The notes beneath the pieces are model-generated. The model ran no database searches, had not been told where the DNA came from, and was given only the letters and a program-made list of their open reading frames with translations. 60,536 nt of DNA from Rubrobacteraceae bacterium (lineage in GTDB: Bacteria; Actinomycetota; Rubrobacteria; Rubrobacterales; Rubrobacteraceae): assembly GCA_035642415.1 (NCBI GenBank), contig DASQSI010000166.1:1-60536 (forward strand), given 5' to 3'. The translations under genes and the position numbers were made by a program. Below are positions 1 to 60,536 of this stretch, one piece after another. Position 1 is the stretch's first letter. Each line of letters starts with the position of its first letter.

Positions 1-462
1 CGGCACACACCCCAACAAAGTGTAGAAGCTGAACCTCGCAAAGTTCATTCGCGCGGTCCCTGCCGGGAAGGAGATGAACGTGCGCACTACCGGCAGACAC
101 CGCGAGATGAACACCGTAAACTCCCCGTACTTATCGAACCATTTTTCGGCAACAGCGAGATGGTGGGCGCGCACCCCGAGGTAGCGTCCGTAGCGCAGCC
201 ACAGCTCCCGGCCACCGAAGAGCCCGATAAAGTAGGCGATCCAGGAGCCCGCCAGGTTCCCCAACACCCCTGCTGTGAGCGCCCCTAAAAAGCTCATCTT
301 CCCTAAGGAGACGAGGTAGCCGGCGAAGGGTGAGATTGCTTCGGAGGGTATAAGTATCCCAGTGCTCTCGAGGAGCATCAAGCTGAAGACTGCGAAGAGG
401 CCGTAGCCTCCGATGGTAGCCGTAACCCACTGTATGAGCGGCTGCAGGATCACTTCGAGCAT
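1..462 (-). CDS. DedA family membrane protein (3' part runs off the window)
   Basis: Manual translation from ATG at 462: MLEVILQPLIQWVTATIGGYGLFAVFSLMLLESTGILIPSEAISPFAGYL...SRCLPVVRTFISFPAG. DedA-type LE..G..IPSE and R..P..R..IS.PAG motifs. Not in the ORF track because there is no stop in the window. Alternative ATG at 480. Confidence 0.88.
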   Translation of the reverse strand, partial: MLEVILQPLIQWVTATIGGYGLFAVFSLMLLESTGILIPSEAISPFAGYLVSLGKMSFLGALTAGVLGNLAGSWIAYFIGLFGGRELWLRYGRYLGVRAHHLAVAEKWFDKYGEFTVFISRCLPVVRTFISFPAGTARMNFARFSFYTLLGCVP

Positions 463-595
463 GTGTAGGGAAACTACCATGTATAAGGGGCTATTTCCAA
501 CCTCCGGCTACGGTACGGGTTTTCACCCACTGCCAGGTTCTGCGATAGGCCACGTATAATCCTTCCAGCGACGGAGAACCACGAGGAGGTTCCTC

Positions 596-2302
596 TTGCA
601 CAACTCGCAGATCGCCCGCGCTTTAGAGACCATCGCAACGCTAATGGAGATCAAAGACGAACCCTACTATCGCGTCCTTGGCTACCGACGTGCCGCCGAG
701 TCTGTTGTAGCTTTGGGCCGCCCGGTACAAGAGATCGAGGACCTGAAAACGTTGCCCCACGTCGGGAGCACGACGGCCGCGGTGATAAGCGACCTAGCTG
801 AGGATCGCACTCCCCAGATATTGGCGGACCTCCTAGAGGAAGTACCTTCCGGGCTTGTCGAGATCACCCGTCTGCCCGGCGTCGGCCCGCGCACCGCGGG
901 ACGCCTGTGGCGGGAGCTCGGGATTACGAGCGTCGAGGAACTCGGCGAGCTTCAGGAGGGAACGCTCGCCTCCCTCAAAGGCTTCGGCAAGAAGAGCGAG
1001 GAGCGGATTCTCCGGGCCGCCCGCACCTACGATCCCCGGGAGCGCCGGATGCTCATGGACGAAGCGACGGCACTTGGGGAGCATCTGCTCGGCTTCCTCC
1101 GCTCGCAGGCCGGATGCGAGCAGGCAAAGATCGCGGGTTCCTTGCGACGAGGAAAGGAGACCATTGGAGACCTCGACCTTGTTGCTGCGAGCAGGGACCA
1201 AAAAACTCTGGCCGACACCTTCGCGGAGGCCCCGTTCGTTGACGAGATTCTGGCACACGGCTCGGCGAAGGTCTTCATAAAGTGTGGTGGGGTGGAGGTA
1301 GACTTGAGGATCGTGGCGCCGGAGGAATTCGGCTCGCTTTTACACCACTTCACCGGGGGTCAGGCCCACAACATAGCGCTGCGTGAAAGGGCCGTTAAGA
1401 TGGGCCTTAACATCTCCGAGTATGGCTTGGCGAAGGCCGGGAGCGGTAGATACGAGCCGGTAGCGACGGAGGAGGAGATCTATTCACGCCTCGGCCTCGC
1501 ATACATTCCCCCGGAACTCAGAGAGGACACGGGGGAGCTGCAAGCCGCCGAAAAGGGACAGTTGCCGGCCCTCATCGAGGTCTCTGACGTGCGGGGTGAT
1601 CTGCACGTCCACACAAACTGGTCCGACGGGCGTGAAACCATCGAGACGATGGCCGAGGCTGCGATAGTGCTCGGCCACGAGTACCTCGTCTTCTGCGACC
1701 ACTCGCAGAGTCTCAAGGTGGCTAACGGCCTCTCTCCCGACCGCTTGAAAAAGAAACTCGAAGCCGTGCGTATGGCGGACGAGAAGTACCCCGAGATACG
1801 CCTCCTCTGCGGCTCGGAGGTGGATATACTCAGAGATGGGACGCTGGACTACGAGGACGGATTGCTCGCCGAGCTCGACTTCGTAGTGGCCTCCGTGCAC
1901 ACCTCGTTTCGGATGGGTGAGGACGCGATGACGGAGCGCATCATGCGGGCGATGAACAACCCCTACGTCCGCACAATCGGGCATCCCACCGGCCGGATCT
2001 TAAACCGTCGCGACCCCTACGCGGTGGACGTCTCGCGTCTAATCCAGGAGGCGAAGACAACGAACACAGCATTAGAGCTCAACTCCTACCCGGACCGCCT
2101 TGACCTCGCCGTTCCTTACGTGCGGGAGGCAGTAGACGCCGGGGTGAGGATCACTATAGACACCGACGCTCACGACACGACGGCCCTAAGCTTCATAAAG
2201 TTCGGGATAACCCAGGCCCGGCGTGCTTGGGTCGAGAAGGCGAGCGTCATCAACTGTCTGCCCCGCGAGGAGTTTGAGGGGTACCTAATAAGAGAGAAGT
2301 GA
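596..2302 (+). CDS. polX: DNA polymerase X family / PHP-domain 3'-5' exonuclease
   Basis: HhH motifs (LPGVGP, LKGFGKK), GSLRRGKETIGDLDL with both catalytic Asp plus VDLR, and PHP motifs DLHVHT, DHS, HPTGR, DAH. GAGGAGG RBS before the TTG start. Confidence 0.95.
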   Translation: MHNSQIARALETIATLMEIKDEPYYRVLGYRRAAESVVALGRPVQEIEDLKTLPHVGSTTAAVISDLAEDRTPQILADLLEEVPSGLVEITRLPGVGPRTAGRLWRELGITSVEELGELQEGTLASLKGFGKKSEERILRAARTYDPRERRMLMDEATALGEHLLGFLRSQAGCEQAKIAGSLRRGKETIGDLDLVAASRDQKTLADTFAEAPFVDEILAHGSAKVFIKCGGVEVDLRIVAPEEFGSLLHHFTGGQAHNIALRERAVKMGLNISEYGLAKAGSGRYEPVATEEEIYSRLGLAYIPPELREDTGELQAAEKGQLPALIEVSDVRGDLHVHTNWSDGRETIETMAEAAIVLGHEYLVFCDHSQSLKVANGLSPDRLKKKLEAVRMADEKYPEIRLLCGSEVDILRDGTLDYEDGLLAELDFVVASVHTSFRMGEDAMTERIMRAMNNPYVRTIGHPTGRILNRRDPYAVDVSRLIQEAKTTNTALELNSYPDRLDLAVPYVREAVDAGVRITIDTDAHDTTALSFIKFGITQARRAWVEKASVINCLPREEFEGYLIREK

Positions 2303-2316
2303 GTGTTTCTCTTAGA

Positions 2317-3336
2317 CTAGGGGTTTGGTGTAGAGACTACGGCACCTTCCGTCCCCCGGTCCTCGGTCCAGATAGCTGGGTCTTCGGCGTGGTCAGCCTC
2401 GCCCTGCTCCTCGAGCCAGCGCTCGGCGTCTATGGCTGCCCGGCAACCGTCGGCGGCGGCGGTGACCGCCTGGCGGTAACGCTTGTCGGAGACGTCGCCC
2501 GCCGAGAACACGCCAGGGACGCTCGTCATGGTATGTTCGCGCTGGATTATGTAGCCGCCCTCGTCCATCTCTACAAGGCTCCTGAAGAGGGTGGTCGCGG
2601 GCTCATGCCCAATGGCTGCAAAGAATCCATCCACCGCCAGCTCGCGCTCTTCGCCGGTCTTCACATTCTTTATCCGAACGCCCTCGACGCTGTTCTCGCC
2701 AAGCACCTCCTCGACCACCGTATCGGTGACGAAGGTGATCCTGAGGTTCTTGCGGGCGCGTTCGAGCATGATCTTGGAGGCCCTAAACTGGTCGCGCCGG
2801 TGAATAAGGACAACCTCGCCGGCGTACTTGGAGAGGGTGAGCGCTTCTTCCATCGCTGTGTCGCCCCCACCGACTACCGCGACCTTTTTGTCCTTAAAGA
2901 AAAAGCCGTCGCAGGTAGCGCATCCGCTCACCCCACGGCCCATGAGGCGCCCCTCGCCGGGGAGCCCTAGCCACCTGGCCTTTGCACCCGTGGCGATGAC
3001 GACCGCCTTGGCAAGGGTGGGCTCCTCCTCGCCTTCAGCCCATAGCTTGAACGGGCGCTCAGAAAAATCCACGCTCTCCACGTTGTCCAGGCGCATCTCG
3101 GCGCCGAACCGGGCGGCCTGCACCTCAAAGTCGTCCATCATGTCCGGGCCCATCACGCCGTCCCTGTACCCTGGATAATTCTCGACGTCGGACGTGAGCA
3201 TGAGCTGTCCGCCCGACTCGAACCCCTGAAAGACCAAGGTGTCCAAGTTAGCCCGTGAGGCGTACAGAGCCGCCGTGTACCCTGCCGGGCCGGAGCCGAT
3301 GACGACGATATCATAGGTTTTCTCGGCCAACACCAA
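2317..3336 (-). CDS. trxB: Thioredoxin-disulfide reductase
   Basis: GSGPAGYTAA, CATCDG redox motif, GGGDTAMEEA, GDV..YRQAVTAA. Confidence 0.97.
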   Translation of the reverse strand: MVLAEKTYDIVVIGSGPAGYTAALYASRANLDTLVFQGFESGGQLMLTSDVENYPGYRDGVMGPDMMDDFEVQAARFGAEMRLDNVESVDFSERPFKLWAEGEEEPTLAKAVVIATGAKARWLGLPGEGRLMGRGVSGCATCDGFFFKDKKVAVVGGGDTAMEEALTLSKYAGEVVLIHRRDQFRASKIMLERARKNLRITFVTDTVVEEVLGENSVEGVRIKNVKTGEERELAVDGFFAAIGHEPATTLFRSLVEMDEGGYIIQREHTMTSVPGVFSAGDVSDKRYRQAVTAAADGCRAAIDAERWLEEQGEADHAEDPAIWTEDRGTEGAVVSTPNP

Positions 3337-3507
3337 ACACTCTCCTCAAATATGCGAGTTCCCAACCATTACATTTTACATCGGATTTCGCGGTTGGTTC
3401 CGCGCCAAGTCGCTATAGATCAGCTTGGCTCCATACAGGCGAAAGGCTAGTATACGAGTGCCCATCCGTGGCGGACGGGTCCGGCGGACAGGGAGCAAGG
3501 AAGGGCC

Positions 3508-4644
3508 ATGCCGGTAGAGTTCAAGGGGAGCGAAGGTCGCACCCTAGGGATCGAAGAGGAACTCCACATCGTGGACGCGACCACGGGGGAGCTCGCTCCG
3601 AAAATAGAAGAGATCATGTCACGGCTGCCGGAAGACCTCAAGGAGGCTGTCTCCTACGAGCTCTTCCAATCTGTCCTGGAGATAAAGACGCCACCGTGCG
3701 CGACGGTCGCCGAGGCCGAGAGGCACCTCAGGGAGTTAAGGAGCCGGGTCGGGTCGTGGGTCACGGCCGGCGGAACCGCGTTGGCCTCCGCCGGCACCCA
3801 CCCCTTCTCCCGCTATCAGGACCAGAAGATCACTGAGCTTGAACGTTACAGAAGGGTTATCGACACACTGCGCTGGGTTGCCAAGCGTGAGGTGATCTTC
3901 GGCCAGCACGTCCACGTGGGCGTGCCGGGGAAAGGAGAGGTTATCGAAGCCCATAACCGCCTTGCGGAGCAGGTACCGCTCCTCCTCTCGCTCTCCTCTA
4001 ACTCTCCCTACTGGCAGGGAATGGACACCGGCTACGAGTCTACGCGTACCAAGATTTTCGAAACCTTCCCGCGCTCCGGCCTGCCCCCCGCCTTCCCCGA
4101 CTATGAGGCCTTCGAAGACTACGTGGACCTCATGATCGCCGCCGGCGCGATAGACGACTACACCTTCTGCTGGTGGGACGTAAGGCCCCACTCTAACATC
4201 GGCACCATAGAGTTGCGCGCCCTCGACTCTCAGACGAGCCTCAGGTACAACACCGCCCTAGCTGCCCTCACCCAATGTCTCGTCGTCAAGGTACTCTCCG
4301 AAAACCCACGAGGCCCCTATAACCGCGAACTCACCATCGAGAACAAGCTGCGCGCTTCCCGCTACGGCCTAAATGCTTGCTTCTACAACGCCGAAAGAGG
4401 TATATCCGTCTCCGCCAAAAAAGCGGCTCGCGCGCTCGTCGACGAACTACGCCCTATATCCCAGGACCTTGGATGCGAGAACGAGCTTTTGAGAGTCTTG
4501 TGGATAGTCGAGAATGGTACCGGCAGCCAACATCAGCGCCGCGTCTACGAGAAGAGCGGCGACTTCCTCGAAGTCGTTGCTTTCCTTATAGAGAACACCC
4601 GTCAGGCGACGGTCGAAGCCTCCAGCGAGACGGGCGAGGGGTGA
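3508..4644 (+). CDS. ybdK: Carboxylate-amine ligase (glutamate--cysteine ligase family 2, YbdK-like)
   Basis: TLGIEEEL, FGQHVHVG, SSNSPYWQG, WWDVRPH..GTIELR motifs. Confidence 0.9.
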   Translation: MPVEFKGSEGRTLGIEEELHIVDATTGELAPKIEEIMSRLPEDLKEAVSYELFQSVLEIKTPPCATVAEAERHLRELRSRVGSWVTAGGTALASAGTHPFSRYQDQKITELERYRRVIDTLRWVAKREVIFGQHVHVGVPGKGEVIEAHNRLAEQVPLLLSLSSNSPYWQGMDTGYESTRTKIFETFPRSGLPPAFPDYEAFEDYVDLMIAAGAIDDYTFCWWDVRPHSNIGTIELRALDSQTSLRYNTALAALTQCLVVKVLSENPRGPYNRELTIENKLRASRYGLNACFYNAERGISVSAKKAARALVDELRPISQDLGCENELLRVLWIVENGTGSQHQRRVYEKSGDFLEVVAFLIENTRQATVEASSETGEG

Positions 4645-4675
4645 CGCTAGAGCCAAGGGTGCTCACCGACCGGCG

Positions 4676-4957
4676 CTATCCTTCGAATCCCAGCGACCAG
4701 ATGCGGTCGAGGTCGTAGTTGGAGTAGCAGCGGAAGGCGACCATCGTCTCGGTGCGATCGATGCCAGGGATCTGGGCAATCTTCTCGGGTACTACCTCGG
4801 CGAGCCGCTCGAATTCGGGTATGCGCACCATAACGACTAGGTCGTACGGCCCCGTCACAGAGTAGACCTCGGTTACGCCCTCGATCCCGAGTATGGCCTG
4901 CGCAGCCTCCTGTACCCGCTCCCGTTCCGTCCTCACTAAGACCACTGCCGTTACCAA
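4676..4957 (-). CDS. Lrp/AsnC ligand-binding domain protein (stand-alone)
   Basis: EVYSVTGPYDLVVMVR...IPGIDRTET pattern of the AsnC regulatory domain. Confidence 0.88.
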   Translation of the reverse strand: MVTAVVLVRTERERVQEAAQAILGIEGVTEVYSVTGPYDLVVMVRIPEFERLAEVVPEKIAQIPGIDRTETMVAFRCYSNYDLDRIWSLGFEG

Positions 4958-4971
4958 ACTCTCGCCTCCTT

Positions 4972-6054
4972 CTAGATGCCGAACGTAACTGTGCCTGTGA
5001 GGGTATTATTGTTCTCGTTCTTCTCGTACTTGACAGGGCCTGCCTTGATGCCTACCTCGGCGGTCTCGTCGAACTCGCCGGGCCTGAAGCCCTTGACCTC
5101 CACCGTGTCCGAACTGCCGGGCTCTATGCGATCGACGGTCGCCGAGAGGGCCTGGCGCTCGGCTCTGGTGTTGAGGACGACCTCTACCGGGACACCGGTC
5201 TCGGCGACCTCGCCATCGTTGTTCACGGCTACAGAGAAGGCGAGTTCGTCGGAGCCGGTGAGGATCACGTTCCCACCTTGGAGCAGAGGCCGCCCGGCGA
5301 CCTGAACTCCGGAGATCCCTACGCCGTGCACGGCGTTAGGGTTGTCAGGGACAGCCGCGTTTTGGGCAGCGGTGGAAAGGCCTAAAGCCTCATAATTCAT
5401 GAACGGTTTAGGTTTATAGAGGTAATTCTGCTCGCTATTTCGTCCCGATGAGTTGAGAGCCTCTTCGGAGGCGGGAACATAGTGGTTACGGATGGTGGCA
5501 TCGCTGATCTTGTAGTCTTCGATCGCTGATGAGAGTTCTTCCCCGAACTTCTCGCGGTCTCCTTTTGCGGCTTTGGCCAGATCCTCGGTAGCGGAGGCTC
5601 GCATACCCAAAGCCGTGACCATGTAGTGGTGGGCATTCTCGAACTCCGGCGGCACCTCCTCGTTGTGCAAAGCGTCCAGGTAGCCCTTCTTGGTCGCCTC
5701 CGCCGCCCTGTCTATAGCCGCGGAATCCAGGTTTGCGGGGTCTTTGAGGGCGCTCGAGATTTCACCTTGCAGCTGCTCGTTACCCACGTTCGCCGAGTCA
5801 CTCAAAATGCTGTCTGCGCCGGTAACGTACTTGCGAATCTGGGTTGACTTCTGGGCCGCCACGCAGCCCCTCGCAACGAAGAAGATGAGAGCGAAGCAGA
5901 GGATGAGGAACAACACGCTCCCCAGGAGCGTCAACCACGGCGGCAACAAGGTGCCCTCGCGGCGGTGCCGCCGCGCAGAGGCGCTCCTTGAATCTGCGGG
6001 CTTAGCACGTCGTGCCCTCGTCCCGGACCTGTGGGATCTGCGCTCTACGAACAA
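4972..6054 (-). CDS. Single-TM membrane protein with C-terminal CARDB/Ig-like domain
   Basis: One TM helix (WLTLLGSVLFLILCFALIFFVA), helical middle, C-terminal VNNDGEVAETGVPV...E.NENNN CARDB-like motif. Start moved to TTG at 6054 because the track start overlaps the tRNA. Confidence 0.65.
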   Translation of the reverse strand: MFVERRSHRSGTRARRAKPADSRSASARRHRREGTLLPPWLTLLGSVLFLILCFALIFFVARGCVAAQKSTQIRKYVTGADSILSDSANVGNEQLQGEISSALKDPANLDSAAIDRAAEATKKGYLDALHNEEVPPEFENAHHYMVTALGMRASATEDLAKAAKGDREKFGEELSSAIEDYKISDATIRNHYVPASEEALNSSGRNSEQNYLYKPKPFMNYEALGLSTAAQNAAVPDNPNAVHGVGISGVQVAGRPLLQGGNVILTGSDELAFSVAVNNDGEVAETGVPVEVVLNTRAERQALSATVDRIEPGSSDTVEVKGFRPGEFDETAEVGIKAGPVKYEKNENNNTLTGTVTFGI

Positions 6055-6105
6055 CCCCCTACCAAGGAGAATAGAAGTCCGTGCCCTAAGAGGACGGCAT
6101 GGTCG

Positions 6106-6189
6106 TGGGCGAGGGGGGACTCGAACCCCCACGTCCTCTCGGACACTAGACCCTGAACCTAGCGCGTCTACCTATTCCGCCACTCGCCC
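6106..6189 (-). tRNA. tRNA-Leu (anticodon CAG)
   Basis: GGGCGAG/CTCGCCC acceptor stem, anticodon loop TT-CAG-GG, long variable arm, GGTTCGAG T-loop. CCA not directly encoded. Confidence 0.95.
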
Positions 6190-6389
6190 GGTCGCCTCGC
6201 TCCCGGCTCCGCCGGTCCCGAAAACCTGGCAAATTCTATCAAGCCGCAAGAGGATAGGCCACGTCCCCTATCATACACAACATATACGCGATACCTTTTA
6301 CGAAACTCTCTCAGGCCTTTTGTCGAGGTTAGTAACGAACAGTTTGTTACTTGTAATAATTTATAATATACGCTATAGAGCGATTACTT

Positions 6390-7994
6390 GTGGCCGAGAC
6401 GCATTACATAGGTGGCTGGGCTTCCGGGCAAGGTTGCTACGCACTCGCGGAGGTGGTCGGACGAGGCGGATTCGCGACCGTGTGGCGAGCCCACCGTGTA
6501 AAGGGTTCCCGGCAGGGTTATTTCGGAAGGTTTGGGGGCAATCTGGAGGTGGCCGTCAAGGTCATCCCGGTCTACAGCTCTCAGGAGCGTTCCCGGGCTC
6601 TTCGGGAGGGTCAAATCGCCGAGGGCCTCCATCACAAGAATATCGTCGAGACCGTGGAGGTGATCCCCGGCGACCTCGAAGTATATCTGGTGACCGAGTT
6701 CGTCCGGGGGCAGCCGCTCGATGCCGCGGCGCAACGCTACGATCTGCGCAAGGTCACGGATGCTTTAGTCCAGATCCTTGAGGCCCTATCCTATGCTCAT
6801 TCGCGAGGGGTTATCCACCGTGACATAAAGCCCCAGAATGTCCTTGTGGACAACTGGGGAAGGGTAAAGCTCACCGACTTCGGCGCGGCCTATCGGGCCG
6901 GTGACACCCGCCTCACGCAGATCGGCTACGCTCTTGGCACCCCCGGCTACATAGCCCCGGAGATCCTCGACGGCCAAGATCCTACAGAGCTCACCGACAT
7001 CTACGCCGTCGGCGCTACCGCTCGCGCCCTCCTCTCCCGCCAGCCGGACGAGCCCCCGCCGCGCCTTTTGGAGTTCGTGAACCGCGCAACCTCCCCGAAC
7101 CCAGCCCATAGACCCCAGAGCGCCGCCGCTGCCTTAAGGCTTCTCACCGGCCGCCGAGAGAGCACTGGGGTCACAAGAAGCGCTTTCAAGGAAAGAGAAG
7201 GCTCTCCGGTCGGGAGATATGCTGGCCAGATATTGAGGATCGTAAACGGGTTGGTGGCCGGCTGGCTCGGCTATCTTGGGGGTGGTCTCCTACTCGATGG
7301 GGCCGGCGCCCTAGGAGTTGCGGCAGGCTTTGGGGTCTTGGGCTACCTCTTGCCGCGCCTCGGGGCTTTCGGGGTGATAGTCGCTCTGGCTGTGGCGCTC
7401 ATCAAGAGTCACCAGGTGGGCCTCGGGTTCGCGACGCTACTGCCGACCGTGGGAGGTTTGTGGGTCGCCGCCAGTTCCGCCAGCCAGAGCGTGCGCTGGC
7501 TTCCTCTGGGGCCTCTACTCGCCATCCCGCTCGGCGCAGGAGGACTCGGCGCGGGGCTACCGCTCTTTCTAGGGGGTATCATGCGTCCCTTGGGAGCTGC
7601 CCTTTCAGCGGCGGCTGGAGCGTTCTTGCTAGTAGTTTACGATCTCGCCTGGGGGGACGGCGTGGTTCCTTACCTGGGGCTCGCTTTAGGCAACCTTCCC
7701 AGGACTTTGGGGCCCATGGAGCTACTCCAAAGGGGCGAGATGCTCGTGCAGACGTATCCTGCGCTCACCGTGCTGGCCGCTTTGTGGGCCGCCATGGCCG
7801 GGGTAGTCTCTGTAGCGGAGCGCTTCGGGGGTTGGGCACTGGGGCTCACCCTCGCGAGCGGCGGGGGTGTTTTGGGGTACGCGTTCGCGATTTCGTTTGC
7901 GCCAGCCGCGTTCTCCCAGGCTATGACTTCCCTGAGCTTCGCGGCTATAATATACGGTACTATAAAGTACCTTGAGTCTAGGTTCGGTGGATAA
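6390..7994 (+). CDS. Hanks-type Ser/Thr protein kinase with multi-pass membrane C-terminal domain
   Basis: GRGGFATV, VAVK, HRDIKPQN, DFG, GTPGYIAPE motifs. The C-terminal ~260 aa are hydrophobic with many predicted helices. Confidence 0.9.
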   Translation: MAETHYIGGWASGQGCYALAEVVGRGGFATVWRAHRVKGSRQGYFGRFGGNLEVAVKVIPVYSSQERSRALREGQIAEGLHHKNIVETVEVIPGDLEVYLVTEFVRGQPLDAAAQRYDLRKVTDALVQILEALSYAHSRGVIHRDIKPQNVLVDNWGRVKLTDFGAAYRAGDTRLTQIGYALGTPGYIAPEILDGQDPTELTDIYAVGATARALLSRQPDEPPPRLLEFVNRATSPNPAHRPQSAAAALRLLTGRRESTGVTRSAFKEREGSPVGRYAGQILRIVNGLVAGWLGYLGGGLLLDGAGALGVAAGFGVLGYLLPRLGAFGVIVALAVALIKSHQVGLGFATLLPTVGGLWVAASSASQSVRWLPLGPLLAIPLGAGGLGAGLPLFLGGIMRPLGAALSAAAGAFLLVVYDLAWGDGVVPYLGLALGNLPRTLGPMELLQRGEMLVQTYPALTVLAALWAAMAGVVSVAERFGGWALGLTLASGGGVLGYAFAISFAPAAFSQAMTSLSFAAIIYGTIKYLESRFGG

Positions 7995-8000
7995 GTTTCT

Positions 8001-8879
8001 TTGGGTTTCCTGCGACTAATAGAGAAGCGGATGGAGTCCCTTGTGGAGGGTGTTTTCGGCCGTGCCTTCAAGCGGCAAGTCCATCCGGTCGAGATCGCCA
8101 AGGGTCTCACCAAGCAGATGGACGAGAACCGCATGGTAAGCGTTTCGCGCATCTACGCCCCGAACGACTTCACCATCCACCTCTCCAAAGCTGACGCGGA
8201 ATCCATTCAGGCCTACCAGAGCGCCTTGAAAGATGAGTTGATCCAGTACGTCTCGACCCACGCCCAGTCGAAGAACTACCACCTCATGACCCCACCCAAG
8301 ATCCACTTTCTCACTGAGGACTCCCTGCGCTTTGGCGAGTTCGGCGTGACGGCCAAGCTCACTGGCGGTGATGGACCCCGCGAAAAGGGTGCCCCCCAAG
8401 ACACCTCGGGACAGACCCGCATCTTCCGCACTGAGAAGGCCGAAGACGAGGCGCGAGAACCCCAGGGGACGGCCGCCATCTCCGCCGAAGAAGCAAAGAA
8501 GCAGGGGCTTGCGTGGGAAGTGGCAGAGCTGATTTTGGATGACAAAACGTACCCGCTGGAGGGTCAAGGGCCGTGGAGCATCGGGCGTTCCGAGGAGAAC
8601 GACGTAGTCATTTCCAACCCGAACGTGTCGCGACGGCACGCCCAGCTCTCGCGCCTAGAGAGCGGCTTCCTCGTCGAGGATCTCGGCTCGACCAACGGCA
8701 CCCTCCTCGACGGTGCGCCCATAGACCGTGAGCGCATCGAGAGCGGCGATGAGCTGACCTTCGGAGGAGTTACCGTCCGCTTCGTCCGCCGGACGGACCG
8801 GAGGGCTTCATCCCTCAAGGATCCTTGGAATTTCGGAGGGGCCACGACGCGCAAAAAGGGCAATTACGAGGAGCGCTAG
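8001..8879 (+). CDS. fhaA: FhaA (DUF3662 + FHA domain)
   Basis: N-terminal VEGVFGRAF..VHPVEIA...APN. C-terminal FHA IGR..VSRRHA..DLGSTNGT. Confidence 0.9.
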   Translation: MGFLRLIEKRMESLVEGVFGRAFKRQVHPVEIAKGLTKQMDENRMVSVSRIYAPNDFTIHLSKADAESIQAYQSALKDELIQYVSTHAQSKNYHLMTPPKIHFLTEDSLRFGEFGVTAKLTGGDGPREKGAPQDTSGQTRIFRTEKAEDEAREPQGTAAISAEEAKKQGLAWEVAELILDDKTYPLEGQGPWSIGRSEENDVVISNPNVSRRHAQLSRLESGFLVEDLGSTNGTLLDGAPIDRERIESGDELTFGGVTVRFVRRTDRRASSLKDPWNFGGATTRKKGNYEER

Positions 8880-8883
8880 CGAC

Positions 8884-9372
8884 ATGCTCGACCTGCAGGT
8901 GCCGCTGCTGGCGGCCAAGGCCCTACTCCTCCTTTTGCTCTTCGCTTTTATCTACACCGTGGTCCGACGTAGCATCGGCGACTTGCGCTCTGTGCCCGAT
9001 GATGAGCCTTTCGTTCCTGGGGAGAACGGTACCCGGCGCCACCGTCCGGAAGCCTATGCCGAAGGCCAGGACGATTTCTCCACGCTCGTGGTCGAGGACT
9101 CTGAAGTTCTTGCGCCCGATACCCGATTCCTGATAATGAGCGGCACGACGAGCATTGGGCGTTCGTCCGCGAGCGACATCGTCTTAAAGAGCGATGACTA
9201 TGCCTCCGGGCAGCACGCCAAGCTTACCCGTCACGGCGGTCTCCTTTACGTCGAGGACATCGATTCGACCAACGGCACCTACGTTAACGGCCGCAAGACC
9301 ATTGGCGCCACCCCTTTAAAGAGCGGCGACCGGGTACGGGTAGGATCGACAACCTTCAGGTATTCGGAGTAG
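8884..9372 (+). CDS. fhaB: Membrane-anchored FHA protein (FhaB/FipA)
   Basis: N-terminal TM plus FHA (IGR..DDYASGQHA..STNGT). Lies between fhaA and pstP. Confidence 0.88.
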   Translation: MLDLQVPLLAAKALLLLLLFAFIYTVVRRSIGDLRSVPDDEPFVPGENGTRRHRPEAYAEGQDDFSTLVVEDSEVLAPDTRFLIMSGTTSIGRSSASDIVLKSDDYASGQHAKLTRHGGLLYVEDIDSTNGTYVNGRKTIGATPLKSGDRVRVGSTTFRYSE

Positions 9373-9380
9373 TGTAAGGG

Positions 9381-10553
9381 GTGGTGCTCTTCCTCGAACA
9401 CCACGGCGTTACGCATCCTGGCAAGGTGCGCAATAATAACGAGGATTCCCTCCTCGTCGGCGAGGGCCGGGACGAAACGCTCTTCGTCGTCGCCGACGGT
9501 ATAGGAGGCTTCGAAGCCGGAGAAGTGGCGAGCTCCATAACCATCGATGTCCTCAAAGACACCGCGCCCTTGGGGTCTTTAGAAGACGCGATAAGAGAGG
9601 CCAACCGGCGGATACTGGCAGCAGCCAAAAGCGATGAGAGGCTCTCGGGCATGGGGACGACCGTGGTGGCGTTGCGATTCGGCGGGACGGAAAGCGAGCC
9701 GGCCGCGGAGATCTCGCACGTTGGTGACTCCCGAGCTTACCTCTTGCGTGACGGTGAGCTCAAGCCCATCACCGAGGATCACTCCCTCGTCGCCGAACTA
9801 GTCCGGAGCGGAGATCTCACTCGCGATGAAGCCAGCGAGCACCCGCAGAAAAACTTGATCACACGTGCTTTGGGGGCCGAGGTGGAGGTCGAGGTGGACA
9901 CAACCGTCCTCCCTATCCGGTCCGGGGACCGCTTCATCCTCTGTTCTGATGGACTCTCGGACATGATTCCCGAAACTCGTATGCTGGACCTCCTTACTTT
10001 CTCTCCTGAAGGTCCCGAGAAAGCAGCTCAAACACTCGTCTCCGCCGCCCTTGAGGCTGGCGGCACAGATAACGTGACCGTCGTGGTCGTGGACGTAAAA
10101 GAGGGTGATCCGCCCGCCGAGGAACCTCGTCGTGGTGATACCCAGGAGATGAAAGCCATAGTACTTGAGGAGGCTGGCGCCAGGCGCCGCCAGGAGAAAC
10201 CTCAGGCAGGGGACAAGCGCGCCGAAGCAGAGGGGTTAGGACGGTCCCTCGTGGTATCTATCCGGGTGCTGGCAGCGGTGCTGGTGTTGGTAGCCATTGC
10301 GACACCTTTCTATCTCTGGGGAACTAGTCGCTTTTTTTTAGGCTTTGAGGAGGGCGAGGTGGTGATCTACCAGGGGTTGCCCTACGAGCCCTTAGGCTAC
10401 GGGCTCTACCAGGAGGTCCAGAGGACGGGTCTCAAGGAGCCCGACGTTCAAGCACGCTACCGAGACTCGATAGAGAACCACAAACTCTACTCCTCGAAAG
10501 AGCAGGTCGAGGCTACCGTGCGTGATCTGAAAGACCAGGAGCAGACGCGGTGA
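9381..10553 (+). CDS. pstP: PP2C-family Ser/Thr phosphatase
   Basis: RNNNED, VADGIGG, MGTT, HVGDSRAY, CSDGL, GGTDNVT motifs and a C-terminal TM. Confidence 0.93.
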   Translation: MVLFLEHHGVTHPGKVRNNNEDSLLVGEGRDETLFVVADGIGGFEAGEVASSITIDVLKDTAPLGSLEDAIREANRRILAAAKSDERLSGMGTTVVALRFGGTESEPAAEISHVGDSRAYLLRDGELKPITEDHSLVAELVRSGDLTRDEASEHPQKNLITRALGAEVEVEVDTTVLPIRSGDRFILCSDGLSDMIPETRMLDLLTFSPEGPEKAAQTLVSAALEAGGTDNVTVVVVDVKEGDPPAEEPRRGDTQEMKAIVLEEAGARRRQEKPQAGDKRAEAEGLGRSLVVSIRVLAAVLVLVAIATPFYLWGTSRFFLGFEEGEVVIYQGLPYEPLGYGLYQEVQRTGLKEPDVQARYRDSIENHKLYSSKEQVEATVRDLKDQEQTR

Positions 10554-10560
10554 TCAGACG

Positions 10561-11874
10561 GTGATCCAACGCGCCACCGTCCCTATGACCATCGCCCTCC
10601 TCATCACTACGTTGGGTTTCGCAACCCTCGTCTCCGTACAGGAAGCCAAAAGTCCTCCCCTGATCTACGGGGGACTATATGCCGGGGTGATGGTCGCGCT
10701 CTACTTCGTCGTTAGGCTCTGGCTGCCCCATTCAGATGTGATCCTTCTGCCAATAGTGACACTCTTGACCGGGGTAGGGCTTCTGATGATCTACCGCCTC
10801 ACCTACGATGCGCCTATGGCCGAGAACCTCGCCATCACGCAAGCGGTCTGGATACTCGTCGGGAGCGGCGTCTTCGTGTACGTGGTCCTCTTTTTTCGCG
10901 ACTACCAAAAGCTGTTTGCCTACAAATACCTCCTGGCCTTAGTCGCTTTCGGCCTTATATTCGCGACTTTCACACCGCTTGGCTACGAGGTTAACGGCGC
11001 CAGGCTCTGGGTGCAGATTGGGCCGGTGAACTTCCAACCCTCCGAGTTCGCCAGGATTCTCCTCATCGTCTTCTTCGCCGGCTATCTTGCCGAGAAGCGT
11101 GATCTCCTGGCAGCAACGAGCCGATCGTTTATGGGAGTGCAACTGCCGGCGCTGAAATACTTCGGACCCGTAGCGCTAGTGTGGGCGCTCTCTTTAGGAC
11201 TCCTCATCTTCGAGAAGGACCTCGGGAGCAGCCTGCTATTCTTCACGGTACCTTTGCTCATGCTCTACGCAGCGACAGGCCGAATCGCATACGTCATCCT
11301 CGGCACGTTCCTCTTTGTCGTAGGCGCGCTCGCAACATACCCTTTTTTCTCGCACGTGCAGGTGCGTGTAGTGAGCTGGCTCGACCCCTGGTCCGACCCG
11401 TACGGGGAGGGGTTTCAGATCACCCAAAGCATCTTTAACATCGCCGACGGCGGTCTCACCGGTACAGGGCTGGGCAGGGGGTTCTCCCAGAGTATCCCCA
11501 ATGTCCAGACAGACTTTATCTTTTCCACCGCCGCCAGTGAACTCGGCTTTCTGGGGGCGACGACCCTGCTCCTTGCCTTCCTTCTCTTCACTTATCGGGG
11601 CACAAAAATCGCACTCCTCGCCGAAGACGAAGCCTCGAAGCTCCTCGCCTTCGGGCTTACCATCGTGTTCGCCATGCAGACCCTGATCATTGTTGGCGGT
11701 GTAACGAAGGCCATCCCGCTTACCGGCCTCACCCTGCCCTTCGTCTCCTACGGAGGTTCCTCGGTGGTCGGCAACTTCATCCTCACGGCTCTTTTACTCG
11801 TAGTCTCCGAGAGGGCCGGGAAACGCTTCATCGAGGGTGAAAAGAAGGCCGGGTATAAAGAGGAGGCAGCTTGA
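10561..11874 (+). CDS. rodA: SEDS glycosyltransferase RodA/FtsW
   Basis: NGARLW, FQPSEF, DLG, TDFIF, PLTGLTLPFVSYGGSS motifs. Confidence 0.93.
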   Translation: MIQRATVPMTIALLITTLGFATLVSVQEAKSPPLIYGGLYAGVMVALYFVVRLWLPHSDVILLPIVTLLTGVGLLMIYRLTYDAPMAENLAITQAVWILVGSGVFVYVVLFFRDYQKLFAYKYLLALVAFGLIFATFTPLGYEVNGARLWVQIGPVNFQPSEFARILLIVFFAGYLAEKRDLLAATSRSFMGVQLPALKYFGPVALVWALSLGLLIFEKDLGSSLLFFTVPLLMLYAATGRIAYVILGTFLFVVGALATYPFFSHVQVRVVSWLDPWSDPYGEGFQITQSIFNIADGGLTGTGLGRGFSQSIPNVQTDFIFSTAASELGFLGATTLLLAFLLFTYRGTKIALLAEDEASKLLAFGLTIVFAMQTLIIVGGVTKAIPLTGLTLPFVSYGGSSVVGNFILTALLLVVSERAGKRFIEGEKKAGYKEEAA

Positions 11875-13505
11875 ATACCTACCTCAGACGCACCTTCTAC
11901 CTCTTCGTGGTCTGGTTCGTGACGTTGGCAGGGGTTCTGGCCTACTGGCAGGTCTACGCTCGAGAATCTCTGATAACCGACCCGGCCAACTCCTTACAAT
12001 CGCGGCGGGTCCAGGAGGCGCCGCGCGGTCTGATCCTGGCAGGAGACGGCAAAACGGAGCTGGCTCGCAGTGTCCAAGAGGACGATGGCACCTACAAGCG
12101 TACATACCCGGAGGGGCCGGTATACTCGCACGTCGTCGGCTACTGGAGCACTAAATACGGGGCGAGCGGAATCGAGATCAGCGAGAACAACGCCCTCTCC
12201 GGCGAGAGTGGGGACCCCCAGACCCTCGACGAGCTCGTAAACCAGATTTCCGGCGGCCCCCGAGCCGGCAACGACGTCGAGCTCACCCTCGACCCTAAGC
12301 TCCAACGCCTCGCCTATGACCAGCTCGCCTCAAGCCCGACGGGACGTGGTGCCGCCGTCGCCCTAGACCCCAAGACCGGGGAGATCCTGGCCATGGTCTC
12401 CTATCCCTCCTACGACCCGAACAACCTGGACCAGACCTTCCCCGATCTCAGCAAGGACCCGAACTCCGGCCTTTTGAACCGAGCAACCCAGGGGCTCTAC
12501 CCTCCAGGCTCGACATTCAAGGTTATAACGACCGCCGCAGCTATCGAGGCCGGGGTAAAGCCGACGGATAAGTTCACAGATACCGGGACCTACGAAACGC
12601 CGGGGTATACCGTATACAACTTCCAAGGCAAGAAATACGGGGACGTGACCTTCAAGCAGGCACTCGCAAACTCCATAAACGCCATCTTCGCCAAGATCGG
12701 ATACGAGTACGTAGGCCCCGAGAAGCTGGCGCAGACGGCCCAGGACTTCGGCTTCGGCGTCCCTTACAAAGACTTCCCGCTGCCCGTGAGCACTAGCGAG
12801 CTCGGCGAACTCTCGCCTAAACAGTGGGCTCAAGGGGGTACGGCCCAGATCTCCTTCGGCCAGGGTCCGGTGGTGAGCAACGTCTTCGAGATGGGCCTCG
12901 TGGCCGCAACCATCGCTAACGAAGGTACCATGATGGAACCCCGCATCGTCCGGGAGATCCGCTCGCCGGACGGCGCCATCATAGACAAGCCAACCTCCCG
13001 CGTGCGAAAGCGCGTGCTAGATAAGGAGACCGCTAAAACTGTCAACGACATGATGCAGAGCGTTATAACCGACGTCGAGACTACGGGCCAGATCCCCGGC
13101 ATCAAGGTGGCCGCGAAGACCGGAACCGCGGAAGCCCCAGGCGACGAGCTCCACTCCTGGTTTATCGCCTTCGCCCCGGCGGACGACCCCAAAATCGCCG
13201 TGGCCGTCCTCGTCGAGAACGGGCAGGAGGGTTATAAGACTGCCCTCCCCATCGCTCGCCGCATGATGGAGACCTACCTCGGCCCTCAGGAGACCCGTCA
13301 GAACACCCAACAACCCACGACGCCACAGAGCCGTCCGGAGACTACCACCCCAAGCACCCAACCCGCCCAACCAAAGAACGCGATTCCCAGCCCAAGCACC
13401 CAACCCACCCAACCAAAGAACGCGATTCCCTTCCAGGTCCCCTTCCAGAATCCCGGTCAAGGCCAGGGTCAGGTCCCTGGCCCTTACCAGAGACCGGGCG
13501 GTTAA
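11871..13505 (+). CDS. pbpA: Class B penicillin-binding protein PbpA
   Basis: YPPGSTFK (SxxK), SIN (SxN), KTGTAE motifs and an N-terminal TM. Confidence 0.93.
   Translation: MNTYLRRTFYLFVVWFVTLAGVLAYWQVYARESLITDPANSLQSRRVQEAPRGLILAGDGKTELARSVQEDDGTYKRTYPEGPVYSHVVGYWSTKYGASGIEISENNALSGESGDPQTLDELVNQISGGPRAGNDVELTLDPKLQRLAYDQLASSPTGRGAAVALDPKTGEILAMVSYPSYDPNNLDQTFPDLSKDPNSGLLNRATQGLYPPGSTFKVITTAAAIEAGVKPTDKFTDTGTYETPGYTVYNFQGKKYGDVTFKQALANSINAIFAKIGYEYVGPEKLAQTAQDFGFGVPYKDFPLPVSTSELGELSPKQWAQGGTAQISFGQGPVVSNVFEMGLVAATIANEGTMMEPRIVREIRSPDGAIIDKPTSRVRKRVLDKETAKTVNDMMQSVITDVETTGQIPGIKVAAKTGTAEAPGDELHSWFIAFAPADDPKIAVAVLVENGQEGYKTALPIARRMMETYLGPQETRQNTQQPTTPQSRPETTTPSTQPAQPKNAIPSPSTQPTQPKNAIPFQVPFQNPGQGQGQVPGPYQRPGG
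13349..13430 (+). repeat. 42-bp tandem duplication in the PbpA Pro/Gln-rich tail
   Basis: cccaagcacccaacc(cg/ca)cccaaccaaagaacgcgattccc occurs at 13349 and 13391, giving PSTQP(A/T)QPKNAIP twice. Confidence 0.9.
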
Positions 13506-13522
13506 CGCTATAATGTTTTAGG

Positions 13523-15463
13523 TTGGAGCAACTTGTAGACAATCGCTACCGTATCATCAGGCCTTTAGGCTCCGGAGGCATGGCTGAGGTCTACCTCGCT
13601 CACGACAGCGTCCTGAGCCGGGACGTCGCCCTCAAAGTCATGACCGAGCGCTACGCCTACGACGACGAATTCGTCGAACGCTTCAAGCGTGAGGCCCAGA
13701 GCGCCGCCGCTCTCTCCCACCCAAGCATAGTCTCGATCTATGACCGGGGCGAGTCCGAGGATGGGACGTATTACATAGCGATGGAGTACCTGCCCGGTGG
13801 TACCTTGAAGGACCGCCTCTCGAGGCGTGGGCCTTTGTCACCCCGGACGGCGGCGGCAGTGGCGCTTCAGATCGCCGAAGCTTTATGGGTGGCCCACCGC
13901 GCCGGGGTCGTGCACCGGGACATAAAGCCCCACAACGTCCTTATCACCGCCGCTGGCAATGTCAAGGTCGGAGATTTCGGCATAGCGAGGGCCGCTTCGT
14001 CGAGCACGATGACAAAGACGGGTTCGATACTGGGCACGGCCCACTACATCTCCCCTGAGCAGGCGATGGGCGAGCCTGTGGGTCCTCAGAGCGACCTTTA
14101 CTCTTTGGGCGTTGTTCTCTACGAAATGCTCACCGGAGAGCTGCCCTACGATGCGGAGACCCCCATAGGCATCGCGATGAAACACGTCAACGGCCACCTC
14201 GTGCCCCCCCGACAGTTGAACCCCGACGTGCCTGAAGGCATAAACGCTATCACCATCCGGCTCCTGGCGAAGAACACCGACGAGCGCTACGCCGACGCCG
14301 CAGAGCTCATAGAAGATCTGGAGCGGGTGATCAACGGTCTCGAACCGGCGAAGGCGACGACCCGCGTCATGAAGCGTCTCATACCCGCGGGAGGTACCGC
14401 GACGCGGACCCGCCATGGCACGGCGCCGATGCCATCGGCCCCACCCGAAACGAGCGACACCGGTGAGAGAGGATCCAGGAGAAGGCGGCCCTGGGTTCCG
14501 GTTCTGCTCCTAGTCCTACTCCTCGCCTTGCTCAGTGGGATCTCTTATGCCTTCGCACAGGGGCTGCTATCTCCGACCCCGGAGGCTGAGGTCCCGAACC
14601 TAGTTGGCGCTTCCTCGATAGAAGAGGCGCAAAAATTGGCCGGCGAGGACTTCAAGGTCACCGAAGGCGCCCGGAAAGAGAGCAAAGAAGCCGTCGGTAC
14701 GGTTATAGGTCAGGATCTCGTTGTGGGAACCGAAAAGCCCAAGGGGTCAACCATCTCTGTGGACGTCAGTGGCACGCAGATCGCGGACCTTCCCGACGTC
14801 AAGGGCCAGACACGCGAGGAGGCCGAGCGAATCCTCAAATCGGCCGGGTTCGAAGCCGAGGTGAAGGCCAAAGAGAGCAGCGCGCAAGAAAAGAACCTCG
14901 TTACCGACCAGGACCCTCGGGGTGGCGAGGGCGAAACCGCCAAGGTGGGATCAACCGTCACGATCACGGTCGGCAACGGACCGATGACGGTAAAGGTCCC
15001 TAGCCTCTACAACCTTACCCCCGCAGCGGCAAAACAGACCCTCGAGGGGGCGGGCCTGTCGCTCGGCAACCAGATGGAAGTCCCGAGCGACCAGGTAGCT
15101 AAGGGCCAGATCGTCGGCCAGCAACCGTCCGCTGGCACGGATGCGAGCCCGGGCAGTTCCGTAGATGTCACCGTCAGCTCCGGACCAAGGCAGCTACCGG
15201 TTCCGGACGTCGTAGGCAGCAACGCCGAGGAGGCCAAGCAGACGATATGGGATGCGGGGTTCGGCTACGTCGTCGAAACAGCCCAGAGCAGCCAGCCTGC
15301 GGGGACGGTAGTCTCGACGGATCCCTCGGCCGGCACGCTGCTTGATCCTTATTCGAGGAACGTAACTATCAGACAGAGCTCAGGGCCGCCACCACCACCG
15401 CCGCCCCAGCCCGCGAGCAAGATGGCCAACAGCAAGGCCGTCCCCAAGGGCAAAAGTGGGTAA
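13523..15463 (+). CDS. pknB: PASTA-domain Ser/Thr kinase PknB/Stk1
   Basis: Kinase motifs (GSGGMAEV, HRDIKPHN, DFG, GTAHYISPEQ), a TM and four PASTA-like repeats. Confidence 0.95.
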   Translation: MEQLVDNRYRIIRPLGSGGMAEVYLAHDSVLSRDVALKVMTERYAYDDEFVERFKREAQSAAALSHPSIVSIYDRGESEDGTYYIAMEYLPGGTLKDRLSRRGPLSPRTAAAVALQIAEALWVAHRAGVVHRDIKPHNVLITAAGNVKVGDFGIARAASSSTMTKTGSILGTAHYISPEQAMGEPVGPQSDLYSLGVVLYEMLTGELPYDAETPIGIAMKHVNGHLVPPRQLNPDVPEGINAITIRLLAKNTDERYADAAELIEDLERVINGLEPAKATTRVMKRLIPAGGTATRTRHGTAPMPSAPPETSDTGERGSRRRRPWVPVLLLVLLLALLSGISYAFAQGLLSPTPEAEVPNLVGASSIEEAQKLAGEDFKVTEGARKESKEAVGTVIGQDLVVGTEKPKGSTISVDVSGTQIADLPDVKGQTREEAERILKSAGFEAEVKAKESSAQEKNLVTDQDPRGGEGETAKVGSTVTITVGNGPMTVKVPSLYNLTPAAAKQTLEGAGLSLGNQMEVPSDQVAKGQIVGQQPSAGTDASPGSSVDVTVSSGPRQLPVPDVVGSNAEEAKQTIWDAGFGYVVETAQSSQPAGTVVSTDPSAGTLLDPYSRNVTIRQSSGPPPPPPPQPASKMANSKAVPKGKSG

Positions 15464-15475
15464 GGAAGACGATTT

Positions 15476-15748
15476 CTAGAACTCTCCGAGGAGTTCCCGT
15501 CTAACGTAGTCCCTAAGGGTTGATATCGGGACTTCACGGGGCGGGTCTACCTCGACAAAACTGTGCCGACCAATGGCGTTCTCACGAAGCCACTCTTCGG
15601 TTACCGGTTTGGTCCTTTCCGGATCGTATGCGGTCTCGTAGTAGAGCGTTCGCAGCTCCCCGGAAGATAGCTCCACCACGAGTATAGGGTAACGACCAAG
15701 GGAGTACGCTAAGATCTTTACCTCGTTCTCGAGTGTTCCAGGGTCCAT
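15476..15748 (-). CDS. Hypothetical protein (90 aa)
   Basis: Fills the gap between pknB and the next gene with protein-like composition; no recognised motif. Confidence 0.65.
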   Translation of the reverse strand: MDPGTLENEVKILAYSLGRYPILVVELSSGELRTLYYETAYDPERTKPVTEEWLRENAIGRHSFVEVDPPREVPISTLRDYVRRELLGEF

Positions 15749-15861
15749 ACGGCGAGTTTACAGTAAAGCGCACCCTGAAGGGACCTAAAGGACCCCATGA
15801 TAAAATCATCAGTATATGAGACAGCCAGAGAACAATTTTTATATTCGCGGAGGGAGATCCA

Positions 15862-18387
15862 ATGTCAGATCCCATACCCAAAGACGAAGAAACTGAGGGA
15901 GCAGGCTCTTCGACAGACGCCGCTAAGCTTGCACCGCCTCCTCTTCCGCCGAAAAATTTGCCGGAGGAGCTCCTGCAGAACCGTCTCTCCCGGCTAGAGA
16001 CTAGAAGAACGCTTGCGGAGCTGTGTAAAAACATCGCGGGCCTCGAAGAGGCTCTGCTTCCCAGGGGCATCCAGGCCGATGCCTTGACCCGCAAGTCCGG
16101 CGGTAGCGCAACCATATTGAAAGGCGTCTCCCGCAGGATCATGAACGACGCCGCAGCCTGGGGAGCATTCCGCACCGCCATTGGAGAGCAGATACCATCC
16201 GAGACCTTCGAGGCTCTGGAGAACCTCAAGCTCGAGAACGTAGAGGAATTCGCGTCCACCCACACCACGGAGGGTCTGCTGCTCGCTGCCTTGTGCGGCG
16301 AGGCCGAACCCGAGGACGAAGTCGTGGAAGCTCTGATCGCGGCCTGGCGGAAGGAGAAAGGAGAGGCCGAAAAAAGGGCTACGGACGATGCTCACATTGC
16401 GGACCTTAAGTCACAGCTGGAGCATCTAAAAGGCGAGAACGAGCAGCTCTCGTTCACCTCCAGGATGGTTGACGAGCAGGTCGCGGCTTTGAAGCGCGAG
16501 GTCGAGGCCTTGCGCGACGAGAAAGAGGACGCGGCGACCCAGGCGAGAAAGGCAGAAGAAAGAGCGGCGGCCGCCATAGACCTCAGGGACCAAATGAGCG
16601 AGAAGGTTGCGGAATCCGAACGAAGAGCCCAGCACCTTGAGCATGTCCTTGAGAGCGAACGTGAGGCTTATTCCGTTGCCGCTAAGCGCTTGGAGGAGAT
16701 GCACGATGAGCTGGGACAGGTGGTCGCCGAGCGGGACGATATACGGGACGCCCTGAAGCACGCCCGCTTTACCGACGAGGGCTTCGGGAACCTTCTCGTC
16801 CGTGCGGTCAAGAACGAGGTAAGTGCTCTTCCCAACTCTTTAGACGCCACGGCCCGGACCGCCCAGCTTATGGAGTTCATGGGCAGCGTACTCCGCGCCC
16901 ATGCCGAGCTTCGCGAGCACCGCTCCTCCGGCTCCCATGGAACAAGCGAAGAAACGGAAGATTCGGACGACCCTTCTCAACCCCGCGTCGTTGACCCTGG
17001 CGCAGACGTGCTCGCAGAGTTCGGACCCGGTACGCCGAACGGTGGCGCCCCGAAAGGGGGAGAAAAGCTCGAGCCCGTGAAAGCGAACATGATGCTCACG
17101 AGGTCCCGGCCGACGCTCTCGTTCAAGGCTTTAGGCGGGGCTGGCGAGGTCGGCGGCAGCAGCCACTTTCTGGATTTCGGACGTACGCGAGTGCTCGTGG
17201 ATGCTGGCATAAGGCCCGACAGTCGGGGTTTGTCTGCGCCCAACTTCCGGGCACTAAAGGGGCTAGACGCGGTGGTGGTCACGCACGCTCATCTGGACCA
17301 TTGTGGGGCGTTGCCGCTCCTGGTTCGGGAGCAACCGGATGTGACGATCTACTGCACCCCGCCCTCGGCCAAGCTCATCGCCTCAGCACTTAATGACCAT
17401 GCGGCGATGGGCGGGGGTCTGCCTGGAGGAGCTCCCCTGCACGAGGTAAAAAAGCGCCTCTACCCCCTGCCGTTCGGTAAACCAGCAAAGGTCGGCGATG
17501 CCAAGATCACGCTGACCCAGAGCGGCCACATCCTCGGGGCGGCGAGCGTGCTGTTCGAGACTGACTCGGCCACCGTGTTTCACACGGGTGACATTTGCCT
17601 CGAAGACCACTTCTCCATCCCCTCGGCACGCCTTCCTGACGTCAAGGACATAGACCTCCTCATCATGGAGGCTACGCTCGCGGACCGGAAACCCCAACCT
17701 TTTAGCGAGTCGGTACGGAAGATGATCGAGGTCATCAACGAAACCACCATAAAGCGCGAGGGTATCGTCCTGATCCCGACATACGCACTGGGCCAGGCGC
17801 AGGAGATCATCCTTGGCCTCAAGCACTACGAAAAGGAATACGGCCTCGACAGCGACGTCTTTATCTACGTGGACGGCTCGGTGGTCACGACCTCCGAGCG
17901 GCTCTACGCCGAGCAGCTCGGCTACATGAAGCCCTATCTGCAGCATACGGACCCTAAAGAGCTGTTTTACGGGGAGAACATCCGACCCGTAGCCAATGAC
18001 GACAAGGCTCGCGAGCGTATACTCTCGAACCCGTGCGCCATTATCGCCTCGCCGGTGACGATGCAGGGTGGGGCGTCGGCCTTTTATCGGAGAAACCTGC
18101 AGGATGATCCTGCCAACGCTGTGATCCTGCCGTCCAACGCTTCGGCCTCTTATGGTGCTTCCCAGGTCCCGGGCGAGGAGGAGGGTTGGCGGGTAGAGAA
18201 GGTTAGCTTCGCCGCACACTGCACTCAGGACGAGCTCTTGTGCATCACCGAGAAGCTGACGCCGCGCCAGATCATCCTCATCCACGGTTCCAGGCGGCGT
18301 ATAAGCGACCTCGCCTACCGGCTCGCTCCGAATTACAAGATCCACACGCCCGCCGTTGGCGAGACCATCCGTACGGTCCTCCAATAG
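15862..18387 (+). CDS. beta-CASP metallo-beta-lactamase nuclease (CPSF73/Ysh1-like) with long N-terminal helical/coiled-coil region
   Basis: LGGAGEVGGS, THAHLDH, GHILGAA, HTGD, MEAT, P.YALGQAQE, FAAH, IHG motifs. Residues ~160-300 are heptad-rich. Confidence 0.88.
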   Translation: MSDPIPKDEETEGAGSSTDAAKLAPPPLPPKNLPEELLQNRLSRLETRRTLAELCKNIAGLEEALLPRGIQADALTRKSGGSATILKGVSRRIMNDAAAWGAFRTAIGEQIPSETFEALENLKLENVEEFASTHTTEGLLLAALCGEAEPEDEVVEALIAAWRKEKGEAEKRATDDAHIADLKSQLEHLKGENEQLSFTSRMVDEQVAALKREVEALRDEKEDAATQARKAEERAAAAIDLRDQMSEKVAESERRAQHLEHVLESEREAYSVAAKRLEEMHDELGQVVAERDDIRDALKHARFTDEGFGNLLVRAVKNEVSALPNSLDATARTAQLMEFMGSVLRAHAELREHRSSGSHGTSEETEDSDDPSQPRVVDPGADVLAEFGPGTPNGGAPKGGEKLEPVKANMMLTRSRPTLSFKALGGAGEVGGSSHFLDFGRTRVLVDAGIRPDSRGLSAPNFRALKGLDAVVVTHAHLDHCGALPLLVREQPDVTIYCTPPSAKLIASALNDHAAMGGGLPGGAPLHEVKKRLYPLPFGKPAKVGDAKITLTQSGHILGAASVLFETDSATVFHTGDICLEDHFSIPSARLPDVKDIDLLIMEATLADRKPQPFSESVRKMIEVINETTIKREGIVLIPTYALGQAQEIILGLKHYEKEYGLDSDVFIYVDGSVVTTSERLYAEQLGYMKPYLQHTDPKELFYGENIRPVANDDKARERILSNPCAIIASPVTMQGGASAFYRRNLQDDPANAVILPSNASASYGASQVPGEEEGWRVEKVSFAAHCTQDELLCITEKLTPRQIILIHGSRRRISDLAYRLAPNYKIHTPAVGETIRTVLQ

Positions 18388-18390
18388 GCC

Positions 18391-18741
18391 GTGAAGGCGA
18401 AGACCGTCCTGCCGGAGGTAATGCTCCTCTACGATGCCCGTGGCCCGCGTCCTGAGAGAGCCGCCGGCATCGGGGAGTTCTGGTACGAGCCGGAGGTGTG
18501 GGAGCTCCCCCTCGCCCCCGCCCCCCGCGTCCTCTATACGGCCTTATGCTCTTTTCTCGGACCCGGCCAGATCAACCGCAAAGACCTTCGGGGCACCCTC
18601 AAGGAACGCACCGACAAAGAGATAGCGAATGCCCTTCAGGATCTCATCCGCCACAACCTTCTGACACCAATCGATAAGTTTATCAACAGCGGTGTCCTGT
18701 CAGGGTATGTTGTACGCTCCGTGCGGGATTTCAAGAGCTGA
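18391..18741 (+). CDS. Hypothetical protein, possible winged-helix
   Basis: Starts 3 nt after the beta-CASP gene. RVLYTAL...IANALQDLIRHNLL resembles wHTH patterns. Confidence 0.6.
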   Translation: MKAKTVLPEVMLLYDARGPRPERAAGIGEFWYEPEVWELPLAPAPRVLYTALCSFLGPGQINRKDLRGTLKERTDKEIANALQDLIRHNLLTPIDKFINSGVLSGYVVRSVRDFKS

Positions 18742-19268
18742 TCCTCCTCATTCTACTTAAGATCTCTTCTTCCCTAGATTTTCTCGACTACATTAGTAAC
18801 CTTCTACTCCTTCGTTAATTTCACCATTCCTTGTTATCTAAATTTTGCACAGGTTTGCCGAGGAAAATGCGTCATGGTGCGAAGCTCCTATACCCCGTCT
18901 CCATCAACGGCGAAAGCTTGGCAGGCTGTCCTCTCCACTTCCTCCGACCAGTCGAGGATTCGATCCAAGTAGCCTGACGGATCGAGGCTGTATAGGCTGG
19001 GCTCTTCGTGCATGAGGTCCTCGTCCGTCTCGGCTGCGGTACCTTTAAGGAGCCCGAGTGCAAGTTGTGCTTTCGTGCCGGTAGCAGCCTCCACTCGTAG
19101 AACGAGCACGTTTCCCTCGCGCTTAACCTCACGCCGAGCCCGGCCCTGCCTCAGCGCCGCCGCACGTTTCCAGGCCAGTCAAGAGATGTTTAGAGAAGCG
19201 GCGGGCCGTCTCATATATCTCACGCTGGGCGACTACCAGGGAACGTGCTCTCTTCGAAGCGCAAGACG

Positions 19269-20051
19269 CTAATCCCTCACGAGGAGGCGGAGCGCACGAT
19301 CCGTCAGACCCGGAAAGCGGGTCGCCACGGTCACGAAGAGCCTATCAGCGCTGGTGACATACACGTCCCGGCCGCCCCGCTCGGCGGCGTGTACGATCTT
19401 CCTAGCTACCTTCTCCGCCGATACCCCTCTGGGACGCCAGCCACGCTCCTCGTCCTTCGTCCGCCGGGAGTTCTCCCGGAACGCCGTTCGGGTCGTCCCT
19501 GGATAAACGCTCGTCACCGTAATGCCTCTATCCGCGATCTCGATCCGCAAAGCGTCAGAGATCGCGTTCAGGGCGAACTTAGTGGCGGAGTACCCCCCGA
19601 CCTTGGGGATGGCGCGCTTCCCCACCACCGAGGAAACGTTGACGATGCGCCCACCCCGCGGCATGTACGGCAGGGCCGCCTGCACACAGTGTAACGGTCC
19701 AACCAGGTTTACCTCGAACAGGTAACGCATATCGCTGGTGCGTAGCTCCACCACCCGCCCCGAGAGCCCAAGCCCCGCGTTATTCACCAGTATATCCAGC
19801 GAGCCGAACTCCTCCACCGTCTGCTCGACCATCGCTTGAACAGAGGCTTCGTCCGTAACGTCGGTCTTCACCGCCAGCGCCTGGCCCCCGGCGGCGGCGA
19901 CCTCGCGCTCTAAGAACCGCATCTTCTCCTCTGCACGGGCCGCCAGCACGACCGCGGCGCCGCGGTGTGCCAGAGCCCGCACCGTTGCCTCCCCGATACC
20001 GCTGGAGGCGCCGGTCACGATCGCCACCTTGCCTTTCAGCACCTCTTCCAT
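19269..20051 (-). CDS. Short-chain dehydrogenase/reductase
   Basis: TGASSGIG, NNAG and YSATK motifs. Confidence 0.95.
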   Translation of the reverse strand: MEEVLKGKVAIVTGASSGIGEATVRALAHRGAAVVLAARAEEKMRFLEREVAAAGGQALAVKTDVTDEASVQAMVEQTVEEFGSLDILVNNAGLGLSGRVVELRTSDMRYLFEVNLVGPLHCVQAALPYMPRGGRIVNVSSVVGKRAIPKVGGYSATKFALNAISDALRIEIADRGITVTSVYPGTTRTAFRENSRRTKDEERGWRPRGVSAEKVARKIVHAAERGGRDVYVTSADRLFVTVATRFPGLTDRALRLLVRD

Positions 20052-20448
20052 AGGCGTTTATATACTTGCGTGTGGAGAACGGCAAGGAGGCGCCGCCTTG
20101 TTTAGCCGCTGTTGCTCTTGCTCGTCCATTGGCATGCACTCCTCTGTAGGAGCTTAGAGGAACATCAAAGTTATAGCCCATAGACGGACAAACTAAACAG
20201 CAGAGCTGGAGCCTTAGCAACCCAGATGCCTTCAAGTCGGAGCATTGATACTCCTCTACCTAAAGAACTCGTGAAGCTTCTTAAGGAGCCTTAAGTTACA
20301 GCGGGGAGCCTTTGGGTGTTCTGCCCCAGGGTTTGTTCTCCAGGCAGCGCCTCGCATTGCCGCTTGGTAATTTCCATGAAGGCGTGGTATCGCTCGGCGT
20401 TTCTGCCGCGCTTTTTCAAGGGGTAACCTAATCCAAAGGAGGGCTTCG

Positions 20449-20859
20449 TTGACTGACGAACAGGTGAACCACCCCCAGGAGCCGGCTGAAGCGGAAGTCG
20501 CCCAACCCCCTCATCCTGAAGAACCGGCAGAGGGTAGCAGCGAAGACGTACAAGCCCCCGGAGCCGAGCGAGCCGGGAATTAGTACTGCCAGGGGCGTTG
20601 GGCATCTGCAAGGAGCGGTACTATTGCCCTTGATACCGTCTGCTTTGGGGCTATAGGGTTGCTTCTTACCTTAGGAGGGCTGGACGGCCTAGCTTTCGAC
20701 ATTTATGCCCTGAGATGGGGAGGCCGAGGGCAGCGCGGAGGGCTGGGCATCTTCTCCGAGCGCGCTATCCACACCATAGCAGGTGTGAGGATGATCGTGG
20801 GCGGGGTAGCGCCCCTCTTCTTCGACGTCATTCTGCTCTGGACCTATTTCTCTAGCTAA
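20449..20859 (+). pseudogene. Probable interrupted membrane-protein gene (in-frame TAG at 20581)
   Basis: AAAGGAGGG RBS + TTG at 20449. An acidic Pro-rich N-terminus is in frame with the hydrophobic 20659..20859 ORF across one TAG. Confidence 0.45.
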
Positions 20860-21519
20860 CTCTTACCCGCCCGACTTGCGCATAGGGGGCTGCTCCGCTC
20901 TCTGCTATGACCACACCTCGCTACGGTTTCCGCGAACAACCTGGGCCAAGAAATGTGGGCGGTAGGAGCTACACCAGAACTGCTTTTGGGTGTCTTTATA
21001 ACAGCACGGAGACGTTAGAGAGGGTGAGTTACATAAGACATGACTCTGACCGCTCCCTATTCACCTGAACCTTTGCCAATCTATGTATTACTCAGACGGA
21101 GCGTGGGCTTCATTTCTTGGCCACCTCCTGTTAATCCCTTTCAAATTTTACCTTTGGGTCTTTACTGCGTTGCTACTATGTCCTGCGGAGGCTGGCGTAG
21201 CGGCTGACGAAGTGCCGGCCCCAAAGAACCTCGGGTGAGGAGATTTACTTCCCTAAACAAGTTATTCATGCTCAGTAGCGCGGCTAGGATGTGGTTGAGT
21301 GCTCCTCGCATCTTCTTTAGAGCTAGCCTTTTGCCAATTCTAATTCAGAGCCGCCGGAGCGAGCCAGCAAGGTACGGGACCGCAGCTGAGGTTGTTTTGT
21401 AGTTTCGAACGTTGGTGAGATGATACTAGTCCGCCAACTCGAAACTGACCCTCCCTGATGCTCCCTCAGTGAGTAGGGCGCTAAAATATAACTAGAATGG
21501 TAGGTAAGATTAGAACAAT

Positions 21520-22074
21520 ATGAAGATACTCGTCGGAGTAACGGGCGGCATCGCCGCATACAAAGCACCGGGCGTGATCCGGCGCCTCCGCGAGGCCGGC
21601 TACGAGGTCAAGGTGATAGCCACCGAAGCTGCCTTTCACTTTATCCCCGAAGAGACCCTCGCCATAGCCGCGGGAGCCCCGGTCCACACCGAGAAGACCT
21701 GGTGGGTAGAGTCGGGCCGCGTCGAGCATGTAACGCTCGCCCGCTGGGCTGACCTCGTTCTTATAGCTCCCGCCACCGCCGACGCGATGGCCCGCGTCGC
21801 TATCGGGCTCGGCGACGATATACTTTCAGCCACTATCCTCGCTGGCGCCAAAAACGTTCTCTGGGCTCCGGCTATGAACCCTGAGATGTGGGCCAACCCG
21901 GCCACCCGGCGCAACGTCGAGACCCTGAAAGGCTGGGGCCACCACTTCGTCGGCCCCGCCGAAGGAGCCATGGCCTCCGCTGAAGAGGAAGCGGGCGTAG
22001 GAAGACTTGTCGATGAGGAGGAGATTGCCACGGCCGTGGAAGAGGCGCTCTCCCTTGGAGGGGAAGAGTCCTAG
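21520..22074 (+). CDS. coaC: Stand-alone HFCD flavoprotein, phosphopantothenoylcysteine decarboxylase (CoaC)-like
   Basis: GVTGGIAAYK, HVTLARWAD, APATAD, PAMN and G.GRL motifs. No CoaB domain. Confidence 0.8.
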   Translation: MKILVGVTGGIAAYKAPGVIRRLREAGYEVKVIATEAAFHFIPEETLAIAAGAPVHTEKTWWVESGRVEHVTLARWADLVLIAPATADAMARVAIGLGDDILSATILAGAKNVLWAPAMNPEMWANPATRRNVETLKGWGHHFVGPAEGAMASAEEEAGVGRLVDEEEIATAVEEALSLGGEES

Positions 22075-22128
22075 GGGTAAGCTGTAGTCCGCAGGGTCGG
22101 GACCGAGAGCCTGCTAGAGAAATAAGCG

Positions 22129-22632
22129 TTAGAACCCGCGTAGGTAGTCCTTGAGCGCATGCTCGGTGCTCGGGAAGGCCATCTCAGACCACGGGAGGTC
22201 ATCGCGGGGGAAGCTTTTTACAGCCATCGTCTCGTCCAGGGGCTTCGGTTCGCCGCCGGTGGCCCTAGCGGCGAACACCGCTATCGCCGGGACTTGGCCC
22301 TCATAAGTGTACAGGCCAATGAGGTCAGTGACCTCGATCTTGACGCCTGACTCTTCGAGCGCCTCACGCTCGGCGGTGGTCTCGGCCTTCTCGCCGCGCT
22401 CCACGAAACCACCGGGGAAGGTCCACTTGCCGTAGCCCGGGTTTATGGCGCGCTTGGTGAGGAGTATGCCCCCGTCGAGCTCGAAGATCGCCGCTGCGAC
22501 CAGCTTCGGCCCCTGGTAGAAAACGAAGGAGCACTCGCGGCACACAAGCCGTTCGGGCTCGCTGTCTTTAAGCGCGCGAAGTTCGAGTCGGCCACCGCAG
22601 CGGGGACAAAACCTATATTCTGGAGGGTTCAT
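22129..22632 (-). CDS. NUDIX hydrolase with N-terminal zinc ribbon
   Basis: CPRCG..CREC zinc ribbon and Nudix box GGFVERGEKAETTAEREALEESG. Confidence 0.92.
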   Translation of the reverse strand: MNPPEYRFCPRCGGRLELRALKDSEPERLVCRECSFVFYQGPKLVAAAIFELDGGILLTKRAINPGYGKWTFPGGFVERGEKAETTAEREALEESGVKIEVTDLIGLYTYEGQVPAIAVFAARATGGEPKPLDETMAVKSFPRDDLPWSEMAFPSTEHALKDYLRGF

Positions 22633-22671
22633 GACAATGAGCTATACCTGGCGTGTTAGAATAGCCCGCGC

Positions 22672-22744
22672 GCGGACGTAGCTCAGTTGGTAGAGCGCCA
22701 GCTTCCCAAGCTGGAGGTCGCGGGTTCGAAGCCCGTCGTCCGCT
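22672..22744 (+). tRNA. tRNA-Gly (anticodon CCC)
   Basis: GCGGACG/CGTCCGC acceptor, CCAGC-TTCCCAA-GCTGG anticodon arm, GGTTCGAA T-loop. Confidence 0.96.
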
Positions 22745-22750
22745 CTCTGT

Positions 22751-23614
22751 TCACCCGCCGTTTCTGTTACCGTTCCTCCCCACGGCGGCGCCGGTCTTCG
22801 GGCTCCTGCGGCCCCGGATCTTGCGCATCAGCCATCTGGCCGGGTCGAAGTATTCGTCGGCGACGCGCTCCTTGAGGGGGATGATGGAGTTGTCGGTGAT
22901 GTTGATCCCGGCCGGACAGACCTCCGTGCAGCACTTAGTTATGTTGCAGAACCCGACACCGCCGCGACCCTCTTTGAGGTAGTGCAGGCGACTCTCGGTG
23001 TCCTTCGGGTGCATCTCTAGCCACTGTACCCTGCACATGAAGCGCGGACCGGCAAACTCGGGGTGCTTGTGGTGGGTGCGCAAGACGTGGCAGACGTCCT
23101 GGCACATAAAGCACTCGATGCACTTCTTCGGCTCGTAGAGCCTCTCTACATCCTCCTCGTACATTATGAACGGCGCCTGCTCATCGGTGGTGAACGGTGT
23201 GATCGAACGGGATACCTCGTAGTTCCACGAGACGTCCGTGACGAGATCCTTTATCAGCGGGAACGCCCGCATGGGGCGCACGTGGATCTCCTCCTCGTAC
23301 GCATCGATCCGCGTCGTGCACATAAGCTTCGGCTTGCCGTTGACCTCCGCGCTGCATGATCCGCAGTGGCCGGCCTTGCAGTTCCAGCGTACCGCCAGGT
23401 CGGTCGCCTCTCGGGCCTGGATGGCCAGGACCGCGTCGAGGATAACCATCCCCTCAACGGCCGGTATCTCGTACTCGACCTCCTCCCCGCCCTCCGCGTC
23501 GCCCCGGAAGATCTTGAGCTTTGCGGTCTCGCCACCTGCAGCCTCCAGCTCGTCCTGGTGGACGTCGGCATAAGCCTTGGAGGCCTCCTCGCTCCGGCCG
23601 TTGTTCTCCGTCAT
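22751..23614 (-). CDS. sdhB: Succinate dehydrogenase/fumarate reductase Fe-S subunit
   Basis: CKAGHCGSC, CIECFMCQDVC and CNITKCCTEVCP clusters. Confidence 0.93.
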   Translation of the reverse strand: MTENNGRSEEASKAYADVHQDELEAAGGETAKLKIFRGDAEGGEEVEYEIPAVEGMVILDAVLAIQAREATDLAVRWNCKAGHCGSCSAEVNGKPKLMCTTRIDAYEEEIHVRPMRAFPLIKDLVTDVSWNYEVSRSITPFTTDEQAPFIMYEEDVERLYEPKKCIECFMCQDVCHVLRTHHKHPEFAGPRFMCRVQWLEMHPKDTESRLHYLKEGRGGVGFCNITKCCTEVCPAGINITDNSIIPLKERVADEYFDPARWLMRKIRGRRSPKTGAAVGRNGNRNGG

Positions 23615-23617
23615 CCC

Positions 23618-25381
23618 CTACTCCTCCTCCTCAAACAGTTTCGCCAGGTGTTCCGGCATCGGCGATATCTCCCGCTCCTCGATGCTGATCTCTCCCTGCT
23701 CGTCCTTCTTGACGATAAAGTTGATGTTCCCGAGCTCCTCGTCCTGGCCCTCGTAATCCAGGCGCCACTGCGCCCCGCGCTGCTCCTTGCGCTTAAGGGC
23801 ACTCCTCAGGATGGTCTCCGAGATCTGGACCAGGTACCGGTTATCTTGCACCGTGTGCCAGCCCGGGTTGAAGAGTGTCGAGCCGTGGACCTTCACGTTC
23901 GGCAGCCGGTCCTTGAGTGCCAGAACCTTCTCGAGCCCCTCATTTAGCGACTCCTCGATCCGCATCAGGTTCGCATGCTCCATCATCGCCTCCTGGAGCT
24001 CCTGCTGGATCGTGTACGGGTTCTCGTTATCGTCGCTCCCCGGCTTCTCCAGCGGCTCCAGAACTCGCTTCTTCTCGGCCTCCACCTCGGAAGCCTCGAT
24101 CTCCATCGAGTAGCCGTTGGACTTCACGTACTCCGCCGCCCCCTCGCCAGCCCTGCGGCCGAAGACGAGCAAGTCGGTGAGCGAGTTACCGCCCAATCGG
24201 TTTGCCCCGTGCAGTCCCGCGGCGCACTCGCCGGCCGCGAACAGCCCGGGCACGTTGGTCGCGCAGGTCTCGGCGTCGTCTACCCTGATCCCGCCCATCG
24301 TGTAATGCACGGTCGGGAAGACCTCCATCGGCTCCTCGGAGATGTCTATGTCGGCGAGCTTGTGGAACTGCTCGTACATAGTGGAGAGCTTCTTCATGAT
24401 GTTGCCGTAGCCCAGGGGTGTGATGTCCAGGTACACCCCGCCGTGCTCGCTACCCCGGCCCTCCTGAACCTCAGTGTAGTTGGCCCGGGCAACCACGTCG
24501 CGCGTCGAGAGCTCCATCTTTTCGGGGTCGTAGCGCTCCATGTACCGCTCGCCTTCGGCGTTCGTCAAGATACCGCCCTCGCCGCGCACCCCCTCGGTCA
24601 CGAGGATGCCGCGCACCCCCGGGGGCCAAACCATCCCCGTCGGGTGGAACTGCACCATCTCCATGTCCATGAGCTCGGCCCCAACCTCGTAGGCCAGGAC
24701 GGCGCCGTCCCCGGTGCCCTCCCAGGAGTTGGAGGTGACCTTGTAGATGCGACCCCAGCCGCCGGTCGCCATCACGACCGCTTTGCACTTGAAGTGGATG
24801 AACTTGCCTGACTCACGGGTGTAAGCGAGAGCACCGACAATCCGGCCGTCTTTCTTGAATAGCTTAGTGACGGTGGTCTCCATATAGACCTTCGTGTCGG
24901 TGGCGAGGACCTTCTCCTGCAGGGTCCGGATCATCTCCAGCCCCGTGCGGTCGGCGACGTGGCAGAGCCGGTTGTAGGTGTGACCCCCGAATGCGCGCTG
25001 GGAGATCTTGCCCTCCGACGTCCGGTTGAAAAGAGCGCCCCATTGCTCGAGCTCGTAGACCCTATCCGGGGCCTCCTTGGCGAAGATCTCCGCCATCCGC
25101 CAGTTGTTGATGAACTTGCCGCTCTTCATAGTGTCCATGAAGTGCGTCTGCCAGTTGTCATTCGGGGCCACGTTCCCCACAGCCGCCGCCATGCCACCCT
25201 CGGCCATCACCGTGTGAGCCTTGCCCAGGAGCGACTTGGTGACGATGCCGACCGAAAGCTCCCTCTCGGTGGCGGCGATCGCCGCCCGTAGCCCGGCACC
25301 TCCGGCGCCGATGATCAGGACGTCGTGCTCTTGCACCTCGTGCCGGTCACGCGCGCCGTTTGTGTGTCCGTCTCTCTCCAC
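23618..25381 (-). CDS. sdhA: Succinate dehydrogenase/fumarate reductase flavoprotein subunit
   Basis: GAGGAG, AHTVMAEGG (covalent FAD His), QFHPTG, TEGVRGEGG, HYTMGG, HGANRLGGNSL. Confidence 0.95.
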   Translation of the reverse strand: MERDGHTNGARDRHEVQEHDVLIIGAGGAGLRAAIAATERELSVGIVTKSLLGKAHTVMAEGGMAAAVGNVAPNDNWQTHFMDTMKSGKFINNWRMAEIFAKEAPDRVYELEQWGALFNRTSEGKISQRAFGGHTYNRLCHVADRTGLEMIRTLQEKVLATDTKVYMETTVTKLFKKDGRIVGALAYTRESGKFIHFKCKAVVMATGGWGRIYKVTSNSWEGTGDGAVLAYEVGAELMDMEMVQFHPTGMVWPPGVRGILVTEGVRGEGGILTNAEGERYMERYDPEKMELSTRDVVARANYTEVQEGRGSEHGGVYLDITPLGYGNIMKKLSTMYEQFHKLADIDISEEPMEVFPTVHYTMGGIRVDDAETCATNVPGLFAAGECAAGLHGANRLGGNSLTDLLVFGRRAGEGAAEYVKSNGYSMEIEASEVEAEKKRVLEPLEKPGSDDNENPYTIQQELQEAMMEHANLMRIEESLNEGLEKVLALKDRLPNVKVHGSTLFNPGWHTVQDNRYLVQISETILRSALKRKEQRGAQWRLDYEGQDEELGNINFIVKKDEQGEISIEEREISPMPEHLAKLFEEEE

Positions 25382-25382
25382 G

Positions 25383-26198
25383 TTAAATCAACCTCAAATC
25401 AGGTAGTAGACCTGCCATAAGCAACCGTACGTATACGTCCGCCGCCCACACTGAGAACAGGCTGACCCATGCCCAGAACATGTGCCGTCCGGTCAGAATG
25501 CTGATCCACTGATGTGCTTTGCGACGCGCGCCACCCGCTCTTACGCACGAATAACAGTCCACCCTACCTCCAACGAGATGCCGCATGGCATGGCAACCAA
25601 AGGTGTAAGCCGAGAGCAGGACTAGGTTTAGCAGGAAAAGTAGCGAGCCGATGGTGATCCCGAACCCACTTGGAAACCCATCTGGGAAGAACGCGCGAAC
25701 CGTTTCGTACCAGAGAAACGCCACCAACATTATCGATGCGTAGAGGAAGTAGCGGTGGACGTTGTTAAAGATGAAAAAATTCCTCTCGCCTCGATAATTC
25801 TCCGGGTTCCGCGGCTCGTGCTCCTGGGCTCTTTCGGAGCAGTTCGGTGGATCCCAGAAGAACGCCCTGTAGTACGCCTTACGATAGTAGTAGCACGTAA
25901 GCCGGAACCCCAGAGGTATCCATAGGACCAATATCGCCGGCGAGAGCCAGTACCAAGGGCTGGGTACAGGCGGCGAATACATAGGAGAGAGCAAGTATCC
26001 GTCGACTCCGGGGTACTCCGCCACCGATGCGAGGAACGTTACCCAGATCCCGTAGATGGCGAACGCCCCTAAAATGGCCACCGTAGTTACCGATCCGGCC
26101 CACCAGGGGAGCCGCTCTACGAAAGCACTCCAGCTCACAGTACCCCCGCCTGGGATGGGCCTCTTCGGGAGCCTGTCTGTCGGAAGTCTCTGTGTCAC
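25383..26198 (-). CDS. Single membrane anchor of Sdh1-type complex (Rv0249c-like)
   Basis: GFRLTCYYYRKAYYRAFF, GCHAMRH..DCYSC and HMFWAW motifs in a multi-TM protein upstream of sdhA. Confidence 0.85.
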   Translation of the reverse strand: MTQRLPTDRLPKRPIPGGGTVSWSAFVERLPWWAGSVTTVAILGAFAIYGIWVTFLASVAEYPGVDGYLLSPMYSPPVPSPWYWLSPAILVLWIPLGFRLTCYYYRKAYYRAFFWDPPNCSERAQEHEPRNPENYRGERNFFIFNNVHRYFLYASIMLVAFLWYETVRAFFPDGFPSGFGITIGSLLFLLNLVLLSAYTFGCHAMRHLVGGRVDCYSCVRAGGARRKAHQWISILTGRHMFWAWVSLFSVWAADVYVRLLMAGLLPDLRLI

Positions 26199-26327
26199 AA
26201 TTACACCCCTTTTCCTACTTCAGCCCATCTAGAGGGAACGCAACTACTCAGTGCGTGCGGTAGTCAGTATAGAGGATCGGTCTGGCTCTGGCTGTGAATC
26301 GTTTCGAAGAGACAAGAAAAAGCGCGA

Positions 26328-26353
26328 GCCGTCCCGTAAGCCGGATTCTGCTC
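26328..26353 (-). repeat. Displaced copy of the rnpB 3' end (att direct repeat, left island border)
   Basis: gccgtcccgtaagccggattctgctc is identical (26/26) to 39627..39652. Confidence 0.93.
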
Positions 26354-26466
26354 AAGAAGGCCGCCTCCTTTCGCGCGCCGCATGGTGTCCTAGAGAGCCG
26401 TAAATATCGGTAATCCGGTCACCTCTAGCGAGTCACCTTGTCGTACTATGTGCCAGGGTGTTGGGG

Positions 26467-26508
26467 TCAGAAGAGGTCGTCCATCGCTCGCGCCGCCTCC
26501 TGACGCAT
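26467..26508 (-). pseudogene. Tyrosine integrase extreme C-terminal remnant (MRQEAARAMDDLF*)
   Basis: 26462..26509 matches 28704..28751 at 45/48 nt, and the latter is the end of a recognisable integrase fragment. Confidence 0.7.
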
Positions 26509-26531
26509 GACGGAGACGGCGTTTCCGTCCG

Positions 26532-27317
26532 CTACGCTTTTTCGACTCGGTTTAACGCGTCGCTTTTGTCCGGGCTCGTGTCGGGCTCGGCTGCCTCGAT
26601 TCCGGCCGGAAGCTCGAGTCGTAGGTCCACTTCGTGATCGACATAAAGCTCGCCGCGGGCCATCCGGCACTCGAGCAGGTGCCCACCGGCTCGCCTGTCC
26701 TCGGTGACGAAGTGGAAGTGATAGCCCGGCACGTTGAGCCCTTGGGCATAATTTGGAAAGCGGAAGCCCACGAAGCTGCCCCTGACGTCGCGCAGCTCGA
26801 AGGTCGGTTGGTGCTTGACCACTTCGACGAGGGGCGGGTAGGGCTTGCGCTGCCTGGGCACGCTGCGCGCCTTGACGTAGCGGAAACGGCCGTCTACTCG
26901 AACGGCGTGGCACAGGTTCGCGTCGCCGAGGATGCGGTCCAAGCACGTGCAGAGGTCTACGTAGCCCATCGGGCCGGCGAGCGCCTGGCGCAAGTCAGGC
27001 TCAAAGAAGGTGACAACGGCGAACGGGGTCTTCAACCGCTCATCGACCTCGTAGGCCCTCCCGTCCGCCTTCACCTGGTAGAAGTCACCATCGAGTGCGA
27101 TCATCTCGCCGTCCAACGCGTCAAAAGTACCGAGGCCGAAATCGCCGCTGGCCTGAAGTTCCGCAAAGCTGACGTCACCCTCGTAGTTGCCGCTCAGCAA
27201 GGCGTCGATGGTCGAGGTCTGGAAGAGGGTGTGGTGAGGGTACTTGATGCCCCGAACGTCCCGCTTTCTCAGGTACTCAACATGCAGCGCCCCGATCAAA
27301 GCGGTATCAATCGGCAT
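26532..27317 (-). CDS. budA: Alpha-acetolactate decarboxylase
   Basis: QTSTIDALLSGNYEG, GDFGLGTF..LDGE, RSVP.Q..PY, GYHFHF...GGH motifs. Confidence 0.93.
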   Translation of the reverse strand: MPIDTALIGALHVEYLRKRDVRGIKYPHHTLFQTSTIDALLSGNYEGDVSFAELQASGDFGLGTFDALDGEMIALDGDFYQVKADGRAYEVDERLKTPFAVVTFFEPDLRQALAGPMGYVDLCTCLDRILGDANLCHAVRVDGRFRYVKARSVPRQRKPYPPLVEVVKHQPTFELRDVRGSFVGFRFPNYAQGLNVPGYHFHFVTEDRRAGGHLLECRMARGELYVDHEVDLRLELPAGIEAAEPDTSPDKSDALNRVEKA

Positions 27318-27379
27318 CTAATCTCCTTTCCTTAAAACCTTTACCCGTTCCGCAGCCGCGTAGCTACTAGCCCGTCGCT

Positions 27380-28390
27380 CTATACTGGGGACTGCGCTTC
27401 TAGGGCCGGTATGATCTCCTTCTCATAGGCATCGAGCGTCTCTTCTTTGGCATCGTGCATGAGGTAGATGTTGAACTGGTCCACCCCAAGCTCTTTGAGC
27501 ACTTCGAGCTTCGCTATATGATCCTCGACGGTCCCCAGAACGCAGAAGCGCTCCACGATGTCGTCGGGGACGAAGTCGGTCGAGGGATTGCCGGCCTTAC
27601 CGTGGTGACCGTAGTCGTAGTCCTGCCGGGCTTTTATATAGTCGGTTAGCGCACCCGGGATCTCTCGCCTCTCACCGTAGCGGGCGACAAGATCGGCGAC
27701 GTGGTTGCCGACCATCCCCCCGAACCAGCGGCACTGATTATGCTGGTGGGCTAGGTCACTTCCGGCGTAGGCGGGAGCGGCGACGCAGACCTTGACGCTC
27801 TTCGGGTCGCGACCTGCTGCGATCGCCGCATCGTGGACGTAGCGCATGCTCCACTCGAGCAGGTACAGGTCGGCAAGCTGCAGGATGAAGCCGTCGGCAA
27901 GCCGTCCGGTTAGGGCGAGGGCCTTCGGGCCATAGCCGGCCATCCACACCTCGAGCTTGCCGTTCTTGGCCCAGGGGATTCGTACCTTCTTGCCACCGAT
28001 ATCCGTCTCACGGCCCTCGACGAGGTCCTTTATGATGCGGATGGACTCCTCGACGTGGGCAAGGGTCGCTGGCTTCTTGCCAAGGACGCGCCGGGCCGAA
28101 TCGCCGCGTCCTATGCCGCAGATCGTGCGGTTGCCGAACATGTCGTTTAGGGTGGCAAAGAGGGAGGCCGTAACCGAAGGGTCGCGGGTAGCGGGGTTTG
28201 TGACCAGCGGGCCCACCATCATCCTCTCCGTGGCCGAGAGCATTTGCGAGTTGATGACATAAGGTTCCTGCCAGAGGATATGCGAGTCAAACGTCCATGC
28301 GTGCGTGAAGCCGAGCTGCTCAGCCCGTTTGGTCAACTCGACTACGCGCCAGGCCGGCGGGTCGGTCTGGAAGGTGACTCCAAAGTCCAT
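27380..28390 (-). CDS. LLM-class (probable F420-dependent) oxidoreductase, TIGR03842-like
   Basis: MDFGVTFQTDPPA, WTFDSHILWQEP, GIGRGDSA, WFGGMVGNHVADLV motifs. Confidence 0.88.
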   Translation of the reverse strand: MDFGVTFQTDPPAWRVVELTKRAEQLGFTHAWTFDSHILWQEPYVINSQMLSATERMMVGPLVTNPATRDPSVTASLFATLNDMFGNRTICGIGRGDSARRVLGKKPATLAHVEESIRIIKDLVEGRETDIGGKKVRIPWAKNGKLEVWMAGYGPKALALTGRLADGFILQLADLYLLEWSMRYVHDAAIAAGRDPKSVKVCVAAPAYAGSDLAHQHNQCRWFGGMVGNHVADLVARYGERREIPGALTDYIKARQDYDYGHHGKAGNPSTDFVPDDIVERFCVLGTVEDHIAKLEVLKELGVDQFNIYLMHDAKEETLDAYEKEIIPALEAQSPV

Positions 28391-28708
28391 ACGGTCTCCT
28401 TTCGGGGCTAGGATGGAACCAAAAACAAGGGCAGGTGCCGCCGGCTAGCCAGCTGTCTCTTTCCCGCCAATCGAAAACCTCACCACTGGTTCCGTTTACA
28501 TGCGGAACTTCAGTGACAGTGTTCAAGTTCACGTGGCAAATACTCCCCACCTTGCCAGACCGTTTTCACCGCGAGTGCAGCTTACTACTGAGGTGAGGAA
28601 ACTGCATGAGCTAATGGACTATTCATATAGTTGCAGTGAACTATTTCTGAGGAAGAGAGCTTGCGCCTACCCAGTAGGGGTAAACCCAGTTTATGGTACG
28701 GCGTGGGG

Positions 28709-28830
28709 TCAGAAGAGGTCGTCCATCGCCTGCGCCGCCTCCTGGCGCATGTCTTCGAGGACGCGGACATAGCGCCTCAAGGTCATCGTCGGGTCGGAGT
28801 GCCCCAGCATGTTCGAGACCGTCGGTATGG
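28709..28830 (-). pseudogene. Tyrosine integrase C-terminal fragment
   Basis: IPTVSNMLGHSDPTMTLRRYVRVLEDMRQEAAQAMDDLF contains box II LGH and the catalytic Tyr. The rest of the gene is absent. Confidence 0.85.
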
Positions 28831-28988
28831 GAAGGAACTCTATCTGGTGACCTAGAGGGGTCGGGGTAGAGGTACGATATGCCCTGACGACAAGTTCTGA
28901 AGGGAGGATGTGACATGGCAATAGTACCCCATGACTGGGTGCTGGAGGCCGAACGGTCCAAGGGGTTCTGGAGGAGGTTCTTCGGGAG

Positions 28989-29258
28989 ATGACTATTGAT
29001 CGGGATACCGCAGCAGAAAAGATAGCCCAACTGATCCATAACGAGCTTGACGACATACAGCGGGCTGAGAGGAAGCTTTTTAAGCCCACAGAGGATCCAG
29101 CGGCCTTGGCTCTTCGGAACAAGGAGTCCGAGTTGATCATCCTTACCTATATGCTCGCCGCCAGGGAGCTAGGGTTATTCGATGATGTGGTGAGGCGAGT
29201 GACAATCCCCCCACGCTTGATGGAGGATTTCCGGGGACCGGATCATCCGCTGAGCTAG
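28989..29258 (+). CDS. Hypothetical protein (89 aa)
   Basis: GGAGGAGG upstream and helical protein-like composition; no recognised motif. Confidence 0.55.
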   Translation: MTIDRDTAAEKIAQLIHNELDDIQRAERKLFKPTEDPAALALRNKESELIILTYMLAARELGLFDDVVRRVTIPPRLMEDFRGPDHPLS

Positions 29259-29413
29259 CAGCAGCTAGCAGCACCGTCATTAAACGCTCGTTTGATGCGG
29301 CAGCCGTAACTAAGTCACAGGCACAGCACCGCGCTTATGTAAGAATTGAACTGTTAATCGACGTGGCGGGGTCGACGGGCCCTCCATCTTATATAAGGAG
29401 GTAGAGAGTTCTT

Positions 29414-29701
29414 ATGAGACGTATCAAGATGATGCTAGCGGTGGTATCTGCGGTGGCGACGATGTTGGTGATGGCCGCTCCCGCCATGGCCCAAGACACA
29501 ACGTTCACACCAGCAGAATCAAGCTTTGGCGGAGACACCTTCTTAGGTAGCGGCGGCTTTGTAAACGGCGACTTTGGCGATGGTTTTGTCCCCAACTTTA
29601 TCGACGGCGACTTTGGCAACGGTCTTGACTTCGGCCCAGGAAACGGCCAGTTCGTCATATCAGATCCCTCCAGCAGTTTCGGAAGTGTCAATTTCGACTA
29701 A
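29414..29701 (+). CDS. Small secreted Gly/Phe/Asp-rich protein
   Basis: AAGGAGGT RBS, Sec signal peptide (MRRIK...APAMA|Q), GDFG repeats and a downstream terminator. Confidence 0.8.
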   Translation: MRRIKMMLAVVSAVATMLVMAAPAMAQDTTFTPAESSFGGDTFLGSGGFVNGDFGDGFVPNFIDGDFGNGLDFGPGNGQFVISDPSSSFGSVNFD

Positions 29702-29726
29702 GCCAGATGAGAGTCTCCTAGAGCTA

Positions 29727-29762
29727 AGGGCCGGGGTCGCTAACAACCCCGGCTCTGTTTTT
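29727..29762 (+). terminator. Rho-independent terminator
   Basis: gccggggt/accccggc stem followed by a T-tract. Confidence 0.75.
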
Positions 29763-30217
29763 GCCGGGTGGGAAAGACATGCAGCTATCTGAATAGGATA
29801 TTCACGAGGCGTTCCTGCACCTCGGATGCGCGCTTATCTGCCTATGCTACGCTTAAGCACGATCGCAAGACACCGAAGCAGGCCGCTACAGAACTGTTTG
29901 CGCCCGAGTAGCGGCCCCTTCTTGGGGAAACGAAGCGCCCATCCTTCCCGGTGCACTCCTAAACCCCGTTCCCATCGCCCCTCCGACTAAAGTCCTAGAA
30001 GAGAAACGGCTCACTTGGCCGATGCGCGGCCCGATACTACTGCCATAATGGGAATGCGAAGCGAAAAACAGAGCGAGGCACACAGTCCTCCCTCGCCCCC
30101 ATGCTGGCAGGACGTGCGCGGGCAAATGGCGAGACCCAGACATTAGAAAAACAGGGTGAAAGCAAGCTCTTCGGGAAAAAGGCCACATTTGTAGATGCGC
30201 GTCGCCTCCTGCGCGAG

Positions 30218-30263
30218 CGTAAGGCTTCGTAAACGAACGTAAGGCTTCGTAAACAGTTAATCT
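30218..30263 (+). promoter_or_regulatory. Phased CGTAA direct repeats upstream of the FAD oxidoreductase
   Basis: CGTAA at 30218, 30228, 30238 and 30248, followed by a TAATCT -10-like hexamer. Confidence 0.55.
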
Positions 30264-30294
30264 GTTAGGGATACCGAGAAAGGAGCGATGGGTT

Positions 30295-31725
30295 ATGGCG
30301 GATCTACGAATCGTCACACTCACAGGGGCGGATGCCGCGCTCGGCGAAGCGATCGTAGAACGGTTCGGATCGAGACTGCGTGACGAGTTGCTTCGTCCCG
30401 GCGATGCCGGCTACGAGGAAGCTCGCCTAATCTGGAACGGCTTGATCGATAAGCGTCCAACTCTCATCGCCCGTTGCGTCGGCGTCGCCGACGTCATCGA
30501 CTCAGTGAACTTCGCCCGCGAAAACGATCTCCTCGTAGCGGTGCGCGGTGGTGGTCACAACGTCGCCGGCAACGCCGTCTGCGACGGCGGCCTCGTCATC
30601 GACCTCTCTGCTATGAGAGGGATCCGCGTCGACCCCAAGCGGCGCACGGCCCGCGCCGAAGGAGGCGCTACCTTGGGCGACCTCGACCGTGAGACACAGG
30701 TCTTCGGGCTGGCTACGCCCCTGGGCGTGGTCTCAGAGACGGGGATCGCCGGGCTGACCCTGGGCGGCGGCATCGGCTGGCTACGAAGGAAGTACGGCCT
30801 TAGCTCCGACAATCTCGTCTCGGTGGACGTCGTCACCGCCGACGGCCGCTTCCTCACGGCCAGCGAGACCGAGAACGAAGACCTCTTCTGGGGCATAAGG
30901 GGCGGCGGAGGCAACTTCGGCGTCGTCACCTCCTTCGAGTACCGCCTGCACCCGGTGGGACCTGAGGTGATGTTCTGCTTCGTGCTCTACCCCGGCGATA
31001 GGACCAGGGAGGTGCTGAAGTTCTGCGAAGAGTACGTGGCCGAAGCGCCCGACGAGGTGAGCCCTTTGGGTGTTCTGGGCCACGTCCCTCCCGTGGAGAT
31101 CTTCCCTGAACGGTGGCACGGAGAACCCTACGTGGCGCTCCTGGCCATGTACGTAGGCGACGTAGAGGAGGGCGAGCGAGTGTTGCGGCCCCTGCGCGAG
31201 CTAGGCGGGCCCATCGCGGACCTAAGCGCGAGGATGCCGTACACCGAGGCGCAAGCCGTCCTGGACGAGGACTACCCCAACGGGTGGCACTATTATTGGA
31301 AGTCGGTGAACGTGGACGGCCTTAGCGACGAGGTGATCGAACGCCTCATGGAGCACGCATGGGCAGCCCCCTCCGGCCACTCCACCATCGACGTCTGGTA
31401 CCAAGGCGGCGCCACGAGTCGAGTCGGGGCCGGCGAGACCGCTTTCGGCGACCGCAGTGCCCCCATCCTGATCGGAATCGAGGCCAATTGGGAAAGGCCG
31501 CAAGACGATGAAGCGAACATAGCCTGGGGCAGGAGGTGTTTCTCCGACATGCGACGCTTCTCTGACGGCGGGATGTACCTGAACTTCCCCGGCTTCTTAG
31601 AAGAAGGGGACCAGCTGCTGCGCGATGCCTACGGCGCGAACTACGAGCAGCTGGTGGCGCTTAAGAACAAATATGACCCTACCAACCTGTTCCGCCTCAA
31701 CCAGAACATAAGACCCACCGCCTAA
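30295..31725 (+). CDS. FAD-binding oxidoreductase (BBE/GlcD-like)
   Basis: RGGGHN (covalent FAD His), GLTLGGGIG, RGGGGNFGVVT, YLNF and KYDPTNLF motifs. Confidence 0.93.
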   Translation: MADLRIVTLTGADAALGEAIVERFGSRLRDELLRPGDAGYEEARLIWNGLIDKRPTLIARCVGVADVIDSVNFARENDLLVAVRGGGHNVAGNAVCDGGLVIDLSAMRGIRVDPKRRTARAEGGATLGDLDRETQVFGLATPLGVVSETGIAGLTLGGGIGWLRRKYGLSSDNLVSVDVVTADGRFLTASETENEDLFWGIRGGGGNFGVVTSFEYRLHPVGPEVMFCFVLYPGDRTREVLKFCEEYVAEAPDEVSPLGVLGHVPPVEIFPERWHGEPYVALLAMYVGDVEEGERVLRPLRELGGPIADLSARMPYTEAQAVLDEDYPNGWHYYWKSVNVDGLSDEVIERLMEHAWAAPSGHSTIDVWYQGGATSRVGAGETAFGDRSAPILIGIEANWERPQDDEANIAWGRRCFSDMRRFSDGGMYLNFPGFLEEGDQLLRDAYGANYEQLVALKNKYDPTNLFRLNQNIRPTA

Positions 31726-31771
31726 GAATACTTCAGGGGTCGCCTCAGCAAGGGAAGAAAGGAGACAGTGT

Positions 31772-32598
31772 ATGCAACAGGATCCTTCCCAGCTTCGGTT
31801 CGCTACGACGCAGCTCACGCCGGGTCCGCGAATGCCCTACGCCGAGCAGGGAGATCCAACAGGGGAAGCCATCATCTTCCTTCACGGGTACTCCGATTCG
31901 TGGTTCTCCTTCAGCCGGGTGTTTCTCTTACTCTCTCCCGCCTACCATGCCTTTGCGTTCCACCAGCGCGGACACGGAGACTCGGATAAGCCCGAATGCT
32001 GCTACACGGTGGACGACTTGGCCGTCGACGTAGATGCGTTTATGGACGCGGTCGGGATCAACGAAGCGACCATCGTTGGTCATTCTGGAGGCACTTTGAT
32101 CGCGCCACGGGTGGCGCTGAGCTATCCACAGTGCGTTAGTCGTCTCGTCCTGATAGGGGCAGCAATAATGGGAGCGAATAACGAGACAATGTTGGGGCTA
32201 GGGGAGGAGGTGCGCGCGCTCGAAGATCCCATCCCGTCCGAGTTCGCGCGGGAGTTCCAGGTGAGCACGATCCACCATCCGGTTCCGGGCGAGTTCCTCT
32301 CGCCGGCGGTCTCCGCGAGCCTCAAGCTCCCGACTCACGTCTGGCGCGATTATATGGAGGGGGTGATCCTTACACCCGATCATGCGGCCCGGCTTGGTGA
32401 GATTAACGCGCCGACGTTGATCATGTGGGGAGAGCAGGACGCCGTCTTCCCACGCGAAGAACAGGACCGGCTTGCGAGTACGATTCCCGATGCCACGTTG
32501 AGGGTGTACCCCGCGACCGGCCACGCGGTGCACTGGGAGCCCCCGAGCAGGTCGTCTGGGATGTGGAGGCGTTCATGAAAAACACACGTCTCGCCTAG
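31772..32598 (+). pseudogene. Alpha/beta hydrolase with a probable frameshift near the C-terminus
   Basis: HGYSDS, GHSGG, WGEQD and GHAVHWE motifs. A frame shift in the C5 run at 32540-32544 restores the typical tail PEQVVWDVEAFMKNTRLA* (stop 32598). The track ORF ends at 32578. Confidence 0.75.
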
Positions 32599-32818
32599 TC
32601 CTTTACCTGGAGACTAGCCAATAGAGCCGGGGCTGTGGTGCCCAGCTCACCGGTTTTGAAACGCACTCTAAGTATTAGGCGTGGTGACTAAATTGTTATA
32701 TCGCAGCAGGAGATGTGTTGTGTTTTAGTCACCCCACAGAGAGTAGACCCTCGGCGCCGACGCTCGCGACGCCCTATGCCCTCTAGGGGTAGCTCACCGG
32801 GGCTAGGGACAAAGGCGC

Positions 32819-33040
32819 TTAGCTGTAGGAGAGCTGGCGGATAGTTTCAGCGTCTACGCCACACACCTCGCCGCCAGGGCTATGCCCAGAAGACCACCAA
32901 CTAACCTCGCCATCTTCGGGCAGTTCTCTGGTCACAAGGTGCTGCCGGTGGATGACGAGCGCTCGTTCTCCACCGTACTCACACACCTCTCCCTCTTGGC
33001 CACACTTCGGGCAAATAACTATATCGCCATACTGAGCCAT
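32819..33040 (-). CDS. Small putative zinc-binding protein (73 aa)
   Basis: GAGGAG RBS + ATG; CPKCG...H...C pattern; lies between a plus and a minus site. Confidence 0.65.
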   Translation of the reverse strand: MAQYGDIVICPKCGQEGEVCEYGGERALVIHRQHLVTRELPEDGEVSWWSSGHSPGGEVCGVDAETIRQLSYS

Positions 33041-33527
33041 CTATTCTCCTCGCACTATAAGGGCCTAAGCCCTCCTTTAAGGTTCTCTCCAGCATAATTG
33101 CCCGGGATCGTTCAAACGAAACATTGGAGGCGCAGCCTGCAACCTATGGGCAAAGGCCGGACAGCACTAAAACCTCCATAGCTCCGGTCTGTTGTCGTAG
33201 GGGATGCCGAGCGCAAAGAAAAGAACGGGATAGCTTGTGAGAAACTGTATTCTCAAAACCTATCCGCCTTCTGGCGTTACAAGCACTAGAGCCTTAGCTT
33301 CGAGAATGTGTAAAAGATAGTCCATCTGGACCATGCGCCTGGCGCATTCCTTGTGGCCTAGAATCCTAGAGCACGTTTATAAGAAGGCGGTGAGAGATTT
33401 GCTCGTTACCCCGGTCCCACAAGGTAGGGGTTGAAGATAGAAAAGAAGCATACTTCGCAAAGTATTTGCGGGAGATAGCGCCACCCCTGCCGACGGGGTC
33501 TATAGGCAGCGGACCGGGGCTATGGGC

Positions 33528-33568
33528 AAAAGAAAGGGCCGGGCAGAAGAGCACCTATACCCGGCCCC
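33528..33568 (-). terminator. Rho-independent terminator abutting a repeat site
   Basis: gggccggg/cccggccc stem followed on the minus strand by TTTCTTTT. Confidence 0.7.
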
Positions 33569-33596
33569 TGCTTACTTATAACTCCTCCTACATAGA

Positions 33597-33878
33597 TCAC
33601 TTTTGTGGAGCTGGGCAGGTCGCCTCAGTAGGTGGCGATGTAATCTGGTCTGAGTGCTCAACGGCAGGAGTACCCGTCGGCGGCAACGGCAGGTTGCTGC
33701 CTTGTACAGTATTGTGCTCCTTGATGGCACCTATGGCGGTCGGGTTGTTACCTCCTGCGTTCTCACTCTGTCCGCACTGACCTCCTGGAAGGAAACTATG
33801 GTGGAAGGCCAGCGCTGGCGAAGCAGTCCCCGCTATCAATAACCCTGCCACAACCATAGCTAACAGTGCTCGTCGCAC
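33597..33878 (-). CDS. Small secreted protein (93 aa)
   Basis: AAGGAGGTGA RBS + GTG at 33878, signal peptide (RRALLAMVVAGLLIAGTASPALA|F), two Cys. Confidence 0.8.
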   Translation of the reverse strand: MRRALLAMVVAGLLIAGTASPALAFHHSFLPGGQCGQSENAGGNNPTAIGAIKEHNTVQGSNLPLPPTGTPAVEHSDQITSPPTEATCPAPQK

Positions 33879-34261
33879 GCTTTCACCTCCTTTCACTTTC
33901 CGCATTCGTCCGGAAGTCCGTTATACGAATGCATCCTTGGAACGGTTTCGTTAGAGCCCCGGTCAATACAAGATACGGAAGGGGCTGGCGCTAGAAAAGA
34001 AGCTAGGCAGCGGACCGGGGCTATGAGCAAAAGAAAAGGGGCCGGGCGTAATGGCGATAAATAGGGTGTAAATCGGGCCCGGCCCGAGACGAGCTGGCTG
34101 CTATGCATGTGGAGCGGATAATCGGTGCCAGCCCGGCTCTTATATTCGGGCTGGCGGGTTATTCTCGTGGTTGGAAAGCCTTGTGGGTTGCGCCAGCCCG
34201 GTTTATATAGGCACTCTACGCAACGCGAAGGGCTGCTGTCATGATCCAAATGGACTATTTT

Positions 34262-34438
34262 TCAAAAGCTACAGTCGTCTCCCTGCGGATCAGCTCTCCT
34301 CCTCTCCCAGGCATACCGGCACAGCGGGGCACGGTCATAGCCATCTCTTAGCTTGGCTCCGCAGTACCAGCAGACGCCTGCAACTTCTTCCTCCGACTCA
34401 GCGAACCGGGCATCTCATATTGCGTCTTCTTCGTCCAC
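34262..34438 (-). pseudogene. Degenerate small Cys-motif (zinc-finger-like) ORF
   Basis: VDEEDAI*DARFAESEEEVAGVCWYCGAKLRDGYDRAPLCRY...CSF*, with an in-frame TGA at 34415-34417. Confidence 0.4.
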
Positions 34439-35467
34439 CTTCTGATTCTCTAGGACACACGCTAATAGAAAATAGTCAATTAGGAGCTGGCGCTGGCCAA
34501 TAGCCCCGATCCGATAGGTCTAGGGGTTGGTGGTAGAAAATCAACCACCAGTAAAAATAGTGCATTTGGGTCATGCGTCGGCTTTTCGCTTGCTTCATCC
34601 TACACCCTAGACCCTGATGCCCGTATCCTCCTTTTCCCTAACTACTACCGACTCTATTACCGATACGGGCATCGGGTCTTACAAAGAGGGGCCGGACGGG
34701 GAGACCACTACATGTACCAGATGTGTGGGGAGGTCCGGCCCCTTTAACGCTACGGTACACACAATCGGGCGCACGGAACAAGGTATACCTCGCTTAACCT
34801 AAAGGCACTTACGCCCTATCTATCGTTGATTGCAGCCTCTGCCACAAAGTTAATGTTTCCAGGCCAAAGTTCTGCACTATTCATACGTAGTCGGACGTCC
34901 TACGCGGCGGTATACAATGCCTATGCTGTGGATAAACCGCTATATATCGTGGAAAACTCCCCCCTTCCCTACAATCCACAGTTGAGCCCGGCGGCACAGT
35001 CTCCCCATTGCTCCCTGTCGCCGGGCTCCTCATTACTTTACCTGCTCAGGGCTCGGCTACGCTAGACCTTTTCCTAGGCGTTTCTATGGCACAGCGCAAA
35101 AGAAATCCGAGGTCCCGGAGTAATGAACGGGGTATGCCAGTTGGGTGGGACCTCGGCGATAAAAAGGGGGCGTGGGGAGAAAGCTCGAGGAGACTATCTA
35201 GGGACGGAGTACTCAGACTCGGGAAAGAGTTCTGAGCATATCTCATCACGCACCCCATGGCCTGGCATCCTAGAGCACGTTTATAAGAAGGCGATGAGAG
35301 ATCTTCCCATAGCCCCGGTCCGATCGGCTATCCCTCGATACCCACCGAAGGAGGACGAGACGCTCCTGAATGTGGCGACCAAAACATCTAATCGTGTTAT
35401 TCGCAGTTGCAGATTCAGTCACCACATAAGCTGTGGCAAGGATCGTCTTCGATCACCGTACCCTGCC

Positions 35468-35719
35468 CTATAGGCAGCAGACCGGGGTTATGGGCAATAG
35501 AGAGGGCCGGAGGCTTGGTTGGTGTAAGCGCTCCACCCCCTCTTTTAGCGCCCGGTGTGCGGCCCCGCTGCTGGAACGCTTGGGGCCTCTGGTTCGGCAC
35601 GCAAGGCAGCTAGCGTAATAGTACGATCCAGCTTCGGTGGGGGTTACCACGATAGGGTAACTATGATCGCACCTGCCCTCACTACTAACATAAGGGGTAC
35701 GTAGTTCGCGCTCCATCAT
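35468..35719 (-). CDS. Small zinc-ribbon protein (Lar-like pattern)
   Basis: AAGGAG upstream of ATG 35719. CDH...YYASCLACRTRGP...AAHRAL resembles the CxxC..GP..A..A of Lar-type ribbons. The ORF reads into the repeat site. Confidence 0.5.
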   Translation of the reverse strand: MMERELRTPYVSSEGRCDHSYPIVVTPTEAGSYYYASCLACRTRGPKRSSSGAAHRALKEGVERLHQPSLRPSLLPITPVCCL

Positions 35720-35825
35720 ATAGAGCCGTCTCCTTTTCTGGTCCTTTCCCCGTACGGTCACGATCATAGGGGCGTCTTAGAGACAATTCATGGTCCAAAT
35801 GGACTATTTTTCCAAATGTGGAAGT

Positions 35826-35866
35826 AGAAAAAGAGCCGGAGTTCCTGATATAGAACCCCGGCCCTC
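35826..35866 (-). terminator. Probable terminator of the ABM-like gene
   Basis: gccggagttc/gaaccccggc stem with a T-tract on the minus strand. The right arm also resembles a minus repeat site. Confidence 0.55.
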
Positions 35867-35911
35867 TCCAGGCCAACCTGTCGCTAGTGGCAGATTTTAG
35901 AAAGGTTTTGC

Positions 35912-36259
35912 TTATCCTCCGGTCAGATGGTCCATTAGCCCTCTGTCTCGTTCTCCACGCGCCAATCGTAGTTCGAGGATGGGAACTTCATAGCTCTCTA
36001 CGCCCGCTAGCGCTGCGCCCGTAGCTTCTGCAGTCTCCACCCGTAAACGGTTAGCTTCCTCTTCAGTAGCCTGCAGGGCCCGCTCACTTTCCCAAAGGGA
36101 AATGCCGATCACCTCGCCTGTCTCGCTGTCACCAAGAGCGATGAACCCGTTGTAGCCGTCCTGCTGTTGGATTCGCGGTATGATTCGCTCCCTGAGATGG
36201 CGCAAGCCCTCATCCATCTGCTCTGGGGATCCTCCAAGCCTGGTCAGTCGGGCAAACAT
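35912..36259 (-). CDS. ABM/Dabb-fold-like protein
   Basis: MFARLTRL...IIP.IQQQDGYNG....D..TGEVIGISLWESE pattern; GAGG RBS. Confidence 0.75.
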   Translation of the reverse strand: MFARLTRLGGSPEQMDEGLRHLRERIIPRIQQQDGYNGFIALGDSETGEVIGISLWESERALQATEEEANRLRVETAEATGAALAGVESYEVPILELRLARGERDRGLMDHLTGG

Positions 36260-36602
36260 CTTGGTGCTTCGCCTCCTCTCTCCCGCTTTCCCCAGCGGGC
36301 CAGTAAGTACGCTCTGTCATGATGCCAGCTAGTGAGGGTCGATGCAGAAAACACCCGGATGCCCTCGCAGAGCCCTACAGGTAGCGGACCGGGGCTAGAG
36401 CAAACGAGAGCGCCGGGTGTTCGAGCGGGATGAACCTCCAGCTTCCTTGAGTCGGCCCCTTGCCTTGTGTCCAGCACCCCCTCGCCCTTATCTTCCCTAC
36501 CGCTTCTTTCCGTCGTGGCCTCTTTCACGTTTCTTTGGGGATGCATCGAGCTTCGACAAGTGCCATCCTTCATAAAAACGCAAGCAAGGGAGAAGGAAGT
36601 CG

Positions 36603-37085
36603 ATGAAGATCGAAGCCAAGCTGGAGGAACTGGGGTTGACGTTGCCACAACAAATGAAGACTCCACCGGGAGTCTACTTGCCTTTCTCATGGGTGCGGGT
36701 ACACGGTAACCGCACCTACATCTCCGGGCATGGTCCTCAGAACCCGGATGGCTCGCTGGCAGGACCATTCGGCAAAGTAGGAGCGGAAGTACCGTCGGAA
36801 CAGGCATACCAGGCAGCGCGTCTAACGGCGCTGTCGATGCTCGCTAGCCTCAAGCGTGCGTTGGGAGATCTGGATCGAGTAAGGGCATGGCTGAAGGTCT
36901 TTGGAATGGTTAATTCGGCGCCCGGCTTTGCCCAGCAACCGAGCGTTATCAATGGCTTCTCGGACTTGATAATCGAGGTGTACGGCCCTGAAGTGGGAGG
37001 GCACGCCCGCTCAGCAGTAGGCCTGGCGGAGCTGCCGTTCGGCATCCCAGTCGAGATCGAGGCCCAAGTCGAGGCCAGCGGTTAG
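36603..37085 (+). CDS. RidA/YjgF family protein
   Basis: YISGHGP, VINGFSDL, HARSAVG...LP...PVEIE motifs. Confidence 0.92.
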   Translation: MKIEAKLEELGLTLPQQMKTPPGVYLPFSWVRVHGNRTYISGHGPQNPDGSLAGPFGKVGAEVPSEQAYQAARLTALSMLASLKRALGDLDRVRAWLKVFGMVNSAPGFAQQPSVINGFSDLIIEVYGPEVGGHARSAVGLAELPFGIPVEIEAQVEASG

Positions 37086-37119
37086 CAAACCGATCCTGAG
37101 TACGATCACAACTAGTACC

Positions 37120-37406
37120 CCGCGGCCCACGCAATCTGCACAAAGCAAGTCGCCAACAAACCACCCGAGAAGTTCATCTTCCTCTACGACTTCCGAGAGG
37201 ACTCGGTTCAGAACCCTATGCCCGCAGCAGGAGCAACTACTGCTCTTAGCGTGCGCGATGGTCGCCGCCGTTAGATGCTTGTAGGTGACGTTCCTGATCT
37301 GAAAGTCCGAGCACCGACAAGTCTCGCGAGCAACGTCAACCTCATAAACCCTACCCGCAACCGCGTCGCTCGTGATGTGCCAGACACTATCCGAACCTCT
37401 GGCGAG
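37120..37406 (-). pseudogene. Remnant of a SWIM zinc-finger / zinc-ribbon protein
   Basis: Manual translation VYEVDVARETCRCSDFQIRNVTYKHL (SWIM CxC..CKH with C>Y), then CSCCG...CADC. No start codon. Confidence 0.6.
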
Positions 37407-37549
37407 CTAGCGAGGAGACTTTGACGAACCTATGAATTCTCATAGGAACGTTCGCAGGAGTGTCTACGGTAGGGGAAAGTGTAATAGTATGCGGGTAAGA
37501 CGTGGGCTACACCTTCAAGCCCCAAGCTTAGCAGGAGAATTGAAGAGCC

Positions 37550-38890
37550 GTGCTCCAACGCATCCGCAATCGACTCACTTTAGGCTACGTCGGCATCTTC
37601 GCGCTGATCCTAATGGTCTTAGGAGCGGTTGTGGTAGTGAGCTTCTGGCGGCACACAGCCGCCCAGCAGGATGAACTGCTCGCCCAAAAGGCGGAGGGAG
37701 CATCCGACTACATGAAGGTCTTGCTGCGCCGGGACTACGAAGGGACACTAAACCGCGAAGAGCGAAACCGTCCTCCCGACGCTCCCGTGGGCCCCCTCCA
37801 GGCGAGCACGGAGTCAGACATCGGCGTGATCGCTGTGGTGCCACCCGCCAGCGGGGACAGCGAGGGCACCAGCAGGGTCTTGGACTCAAGCTCCTCGTCT
37901 GCGTCTTTTGGCCTGCCCTTCGAAGAGCTGGCTCAAAGGACCGCCCGAGAAGGGGTGACGATCACTAAGACGGTTCAAGGGCCCAACGACGAAGAAGTGC
38001 GGGCGGTAAGCATCCCTGTAAGCGGGTCTGAAGGGCAGGTAGGCGTCGTGCAAGCCGCGCAGTTGCGCCAGGTAGTCTGGGAGAGGGTGCGCAACCTGCT
38101 CCTCATCCTAGTACCCGTCGGTCTCGGGGGACTCCTGTTAGCAGGCCTCGGCGGACTGTACATGGCCCGCCGGGCGATGCAGCCAGTCGAGGACTCCTTC
38201 AGACGCCAGCGCACCTTCATCGCCGACGCCTCCCACGAGCTAAAGACCCCTTTAGCGCTTGCCAAAATCCACACGGAGCTGATGCGGCGTAACCCCACCG
38301 ACCCGGAAAACGAGGAGATCCTCGAGGAGCAGCTCGCCGAGATCGACCGGATGGACACACTACTCTCCGACTTGCTCGTCCTAGCCCGGCTCGACGCCGG
38401 CAGACTCGGCGTGGAGAACAAGCCCTTCGACCTTGCAGCTGTCTCGGCTGAGACAACCGGGCGCTTCCTCAAGAGAGCGGCCGAGGAGGGAGTCCACCTC
38501 GAGGTAGAGGTCTCAAGCGAGCTTCCGGCATGCGGCGACTCCGAACGTACCAGCCAGATTCTGGCCGCGCTGCTCGACAACGCCATAAGGCATACACCTA
38601 AAGGTGGCAGCGTAACCGTCTCCGGGCATACCTTAGACGGCTGGGTAGTGCTGAGCGTGAAGGACACTGGCTCGGGGATCCCCTCAAAGCACCTGCCGCG
38701 CATCTTCGACCGGTTCTACCGGGCCGAGGAGGCTCGCACACGAAACGGTGGAGGCACGGGTCTGGGGCTTGCCATTGCCCGGGATTTGGCCCGCGCCCAA
38801 GACGGTGACCTTGTGGCCGGCAACACACCCGATGGCGATGGGGCGAGCTTCACGCTGAAGCTGCCCATGGGTCCCTCACCAAGTTCTTAG
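37550..38890 (+). CDS. Membrane sensor histidine kinase (OmpR-system type), orphan
   Basis: Two TMs, H-box DASHELKTPL, N-box DNAIRH, DTGSG, FDRFYR, GTGLGL. Confidence 0.93.
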   Translation: MLQRIRNRLTLGYVGIFALILMVLGAVVVVSFWRHTAAQQDELLAQKAEGASDYMKVLLRRDYEGTLNREERNRPPDAPVGPLQASTESDIGVIAVVPPASGDSEGTSRVLDSSSSSASFGLPFEELAQRTAREGVTITKTVQGPNDEEVRAVSIPVSGSEGQVGVVQAAQLRQVVWERVRNLLLILVPVGLGGLLLAGLGGLYMARRAMQPVEDSFRRQRTFIADASHELKTPLALAKIHTELMRRNPTDPENEEILEEQLAEIDRMDTLLSDLLVLARLDAGRLGVENKPFDLAAVSAETTGRFLKRAAEEGVHLEVEVSSELPACGDSERTSQILAALLDNAIRHTPKGGSVTVSGHTLDGWVVLSVKDTGSGIPSKHLPRIFDRFYRAEEARTRNGGGTGLGLAIARDLARAQDGDLVAGNTPDGDGASFTLKLPMGPSPSS

Positions 38891-39548
38891 TGCCCCTACT
38901 GTTGGCCATTATTAGGGCTGGGTAGCAGCGCGCGAGGGCCTGATAAGCTAAGCGCCCCCAACCAACAGCTGCAAGGCGTAGCGCGCGACAGAAAGCCGAC
39001 ACTTATCAGATTTGACGCCGATTGCAGTTGCGTGGCTCACATTTGTTACCTACTCCGGGCTGCCTCTAAACCTCGAGCTACACCCGTCCCCTAAGGAAAA
39101 GCGGATGTTTGGCGGTATCAGGGGACGGGCCGATAAAAGATAGCGTCTCGTTGGAGATAAGCGTCAGAGAAGATATCCAACGAGGCTATCTGTTGGTTGC
39201 TATTCTACACCCCCACGTACTACCTGCTACATAAAAGCCCATGGGCAAGAGAGACGCACCGGACTGGAAGGACATTGAAGGTTGTTGGTCCCACGAAGGG
39301 CAGTACACCAGCCCGGTAATGAAATGTGATCCTACCATGTTAGCAATGACAAAACGTAGAGGCCGTAGCACCTTTGCCCAAGCATCCGGGACATGTACAC
39401 CCTATGTTGTAGCTATTAGCCTCCCCTCCTCCGAGGTGTTGCTACATAAGAGAAAAGGAGAATCCTACTCGCCCGCCTTCTGCCTAAACCCCTACCCATC
39501 GCCTTGCTCTATTCGGCACCTCCTCTTCTCGCAATGAGGTTTTAGACG

Positions 39549-39572
39549 GTTGGGGTAAAACGTGGGGTCAAA
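39549..39572. repeat. Tandem 12-bp repeat, putative integrase arm-type sites
   Basis: gttggggtaaaa cgtggggtcaaa lies 55 bp from the att core. Related tggggtcagaa / aggggtaaac occur at the ends of both integrase remnants (26462, 28676, 28704). Confidence 0.55.
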
Positions 39573-39621
39573 GGGGCCTAAAGAACCGGAGAAAAGCAGC
39601 GTTTGTCCTGCAAATGAGAAA

Positions 39622-40033
39622 GTCGGGCCGTCCCGTAAGCCGGATTCTGCTCTATCCCGCCATCCATCTCCGGGAGAGATTCTCCCGGGCTCCTCTTAGA
39701 GGAGCCGCGCCTACCAGCCCGGAGCCCGAAGGCTCCGGGACAATTTGGCTTGCTCGCACCGGTGGTTTACCTGGCCGGCCCCTCGCGGAGTACCGCCGGT
39801 GGGCTCTTACCCCACCCTTTCACCCATCACCTGTGTCCGGAAGATCCGAACCATCGGCTGGTCTGCTCTCTGTTGCACTTGACGTAACGGGGAGCTTACG
39901 CTGCCCCGTCCCTCGGGTTCTTAGCCCGAGCGGCCTTTCCAAACCGGAAGCTTCCGGTCCTCGCGAGTCCGGACTTTTCTCTGCGCCGCAGCTTTGCTTC
40001 GGGGCGCAGCGACGGGTCGGACGGCCCGAGCCT
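39622..40033 (-). ncRNA. rnpB: RNase P RNA (bacterial type A)
   Basis: Minus strand has GAAAAGTCCGGACTC, GTGCAACAGAGAGCAGACC, GTGAAAGGGTGGGGTAAGAGCCCACC, GGTAAACC and CAGAATCCGGCTTAC. P1 TCGGGCCGTCC/GGACGGCCCGA. TATAAT at 40041-40046. Confidence 0.96.
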
Positions 40034-40041
40034 GGGGCATA

Positions 40042-40446
40042 TTATACCGCCGGACCACGTCCGAGGAGTACGATCTTCGTGGGGCTCAGGCGTATCTCGA
40101 CCTTGTCGACCCGGCTCCAGCAGCCCTGCCAGCGCGGGCTGTCCGCGACCGCCGGGTCGAACCAGACCCCCGCGCTCCCCTCAAGACCTCCGTTGTGTTC
40201 GAGGGCCCCTTCATAAGCTTCATAGTCCGTAGGGTCGGCGAGCGGGTCCCGCAGATCCTTGCGGTAGATGCCCTTGCGGGATCGGAAGGACTGCACGCTG
40301 GAAGCGCTCGTCCCGAGAGCGTTTGCGATCCACTCGTCGCTTTTGCCCTCGTCCACCCAGCGCTTCACGTCGTCTACGAATTTCCTGAGTGAGACCCTCT
40401 GGTTTATGCCCACGCCGCCTCCCATCCTCTTGTCGTACAAAGGCAT
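40042..40446 (-). CDS. Hypothetical protein with N-terminal HTH-like motif
   Basis: GKSDEWIANALGTSASSVQSFR resembles an HTH. Start uncertain (GTG at 40413 possible). Confidence 0.65.
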   Translation of the reverse strand: MPLYDKRMGGGVGINQRVSLRKFVDDVKRWVDEGKSDEWIANALGTSASSVQSFRSRKGIYRKDLRDPLADPTDYEAYEGALEHNGGLEGSAGVWFDPAVADSPRWQGCWSRVDKVEIRLSPTKIVLLGRGPAV

Positions 40447-40505
40447 CTTACGTATCCGGCGAACGGATTTCCAGAGTGGCGCGGCGGTCGTAGTAAACTA
40501 GGTTT

Positions 40506-40799
40506 ATGGACACTTTTATCGGCTTCGTGGTCGAGGTCCTTCGCCTAGTGCCCCTGATCCTCGCCTTCTATGTGCCGGCCCTCATGGGGTTGGTCCTTTT
40601 GAAGGAACGCGGGGAGAGTTTCAGGATCAAAGCCGGCCTGGTCTTCGTCATAGGTTTCGGGGGAATCGTCGCGGCGCAATTGTTGCTGCGTAGCCTCTCT
40701 GTGCTCCATATGGCCCAGACCGTCGCGATCTCGCTCCTTCAGATCGCGGCCGCGCTCCTCTTCGCGGCGCTCACCGTCTACAAGCTGGCCGACTACTAG
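40506..40799 (+). CDS. Small membrane protein
   Basis: Three hydrophobic helices. Confidence 0.7.
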   Translation: MDTFIGFVVEVLRLVPLILAFYVPALMGLVLLKERGESFRIKAGLVFVIGFGGIVAAQLLLRSLSVLHMAQTVAISLLQIAAALLFAALTVYKLADY

Positions 40800-41995
40800 G
40801 AGGCTTGGGTCTCGAGGATAGATTTAACCTCTTCACGGTCACGGTCGAGTGTGTAAAAGGTTATGTTAGCCTTAGCTTCTTTGTAAGGTTTGGTGCGCAC
40901 GGGCGTGAGGTAGCCAGCGTTTAGCATAGCCTCTATGACCTCCTGGATCTCCTCCTGCGTTAGCTCGAGCTCCCCGCGTTCTTCCAGGTCGCGGATACCT
41001 TCGAAGATCTCCACGGATGATGCTGGCTCCCGCAGGCTCGCAATGGTCTTGCAGATGGTTCCCAGCTCGTAGGGTGTCAGGTCCTCGACGAGGTCGAAGT
41101 CCTGCACCGCCGGCAACCCCGCCGGTTCCCCAATCCCGTCTCCCTGGGACCGTTCGTCCGACCGAGCTGCAGCCTCTCTCGGCTCCTCGCCAGCCAGATC
41201 AGACTCGGAGGTTTCGGGAACCTCCTCATCCGGAAGGTAGACGTGCAACTCCAAATCCTGGTCGACCGTGTTCACGAGTCCCCGACGCTCGGCCTCGACC
41301 ACGAAGTCCTTGAACTTCCTAAAGCCCTCGTTGCGCTCGTCGAACGAGCCGAGCTGCACGATCATCTGCTGCTTGACCTGCCCAAGGACCCGCGTTTTAC
41401 CACTCTTCTTCAGCGTCTCGACGGCCCGAACGAGTTCCCTGTACGGGTCAGCCGTCTCCTTCTTCAACTCCTTATCCTGGGCGCGAGCCGCGCGCTCCTC
41501 CTCGAGCAACGAAGAATAGGAGATGAAGTGGTCAGCCGTTTCGATCAGATGATATGAGGTCGCCTCGGAGACCCCAATCACCACAACCCGCTTGCCCCGG
41601 CTCCGCAAGAGGTTCACGAGCGGGATGAAGTCCCCGTCCCCGGTTACCAGAACGTAGGTATCCACCTGCGGATGGGCATGTAAAAAGTCTGAGCATTCCA
41701 CCGCCAGCATAACGTCTATCGAATTCGTCCGGCGCTTCTGGGAGCGGCCGCCAGGGAAATACCGCGCGGAGATATAACGTGGGGAGATACCGTTGGAGTA
41801 GAGCGTCGGGGGTGCGTCGCGAAAGTCGCCGTCGGTCCAGTCAGCGTAAGCCATCGCGGAGACGATACGCCCGTACTCACGGGCCTTCTCCAGGATGGCC
41901 GAGACGTTGGGCTTCGCCCCGTACTCCGTAACCGTAGAGATGTAGATGTTCTCCCAGTCGATAAAAATTGCTAGATCTTCGGTCATAACGGTCAT
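40796..41995 (-). CDS. NYN (LabA-like) domain protein with LOTUS/OST-HTH
   Basis: IFIDWEN, NSIDVMLAV, LVTGDGDFIPL; FDERNEGFRKFKDFV LOTUS-like segment. Start set at ATG 41995. Confidence 0.88.
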   Translation of the reverse strand: MTVMTEDLAIFIDWENIYISTVTEYGAKPNVSAILEKAREYGRIVSAMAYADWTDGDFRDAPPTLYSNGISPRYISARYFPGGRSQKRRTNSIDVMLAVECSDFLHAHPQVDTYVLVTGDGDFIPLVNLLRSRGKRVVVIGVSEATSYHLIETADHFISYSSLLEEERAARAQDKELKKETADPYRELVRAVETLKKSGKTRVLGQVKQQMIVQLGSFDERNEGFRKFKDFVVEAERRGLVNTVDQDLELHVYLPDEEVPETSESDLAGEEPREAAARSDERSQGDGIGEPAGLPAVQDFDLVEDLTPYELGTICKTIASLREPASSVEIFEGIRDLEERGELELTQEEIQEVIEAMLNAGYLTPVRTKPYKEAKANITFYTLDRDREEVKSILETQAS

Positions 41996-42005
41996 AAACG
42001 ACTCA

Positions 42006-42401
42006 TCACACGTTGTAGCGCTCGCGCAGCGGTATCGCAGTCTGGGCAAGGGTCTCTTCGTTGAGCTCGGCCTCTATCCACAGGAGCCTTTCCTTGGCCT
42101 CGAAGTCCCTCTGAAGATCGAAGGCCGCCACGATGGTCGCCGGTCCCTCTTCGCCACTCAGCCAGACGGAGTACTCGGCCGACTCCTCAAGCACTTCGCC
42201 GTCCTCGTCGGTAACCAAGATCCTGGCCCGCCGCTCCCCCTCGGCCACGTGCTCACACCCCTCGAACTTGGCGTAGACGACGAAGTAGAACGCTTCATCG
42301 TCCACATTGGGTCTGAGCTCATCGAGCACCCCGAACAGGGTGATCCGGCCATCAAACTCGCTGCAGCTCTCTGCCAGGACGAGGGCTGTGCACTCGACCA
42401 C
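42006..42401 (-). CDS. Hypothetical beta-rich protein downstream of gyrA
   Basis: Protein-like ORF in the gyrA-NYN run. Start set at GTG 42401 to avoid overlapping gyrA. Confidence 0.6.
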   Translation of the reverse strand: MVECTALVLAESCSEFDGRITLFGVLDELRPNVDDEAFYFVVYAKFEGCEHVAEGERRARILVTDEDGEVLEESAEYSVWLSGEEGPATIVAAFDLQRDFEAKERLLWIEAELNEETLAQTAIPLRERYNV

Positions 42402-42420
42402 GCCCTGGCAGGTCCCGTCG

Positions 42421-46909
<4,489 letters not shown>

Positions 46910-47078
46910 TTAATAGAGCTTGACCAGCGCCTCCGCTGGGACTAACTTTTCTGGGTATCTCAGCACCCGTAGATTCTAACACATCCTGTATGTTTTCTAA
47001 ACGCCGAAATGACCGTTTTGTGGCTTAAATAAGCGGTCCAGCAAGCCTTGGTAGGCCCCTGTACGATCCCTGGTATCC

Positions 47079-48173
47079 TCAAATGATCGAGCCCCCAGAT
47101 ATGCGTACGATCCTCGCCCGTTCGAGTACCTCACCCTCGAAGTACTCGAGGTTTGTCGTGGAGATAACGGCCTGAGCGCTTTCCAGAAAGTAATCGGACA
47201 GGTACCCTCGCCGACGCTCGTCGAGTTCGCTCATCACGTCGTCGAATAGCAGGATCGGGTCATGTCCAGTCTTGGCGCGCAGGTACTCTCTCGCCGCGAA
47301 CTTCAGGGCTAGTGTCGTAAGCCGTTGCTGACCCTGAGACCCGTAAGTCGTCATGCTCACCCCACCAAGGAGCATTGCGAAGTCGTCTCGGTGGGGCCCA
47401 ACCGAAGTGCTGCCGCGCTCTATGTCGGCGTTGTATGCCTCTGTGAGCGCCTCCGCGTACCGGTCGAGGGGTGTGCTATACGAGTACCGCAGCTCGGCCT
47501 TCTCGGAGCCGTACAGTGCCTTTACGGCGTCTTCGAAGAGTGAGGCCAGGGTACCGATCGCCGCGGTGCGGCCTTCGAGGATCTCTTTGCCGAGCTGCAC
47601 GACCTTCCGGTCCCAGGTCAAGAGCGTCCTCTCGGAAGAGAAGCCGTCTCGGATGCGCCTGAGAAGCTGGTTGCGCTGCTGGACAGCCCGGGCGTACTCT
47701 GCAACGGCGCGAGCATAGGCCGGGCGTAGCGAGGAGAGCAACCCGTCGAGGAACTCCCGGCGGTCGGCAGGAGCGCCCTTGACAACGCGGATGTCGTCGG
47801 GAAAGAAGGTGATAACTCTCACCCCCGCGCCGCCAGCGGCGTAGGCCGCCAGAGAGGTGGCGGGGACGCCGTCCACGGTAAGGCGCTTCTTCTGGCCGGG
47901 GGCGTAGCCGACGGCTACTTTGCGTTCCTCGTCGCCATACAAGTTCACGCGAATCTCGGTTCGAGTGAAGTCCTGGCCCCAGCGGACGACCTCCGAATCA
48001 TTCGGGGTGCGGGGGGTCGAGCCGGCGATGGTAAAGGCCACGGCTTCGAGGAGATTCGTCTTACCCTGGGCGTTGTCACCAACTACCACGTTGAGGCCCG
48101 GGGCAAAGAGCACGGCCGCGTCAGCATAGTTGCGGAAGTTGATAAGCCTCAAAGCGCGCAGATAGGAGCTCAC
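47079..48173 (-). CDS. recF: DNA replication/repair protein RecF
   Basis: GDNAQGKTN, GPHRDD, GSQGQQR, DDVMSELD. GTG start overlaps the yaaA stop. Confidence 0.96.
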   Translation of the reverse strand: MSSYLRALRLINFRNYADAAVLFAPGLNVVVGDNAQGKTNLLEAVAFTIAGSTPRTPNDSEVVRWGQDFTRTEIRVNLYGDEERKVAVGYAPGQKKRLTVDGVPATSLAAYAAGGAGVRVITFFPDDIRVVKGAPADRREFLDGLLSSLRPAYARAVAEYARAVQQRNQLLRRIRDGFSSERTLLTWDRKVVQLGKEILEGRTAAIGTLASLFEDAVKALYGSEKAELRYSYSTPLDRYAEALTEAYNADIERGSTSVGPHRDDFAMLLGGVSMTTYGSQGQQRLTTLALKFAAREYLRAKTGHDPILLFDDVMSELDERRRGYLSDYFLESAQAVISTTNLEYFEGEVLERARIVRISGGSII

Positions 48174-48364
48174 CGGATCTCTAGCCTCTCCCACCACACC
48201 TCAACAACGTCACCCTCGTGTAGCTTGCGGCCGCGGCGGGTTTCGATCTCGCCGTTGACCCTGACCTCACCGCCTTGGATCAGGATCTTCGCCTCCCCGC
48301 CGGTCCCAACGATATTTGCAGCCTTGAGAGCCTGGCCGAGGGTTATGTCGGAGGATAGGCGCAA
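48170..48364 (-). CDS. yaaA: S4-domain RNA-binding protein YaaA
   Basis: ITLGQALK..GTGGEAK..VNGEIETRRGRKL. Confidence 0.9.
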   Translation of the reverse strand: MRLSSDITLGQALKAANIVGTGGEAKILIQGGEVRVNGEIETRRGRKLHEGDVVEVWWERLEIR

Positions 48365-48371
48365 GGTCCTC

Positions 48372-49502
48372 CTAGCCTTGTAATGGGTCGCGCATCGGCA
48401 TGATCAGGTACAAAAAATCCGGCTCCTCTCTCTCGGTCTCCGGCAATACCAGCCCGGGCTTGAGAGACTCGTTGAGCCTGAAGAGGACGTTCTCCGTATC
48501 CACTGCCGAGACGCCATCCAAGAGGTAGCTCGGGTTGAAAGAGATGTGGAAGTCATCCTCGCTGGTGGCGGCCAACCTTTCTCGTGCCTCCCCCACCTCT
48601 CCGCTTCTCACCATCATCTCCACAGTATCCTTAGAGAAGGTCAGGCTCACCGGAATCGGTGGTGTCTGACGCTGGGCAAAGAGGCTCACGCGGCGCAAAG
48701 AGTCGATCAGATCCTCTCGCCGGATAGAGATCTCACGCTCGTAGGCATCGGGCAACAAGCGCCTGTACTCGGGGAAGTTACCTTCGATGAGCCTCGTGCC
48801 GAAGAGGACGTCCCCGACCCTGAACAACGCCTGGTTCTCCGAGAGCGCTACTTCGACCTGCTCCTCATCAGACCCAGAGAAGATGCGGCTCACCTCCTGC
48901 ATCGCCCGGGCGGGGATTATAGCCTCCCGCGAACCTTCGAACGTGGTAGCGAGTTCGGTCTCCTTGATGCTGAGGCGATAGGAGTCTGTCGTCACCATCC
49001 TGACACGCGAATCTTCGAAGGAGATCAGGATCCCCGTCAAAACAGGCCGCGTCTCGTCTCGAGAGTAAGACCGTGAAACTTTCTCGACGGTCTCGACAAG
49101 CGCCTCACCACTCATCTTGAAGGCTACCGACTCGTCGAACTGCGGTAGCCGTGGGAAATCTTCGGCCGCATACGTCCGGATACGGTACTCGTTCTCCCGC
49201 GCCGAGAGGCGTACTACTCCTTCTGAGAAATCATGCTCGAGCATGATTTCTCCCCCTCTCAACGAACGCACCACATCGTTGAAGATGCGTGCCGGGATCA
49301 CCACCCGCCCCCCTTCCTCGATGCGGGCAGGTGAAGAGGTTTGGATCGAAATCTCCATGTCCGTAGCCGAGAGCCTCACCTTCTCGTCCTCACCCTCTAA
49401 TAGTATTCCGCCGAGAAGTTGGATAGTTGAACGCGCCGACACTCCCCGCGAAACCAATGCGAGCTTCCCGCTAAATAGATCTGTGTTACAAACAACTCTC
49501 AT
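48372..49502 (-). CDS. dnaN: DNA polymerase III beta clamp
   Basis: ATDMEI, TDSYRL, RLIEGNFPEY, LIMPMR. Confidence 0.97.
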   Translation of the reverse strand: MRVVCNTDLFSGKLALVSRGVSARSTIQLLGGILLEGEDEKVRLSATDMEISIQTSSPARIEEGGRVVIPARIFNDVVRSLRGGEIMLEHDFSEGVVRLSARENEYRIRTYAAEDFPRLPQFDESVAFKMSGEALVETVEKVSRSYSRDETRPVLTGILISFEDSRVRMVTTDSYRLSIKETELATTFEGSREAIIPARAMQEVSRIFSGSDEEQVEVALSENQALFRVGDVLFGTRLIEGNFPEYRRLLPDAYEREISIRREDLIDSLRRVSLFAQRQTPPIPVSLTFSKDTVEMMVRSGEVGEARERLAATSEDDFHISFNPSYLLDGVSAVDTENVLFRLNESLKPGLVLPETEREEPDFLYLIMPMRDPLQG

Positions 49503-50039
49503 CGCTCTCCCTCTTTCCTCTAATATTATTTAAATCCTTATGTCTTATAATAATATTAATAATAAGGCTTGTGGATATGTGGAAAACTGCCTTGGTTCCC
49601 TTTAATTAAGCCGAAAACCTCCTCTTAAACCTGTGAATAAAATTGTGGATAAGTAGCCTCTTCCTGTGGAAGAAATGTGGACAACTCGCGAGTTGTCCAC
49701 AGCCTCGAGTTATCCACATAATTCTCCACAGGTTTATCCACAGCTTCTACCCCTGTTATCCACAGGTTTATCCACAGCTCGTGTTGTTGAAGCGGCATAA
49801 AACATCGAAATTACAGTACCACCCTGGAAAATTATCCACATCAGAGAGAGTTTATCCACAGATACTGTGGATAAGTATAAGATTTTGTGGATAATTGCGC
49901 GGTATCGCACCCTGAAAAGGAGTAAGTTCTCCACAGCGAGGACGCAGCCTGGGGAAGAAATGTGGATAACTTTCGTCAAGCATGCTTATAGAGCGTTACA
50001 AACTCCCCTCCCTAGTGGGAGGGGTGGAGCAGGGATTTT
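49503..50039. other. oriC (dnaA-dnaN intergenic)
   Basis: Ten perfect DnaA boxes (49644, 49710, 49734, 49756, 49768, 49832, 49852, 49866, 49886, 49961) plus about eight variants. AT-rich unwinding region at 49521-49565 with TAA/TAT trinucleotide repeats next to a box pair. Confidence 0.95.
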
Positions 50040-51389
50040 TCAGCGCTTACTTTTGATGTGGTAGGTGAGCTCGTGGATCTGGCTAAAGACATCGCGGTCG
50101 CTGTTTATCAGATTAGCGATCTTGGCGGTTGCGTGCATGACGGTCGAGTGATCACGACCGCCGAAGGCGCGTCCGATTTTGGGGAGCGATTCGTCGGTAA
50201 GCTCCCGGCAGAGGTACATGGCGATCTGCCGGGGGTAAGCGAAGGCTTTGGAGCGGCTGGCGCCTGTGAGGTCGCTCTTCGAGATGCCGAAGTACCGGCA
50301 GACCTCGTGCTGGATGAGTTCGACTGGGATCTCGCGGTAGGCTGCGTCGGGCAGGATATCCTTCAAGACCTCTTCCGAGAGGTCCACACTCACGGTGCGT
50401 CCGTAGAGCGAAGCGTAGGCCAGTATGCGCACCAGTGCCCCCTCTAACTCCCGGATGTTCGTCGAGACCTTGGAGGCTATAAAGGTCAGGACCTCATCAT
50501 CGACCTCCAGCTGATCCATGAGCGCCTTCTTGCGCAGGATCGCGATTCGGGTCTCCAGATCGGGCGGCTGAATATCGGTTACCAGCCCCCACTCGAAGCG
50601 GGACACCAGGCGGTCTTCGAGGGTTGGTATGTACTTTGGGTGCCTATCAGAGGTTATAACTATCTGCTTGTTCTCCTCGTACAGTGCGTTGAACGTGTGG
50701 AAGAATGCCTCTTGAGTTTCGATCTTCCCTTCCAGAAAATGTATATCGTCGATGAGAAGGACGTCGTTCTCTCGGTAGCGCTTCTGGAAGCCTAAAGGGG
50801 CGTTGTCCCTCACGGAGTTGATGAAGTCGTTGGTGAAGTTCTCGCAGGTGACGTACTTGACCTTCATGCTCGGGTCCTGGTCTTCGACGTACTGGCCCAC
50901 GGCGTGCAACAGGTGTGTCTTTCCTAGGCCTACTCCCCCGTAAATGAAAAGGGGATTATAGACGACGCCGGGGGTCTCCGACACCGCCAATGCCGCCGCG
51001 TGGGCGAACCGGTTACCGGCGCCGATGACGAAAGTGTCGAAGGTGTACTTGGCCTTGAACGGGCGTGGCGTGCGAATGTTGCGGACGAATTCGGCGCCGT
51101 TCGAACCACGGCCGTTCCACCTCTCCGCTCCCTGAACGCCCTCGATACTCACGGCGAGGGTCGTATCCTCACGGCCCAGCGTCGAGCCGAGGGCCTCCTC
51201 CAAAACTGGTTTGAAGCGGCTTTCGATGTACTCTTTGGCGAAGGAGTTGGGGACAGAGATCTCCAGCCGACCCTCGTAGAGTTCTACCGGCCTCGTGCCC
51301 TCGAACCAGACTCGCAAAGAGGGCTGCTTTATGTGCTCCGACGCGCGGTCGAGCACCTCCGTCCAGACCTCTTCGATCGAGCGCTGCAC
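50040..51389 (-). CDS. dnaA: Chromosomal replication initiator DnaA
   Basis: YNPLFIYGGVGLGKTHL, LLIDD, SRFEWGL, GGRDHSTV. Confidence 0.98.
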   Translation of the reverse strand: MQRSIEEVWTEVLDRASEHIKQPSLRVWFEGTRPVELYEGRLEISVPNSFAKEYIESRFKPVLEEALGSTLGREDTTLAVSIEGVQGAERWNGRGSNGAEFVRNIRTPRPFKAKYTFDTFVIGAGNRFAHAAALAVSETPGVVYNPLFIYGGVGLGKTHLLHAVGQYVEDQDPSMKVKYVTCENFTNDFINSVRDNAPLGFQKRYRENDVLLIDDIHFLEGKIETQEAFFHTFNALYEENKQIVITSDRHPKYIPTLEDRLVSRFEWGLVTDIQPPDLETRIAILRKKALMDQLEVDDEVLTFIASKVSTNIRELEGALVRILAYASLYGRTVSVDLSEEVLKDILPDAAYREIPVELIQHEVCRYFGISKSDLTGASRSKAFAYPRQIAMYLCRELTDESLPKIGRAFGGRDHSTVMHATAKIANLINSDRDVFSQIHELTYHIKSKR

Positions 51390-51392
51390 TCG

Positions 51393-52190
51393 CTATCCTA
51401 CCCAACTTTTGATGACGGCCTCCACCACATCTCGGCCCAGTAGCGTGATGGTTCGCTTACCCGACTCGGTGCCGATAACGAGGCCATGCTCTTCGAGCAC
51501 CGACAGGTCCCGGTAGGCGGTACTGACGCTGATCTCTAGCTTTTCGGCTACCGTTGAAGGTCCCACATCGCCGCACTCGAGTACTGTGATCAAAACCTTC
51601 TGTTGTCTCTCCGATATGTTCATCTTGGGCACGGCGTCAGGGTACTTCCTCTGCGGCGCCAAGGATACGGCCGGTTGCTGTTCAGGCTTTGAGCGCCGCG
51701 CAGTCGTGTCCGCCGAGATCGTGGCCACGGTACCGCCCCCGATATTGTCTTCTATGGTGACCGTCCCTCCCACTCTCTCGGCGGCTGCCCGAGCGATGCC
51801 CAGACCTGCCCCGACTCCCCGTATTTCCCGAACCGCCTCCGGGCTAGCACCGGAGAAACCGAACTCGAACGCCCGTTCTTTTTGCCTTATCCCGGGACCC
51901 CTGTCCGAAATTCTCACGACGTTGCCCTCTTCTAATACCGAGATTACGACTCCCCTGAAGTCGGCGTGGATGAGGTTCTCAATCAACTCTCGTAAGGCTT
52001 CCTCAGGCACGCTTCCTCTGGAAGCTCTGACCTCCTCCATTACGAGTCCTAAGAACTTCCTGGTGGCCGCGCGCGCAGAGGCCGCCGAAACCTCGCTTAC
52101 CTCCGGTTCTCCGTCTTTCGGGTACACCGCGACCTTGACGCTGATCCCGGCTTCCCCCGCGTCTGTCTGTGTCTTGTTCGCGTACATCAC
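51393..52190 (-). CDS. GHKL (HATPase_c) ATP-binding protein with C-terminal DeoR-like HTH
   Basis: ELIENLIHA (N box), DRGPGI, GVGAGLG; C-terminal PSTVAEKLEISVSTAYRDLSVLEEHGLV. No His phospho-acceptor box. Confidence 0.85.
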   Translation of the reverse strand: MMYANKTQTDAGEAGISVKVAVYPKDGEPEVSEVSAASARAATRKFLGLVMEEVRASRGSVPEEALRELIENLIHADFRGVVISVLEEGNVVRISDRGPGIRQKERAFEFGFSGASPEAVREIRGVGAGLGIARAAAERVGGTVTIEDNIGGGTVATISADTTARRSKPEQQPAVSLAPQRKYPDAVPKMNISERQQKVLITVLECGDVGPSTVAEKLEISVSTAYRDLSVLEEHGLVIGTESGKRTITLLGRDVVEAVIKSWVG

Positions 52191-52274
52191 GTCCCCATCG
52201 GATTATTGCGTACCCCTTATCACAACGCTAGGGCAGCTGGAAGGAAAACAACGTTTTGCAGGCTATTACTTTAT

Positions 52275-52308
52275 TTATCCACAATTTTTTCCACAATCTG
52301 TGGATATC
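52275..52308. promoter_or_regulatory. DnaA box cluster in the rpmH / ATPase-dnaA divergent promoter region
   Basis: ttatccaca, ttttccaca and tgtggatat. Confidence 0.8.
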
Positions 52309-52538
52309 TTGCCGCATAATCGCGCCACTTTTCGGTTTGTATGGTTATGAATCCGGTGTAAGAGGGATTTTTTCCTCACCTAAAAAAGGGATTTGCAGAT
52401 CTTTTTGCCTTATGTTTGGCCGAGAGAAAGGGACCGGTATGTGGTGGGCTTACCGCTACGTGCTGGACGGATTTACTGGTTCGGATATACTAGTTCCTAT
52501 CGTCACCGCGGCATAATAGGTCAAATGAGGAGCTCCGT

Positions 52539-52673
52539 ATGAAGCGCACCTACCAGCCAAAGCGTCGCAAGCGAGCCAAGACCCATGGCTTTCGGAGCCG
52601 CATGAGCACCCCCAGTGGCCGCCGGGTCATCGCCGCGCGCCGGCGCAAGGGACGCAAGCGGCTGGCCGTTTGA
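52539..52673 (+). CDS. rpmH: 50S ribosomal protein L34
   Basis: [22 protein letters not shown]...[11 protein letters not shown] (below the ORF-track size cut-off). Confidence 0.97.
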
Positions 52674-52676
52674 TCT

Positions 52677-53045
52677 TTGTCCCGACGTAGTAGCAGAAGC
52701 CTTACCTCTTCGCCCGAGTTTGAAAGGGTCTACCGTAGAGGTTCGGTTTACAGAGGTAAACTGTTCTCCATCCACGTTTTGCCGAACACCATAGGTGAGC
52801 CGAGAATGGGGCTTTCTGTCTCTAAAAAGGTTGGAACCGCGGTAAAGCGTAACGGGGTGCGGCGGCGTCTGAAAGAGATTTTTCGTTCTTCGGTGAGTTG
52901 GCTGCCGGATAACGTAGATTTTGTAGTTTCGGCTCGTCCGGCTGCTGCAGAGGCTTCGTTCGAGGACTTGAAGGAGGAGTTCTTGCGCTCCCTCCACAAG
53001 CTGAACAAGAACACCCCAGCTGAGGTACGTAAGGAGAGTTTTTGA
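52677..53045 (+). CDS. rnpA: RNase P protein component
   Basis: [23 protein letters not shown] (RNR-like motif). Confidence 0.95.
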
Positions 53046-53046
53046 A

Positions 53047-53262
53047 GTGCAGCCGCGGGCGATCGTTGTGAGGGTTATTAGGACGTATCGGAGGTTCGTC
53101 TCCCCTTTGCTGCCACCTGCTTGCCGGTTTTCGCCAAGTTGTTCCCGATACACCCTACTCGCCATCGAGAAGCATGGTGTTCTGAAGGGTGGCCTTATGG
53201 GGGTGTGGCGGATACTCCGGTGCAACCCCTTCTCGAAGGGCGGGTTCGACCCAGTAAGATGA
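53047..53262 (+). CDS. yidD: Membrane protein insertion efficiency factor YidD
   Basis: CRFSPSCS.Y...[14 protein letters not shown]. Confidence 0.95.
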
Positions 53263-53272
53263 AGAGGGAGGC

Positions 53273-54088
53273 ATGGAACACATAATAGAGTTTCTAGAGA
53301 CCCTTTTCGGTCCTTTAATCGATGTCTTCGGCAATGCCCTCGAGTATTTCCATACGATGGGTGCGCCGTGGTGGCTCAGCATTGCTATCTTGACCGTAAT
53401 CGTGCGTTCGTTGCTTTTCCCTTTAACGATCAAACAGGTCAAGAGCATGCGCGCCATGCAGGATTTGAAGCCCGAGATGGACAGACTGCGGGCCAAGTAC
53501 AAGGACAATAAGCAGAGGCAGCAGGAAGAGCTCATGAAGCTCTACCAGGAGCGCAAGGTGAACCCGTTGGGTGGATGTTTGCCTCTCTTGGTACAGATGC
53601 CCATCTTTATCACCATGTACTACGTTATACGCGGCTTCGACCAGACGCATCCTAGCTTCGCGAGCGGCGGTATCCTTTGGTTCAAGGACCTTACTGTAGC
53701 GGATCCTTTTTATATCCTGCCGGTCCTCTCGGCCGTTACAATGCTTGCGGCCTCGGAGATTACCGCCAAGAACGTCGATCCGCAGCAGCGCTGGCTTATG
53801 CGACTCCTGCCCGTAGGCTTCACAGTGTTCCTTCTACAGTTTCCGGCCGGTCTGTTTATGTACTGGATCACCTCCAACCTCGTTACCCTGGTGCAGAACT
53901 ATCTAATCTACAATCACGGCCCTGGCAGGAAAGTGGCTGCCAGCTCCCCTAACGAGAAGCGAGCTCCTCGCAACGAGTCGAACGCTTTGCCTGAGCCGGC
54001 GCCCAAGCCACAGAACAGCTCCTCGACGCCCGGGGGGCGAGCTAAAGCTAAAGAGACCAGAAGGAGAAGAAGGAAGAAAAGAAGATGA
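53273..54088 (+). CDS. yidC: Membrane protein insertase YidC/Oxa1
   Basis: NPLGGCLPLLVQMPIF, PAGLFMYWITSN. Confidence 0.95.
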   Translation: MEHIIEFLETLFGPLIDVFGNALEYFHTMGAPWWLSIAILTVIVRSLLFPLTIKQVKSMRAMQDLKPEMDRLRAKYKDNKQRQQEELMKLYQERKVNPLGGCLPLLVQMPIFITMYYVIRGFDQTHPSFASGGILWFKDLTVADPFYILPVLSAVTMLAASEITAKNVDPQQRWLMRLLPVGFTVFLLQFPAGLFMYWITSNLVTLVQNYLIYNHGPGRKVAASSPNEKRAPRNESNALPEPAPKPQNSSSTPGGRAKAKETRRRRRKKRR

Positions 54089-54828
54089 GTGACAGTCGAG
54101 AGTTTTACGCTGCAACGGTCGAGGAAGCGCTGGATAAAGCTTCCTCGAACCTTGGCATCTCGCGCGATCGCTTAAGTGTTGAGGTCTTGGACCAGGGCAG
54201 CGCGGGCTTTCTAGGTATTGGCACAAGGGATGCTCGTATACTGGTTAGACTCTCCGAAGAACCGCACCTTGAGGCCCTACCGGGGCCTGGCACACAGACA
54301 CCTGAGCCGGTGGTTGGAGAGTTGCCTGAAGCTAGCCCACCTCTAAAAGAAGATCCCCTCGCTGGGGGACGCGACGTCTCATACGAATTGATCGTCGCCG
54401 TGGACGAGTTTACGACTGGCCTTGTCGACGCGATGGGGTTCGACGCTACGGTTGATGTTTACGACGCGGGAGATACGATTGCGGTAGACGTGGCCACGAA
54501 GGAGCCAGGGCTCTTTATCGGCCAAAAGGGCGAAACCATCGACTCCATACAGTACCTGCTGAACGCCGCAGTCTATAAAGACCGGCCTTTTGTTAAGAGG
54601 ATTATTGTCGACTCCGAAGGCTATAGGCAACGGCGCGTCGAGGCTATCCAAGGCATGGCTCATCGTATCGCACGCCGCGCTGTGCGAGAGAAGCGGCCGC
54701 TTAGCCTACCCCCGATGCCCGCCGCTGAGCGGCGTGTGGTGCACCTCTTTCTCAAGGAGAACCCCGACGTAACAACCTTTAGCGAGGGCGAAGAAGATGA
54801 GCGAAGGGTCGTCGTTAGCCCCTCCTAG
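54085..54828 (+). CDS. jag: Jag/EloR RNA-binding protein (KH + R3H)
   Basis: Jag_N, IGQKGETIDSIQ KH motif, ERRVVH R3H motif. Confidence 0.93.
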   Translation: MSDSREFYAATVEEALDKASSNLGISRDRLSVEVLDQGSAGFLGIGTRDARILVRLSEEPHLEALPGPGTQTPEPVVGELPEASPPLKEDPLAGGRDVSYELIVAVDEFTTGLVDAMGFDATVDVYDAGDTIAVDVATKEPGLFIGQKGETIDSIQYLLNAAVYKDRPFVKRIIVDSEGYRQRRVEAIQGMAHRIARRAVREKRPLSLPPMPAAERRVVHLFLKENPDVTTFSEGEEDERRVVVSPS

Positions 54829-54837
54829 GCCTGTATT

Positions 54838-54853
54838 CGTTTCACGTGAAACG
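54838..54853. promoter_or_regulatory. parS site 1
   Basis: cGTTTCACGTGAAACg perfect palindrome matching the parS consensus. Confidence 0.92.
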
Positions 54854-54854
54854 C

Positions 54855-54898
54855 GCATGGTGCCAAATGTTTGTGCGTACAAACATTTGGCACCATGC
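54855..54898. repeat. Perfect 20-bp inverted repeat between the parS sites
   Basis: gcatggtgccaaatgtttgt-gcgt-acaaacatttggcaccatgc. Confidence 0.9.
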
Positions 54899-54921
54899 TA
54901 AAGATTTGGAGCCGCGTGTAG

Positions 54922-54937
54922 CGTTTCACGTGAAACC
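54922..54937. promoter_or_regulatory. parS site 2
   Basis: cGTTTCACGTGAAACc. Confidence 0.9.
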
Positions 54938-54946
54938 TCTAGCACT

Positions 54947-55672
54947 ATGGCGGAACTAGAGCAGCTGAGGTTAGACGCCGAGGGGTGGGGCCTGCACTTG
55001 AGCCACTCGCACCTATCCTTACTGAGCTGTTATACCGATCTTCTAGCCGGGTACGAGTTAACCAACATCATCGGGACTAAGGGGCGGGACCGAATAATCC
55101 TCGACCACCTGAGCGACGCTTTAAGCTGCTATGCAGTCGAGGACCTCCACCAGGTGCGTACGCTTATAGACATCGGAGCGGGAGGAGGGCTGCCTGGGAT
55201 ACCCCTGGCCGTCGTGCGTTCCGAGCTGCACGTCGCGTTACTGGAAGCTACAGAGAAAAAAGTACGCTTCCTCGAGTATGCGCGGACCGCGCTAGGCCTA
55301 GAAAATATAGACGTGCTCCACGCGCGTGCGGAGGATGCAGGAAACAAGCCTACTTACCGGGAGGCTTTTGACTTCGCAACTACCCGTGCGCTGGGGGCGC
55401 TGCCGGTGGTCGTAGAGTACTGTGCCCCATTCGTACGCGTCGGCGGCACGATCCTCGCGATGAAAGGGCGATTAGCAGGCAAGGAACTATCTAACGGGGA
55501 AGCGGCATCGCGCGAGCTGGGGGTGGAGTTACGTGAAGTACGAGAAGTAAATTATCGGGCGCAACTCCTGCAAAAAGACCGCAATCTCGTGGTGCTCGAT
55601 AAAGTCGGCCCAACCCCTCGCAGGTTTCCGCGCAGAGTAGGGGTTGCAAAAAAACGGCCACTAGGAGCTTAG
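54947..55672 (+). CDS. rsmG: 16S rRNA m7G527 methyltransferase RsmG/GidB
   Basis: DIGAGGGLPGIPLA, RAE, TRAL motifs. Confidence 0.94.
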   Translation: MAELEQLRLDAEGWGLHLSHSHLSLLSCYTDLLAGYELTNIIGTKGRDRIILDHLSDALSCYAVEDLHQVRTLIDIGAGGGLPGIPLAVVRSELHVALLEATEKKVRFLEYARTALGLENIDVLHARAEDAGNKPTYREAFDFATTRALGALPVVVEYCAPFVRVGGTILAMKGRLAGKELSNGEAASRELGVELREVREVNYRAQLLQKDRNLVVLDKVGPTPRRFPRRVGVAKKRPLGA

Positions 55673-55815
55673 GCGGGGGAGAGGAGCTAACGCAATACCT
55701 AGTAGCTACTAGGTATTGTGGTTCCAAGCACGCTGCCCCAGGCCGTTGCGCTGCCCAAAGACTTTTCGCCCGCAGCTGGGGCGAGCTGAGGGGCAGGCAT
55801 GCTAAGATCCCAGCG

Positions 55816-56580
55816 GTGGCTACTGTAATCGCCATAGCGAACCAAAAAGGCGGAGTGGGCAAAAGCACCACTGCGATCAACCTCGCCGCCTACCTGGCGG
55901 AGTTAGGAGAGAAGGTTTTGATCGTGGACATGGACCCCCAGGGCAACGCCACCAGTGGCCTGGGCGTCTCCCCCCGTCGAGACGGCTGTATGTATGACGT
56001 CCTGCTAGAGGGCAAGCCTCTAGGGCAGGTAGCAGTAAAGACCGAAGTCGAAAACCTTGAGGTTGCGCCTGCCACCGTCAACCTTGTGGGAGCAGAGGTG
56101 GAACTCGTCTCCACCCTCGCACGCGAGTTCAAGTTAAAGCGGGCGCTAGGCAAGTTGCCACACGAGGCTTACGACCGGGTGCTGGTAGACTGTCCACCGT
56201 CTCTAGATCTTCTTACGTTAAACGCCCTCACCGCTGCGGACGAAGTTCTGATCCCCATACAGTGTGAGTATTACGCCCTCGAAGGCCTTACGCAGCTCAT
56301 GCGCAGCATAAGGATGGTGCGGGAAGAACTAAACCCAGACCTGAAGATCGGGGGGGTGCTCTTGACCATGTTCGATACACGCACCAACCTGGCCCACCAG
56401 GTCGTCGACGAGGTGCGCACGTTCTTCGGAGACCAGGTATTTCACACCGTGATACCCCGTAACGTAAGGCTCAGCGAGGCCCCTAGCTTCGGCCTGCCGG
56501 TAACCCTGTATGCTCCAAAGAGCGTGGGAGCGGAGGCCTACGCCGCCGTCGCAGAGGAGGTCTTAAGCCGTGGTGGGTAG
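55816..56580 (+). CDS. parA: Chromosome partitioning ATPase ParA/Soj
   Basis: NQKGGVGKST, DPQGNAT, DCPPS, QCEYYALEG. Confidence 0.96.
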   Translation: MATVIAIANQKGGVGKSTTAINLAAYLAELGEKVLIVDMDPQGNATSGLGVSPRRDGCMYDVLLEGKPLGQVAVKTEVENLEVAPATVNLVGAEVELVSTLAREFKLKRALGKLPHEAYDRVLVDCPPSLDLLTLNALTAADEVLIPIQCEYYALEGLTQLMRSIRMVREELNPDLKIGGVLLTMFDTRTNLAHQVVDEVRTFFGDQVFHTVIPRNVRLSEAPSFGLPVTLYAPKSVGAEAYAAVAEEVLSRGG

Positions 56581-57448
56581 GCGCGGGCTGGGCAGGGGGC
56601 TCTCGGCGCTCATATCCGCTGGGGATAGCGTCGGGGGACTGCGGTTCGAGGAGGTGCCGGTCTCGGCGATCCGCCCGAACACCCACCAACCGCGCCGCAA
56701 CTTCTCGGAGGCAAGCATAAAAGAACTTGCGGCCTCTATACGCGAGGTAGGTATCCTGCAACCGCTCGTGATCCGCTCAACAGAGATCGGTTTCGAGCTG
56801 ATAGCAGGCGAGAGGAGGCTGAGGGCCGCCAAAGAGGTGGGTCTCGACCGGGTGCCGGTTTTGATACGGGAGGCTGCGGAGAGCGAGTCGATGGAGATGG
56901 CTCTCGTAGAGAACCTGCAACGGGAAGACCTCAACCCTCTGGAGACCGCGGCCGCCTACCAAGCTCTGATGGACGGCTTTGGGTTCACCAAAGATCAGCT
57001 CGCTCACCGTCTGGGAAAGAGCCGAGCGGCGATCTCCAATACGCTACGTCTTAGTCGGCTGCCAGAACCCATCCAGGCGATGGTGCTAGAGGAGAAGCTG
57101 TCGGAGGGGCACGCCCGCGCGCTGCTCAGCCTGGAGACGGAGGAGCACATGCTCCGCGTGGCCGAGACAGTGCGGGCCGAGAAGCTCTCTGTTCGGAGAA
57201 CCGAAGACCTGGTACGCGAGAAGCTCTTGAGGAGGTCGTCGAGCCCGGAAGCAGGGGAGAAGCTAGCAGGAGAGCAAGAAGCGGCCGACCAATACGACGA
57301 AGCTTCGCGTTTGATAGAAGAGGCGCTGAGGTTGCCGACGCGGGTACGAGCGTTACGCAAAGGGGGAAAGGTCGAAATACGTTTCCGCAAAGAAGAAGAG
57401 CTGGAGGCGTTGGTCGTCCTGCTCACCGCCAACCATAATACAGACTAA
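56570..57448 (+). CDS. parB: Chromosome partitioning protein ParB/Spo0J
   Basis: GLGRGL, QPR, AGERR, ENLQREDL motifs and an HTH. Confidence 0.96.
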   Translation: MVGRRGLGRGLSALISAGDSVGGLRFEEVPVSAIRPNTHQPRRNFSEASIKELAASIREVGILQPLVIRSTEIGFELIAGERRLRAAKEVGLDRVPVLIREAAESESMEMALVENLQREDLNPLETAAAYQALMDGFGFTKDQLAHRLGKSRAAISNTLRLSRLPEPIQAMVLEEKLSEGHARALLSLETEEHMLRVAETVRAEKLSVRRTEDLVREKLLRRSSSPEAGEKLAGEQEAADQYDEASRLIEEALRLPTRVRALRKGGKVEIRFRKEEELEALVVLLTANHNTD

Positions 57449-57589
57449 TATCTAGCCTAAACTTTCTGAGCAAGCGTCTAAAAACGTTCCGGACAGGAAA
57501 TTTCGTATTACCCGATAGATAACACGCGCTCAGACTAGTCGAACCGCAAAGAGGACACCATCCGGGGAGCCTGTTAGGGGCACTCAATT

Positions 57590-57901
57590 TCATCTCGTTC
57601 CTCTCCTCTCCAAAGACAACAACCCGAGCTGAAGGGCCAGCCTGGCCCGGGAATCTTTCAAATCTAAATCAGTTAGCTCTCCGATGCGCGCGAGGCGGTA
57701 AAGCAAGCTATTGCGGTGCAGAAAGAGCCGGTCCGCCGCTTCGCTTGCGTTGGCTCCCGCTCCCAGGTAGACCTTTAAGGTGCGTATTAGATCACTCCCA
57801 CGTTCCTGGTCGTATGCCACAAGGGGCTCGATGAGCCCCTCGAAGGGCTCGAGATCCTGGGACTGGGACAGCTCTTCCAGCATAGGTCTCACATCGTCCA
57901 T
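57590..57901 (-). CDS. Stand-alone PucR-type C-terminal HTH protein
   Basis: LIRTLKVYL...EAADRLFLHRNSLLYRL. Confidence 0.8.
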   Translation of the reverse strand: MDDVRPMLEELSQSQDLEPFEGLIEPLVAYDQERGSDLIRTLKVYLGAGANASEAADRLFLHRNSLLYRLARIGELTDLDLKDSRARLALQLGLLSLERRGTR

Positions 57902-57981
57902 AAGGCACCGTTCTAACAGCTAAGCTGCCCTCATGCTAAAAATGCTCGAAGGGCCCATACGCCATACCTCCGGAGGCACAA

Positions 57982-58326
57982 ATGGAAACGTCACGAGTCG
58001 ACATGTTCCGCAAGCTCCTCGATAGGGAGCCGGATAACGCCATGGTTCTCTACTCCTTAGGGAAGGAACTATTCAAAGAAGAGAAGTATGTCGAGGCCAG
58101 AGAGTACCTCAGCCGGGCCGTCCGAAATAAGCCGGACTACTCGGTGGCTTACCGGGCGCTCGGGCGCGCCTTATATGAACTCGGCGAGGATGACAACGCC
58201 CGTCGCGTTTTTGCCGAGGGACGCGAGGTGGCCAGGAGAAACGGAGACCTCCAAACTGTCAAGGAGATAGACGTTTTTGTACGCCGCTTAGAGAAGCGCG
58301 GTGGGGGAGAGACCGGTTCCTCATAG
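57982..58326 (+). CDS. Tetratricopeptide-repeat protein
   Basis: YSLG...A..YL..A....PDYSVAYRALG TPR pattern; GGAGG RBS. Confidence 0.85.
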   Translation: METSRVDMFRKLLDREPDNAMVLYSLGKELFKEEKYVEAREYLSRAVRNKPDYSVAYRALGRALYELGEDDNARRVFAEGREVARRNGDLQTVKEIDVFVRRLEKRGGGETGSS

Positions 58327-58375
58327 GAGTGGCGCCGTCTGTATCCCGGTGCTCGGCTTCCTGGCGGATGGCAGG

Positions 58376-58591
58376 TTAGGAGGAGCGGCCCTGCGCTCCG
58401 TAGGTTTCACGTAACCACTGGATGTACTGGTGCTGCATAGCCGCCCAGGCGTCAATGCTCTGGATCATCGGCTCGCCCAGCGGACCCCACATCCTCCAGT
58501 AAACCTTCGCGCTTTCGGTAAAGCCGTCTACCATTTGCTCGGCGAACTGCAGTCCCTGGAGCGTAGCCTCATCGCCCCTTGGCTCTTGCAT
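58376..58591 (-). CDS. Small hypothetical protein (71 aa)
   Basis: AAGGAGG RBS before ATG; amphipathic helical composition. Confidence 0.65.
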   Translation of the reverse strand: MQEPRGDEATLQGLQFAEQMVDGFTESAKVYWRMWGPLGEPMIQSIDAWAAMQHQYIQWLRETYGAQGRSS

Positions 58592-59061
58592 CGGCAGCCT
58601 CCTTCCCCTAAGTAACCGTAACCAGGAAATATGTCACCCGCCGGGGGTTTGCTTAAACAAACTTCCAGTGTACGCTAAGAGTTCATTGAGCGAACGCTCG
58701 TTGGGCAGACGGTCTATAGCGTAAGCCAGCAGCCGCTCTAGGCTAAGCATCTCCAGGGACACGTCCAATCCCGCCGCTTTCGAGCAGACCGGCGACCGGT
58801 CGGGCCTTGACTGCCTCCCACCCTCCGGTCCTGGTAGGCGTAACCGAAGTACCGGATAATAGCCGTTAAACGATCAGCGCACACCCTGTAAGCTGCATCG
58901 ATCAGCAGGAGCAGCTCCCGATACGCCTCGATCATTACCAAATCGGTCAACCGGGAAAATATCCCGCCCGGCTGCGGATCAGCGTATCAAGGGGAGCTTC
59001 GCCAGCCACGTCACGCCGTTGATAATATGCGTTACTGTGCACGACGAAAGAAAAATAGCGT

Positions 59062-59766
59062 GTGATAGCGGACTTCGGTAACCTAGGCGCTGCCTTCCTT
59101 GTAACGGGCGTCTTCGCCGGGCTTGTGTACGCTTTGGGGATGGCGAGTCGGGGCGGAGCCTTAGGGGGATTCGTGGTGGGGGTCCTGACCTATGCCTCCC
59201 TTGGACCCCAGGGGTTCACGGTCCTCGCGCTGTTCGTGGCCGGCGGCTCCCTTCTGACCCGCCTCGGCTACCGGAGCAAAGAGCGTCATGGCGCTGCCGA
59301 AGCCAACGGAGGTCGCCGCGGCGCCGGGAGCGCCTTCGCCAACTGCGGTATCGCCCTCTTGTGCGCTCTTTTCGCCTCCTTGACCGGTTCCAGAGCAGGC
59401 GTCGTGGCCTTTATCGCCGCTCTGGGCGCAGCGTTCGCCGACACCACCGAATCCGAGGTGGGGCAGCTCTATAGCCACGCTCCTCGTCTCATTACCACCT
59501 TCCGAAAGGTCCCACCCGGAACAAACGGTGCGGTGTCCGTGGCGGGGACGCTCGCCGGGCTTGCTGCCGCGATGCTGACCGCCCTTCTCGGTCTTGTGCT
59601 GGGGCTCGTGACGGAACCAGGAATCGTGCTTCTCATAGCACTTGTGGCGTTCTTAGGAACCGTGACGGACAGCCTCATAGGCGCGCTGGCGCCGCGCGTC
59701 AGTAACGAAGTTACTAATGTCCTTTGCACGCTGCTCGCAGCTGCATTGGCTTTCTTGCTGGCATAA
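59062..59766 (+). CDS. DUF92 (TMEM19-like) membrane protein
   Basis: RG...AFAN, ADTTESEVG, VPPGTNGAVS..GT, DSLIGA, SNEVTN motifs. Confidence 0.9.
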   Translation: MIADFGNLGAAFLVTGVFAGLVYALGMASRGGALGGFVVGVLTYASLGPQGFTVLALFVAGGSLLTRLGYRSKERHGAAEANGGRRGAGSAFANCGIALLCALFASLTGSRAGVVAFIAALGAAFADTTESEVGQLYSHAPRLITTFRKVPPGTNGAVSVAGTLAGLAAAMLTALLGLVLGLVTEPGIVLLIALVAFLGTVTDSLIGALAPRVSNEVTNVLCTLLAAALAFLLA

Positions 59767-60095
59767 CTCGCACTCCTTCGTGCATTGCGATATTCACGAC
59801 ATTACCCATCTCGCCCGAAGCTTCGATCATACGCTATGCTACTTTCCCTCCCTCCCAACGTGTGAACCCGAGGAGTTTTAAGGTGAACCTAGATCTTGAG
59901 TCACACGGGCACCTTCCTGCTCAACCTGTAGGATTATCCGACCTCGAGCCCTACCTGAAATATGCATCGAGATGTTATATATAGACGCATGTGCGCCAGG
60001 GATGGCAAAGGCCGAAACGTGGATCTCCGACTATAAAGTCTGCGCACCCTTTCCCTGCTTTAGAACAATAAAACGTGTACTCGAAGGAGTCTTTA

Positions 60096-60536
60096 GTGAG
60101 CGAGGTATCCGTAACGAGAGATTACGATCCAAATTCCATAGAGCGTTACTGGCAAGAGCGGTGGGCCGAGAGCGGCCTGTACAAAACCGATCAGGACCTC
60201 GCCAAGCCTAAGCACTATGCGCTTACGATGCTCCCGTACCCGAGCGGGGACCTGCATGTCGGCCACTGGTACGCGATGACCCCCTCCGACACCCGCGCTC
60301 GCTTTATGCGGATGCGCGGATACCGGGTCTTTTTCCCCATAGGCTTTGATGCTTTCGGGCTTCCGGCGGAAAACGCAGCTATAGATCGGGGCATACATCC
60401 TTACAAGTGGACAATGTCGAACATAGAGAGGATGCGCAGCCAGCTGCGGCAGATGGGGGCGATGTTCGATATTGACTCAGAGATCGTCACCTGCGACCCT
60501 GAGTACTATCGTTGGAACCAGTGGTTCTTCCTCAAG
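60096..60536 (+). CDS. leuS: Leucine--tRNA ligase (5' part; runs off the window)
   Basis: GTG after [55 protein letters not shown]. Confidence 0.95.

What the first reader, a model, noticed from the sequence alone, without database searches (positions are those of the whole stretch)
32778..36404. Cassette-like array of small genes bracketed by an inverted ~30-bp site (candidate new gene-capture system)
Seen: at least ten copies of one site, consensus CCCTA-N6/7-CGGACCGGGGCTATGGGCAA. Plus copies are at 32778, 33500, 34003, 35465 and 36372; minus copies at 33176, 33399, 33951, 34494 and 35304, largely alternating. Plus copies share a TAGGCAG-like centre. Three minus copies carry an extension reading AGGGGYTG-N4-TAGAAAA on the + strand. 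Plus-to-minus pairs enclose 0.4-0.5 kb units that each hold one unrelated minus-strand ORF (zinc-binding 73 aa, secreted 93 aa, decayed Cys-motif ORF); a Lar-like ribbon follows a fourth plus site. Three plus sites are immediately followed by a terminator-like hairpin. Minus-to-plus gaps are short (about 20-135 bp). Known: alternating inverted sites around unrelated single genes is the architecture of Xer/pdif modules, and site-plus-gene arrays define integrons, but this site matches neither dif nor attC (RYYYAAC/GTTRRRY). Inference: these are recombination or transposition ends of self-contained expression cassettes, moved by an enzyme encoded elsewhere.
Basis: partly seen in the sequence, partly recalled or inferred. 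Interest (0 to 1): 0.88.

Follow-up and report, generated by a model that had tools for sequence, protein, structure and literature searches.

The report
Repeat marking swappable gene-cassette joints
The short repeat is real and occurs about 90 times across this soil bacterium's genome at joints where small gene modules have been swapped, and in relatives it sits directly beside dif-like recombination sites, so the stretch is likely a partly decayed piece of a family-wide gene-cassette system that would be run by Xer-like recombinases, though the repeat itself is not shown to be an enzyme's cutting site.

Summary
All ten copies are there. The 17-bp core (YGGACCGGGGCTATGGG) is not private to this window: about 90 copies lie on 48 contigs, and it is enriched in other genomes of the family (Rubrobacteraceae by record titles). 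Strict alternation fails genome-wide (direct 22, outward 12, inward 10). Flanks are exchanged at the core: 66 one-sided against 2 two-sided homologous pairs, two precise presence/absence cases of units between direct copies, and strain variants of this locus that break 6 bp before and inside a core. Breakpoints spread over about 70 bp, not one base. In relatives the core sits 5 or 19 bp from 28-bp dif-like sites that form co-oriented, roughly one-gene-per-kb arrays and share an arm with a site beside a conserved recombinase at the replication terminus. In this genome that coupling is nearly gone (1 of 89). A second dif-like class (36 copies, one inside this array) matches a site in front of an intact recombinase gene on another contig. 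No enzyme specific to the core was found. Best reading: a cassette-end motif of tyrosine-recombinase cassette stacks. A dedicated unknown enzyme remains possible.

The parts
32793..32809 (+). core copy 1 (A type, degenerate); left edge of the array
   Evidence: a contig of run X1 shares 32753-32787 and then switches to unrelated DNA
32819..33040 (-). 73-aa CxxC-bearing cargo ORF
   Evidence: only sub-cut-off Pfam zinc-ribbon hits; a 93%-alike copy exists in runs X4 and X6
33139..33156 (+). variant site with CTATGGGCAAA but without the GGACCGGGG part
33175..33191 (-). core copy 2 (B type); a strain variant lacks about 19 bp between two TAG triplets here
   Evidence: break at 33181
33233..33260 (+). 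class-2 dif-like 11-6-11 site GCTTGTGAGAA-ACTGTA-TTCTCAAAACC, followed by a conserved tail to 33284; likely target of the recombinase on contig C3
   Evidence: 36 copies in the genome; same-type site about 25 bp before the C3 recombinase gene
33313..33335 (-). M2 palindromic repeat (other window copies at 34240, 34553, 35789)
   Evidence: 26 copies genome-wide; role unexplained
33402..33526 (.). outward-facing core pair (B 33402-33418, A 33510-33526) with a 91-bp interior that recurs as a unit on other contigs
33597..33878 (-). 93-aa ORF with signal-peptide-like start, ending in a hairpin next to the A core
   Evidence: no Pfam or PHROG hit; signal peptide judged by eye
33950..34027 (.). outward-facing core pair (B 33950-33966, A 34011-34027), 44-bp interior
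34262..34440 (-). broken Cys-motif ORF (in-frame stop); paralogous modules on C195, C98, C86, C326, C226 with other neighbours
34497..34513 (-). core copy (B type, unpaired)
35306..35494 (.). outward-facing core pair (35306-35322, 35478-35494), 155-bp interior
35468..35767 (-). 99-aa CxH/CxxC-bearing ORF, with paralogues on C198, C335, C46, C122, C225
   Evidence: no family hit
35912..36259 (-). 115-aa ABM-like ORF; a 90%-alike copy lies on C285
   Evidence: (PF03992 below cut-off)
36385..36401 (+). core copy 10 (A type); right edge of the array

Best explanation
The 17-bp repeat marks the ends of small gene modules that have been exchanged between places and strains, and the window is likely a partly decayed stack of such cassettes, built by tyrosine recombinases that would act at neighbouring 28-bp dif-like sites, with the repeat likely serving as a cassette-end (accessory) motif and as short homology for later swaps. 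Shown: (1) the repeat sits between ORFs at module joints; (2) its two flanks are shuffled; (3) in relatives it is welded 5 or 19 bp outside the TTCTCGGAAGT arm of dif-like sites that form co-oriented arrays; (4) that arm is shared with a site beside a conserved recombinase at the replication terminus; (5) this genome has a second dif-like class, enriched next to the repeat, with a matching site in front of an intact recombinase gene. Inferred: (6) cassettes enter as circles by recombination at the 28-bp sites; (7) where those sites were lost, as for most copies in this genome, exchange continues by recombination or slippage between the 14-22 bp of identity that two copies share.
For: Fixed offsets: of 129 class-1 sites in 19 loci of G053/G032, the reversed core follows the arm at +5 in 22 and +19 in 11; 24 of 33 cores in those loci and one G033 locus have the arm within 40 nt; the fused arm+core pattern occurs in 12 of 104 genomes in 5 genera, control 0. 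Arrays: 104 of 108 neighbouring sites co-oriented, median 1005 bp apart, 12 pairs share one flank only and switch at the site; 63 of 94 units hold one gene (crude gene calls). Counts of core and class-1 site correlate over 97 published genomes (rho 0.67; kin are not independent). The 318-aa recombinase is in 82 of 104 genomes, at 43-55% of the chromosome from dnaA in 10 of 10 long assemblies, with a dif-like site near it in 7 of 7 regions fetched. Class 2: 36 sites, 13 within 2 kb of a core against 4.7% of the genome; 19 exact strand-hits here against at most 2 in any of 103 other genomes; a same-type dyad lies upstream of 10 of 20 loci of the C3 recombinase family. Breakpoints near cores are spread out, as short-homology exchange would give.
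Against: In this genome only 1 of 89 cores has a class-1 arm beside it and 2 of 89 have a class-2 site within 120 nt. No class-1 site scores in window 26000-40500. The 356-bp unit that is present in L019 and absent in L110 carries no dif-like site, so it moved without one. The 318-aa recombinase was not found in this 95%-complete assembly. Loss of the 28-bp site from so many units is not parsimonious. The core is conserved between lineages whose flanks share nothing, which passive carriage explains poorly. The loci were chosen because they held a core. No recombination was observed directly.
Confidence: 0.45

Rival explanations
1. The repeat is itself the crossover site of an unidentified site-specific enzyme acting in trans: an asymmetric ~29-bp site CCCTA-N6/7-YGGACCGGGG-CTATGGG at which cassettes are inserted, deleted and swapped.
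For: 42 pairs share only the 3' flank, 24 only the 5' flank and 2 both, among 199 non-redundant sites. Precise loss or gain of a 152-bp unit (L025, L038 against L030, L096; crossover between -1 and +13) and of a 356-bp ORF-bearing unit (L019 against L110) between direct copies. Strain variants of this locus break 6 bp before the plus core and at +11 of the minus core, both just after a TAG. 88 of 89 cores here lack a class-1 arm.
Against: Alignment ends near cores are 4.1-fold enriched but spread from -35 to +35. The two precise events need only 14 and 22 bp of identity, which slippage can use. No candidate enzyme: no gene bracketed by cores encoded a recombinase or transposase among 128 and 150 ORFs scanned (the second set is 150 of 321 candidates). 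The central 10 bp are replaced by other sequences in otherwise homologous modules.
Confidence: 0.28
2. The outward-facing pair is a small non-autonomous transposon (MITE-like, about 45-200 bp, ends TA-GCCCCGGTCC ... GGACCGGGGC-TA) that prefers to land beside dif-like sites and terminators; lone cores are its remnants and the cassette look is a by-product.
For: Pairs with 88-119 bp interiors recur in this genome and in many metagenome loci. The A of CTA is invariant in 90 copies. The 5-bp offset from a recombinase arm is the distance reported for xrs-targeting IS1202-family elements (bioRxiv 2022.12.17.520857, passages).
Against: Only 5 of 45 dif-adjacent cores have a partner within 220 bp. Interiors are not one sequence family, no 5-6 bp target repeat flanks the pairs, and no clean empty site for a whole pair was found. 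IS630 ends in this genome differ; no ISNCY/IS1202 transposase in 5 genomes.
Confidence: 0.15
3. The repeat is a protein-binding (operator-like) site in island DNA, copied along with a few ancestral leader and terminator modules; the shuffling is ordinary recombination between repeats with no cassette machinery.
For: 0 of 89 cores lie inside strong ORFs; many follow hairpin-plus-T-tract elements (19 of 89); pair spacings of about 90, 101 and 111 bp differ by helical turns (read by eye).
Against: No orientation rule relative to the next gene (A type 12 away, 9 into; B type 13 and 11; crude gene calls). It does not explain the fixed weld to dif-like arms.
Confidence: 0.12

Closest known systems
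Acinetobacter dif modules bounded by pdif (XerC/XerD) sites (PMC13141974, passages read)
   Same: Accessory genes between 28-bp arm-6 bp-arm sites related to the host's chromosomal site; variable spacers; module shuffling; enzyme supplied in trans.
   Different: pdif sites are asymmetric XerC/XerD sites, mostly inversely oriented, on plasmids. The class-1 sites here are chromosomal, run head-to-tail (104 of 108) and number in the tens to over a hundred per genome.
Integrons and CALINs (IntI, attI, attC; features recalled, not from a call)
   Same: Long co-oriented stacks of mostly single-gene units inside islands; unrelated cargo.
   Different: No IntI over the TIGR02249 cut-off in this genome; no RYYYAAC/GTTRRRY ends; units carry their own terminators; the core pairs fold only modestly as single strands (z -1.3 to -2.7).
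IntA with attA/attD of Rhizobium etli (PMC4928290, passages read)
   Same: A simple tyrosine recombinase acting on a palindromic site with a divergent centre. The arm TCCGATAA printed for attA also occurs in the terminus site of several Rubrobacteraceae. The C3 recombinase family has such a dyad upstream of its gene.
   Different: attA has a 7-bp centre and two copies on plasmids; here 6-bp centres and 36 (class 2) or about a hundred (class 1) chromosomal copies. Protein kinship to IntA was not tested.
xrs-targeting IS1202-family insertion sequences (bioRxiv 2022.12.17.520857, passages read)
   Same: An element end placed 5-6 bp from a recombinase arm, in fixed orientation.
   Different: Those ends begin TGT and make 5-6 bp target repeats; neither is seen here, and the transposase family was not found.

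Membership tests
pdif/dif modules | 28-bp site of two 11-bp arms and a 6-bp spacer at module joints | tested here: inconclusive
Met for class-1 sites in relatives (88 of 129 with 6-bp spacer) and for class 2.
pdif/dif modules | site resembles the host's chromosomal dif | tested here: met
   Class-1 sites share the TTCTCGGAA(G/A)(T/C) arm with the terminus site; applies to relatives and to other contigs, not to the window's core.
pdif/dif modules | alternating inverted orientation (C and D modules) | tested here: not met
   Class-1 arrays 104 of 108 co-oriented; cores 22 direct, 22 inverted.
pdif/dif modules | canonical XerC and XerD | tested here: not met
   The two family-wide recombinases score far below the XerC and XerD cut-offs (149 and 108 bits against 335).
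pdif/dif modules | recombination shown at the site | not testable with these tools
   needs an assay
integron | IntI integrase | tested here: not met
   17 weak matches, none over cut-off, in the own genome, 95% complete
integron | attC ends RYYYAAC/GTTRRRY (recalled) | tested here: not met
   core and flanks lack them; no Rfam family in the array
IS1202 (ISAba32 group) | ends begin TGT and 5-6 bp target repeat | tested here: not met
IS1202 (ISAba32 group) | ISNCY-type transposase present | tested here: not met
   0 of 5 genomes
IS1111/IS110 | 11-13 bp subterminal inverted repeats 7 and 3 bp inside the ends, around a DEDD transposase (PMC11187229) | tested here: not met
   no PF02371 in the own genome; the 5 copies in 4 of 5 other genomes are not bracketed by core pairs
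REP/REPIN with RAYT | Y1 transposase and a palindrome after a GTAG-type foot (recalled) | tested here: not met
   no PF01797 in the own genome, one partial hit in 1 of 5 others; the core is not palindromic
IS630/Tc1-type MITE | TA target duplication and ends shared with a resident transposase | tested here: inconclusive
   TA flanks every pair, but resident IS630 ends differ and no empty site for a whole pair was found
IS91/ISCR or relaxase-driven exchange | Y2 transposase or TrwC relaxase present | tested here: inconclusive
   TrwC 0 of 5 genomes; Y2 search rang in no control either, so it is uninformative; other relaxase families not searched

The most novel reading that the evidence does not exclude
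Rubrobacteraceae run an undescribed, layered gene-capture system: hundreds of head-to-tail cassettes stacked at copies of their own terminus recombination site, a second private recombinase-site pair in this species, and a third 17-bp site that is recombined on its own by a so far unknown enzyme and has taken over cassette exchange in this lineage.
Probability: 0.25. Interest if true: 0.9.

Novelty: new variant of a known kind. Interest (0 to 1): 0.7.

Why it matters
It points to an integron-scale way of collecting accessory genes in a class of soil Actinomycetota, built on dif/lox-like sites without IntI or attC. The same analysis yields a candidate chromosome-dimer-resolution recombinase and site for Rubrobacteria, a class reported to lack the Xer subgroup (bioRxiv 542381, passages), and a recombinase-site pair (C3 gene, class-2 site) that can be tested directly. 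If the 17-bp core has its own enzyme, that would be a new site-specific recombination system. I found nothing on these repeats in the held library; subscription journals are largely not covered.

Tried and rejected
Rfam on 26000-42000: only RNase P RNA. Viral contigs: 0 matches to the core. First genome-collection scan with a 24-nt pattern: 0; the 16-nt scan was mostly single chance hits plus Rubrobacteraceae records. Enzyme searches that gave no cognate: Y1, Y2 (20, uninformative), IS630, large serine recombinase (2 matches, one intact on a contig without cores), IS110, IntI, TrwC, ISNCY. The tRNA-targeting integrase tails near many cores mark the islands but end at tRNA genes, not at cores. 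Target-site duplication around either kind of pair: none beyond TA. A general CCTA-N-CTATGRG dyad was only weakly enriched (13 against 4 at the best spacing). Sigma-70 scan: 1 promoter-like site against 2.2 expected, so promoters in the pair interiors are unsupported. Gene-orientation rule: none with crude gene calls. Synteny: flanking genes match different contigs in 21 congeners, no empty locus found. Sequencing runs: no RNA holder listed; all runs are contigs, so circles and inversions could not be tested; the joints mostly reflect paralogous repeats and were not used. Protein atlas did not answer, so the cargo ORFs stay unassigned. One search failed on a coordinate slip, so the two family-wide recombinases were not compared. 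Rows dropped before the counts: four own-genome hits judged chance (C64, C76, C220, C246; three weak window copies added, giving 89), nine loci judged unrelated chance hits (L017, L026, L034, L043, L057, L066, L074, L079, L152), two duplicates (L058, L146) and all non-Rubrobacteraceae-looking loci. My note says 11 of 20; the output shows 10 of 20.
Full report
1. The observation. All ten copies are present. The shared core is YGGACCGGGGCTATGGG. Plus copies carry a CTATAGGYAG 5' flank and usually a hairpin with an A-run on the 3' side (type A). Minus copies carry TTCTTTTCTACCACCAACCCCTA-N6/7 on the 5' side (type B). The ORFs, unit lengths and hairpins are as described; the 'Lar-like' label found no family support. 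Six of nine neighbours alternate.

2. It is a genome-wide and family-wide repeat. An iterated matrix finds 90 copies on 48 contigs against 2 in a Markov-4 simulation; the exact 12-mer occurs 53 times against 0 reversed. None of 89 lies inside a strong ORF. Neighbours within 2.5 kb are direct in 22 cases, outward in 12 and inward in 10, so alternation is not a rule. Thirteen of 97 published genomes of the family have 8 or more exact copies, above the highest control count of 6. Named records with the motif are titled Rubrobacteraceae or Rubrobacter. A metagenome scan gave 107 stretches. The neighbourhoods are islands with tRNA-targeting integrase tails and mixed accessory genes.

3. Modules are exchanged at or near the core. 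Among 247 sites (199 after collapsing same-locus copies and requiring flanks), 42 pairs share only the 3' flank, 24 only the 5' flank and 2 both (dropped rows are listed under Tried and rejected). Of 1296 self-alignment ends near cores, 162 (12.5%) fall from -15 to +32 against 3.0% expected, but they spread over about 70 bp, and 11 alignments run through a core. Two near-identical locus pairs differ by exactly the unit between direct copies: 152 bp (L025, L038 against L030, L096; crossover between -1 and +13) and 356 bp with a small ORF and hairpin (L019 against L110). At this locus, a contig of run X1 at the same depth as the window form switches to unrelated DNA after 32787, and a 93%-alike copy of the zinc-ORF unit in runs X4 and X6 (one study) leaves the window sequence at 33181, continuing with what looks like the same terminator flank without the 19 bp between two TAG triplets. 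X1 may be the source sample, and contigs can be misjoined at repeats.

4. In relatives the core is welded to dif-like sites. In G053 and G032 a commoner repeat appears: CTATTCACCC, a variable left arm, a 6-bp (less often 8-bp) variable spacer and the arm TTCTCGGAAGT (class 1). In 19 loci chosen for holding a core there are 129 such sites; 104 of 108 neighbours are co-oriented, median spacing 1005 bp; 12 pairs share one flank and switch at the site, 3 share both. 63 of 94 units hold one gene, and 59 of 93 genes run with the site (crude calls). The reversed core follows the arm at +5 (22 sites) or +19 (11), at other offsets in 5, and is absent from 91. The fused pattern occurs in 12 of 104 genomes, 5 genera, control 0, not in this genome. 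The same arm is half of a site next to a 318-aa tyrosine recombinase found in 82 of 104 genomes, which lies 43-55% from dnaA in 10 of 10 long assemblies. I infer that this is the chromosomal dif. Its best solved relatives are XerA and XerD, but it is below the XerC/XerD cut-offs. A second conserved recombinase (87 of 104) may be its partner.

5. In this genome. Class-1 sites are present (129 strand-hits against 4 shuffled) but only 1 of 89 cores has the arm beside it and none scores in the window region. The 318-aa gene was not found (assembly 95% complete). A second class, GCTTATGAGAA-N6-TTCTCAAAAGC, has 36 copies, 13 within 2 kb of a core against 4.7% of the genome, one at 33233-33260. It is nearly private to this genome. 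A perfect-type copy lies about 25 bp before the likely start of a full-length tyrosine recombinase on contig C3, the only full-length one among 22 matches. Ten of 20 loci of that recombinase family have a similar dyad upstream. The family is large and widespread (6494 of 7998 scored candidates).

6. How it most likely works. Shown: points 1-5. Inferred: cassettes are stacked by tyrosine recombinases at 28-bp sites; the core is a cassette-end motif carried beside them; after loss of the 28-bp site, copies still exchange through their short identity (0.45). The main rival is that the core is a crossover site of its own (0.28): its independence from dif-like sites here and the L019/L110 case favour this, while the spread of breakpoints and the lack of an enzyme count against it. 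A MITE (0.15) or an operator (0.12) explains less.

7. Comparison with what is known. It works like pdif modules and like integron arrays but fails membership in both (no XerC/XerD over cut-off, co-oriented sites, no IntI, no attC). It is not IS1202, IS1111 or REP/RAYT by the tested features. Papers seen as passages only: bioRxiv 2022.12.17.520857, bioRxiv 542381 (76), PMC3025954 (no mention of Rubrobacter), PMC13141974, PMC11187229, PMC4928290. Other papers were seen only as search listings; two searches listed none. No supplement was read; Supplementary table 2 of bioRxiv 542381 may bear on which recombinases Rubrobacteria were assigned. attC and REP features are recalled. Earlier scan notes describe similar stacks in other soil bacteria; they are unchecked leads, and one prompted the IntA comparison. 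There were no notes on this genome or sequence; one search gave two unrelated notes.

8. Unpublished genomes. The tallies include G005, G008, G012, G016, G048, G105 or G108; L003 and L006 (G005) are among the 247 sites. One search leaves them out. No conclusion rests on them alone; one of the 12 genomes is G105.

9. Verdict. Real feature, interpretation partly supported, new variant of a known kind, interest 0.7. The window is one small, worn example; the larger result is the family-wide cassette system and its candidate recombinases.

Noticed in passing
L244, L281, L282, L425-L431 (G066, G067, G113, G115, G064, G101, G004, G059, G057): A 318-aa tyrosine recombinase in 82 of 104 genomes lies 43-55% of the chromosome from dnaA in 10 of 10 long assemblies, with a dif-like site nearby: a candidate dimer-resolution system for Rubrobacteria.
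   Followed up: yes
L039:1141-1971; own genome C169:1-492: A second family-wide Xer-like recombinase (about 280 aa, 87 of 104 genomes) with unusual residues around the catalytic motifs (VLRH, LGVRD); possible partner of the first.
   Followed up: partly
L224-L241 (G053, G032): Head-to-tail arrays of CTATTCACCC-N-arm-N6-TTCTCGGAAGT sites about every kb; several start beside integrases of the pSAM2/ICE type.
   Followed up: yes
G053 contig C8 (listing): Class-1 sites read + at 1-14 kb and - at 565-1272 kb, with the terminus-type site at 137 kb between them; orientation may follow the replication direction.
   Followed up: no
window 33313-33335, 34240-34262, 34553-34575, 35789-35811: M2 repeat CATGRYCCAAATGGACTATTTTT with an 8-bp dyad, 26 copies genome-wide; unexplained.
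   Followed up: partly
window 39038-39280: Another multicopy intergenic module (more than ten contigs) just before the RNase P RNA gene at 39620-40028.
   Followed up: no
window 26467-26600 and 28709-28850: Two integrase C-terminal remnants ending in the same AMDDLF tail.
   Followed up: no
window 32650-32673: A short stretch that looks like an IS5-family end (label recalled, judged by eye) just left of the array.
   Followed up: no
L059:4725-10710: Satellite-like gene run (HTH, 848-aa DUF3987 primase-helicase, small ORFs) next to an inward core pair 53 bp apart.
   Followed up: no
L005, L006, L013, L027, L033, L038, L054, L082: The commonest ORF family near cores is an HTH_17, excisionase-like protein (9 members); a candidate binder of the core.
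   Followed up: no
own genome C285:2790-3290 (L357): A broken XerC-like recombinase gene of a different family about 2 kb from two cores.
   Followed up: no
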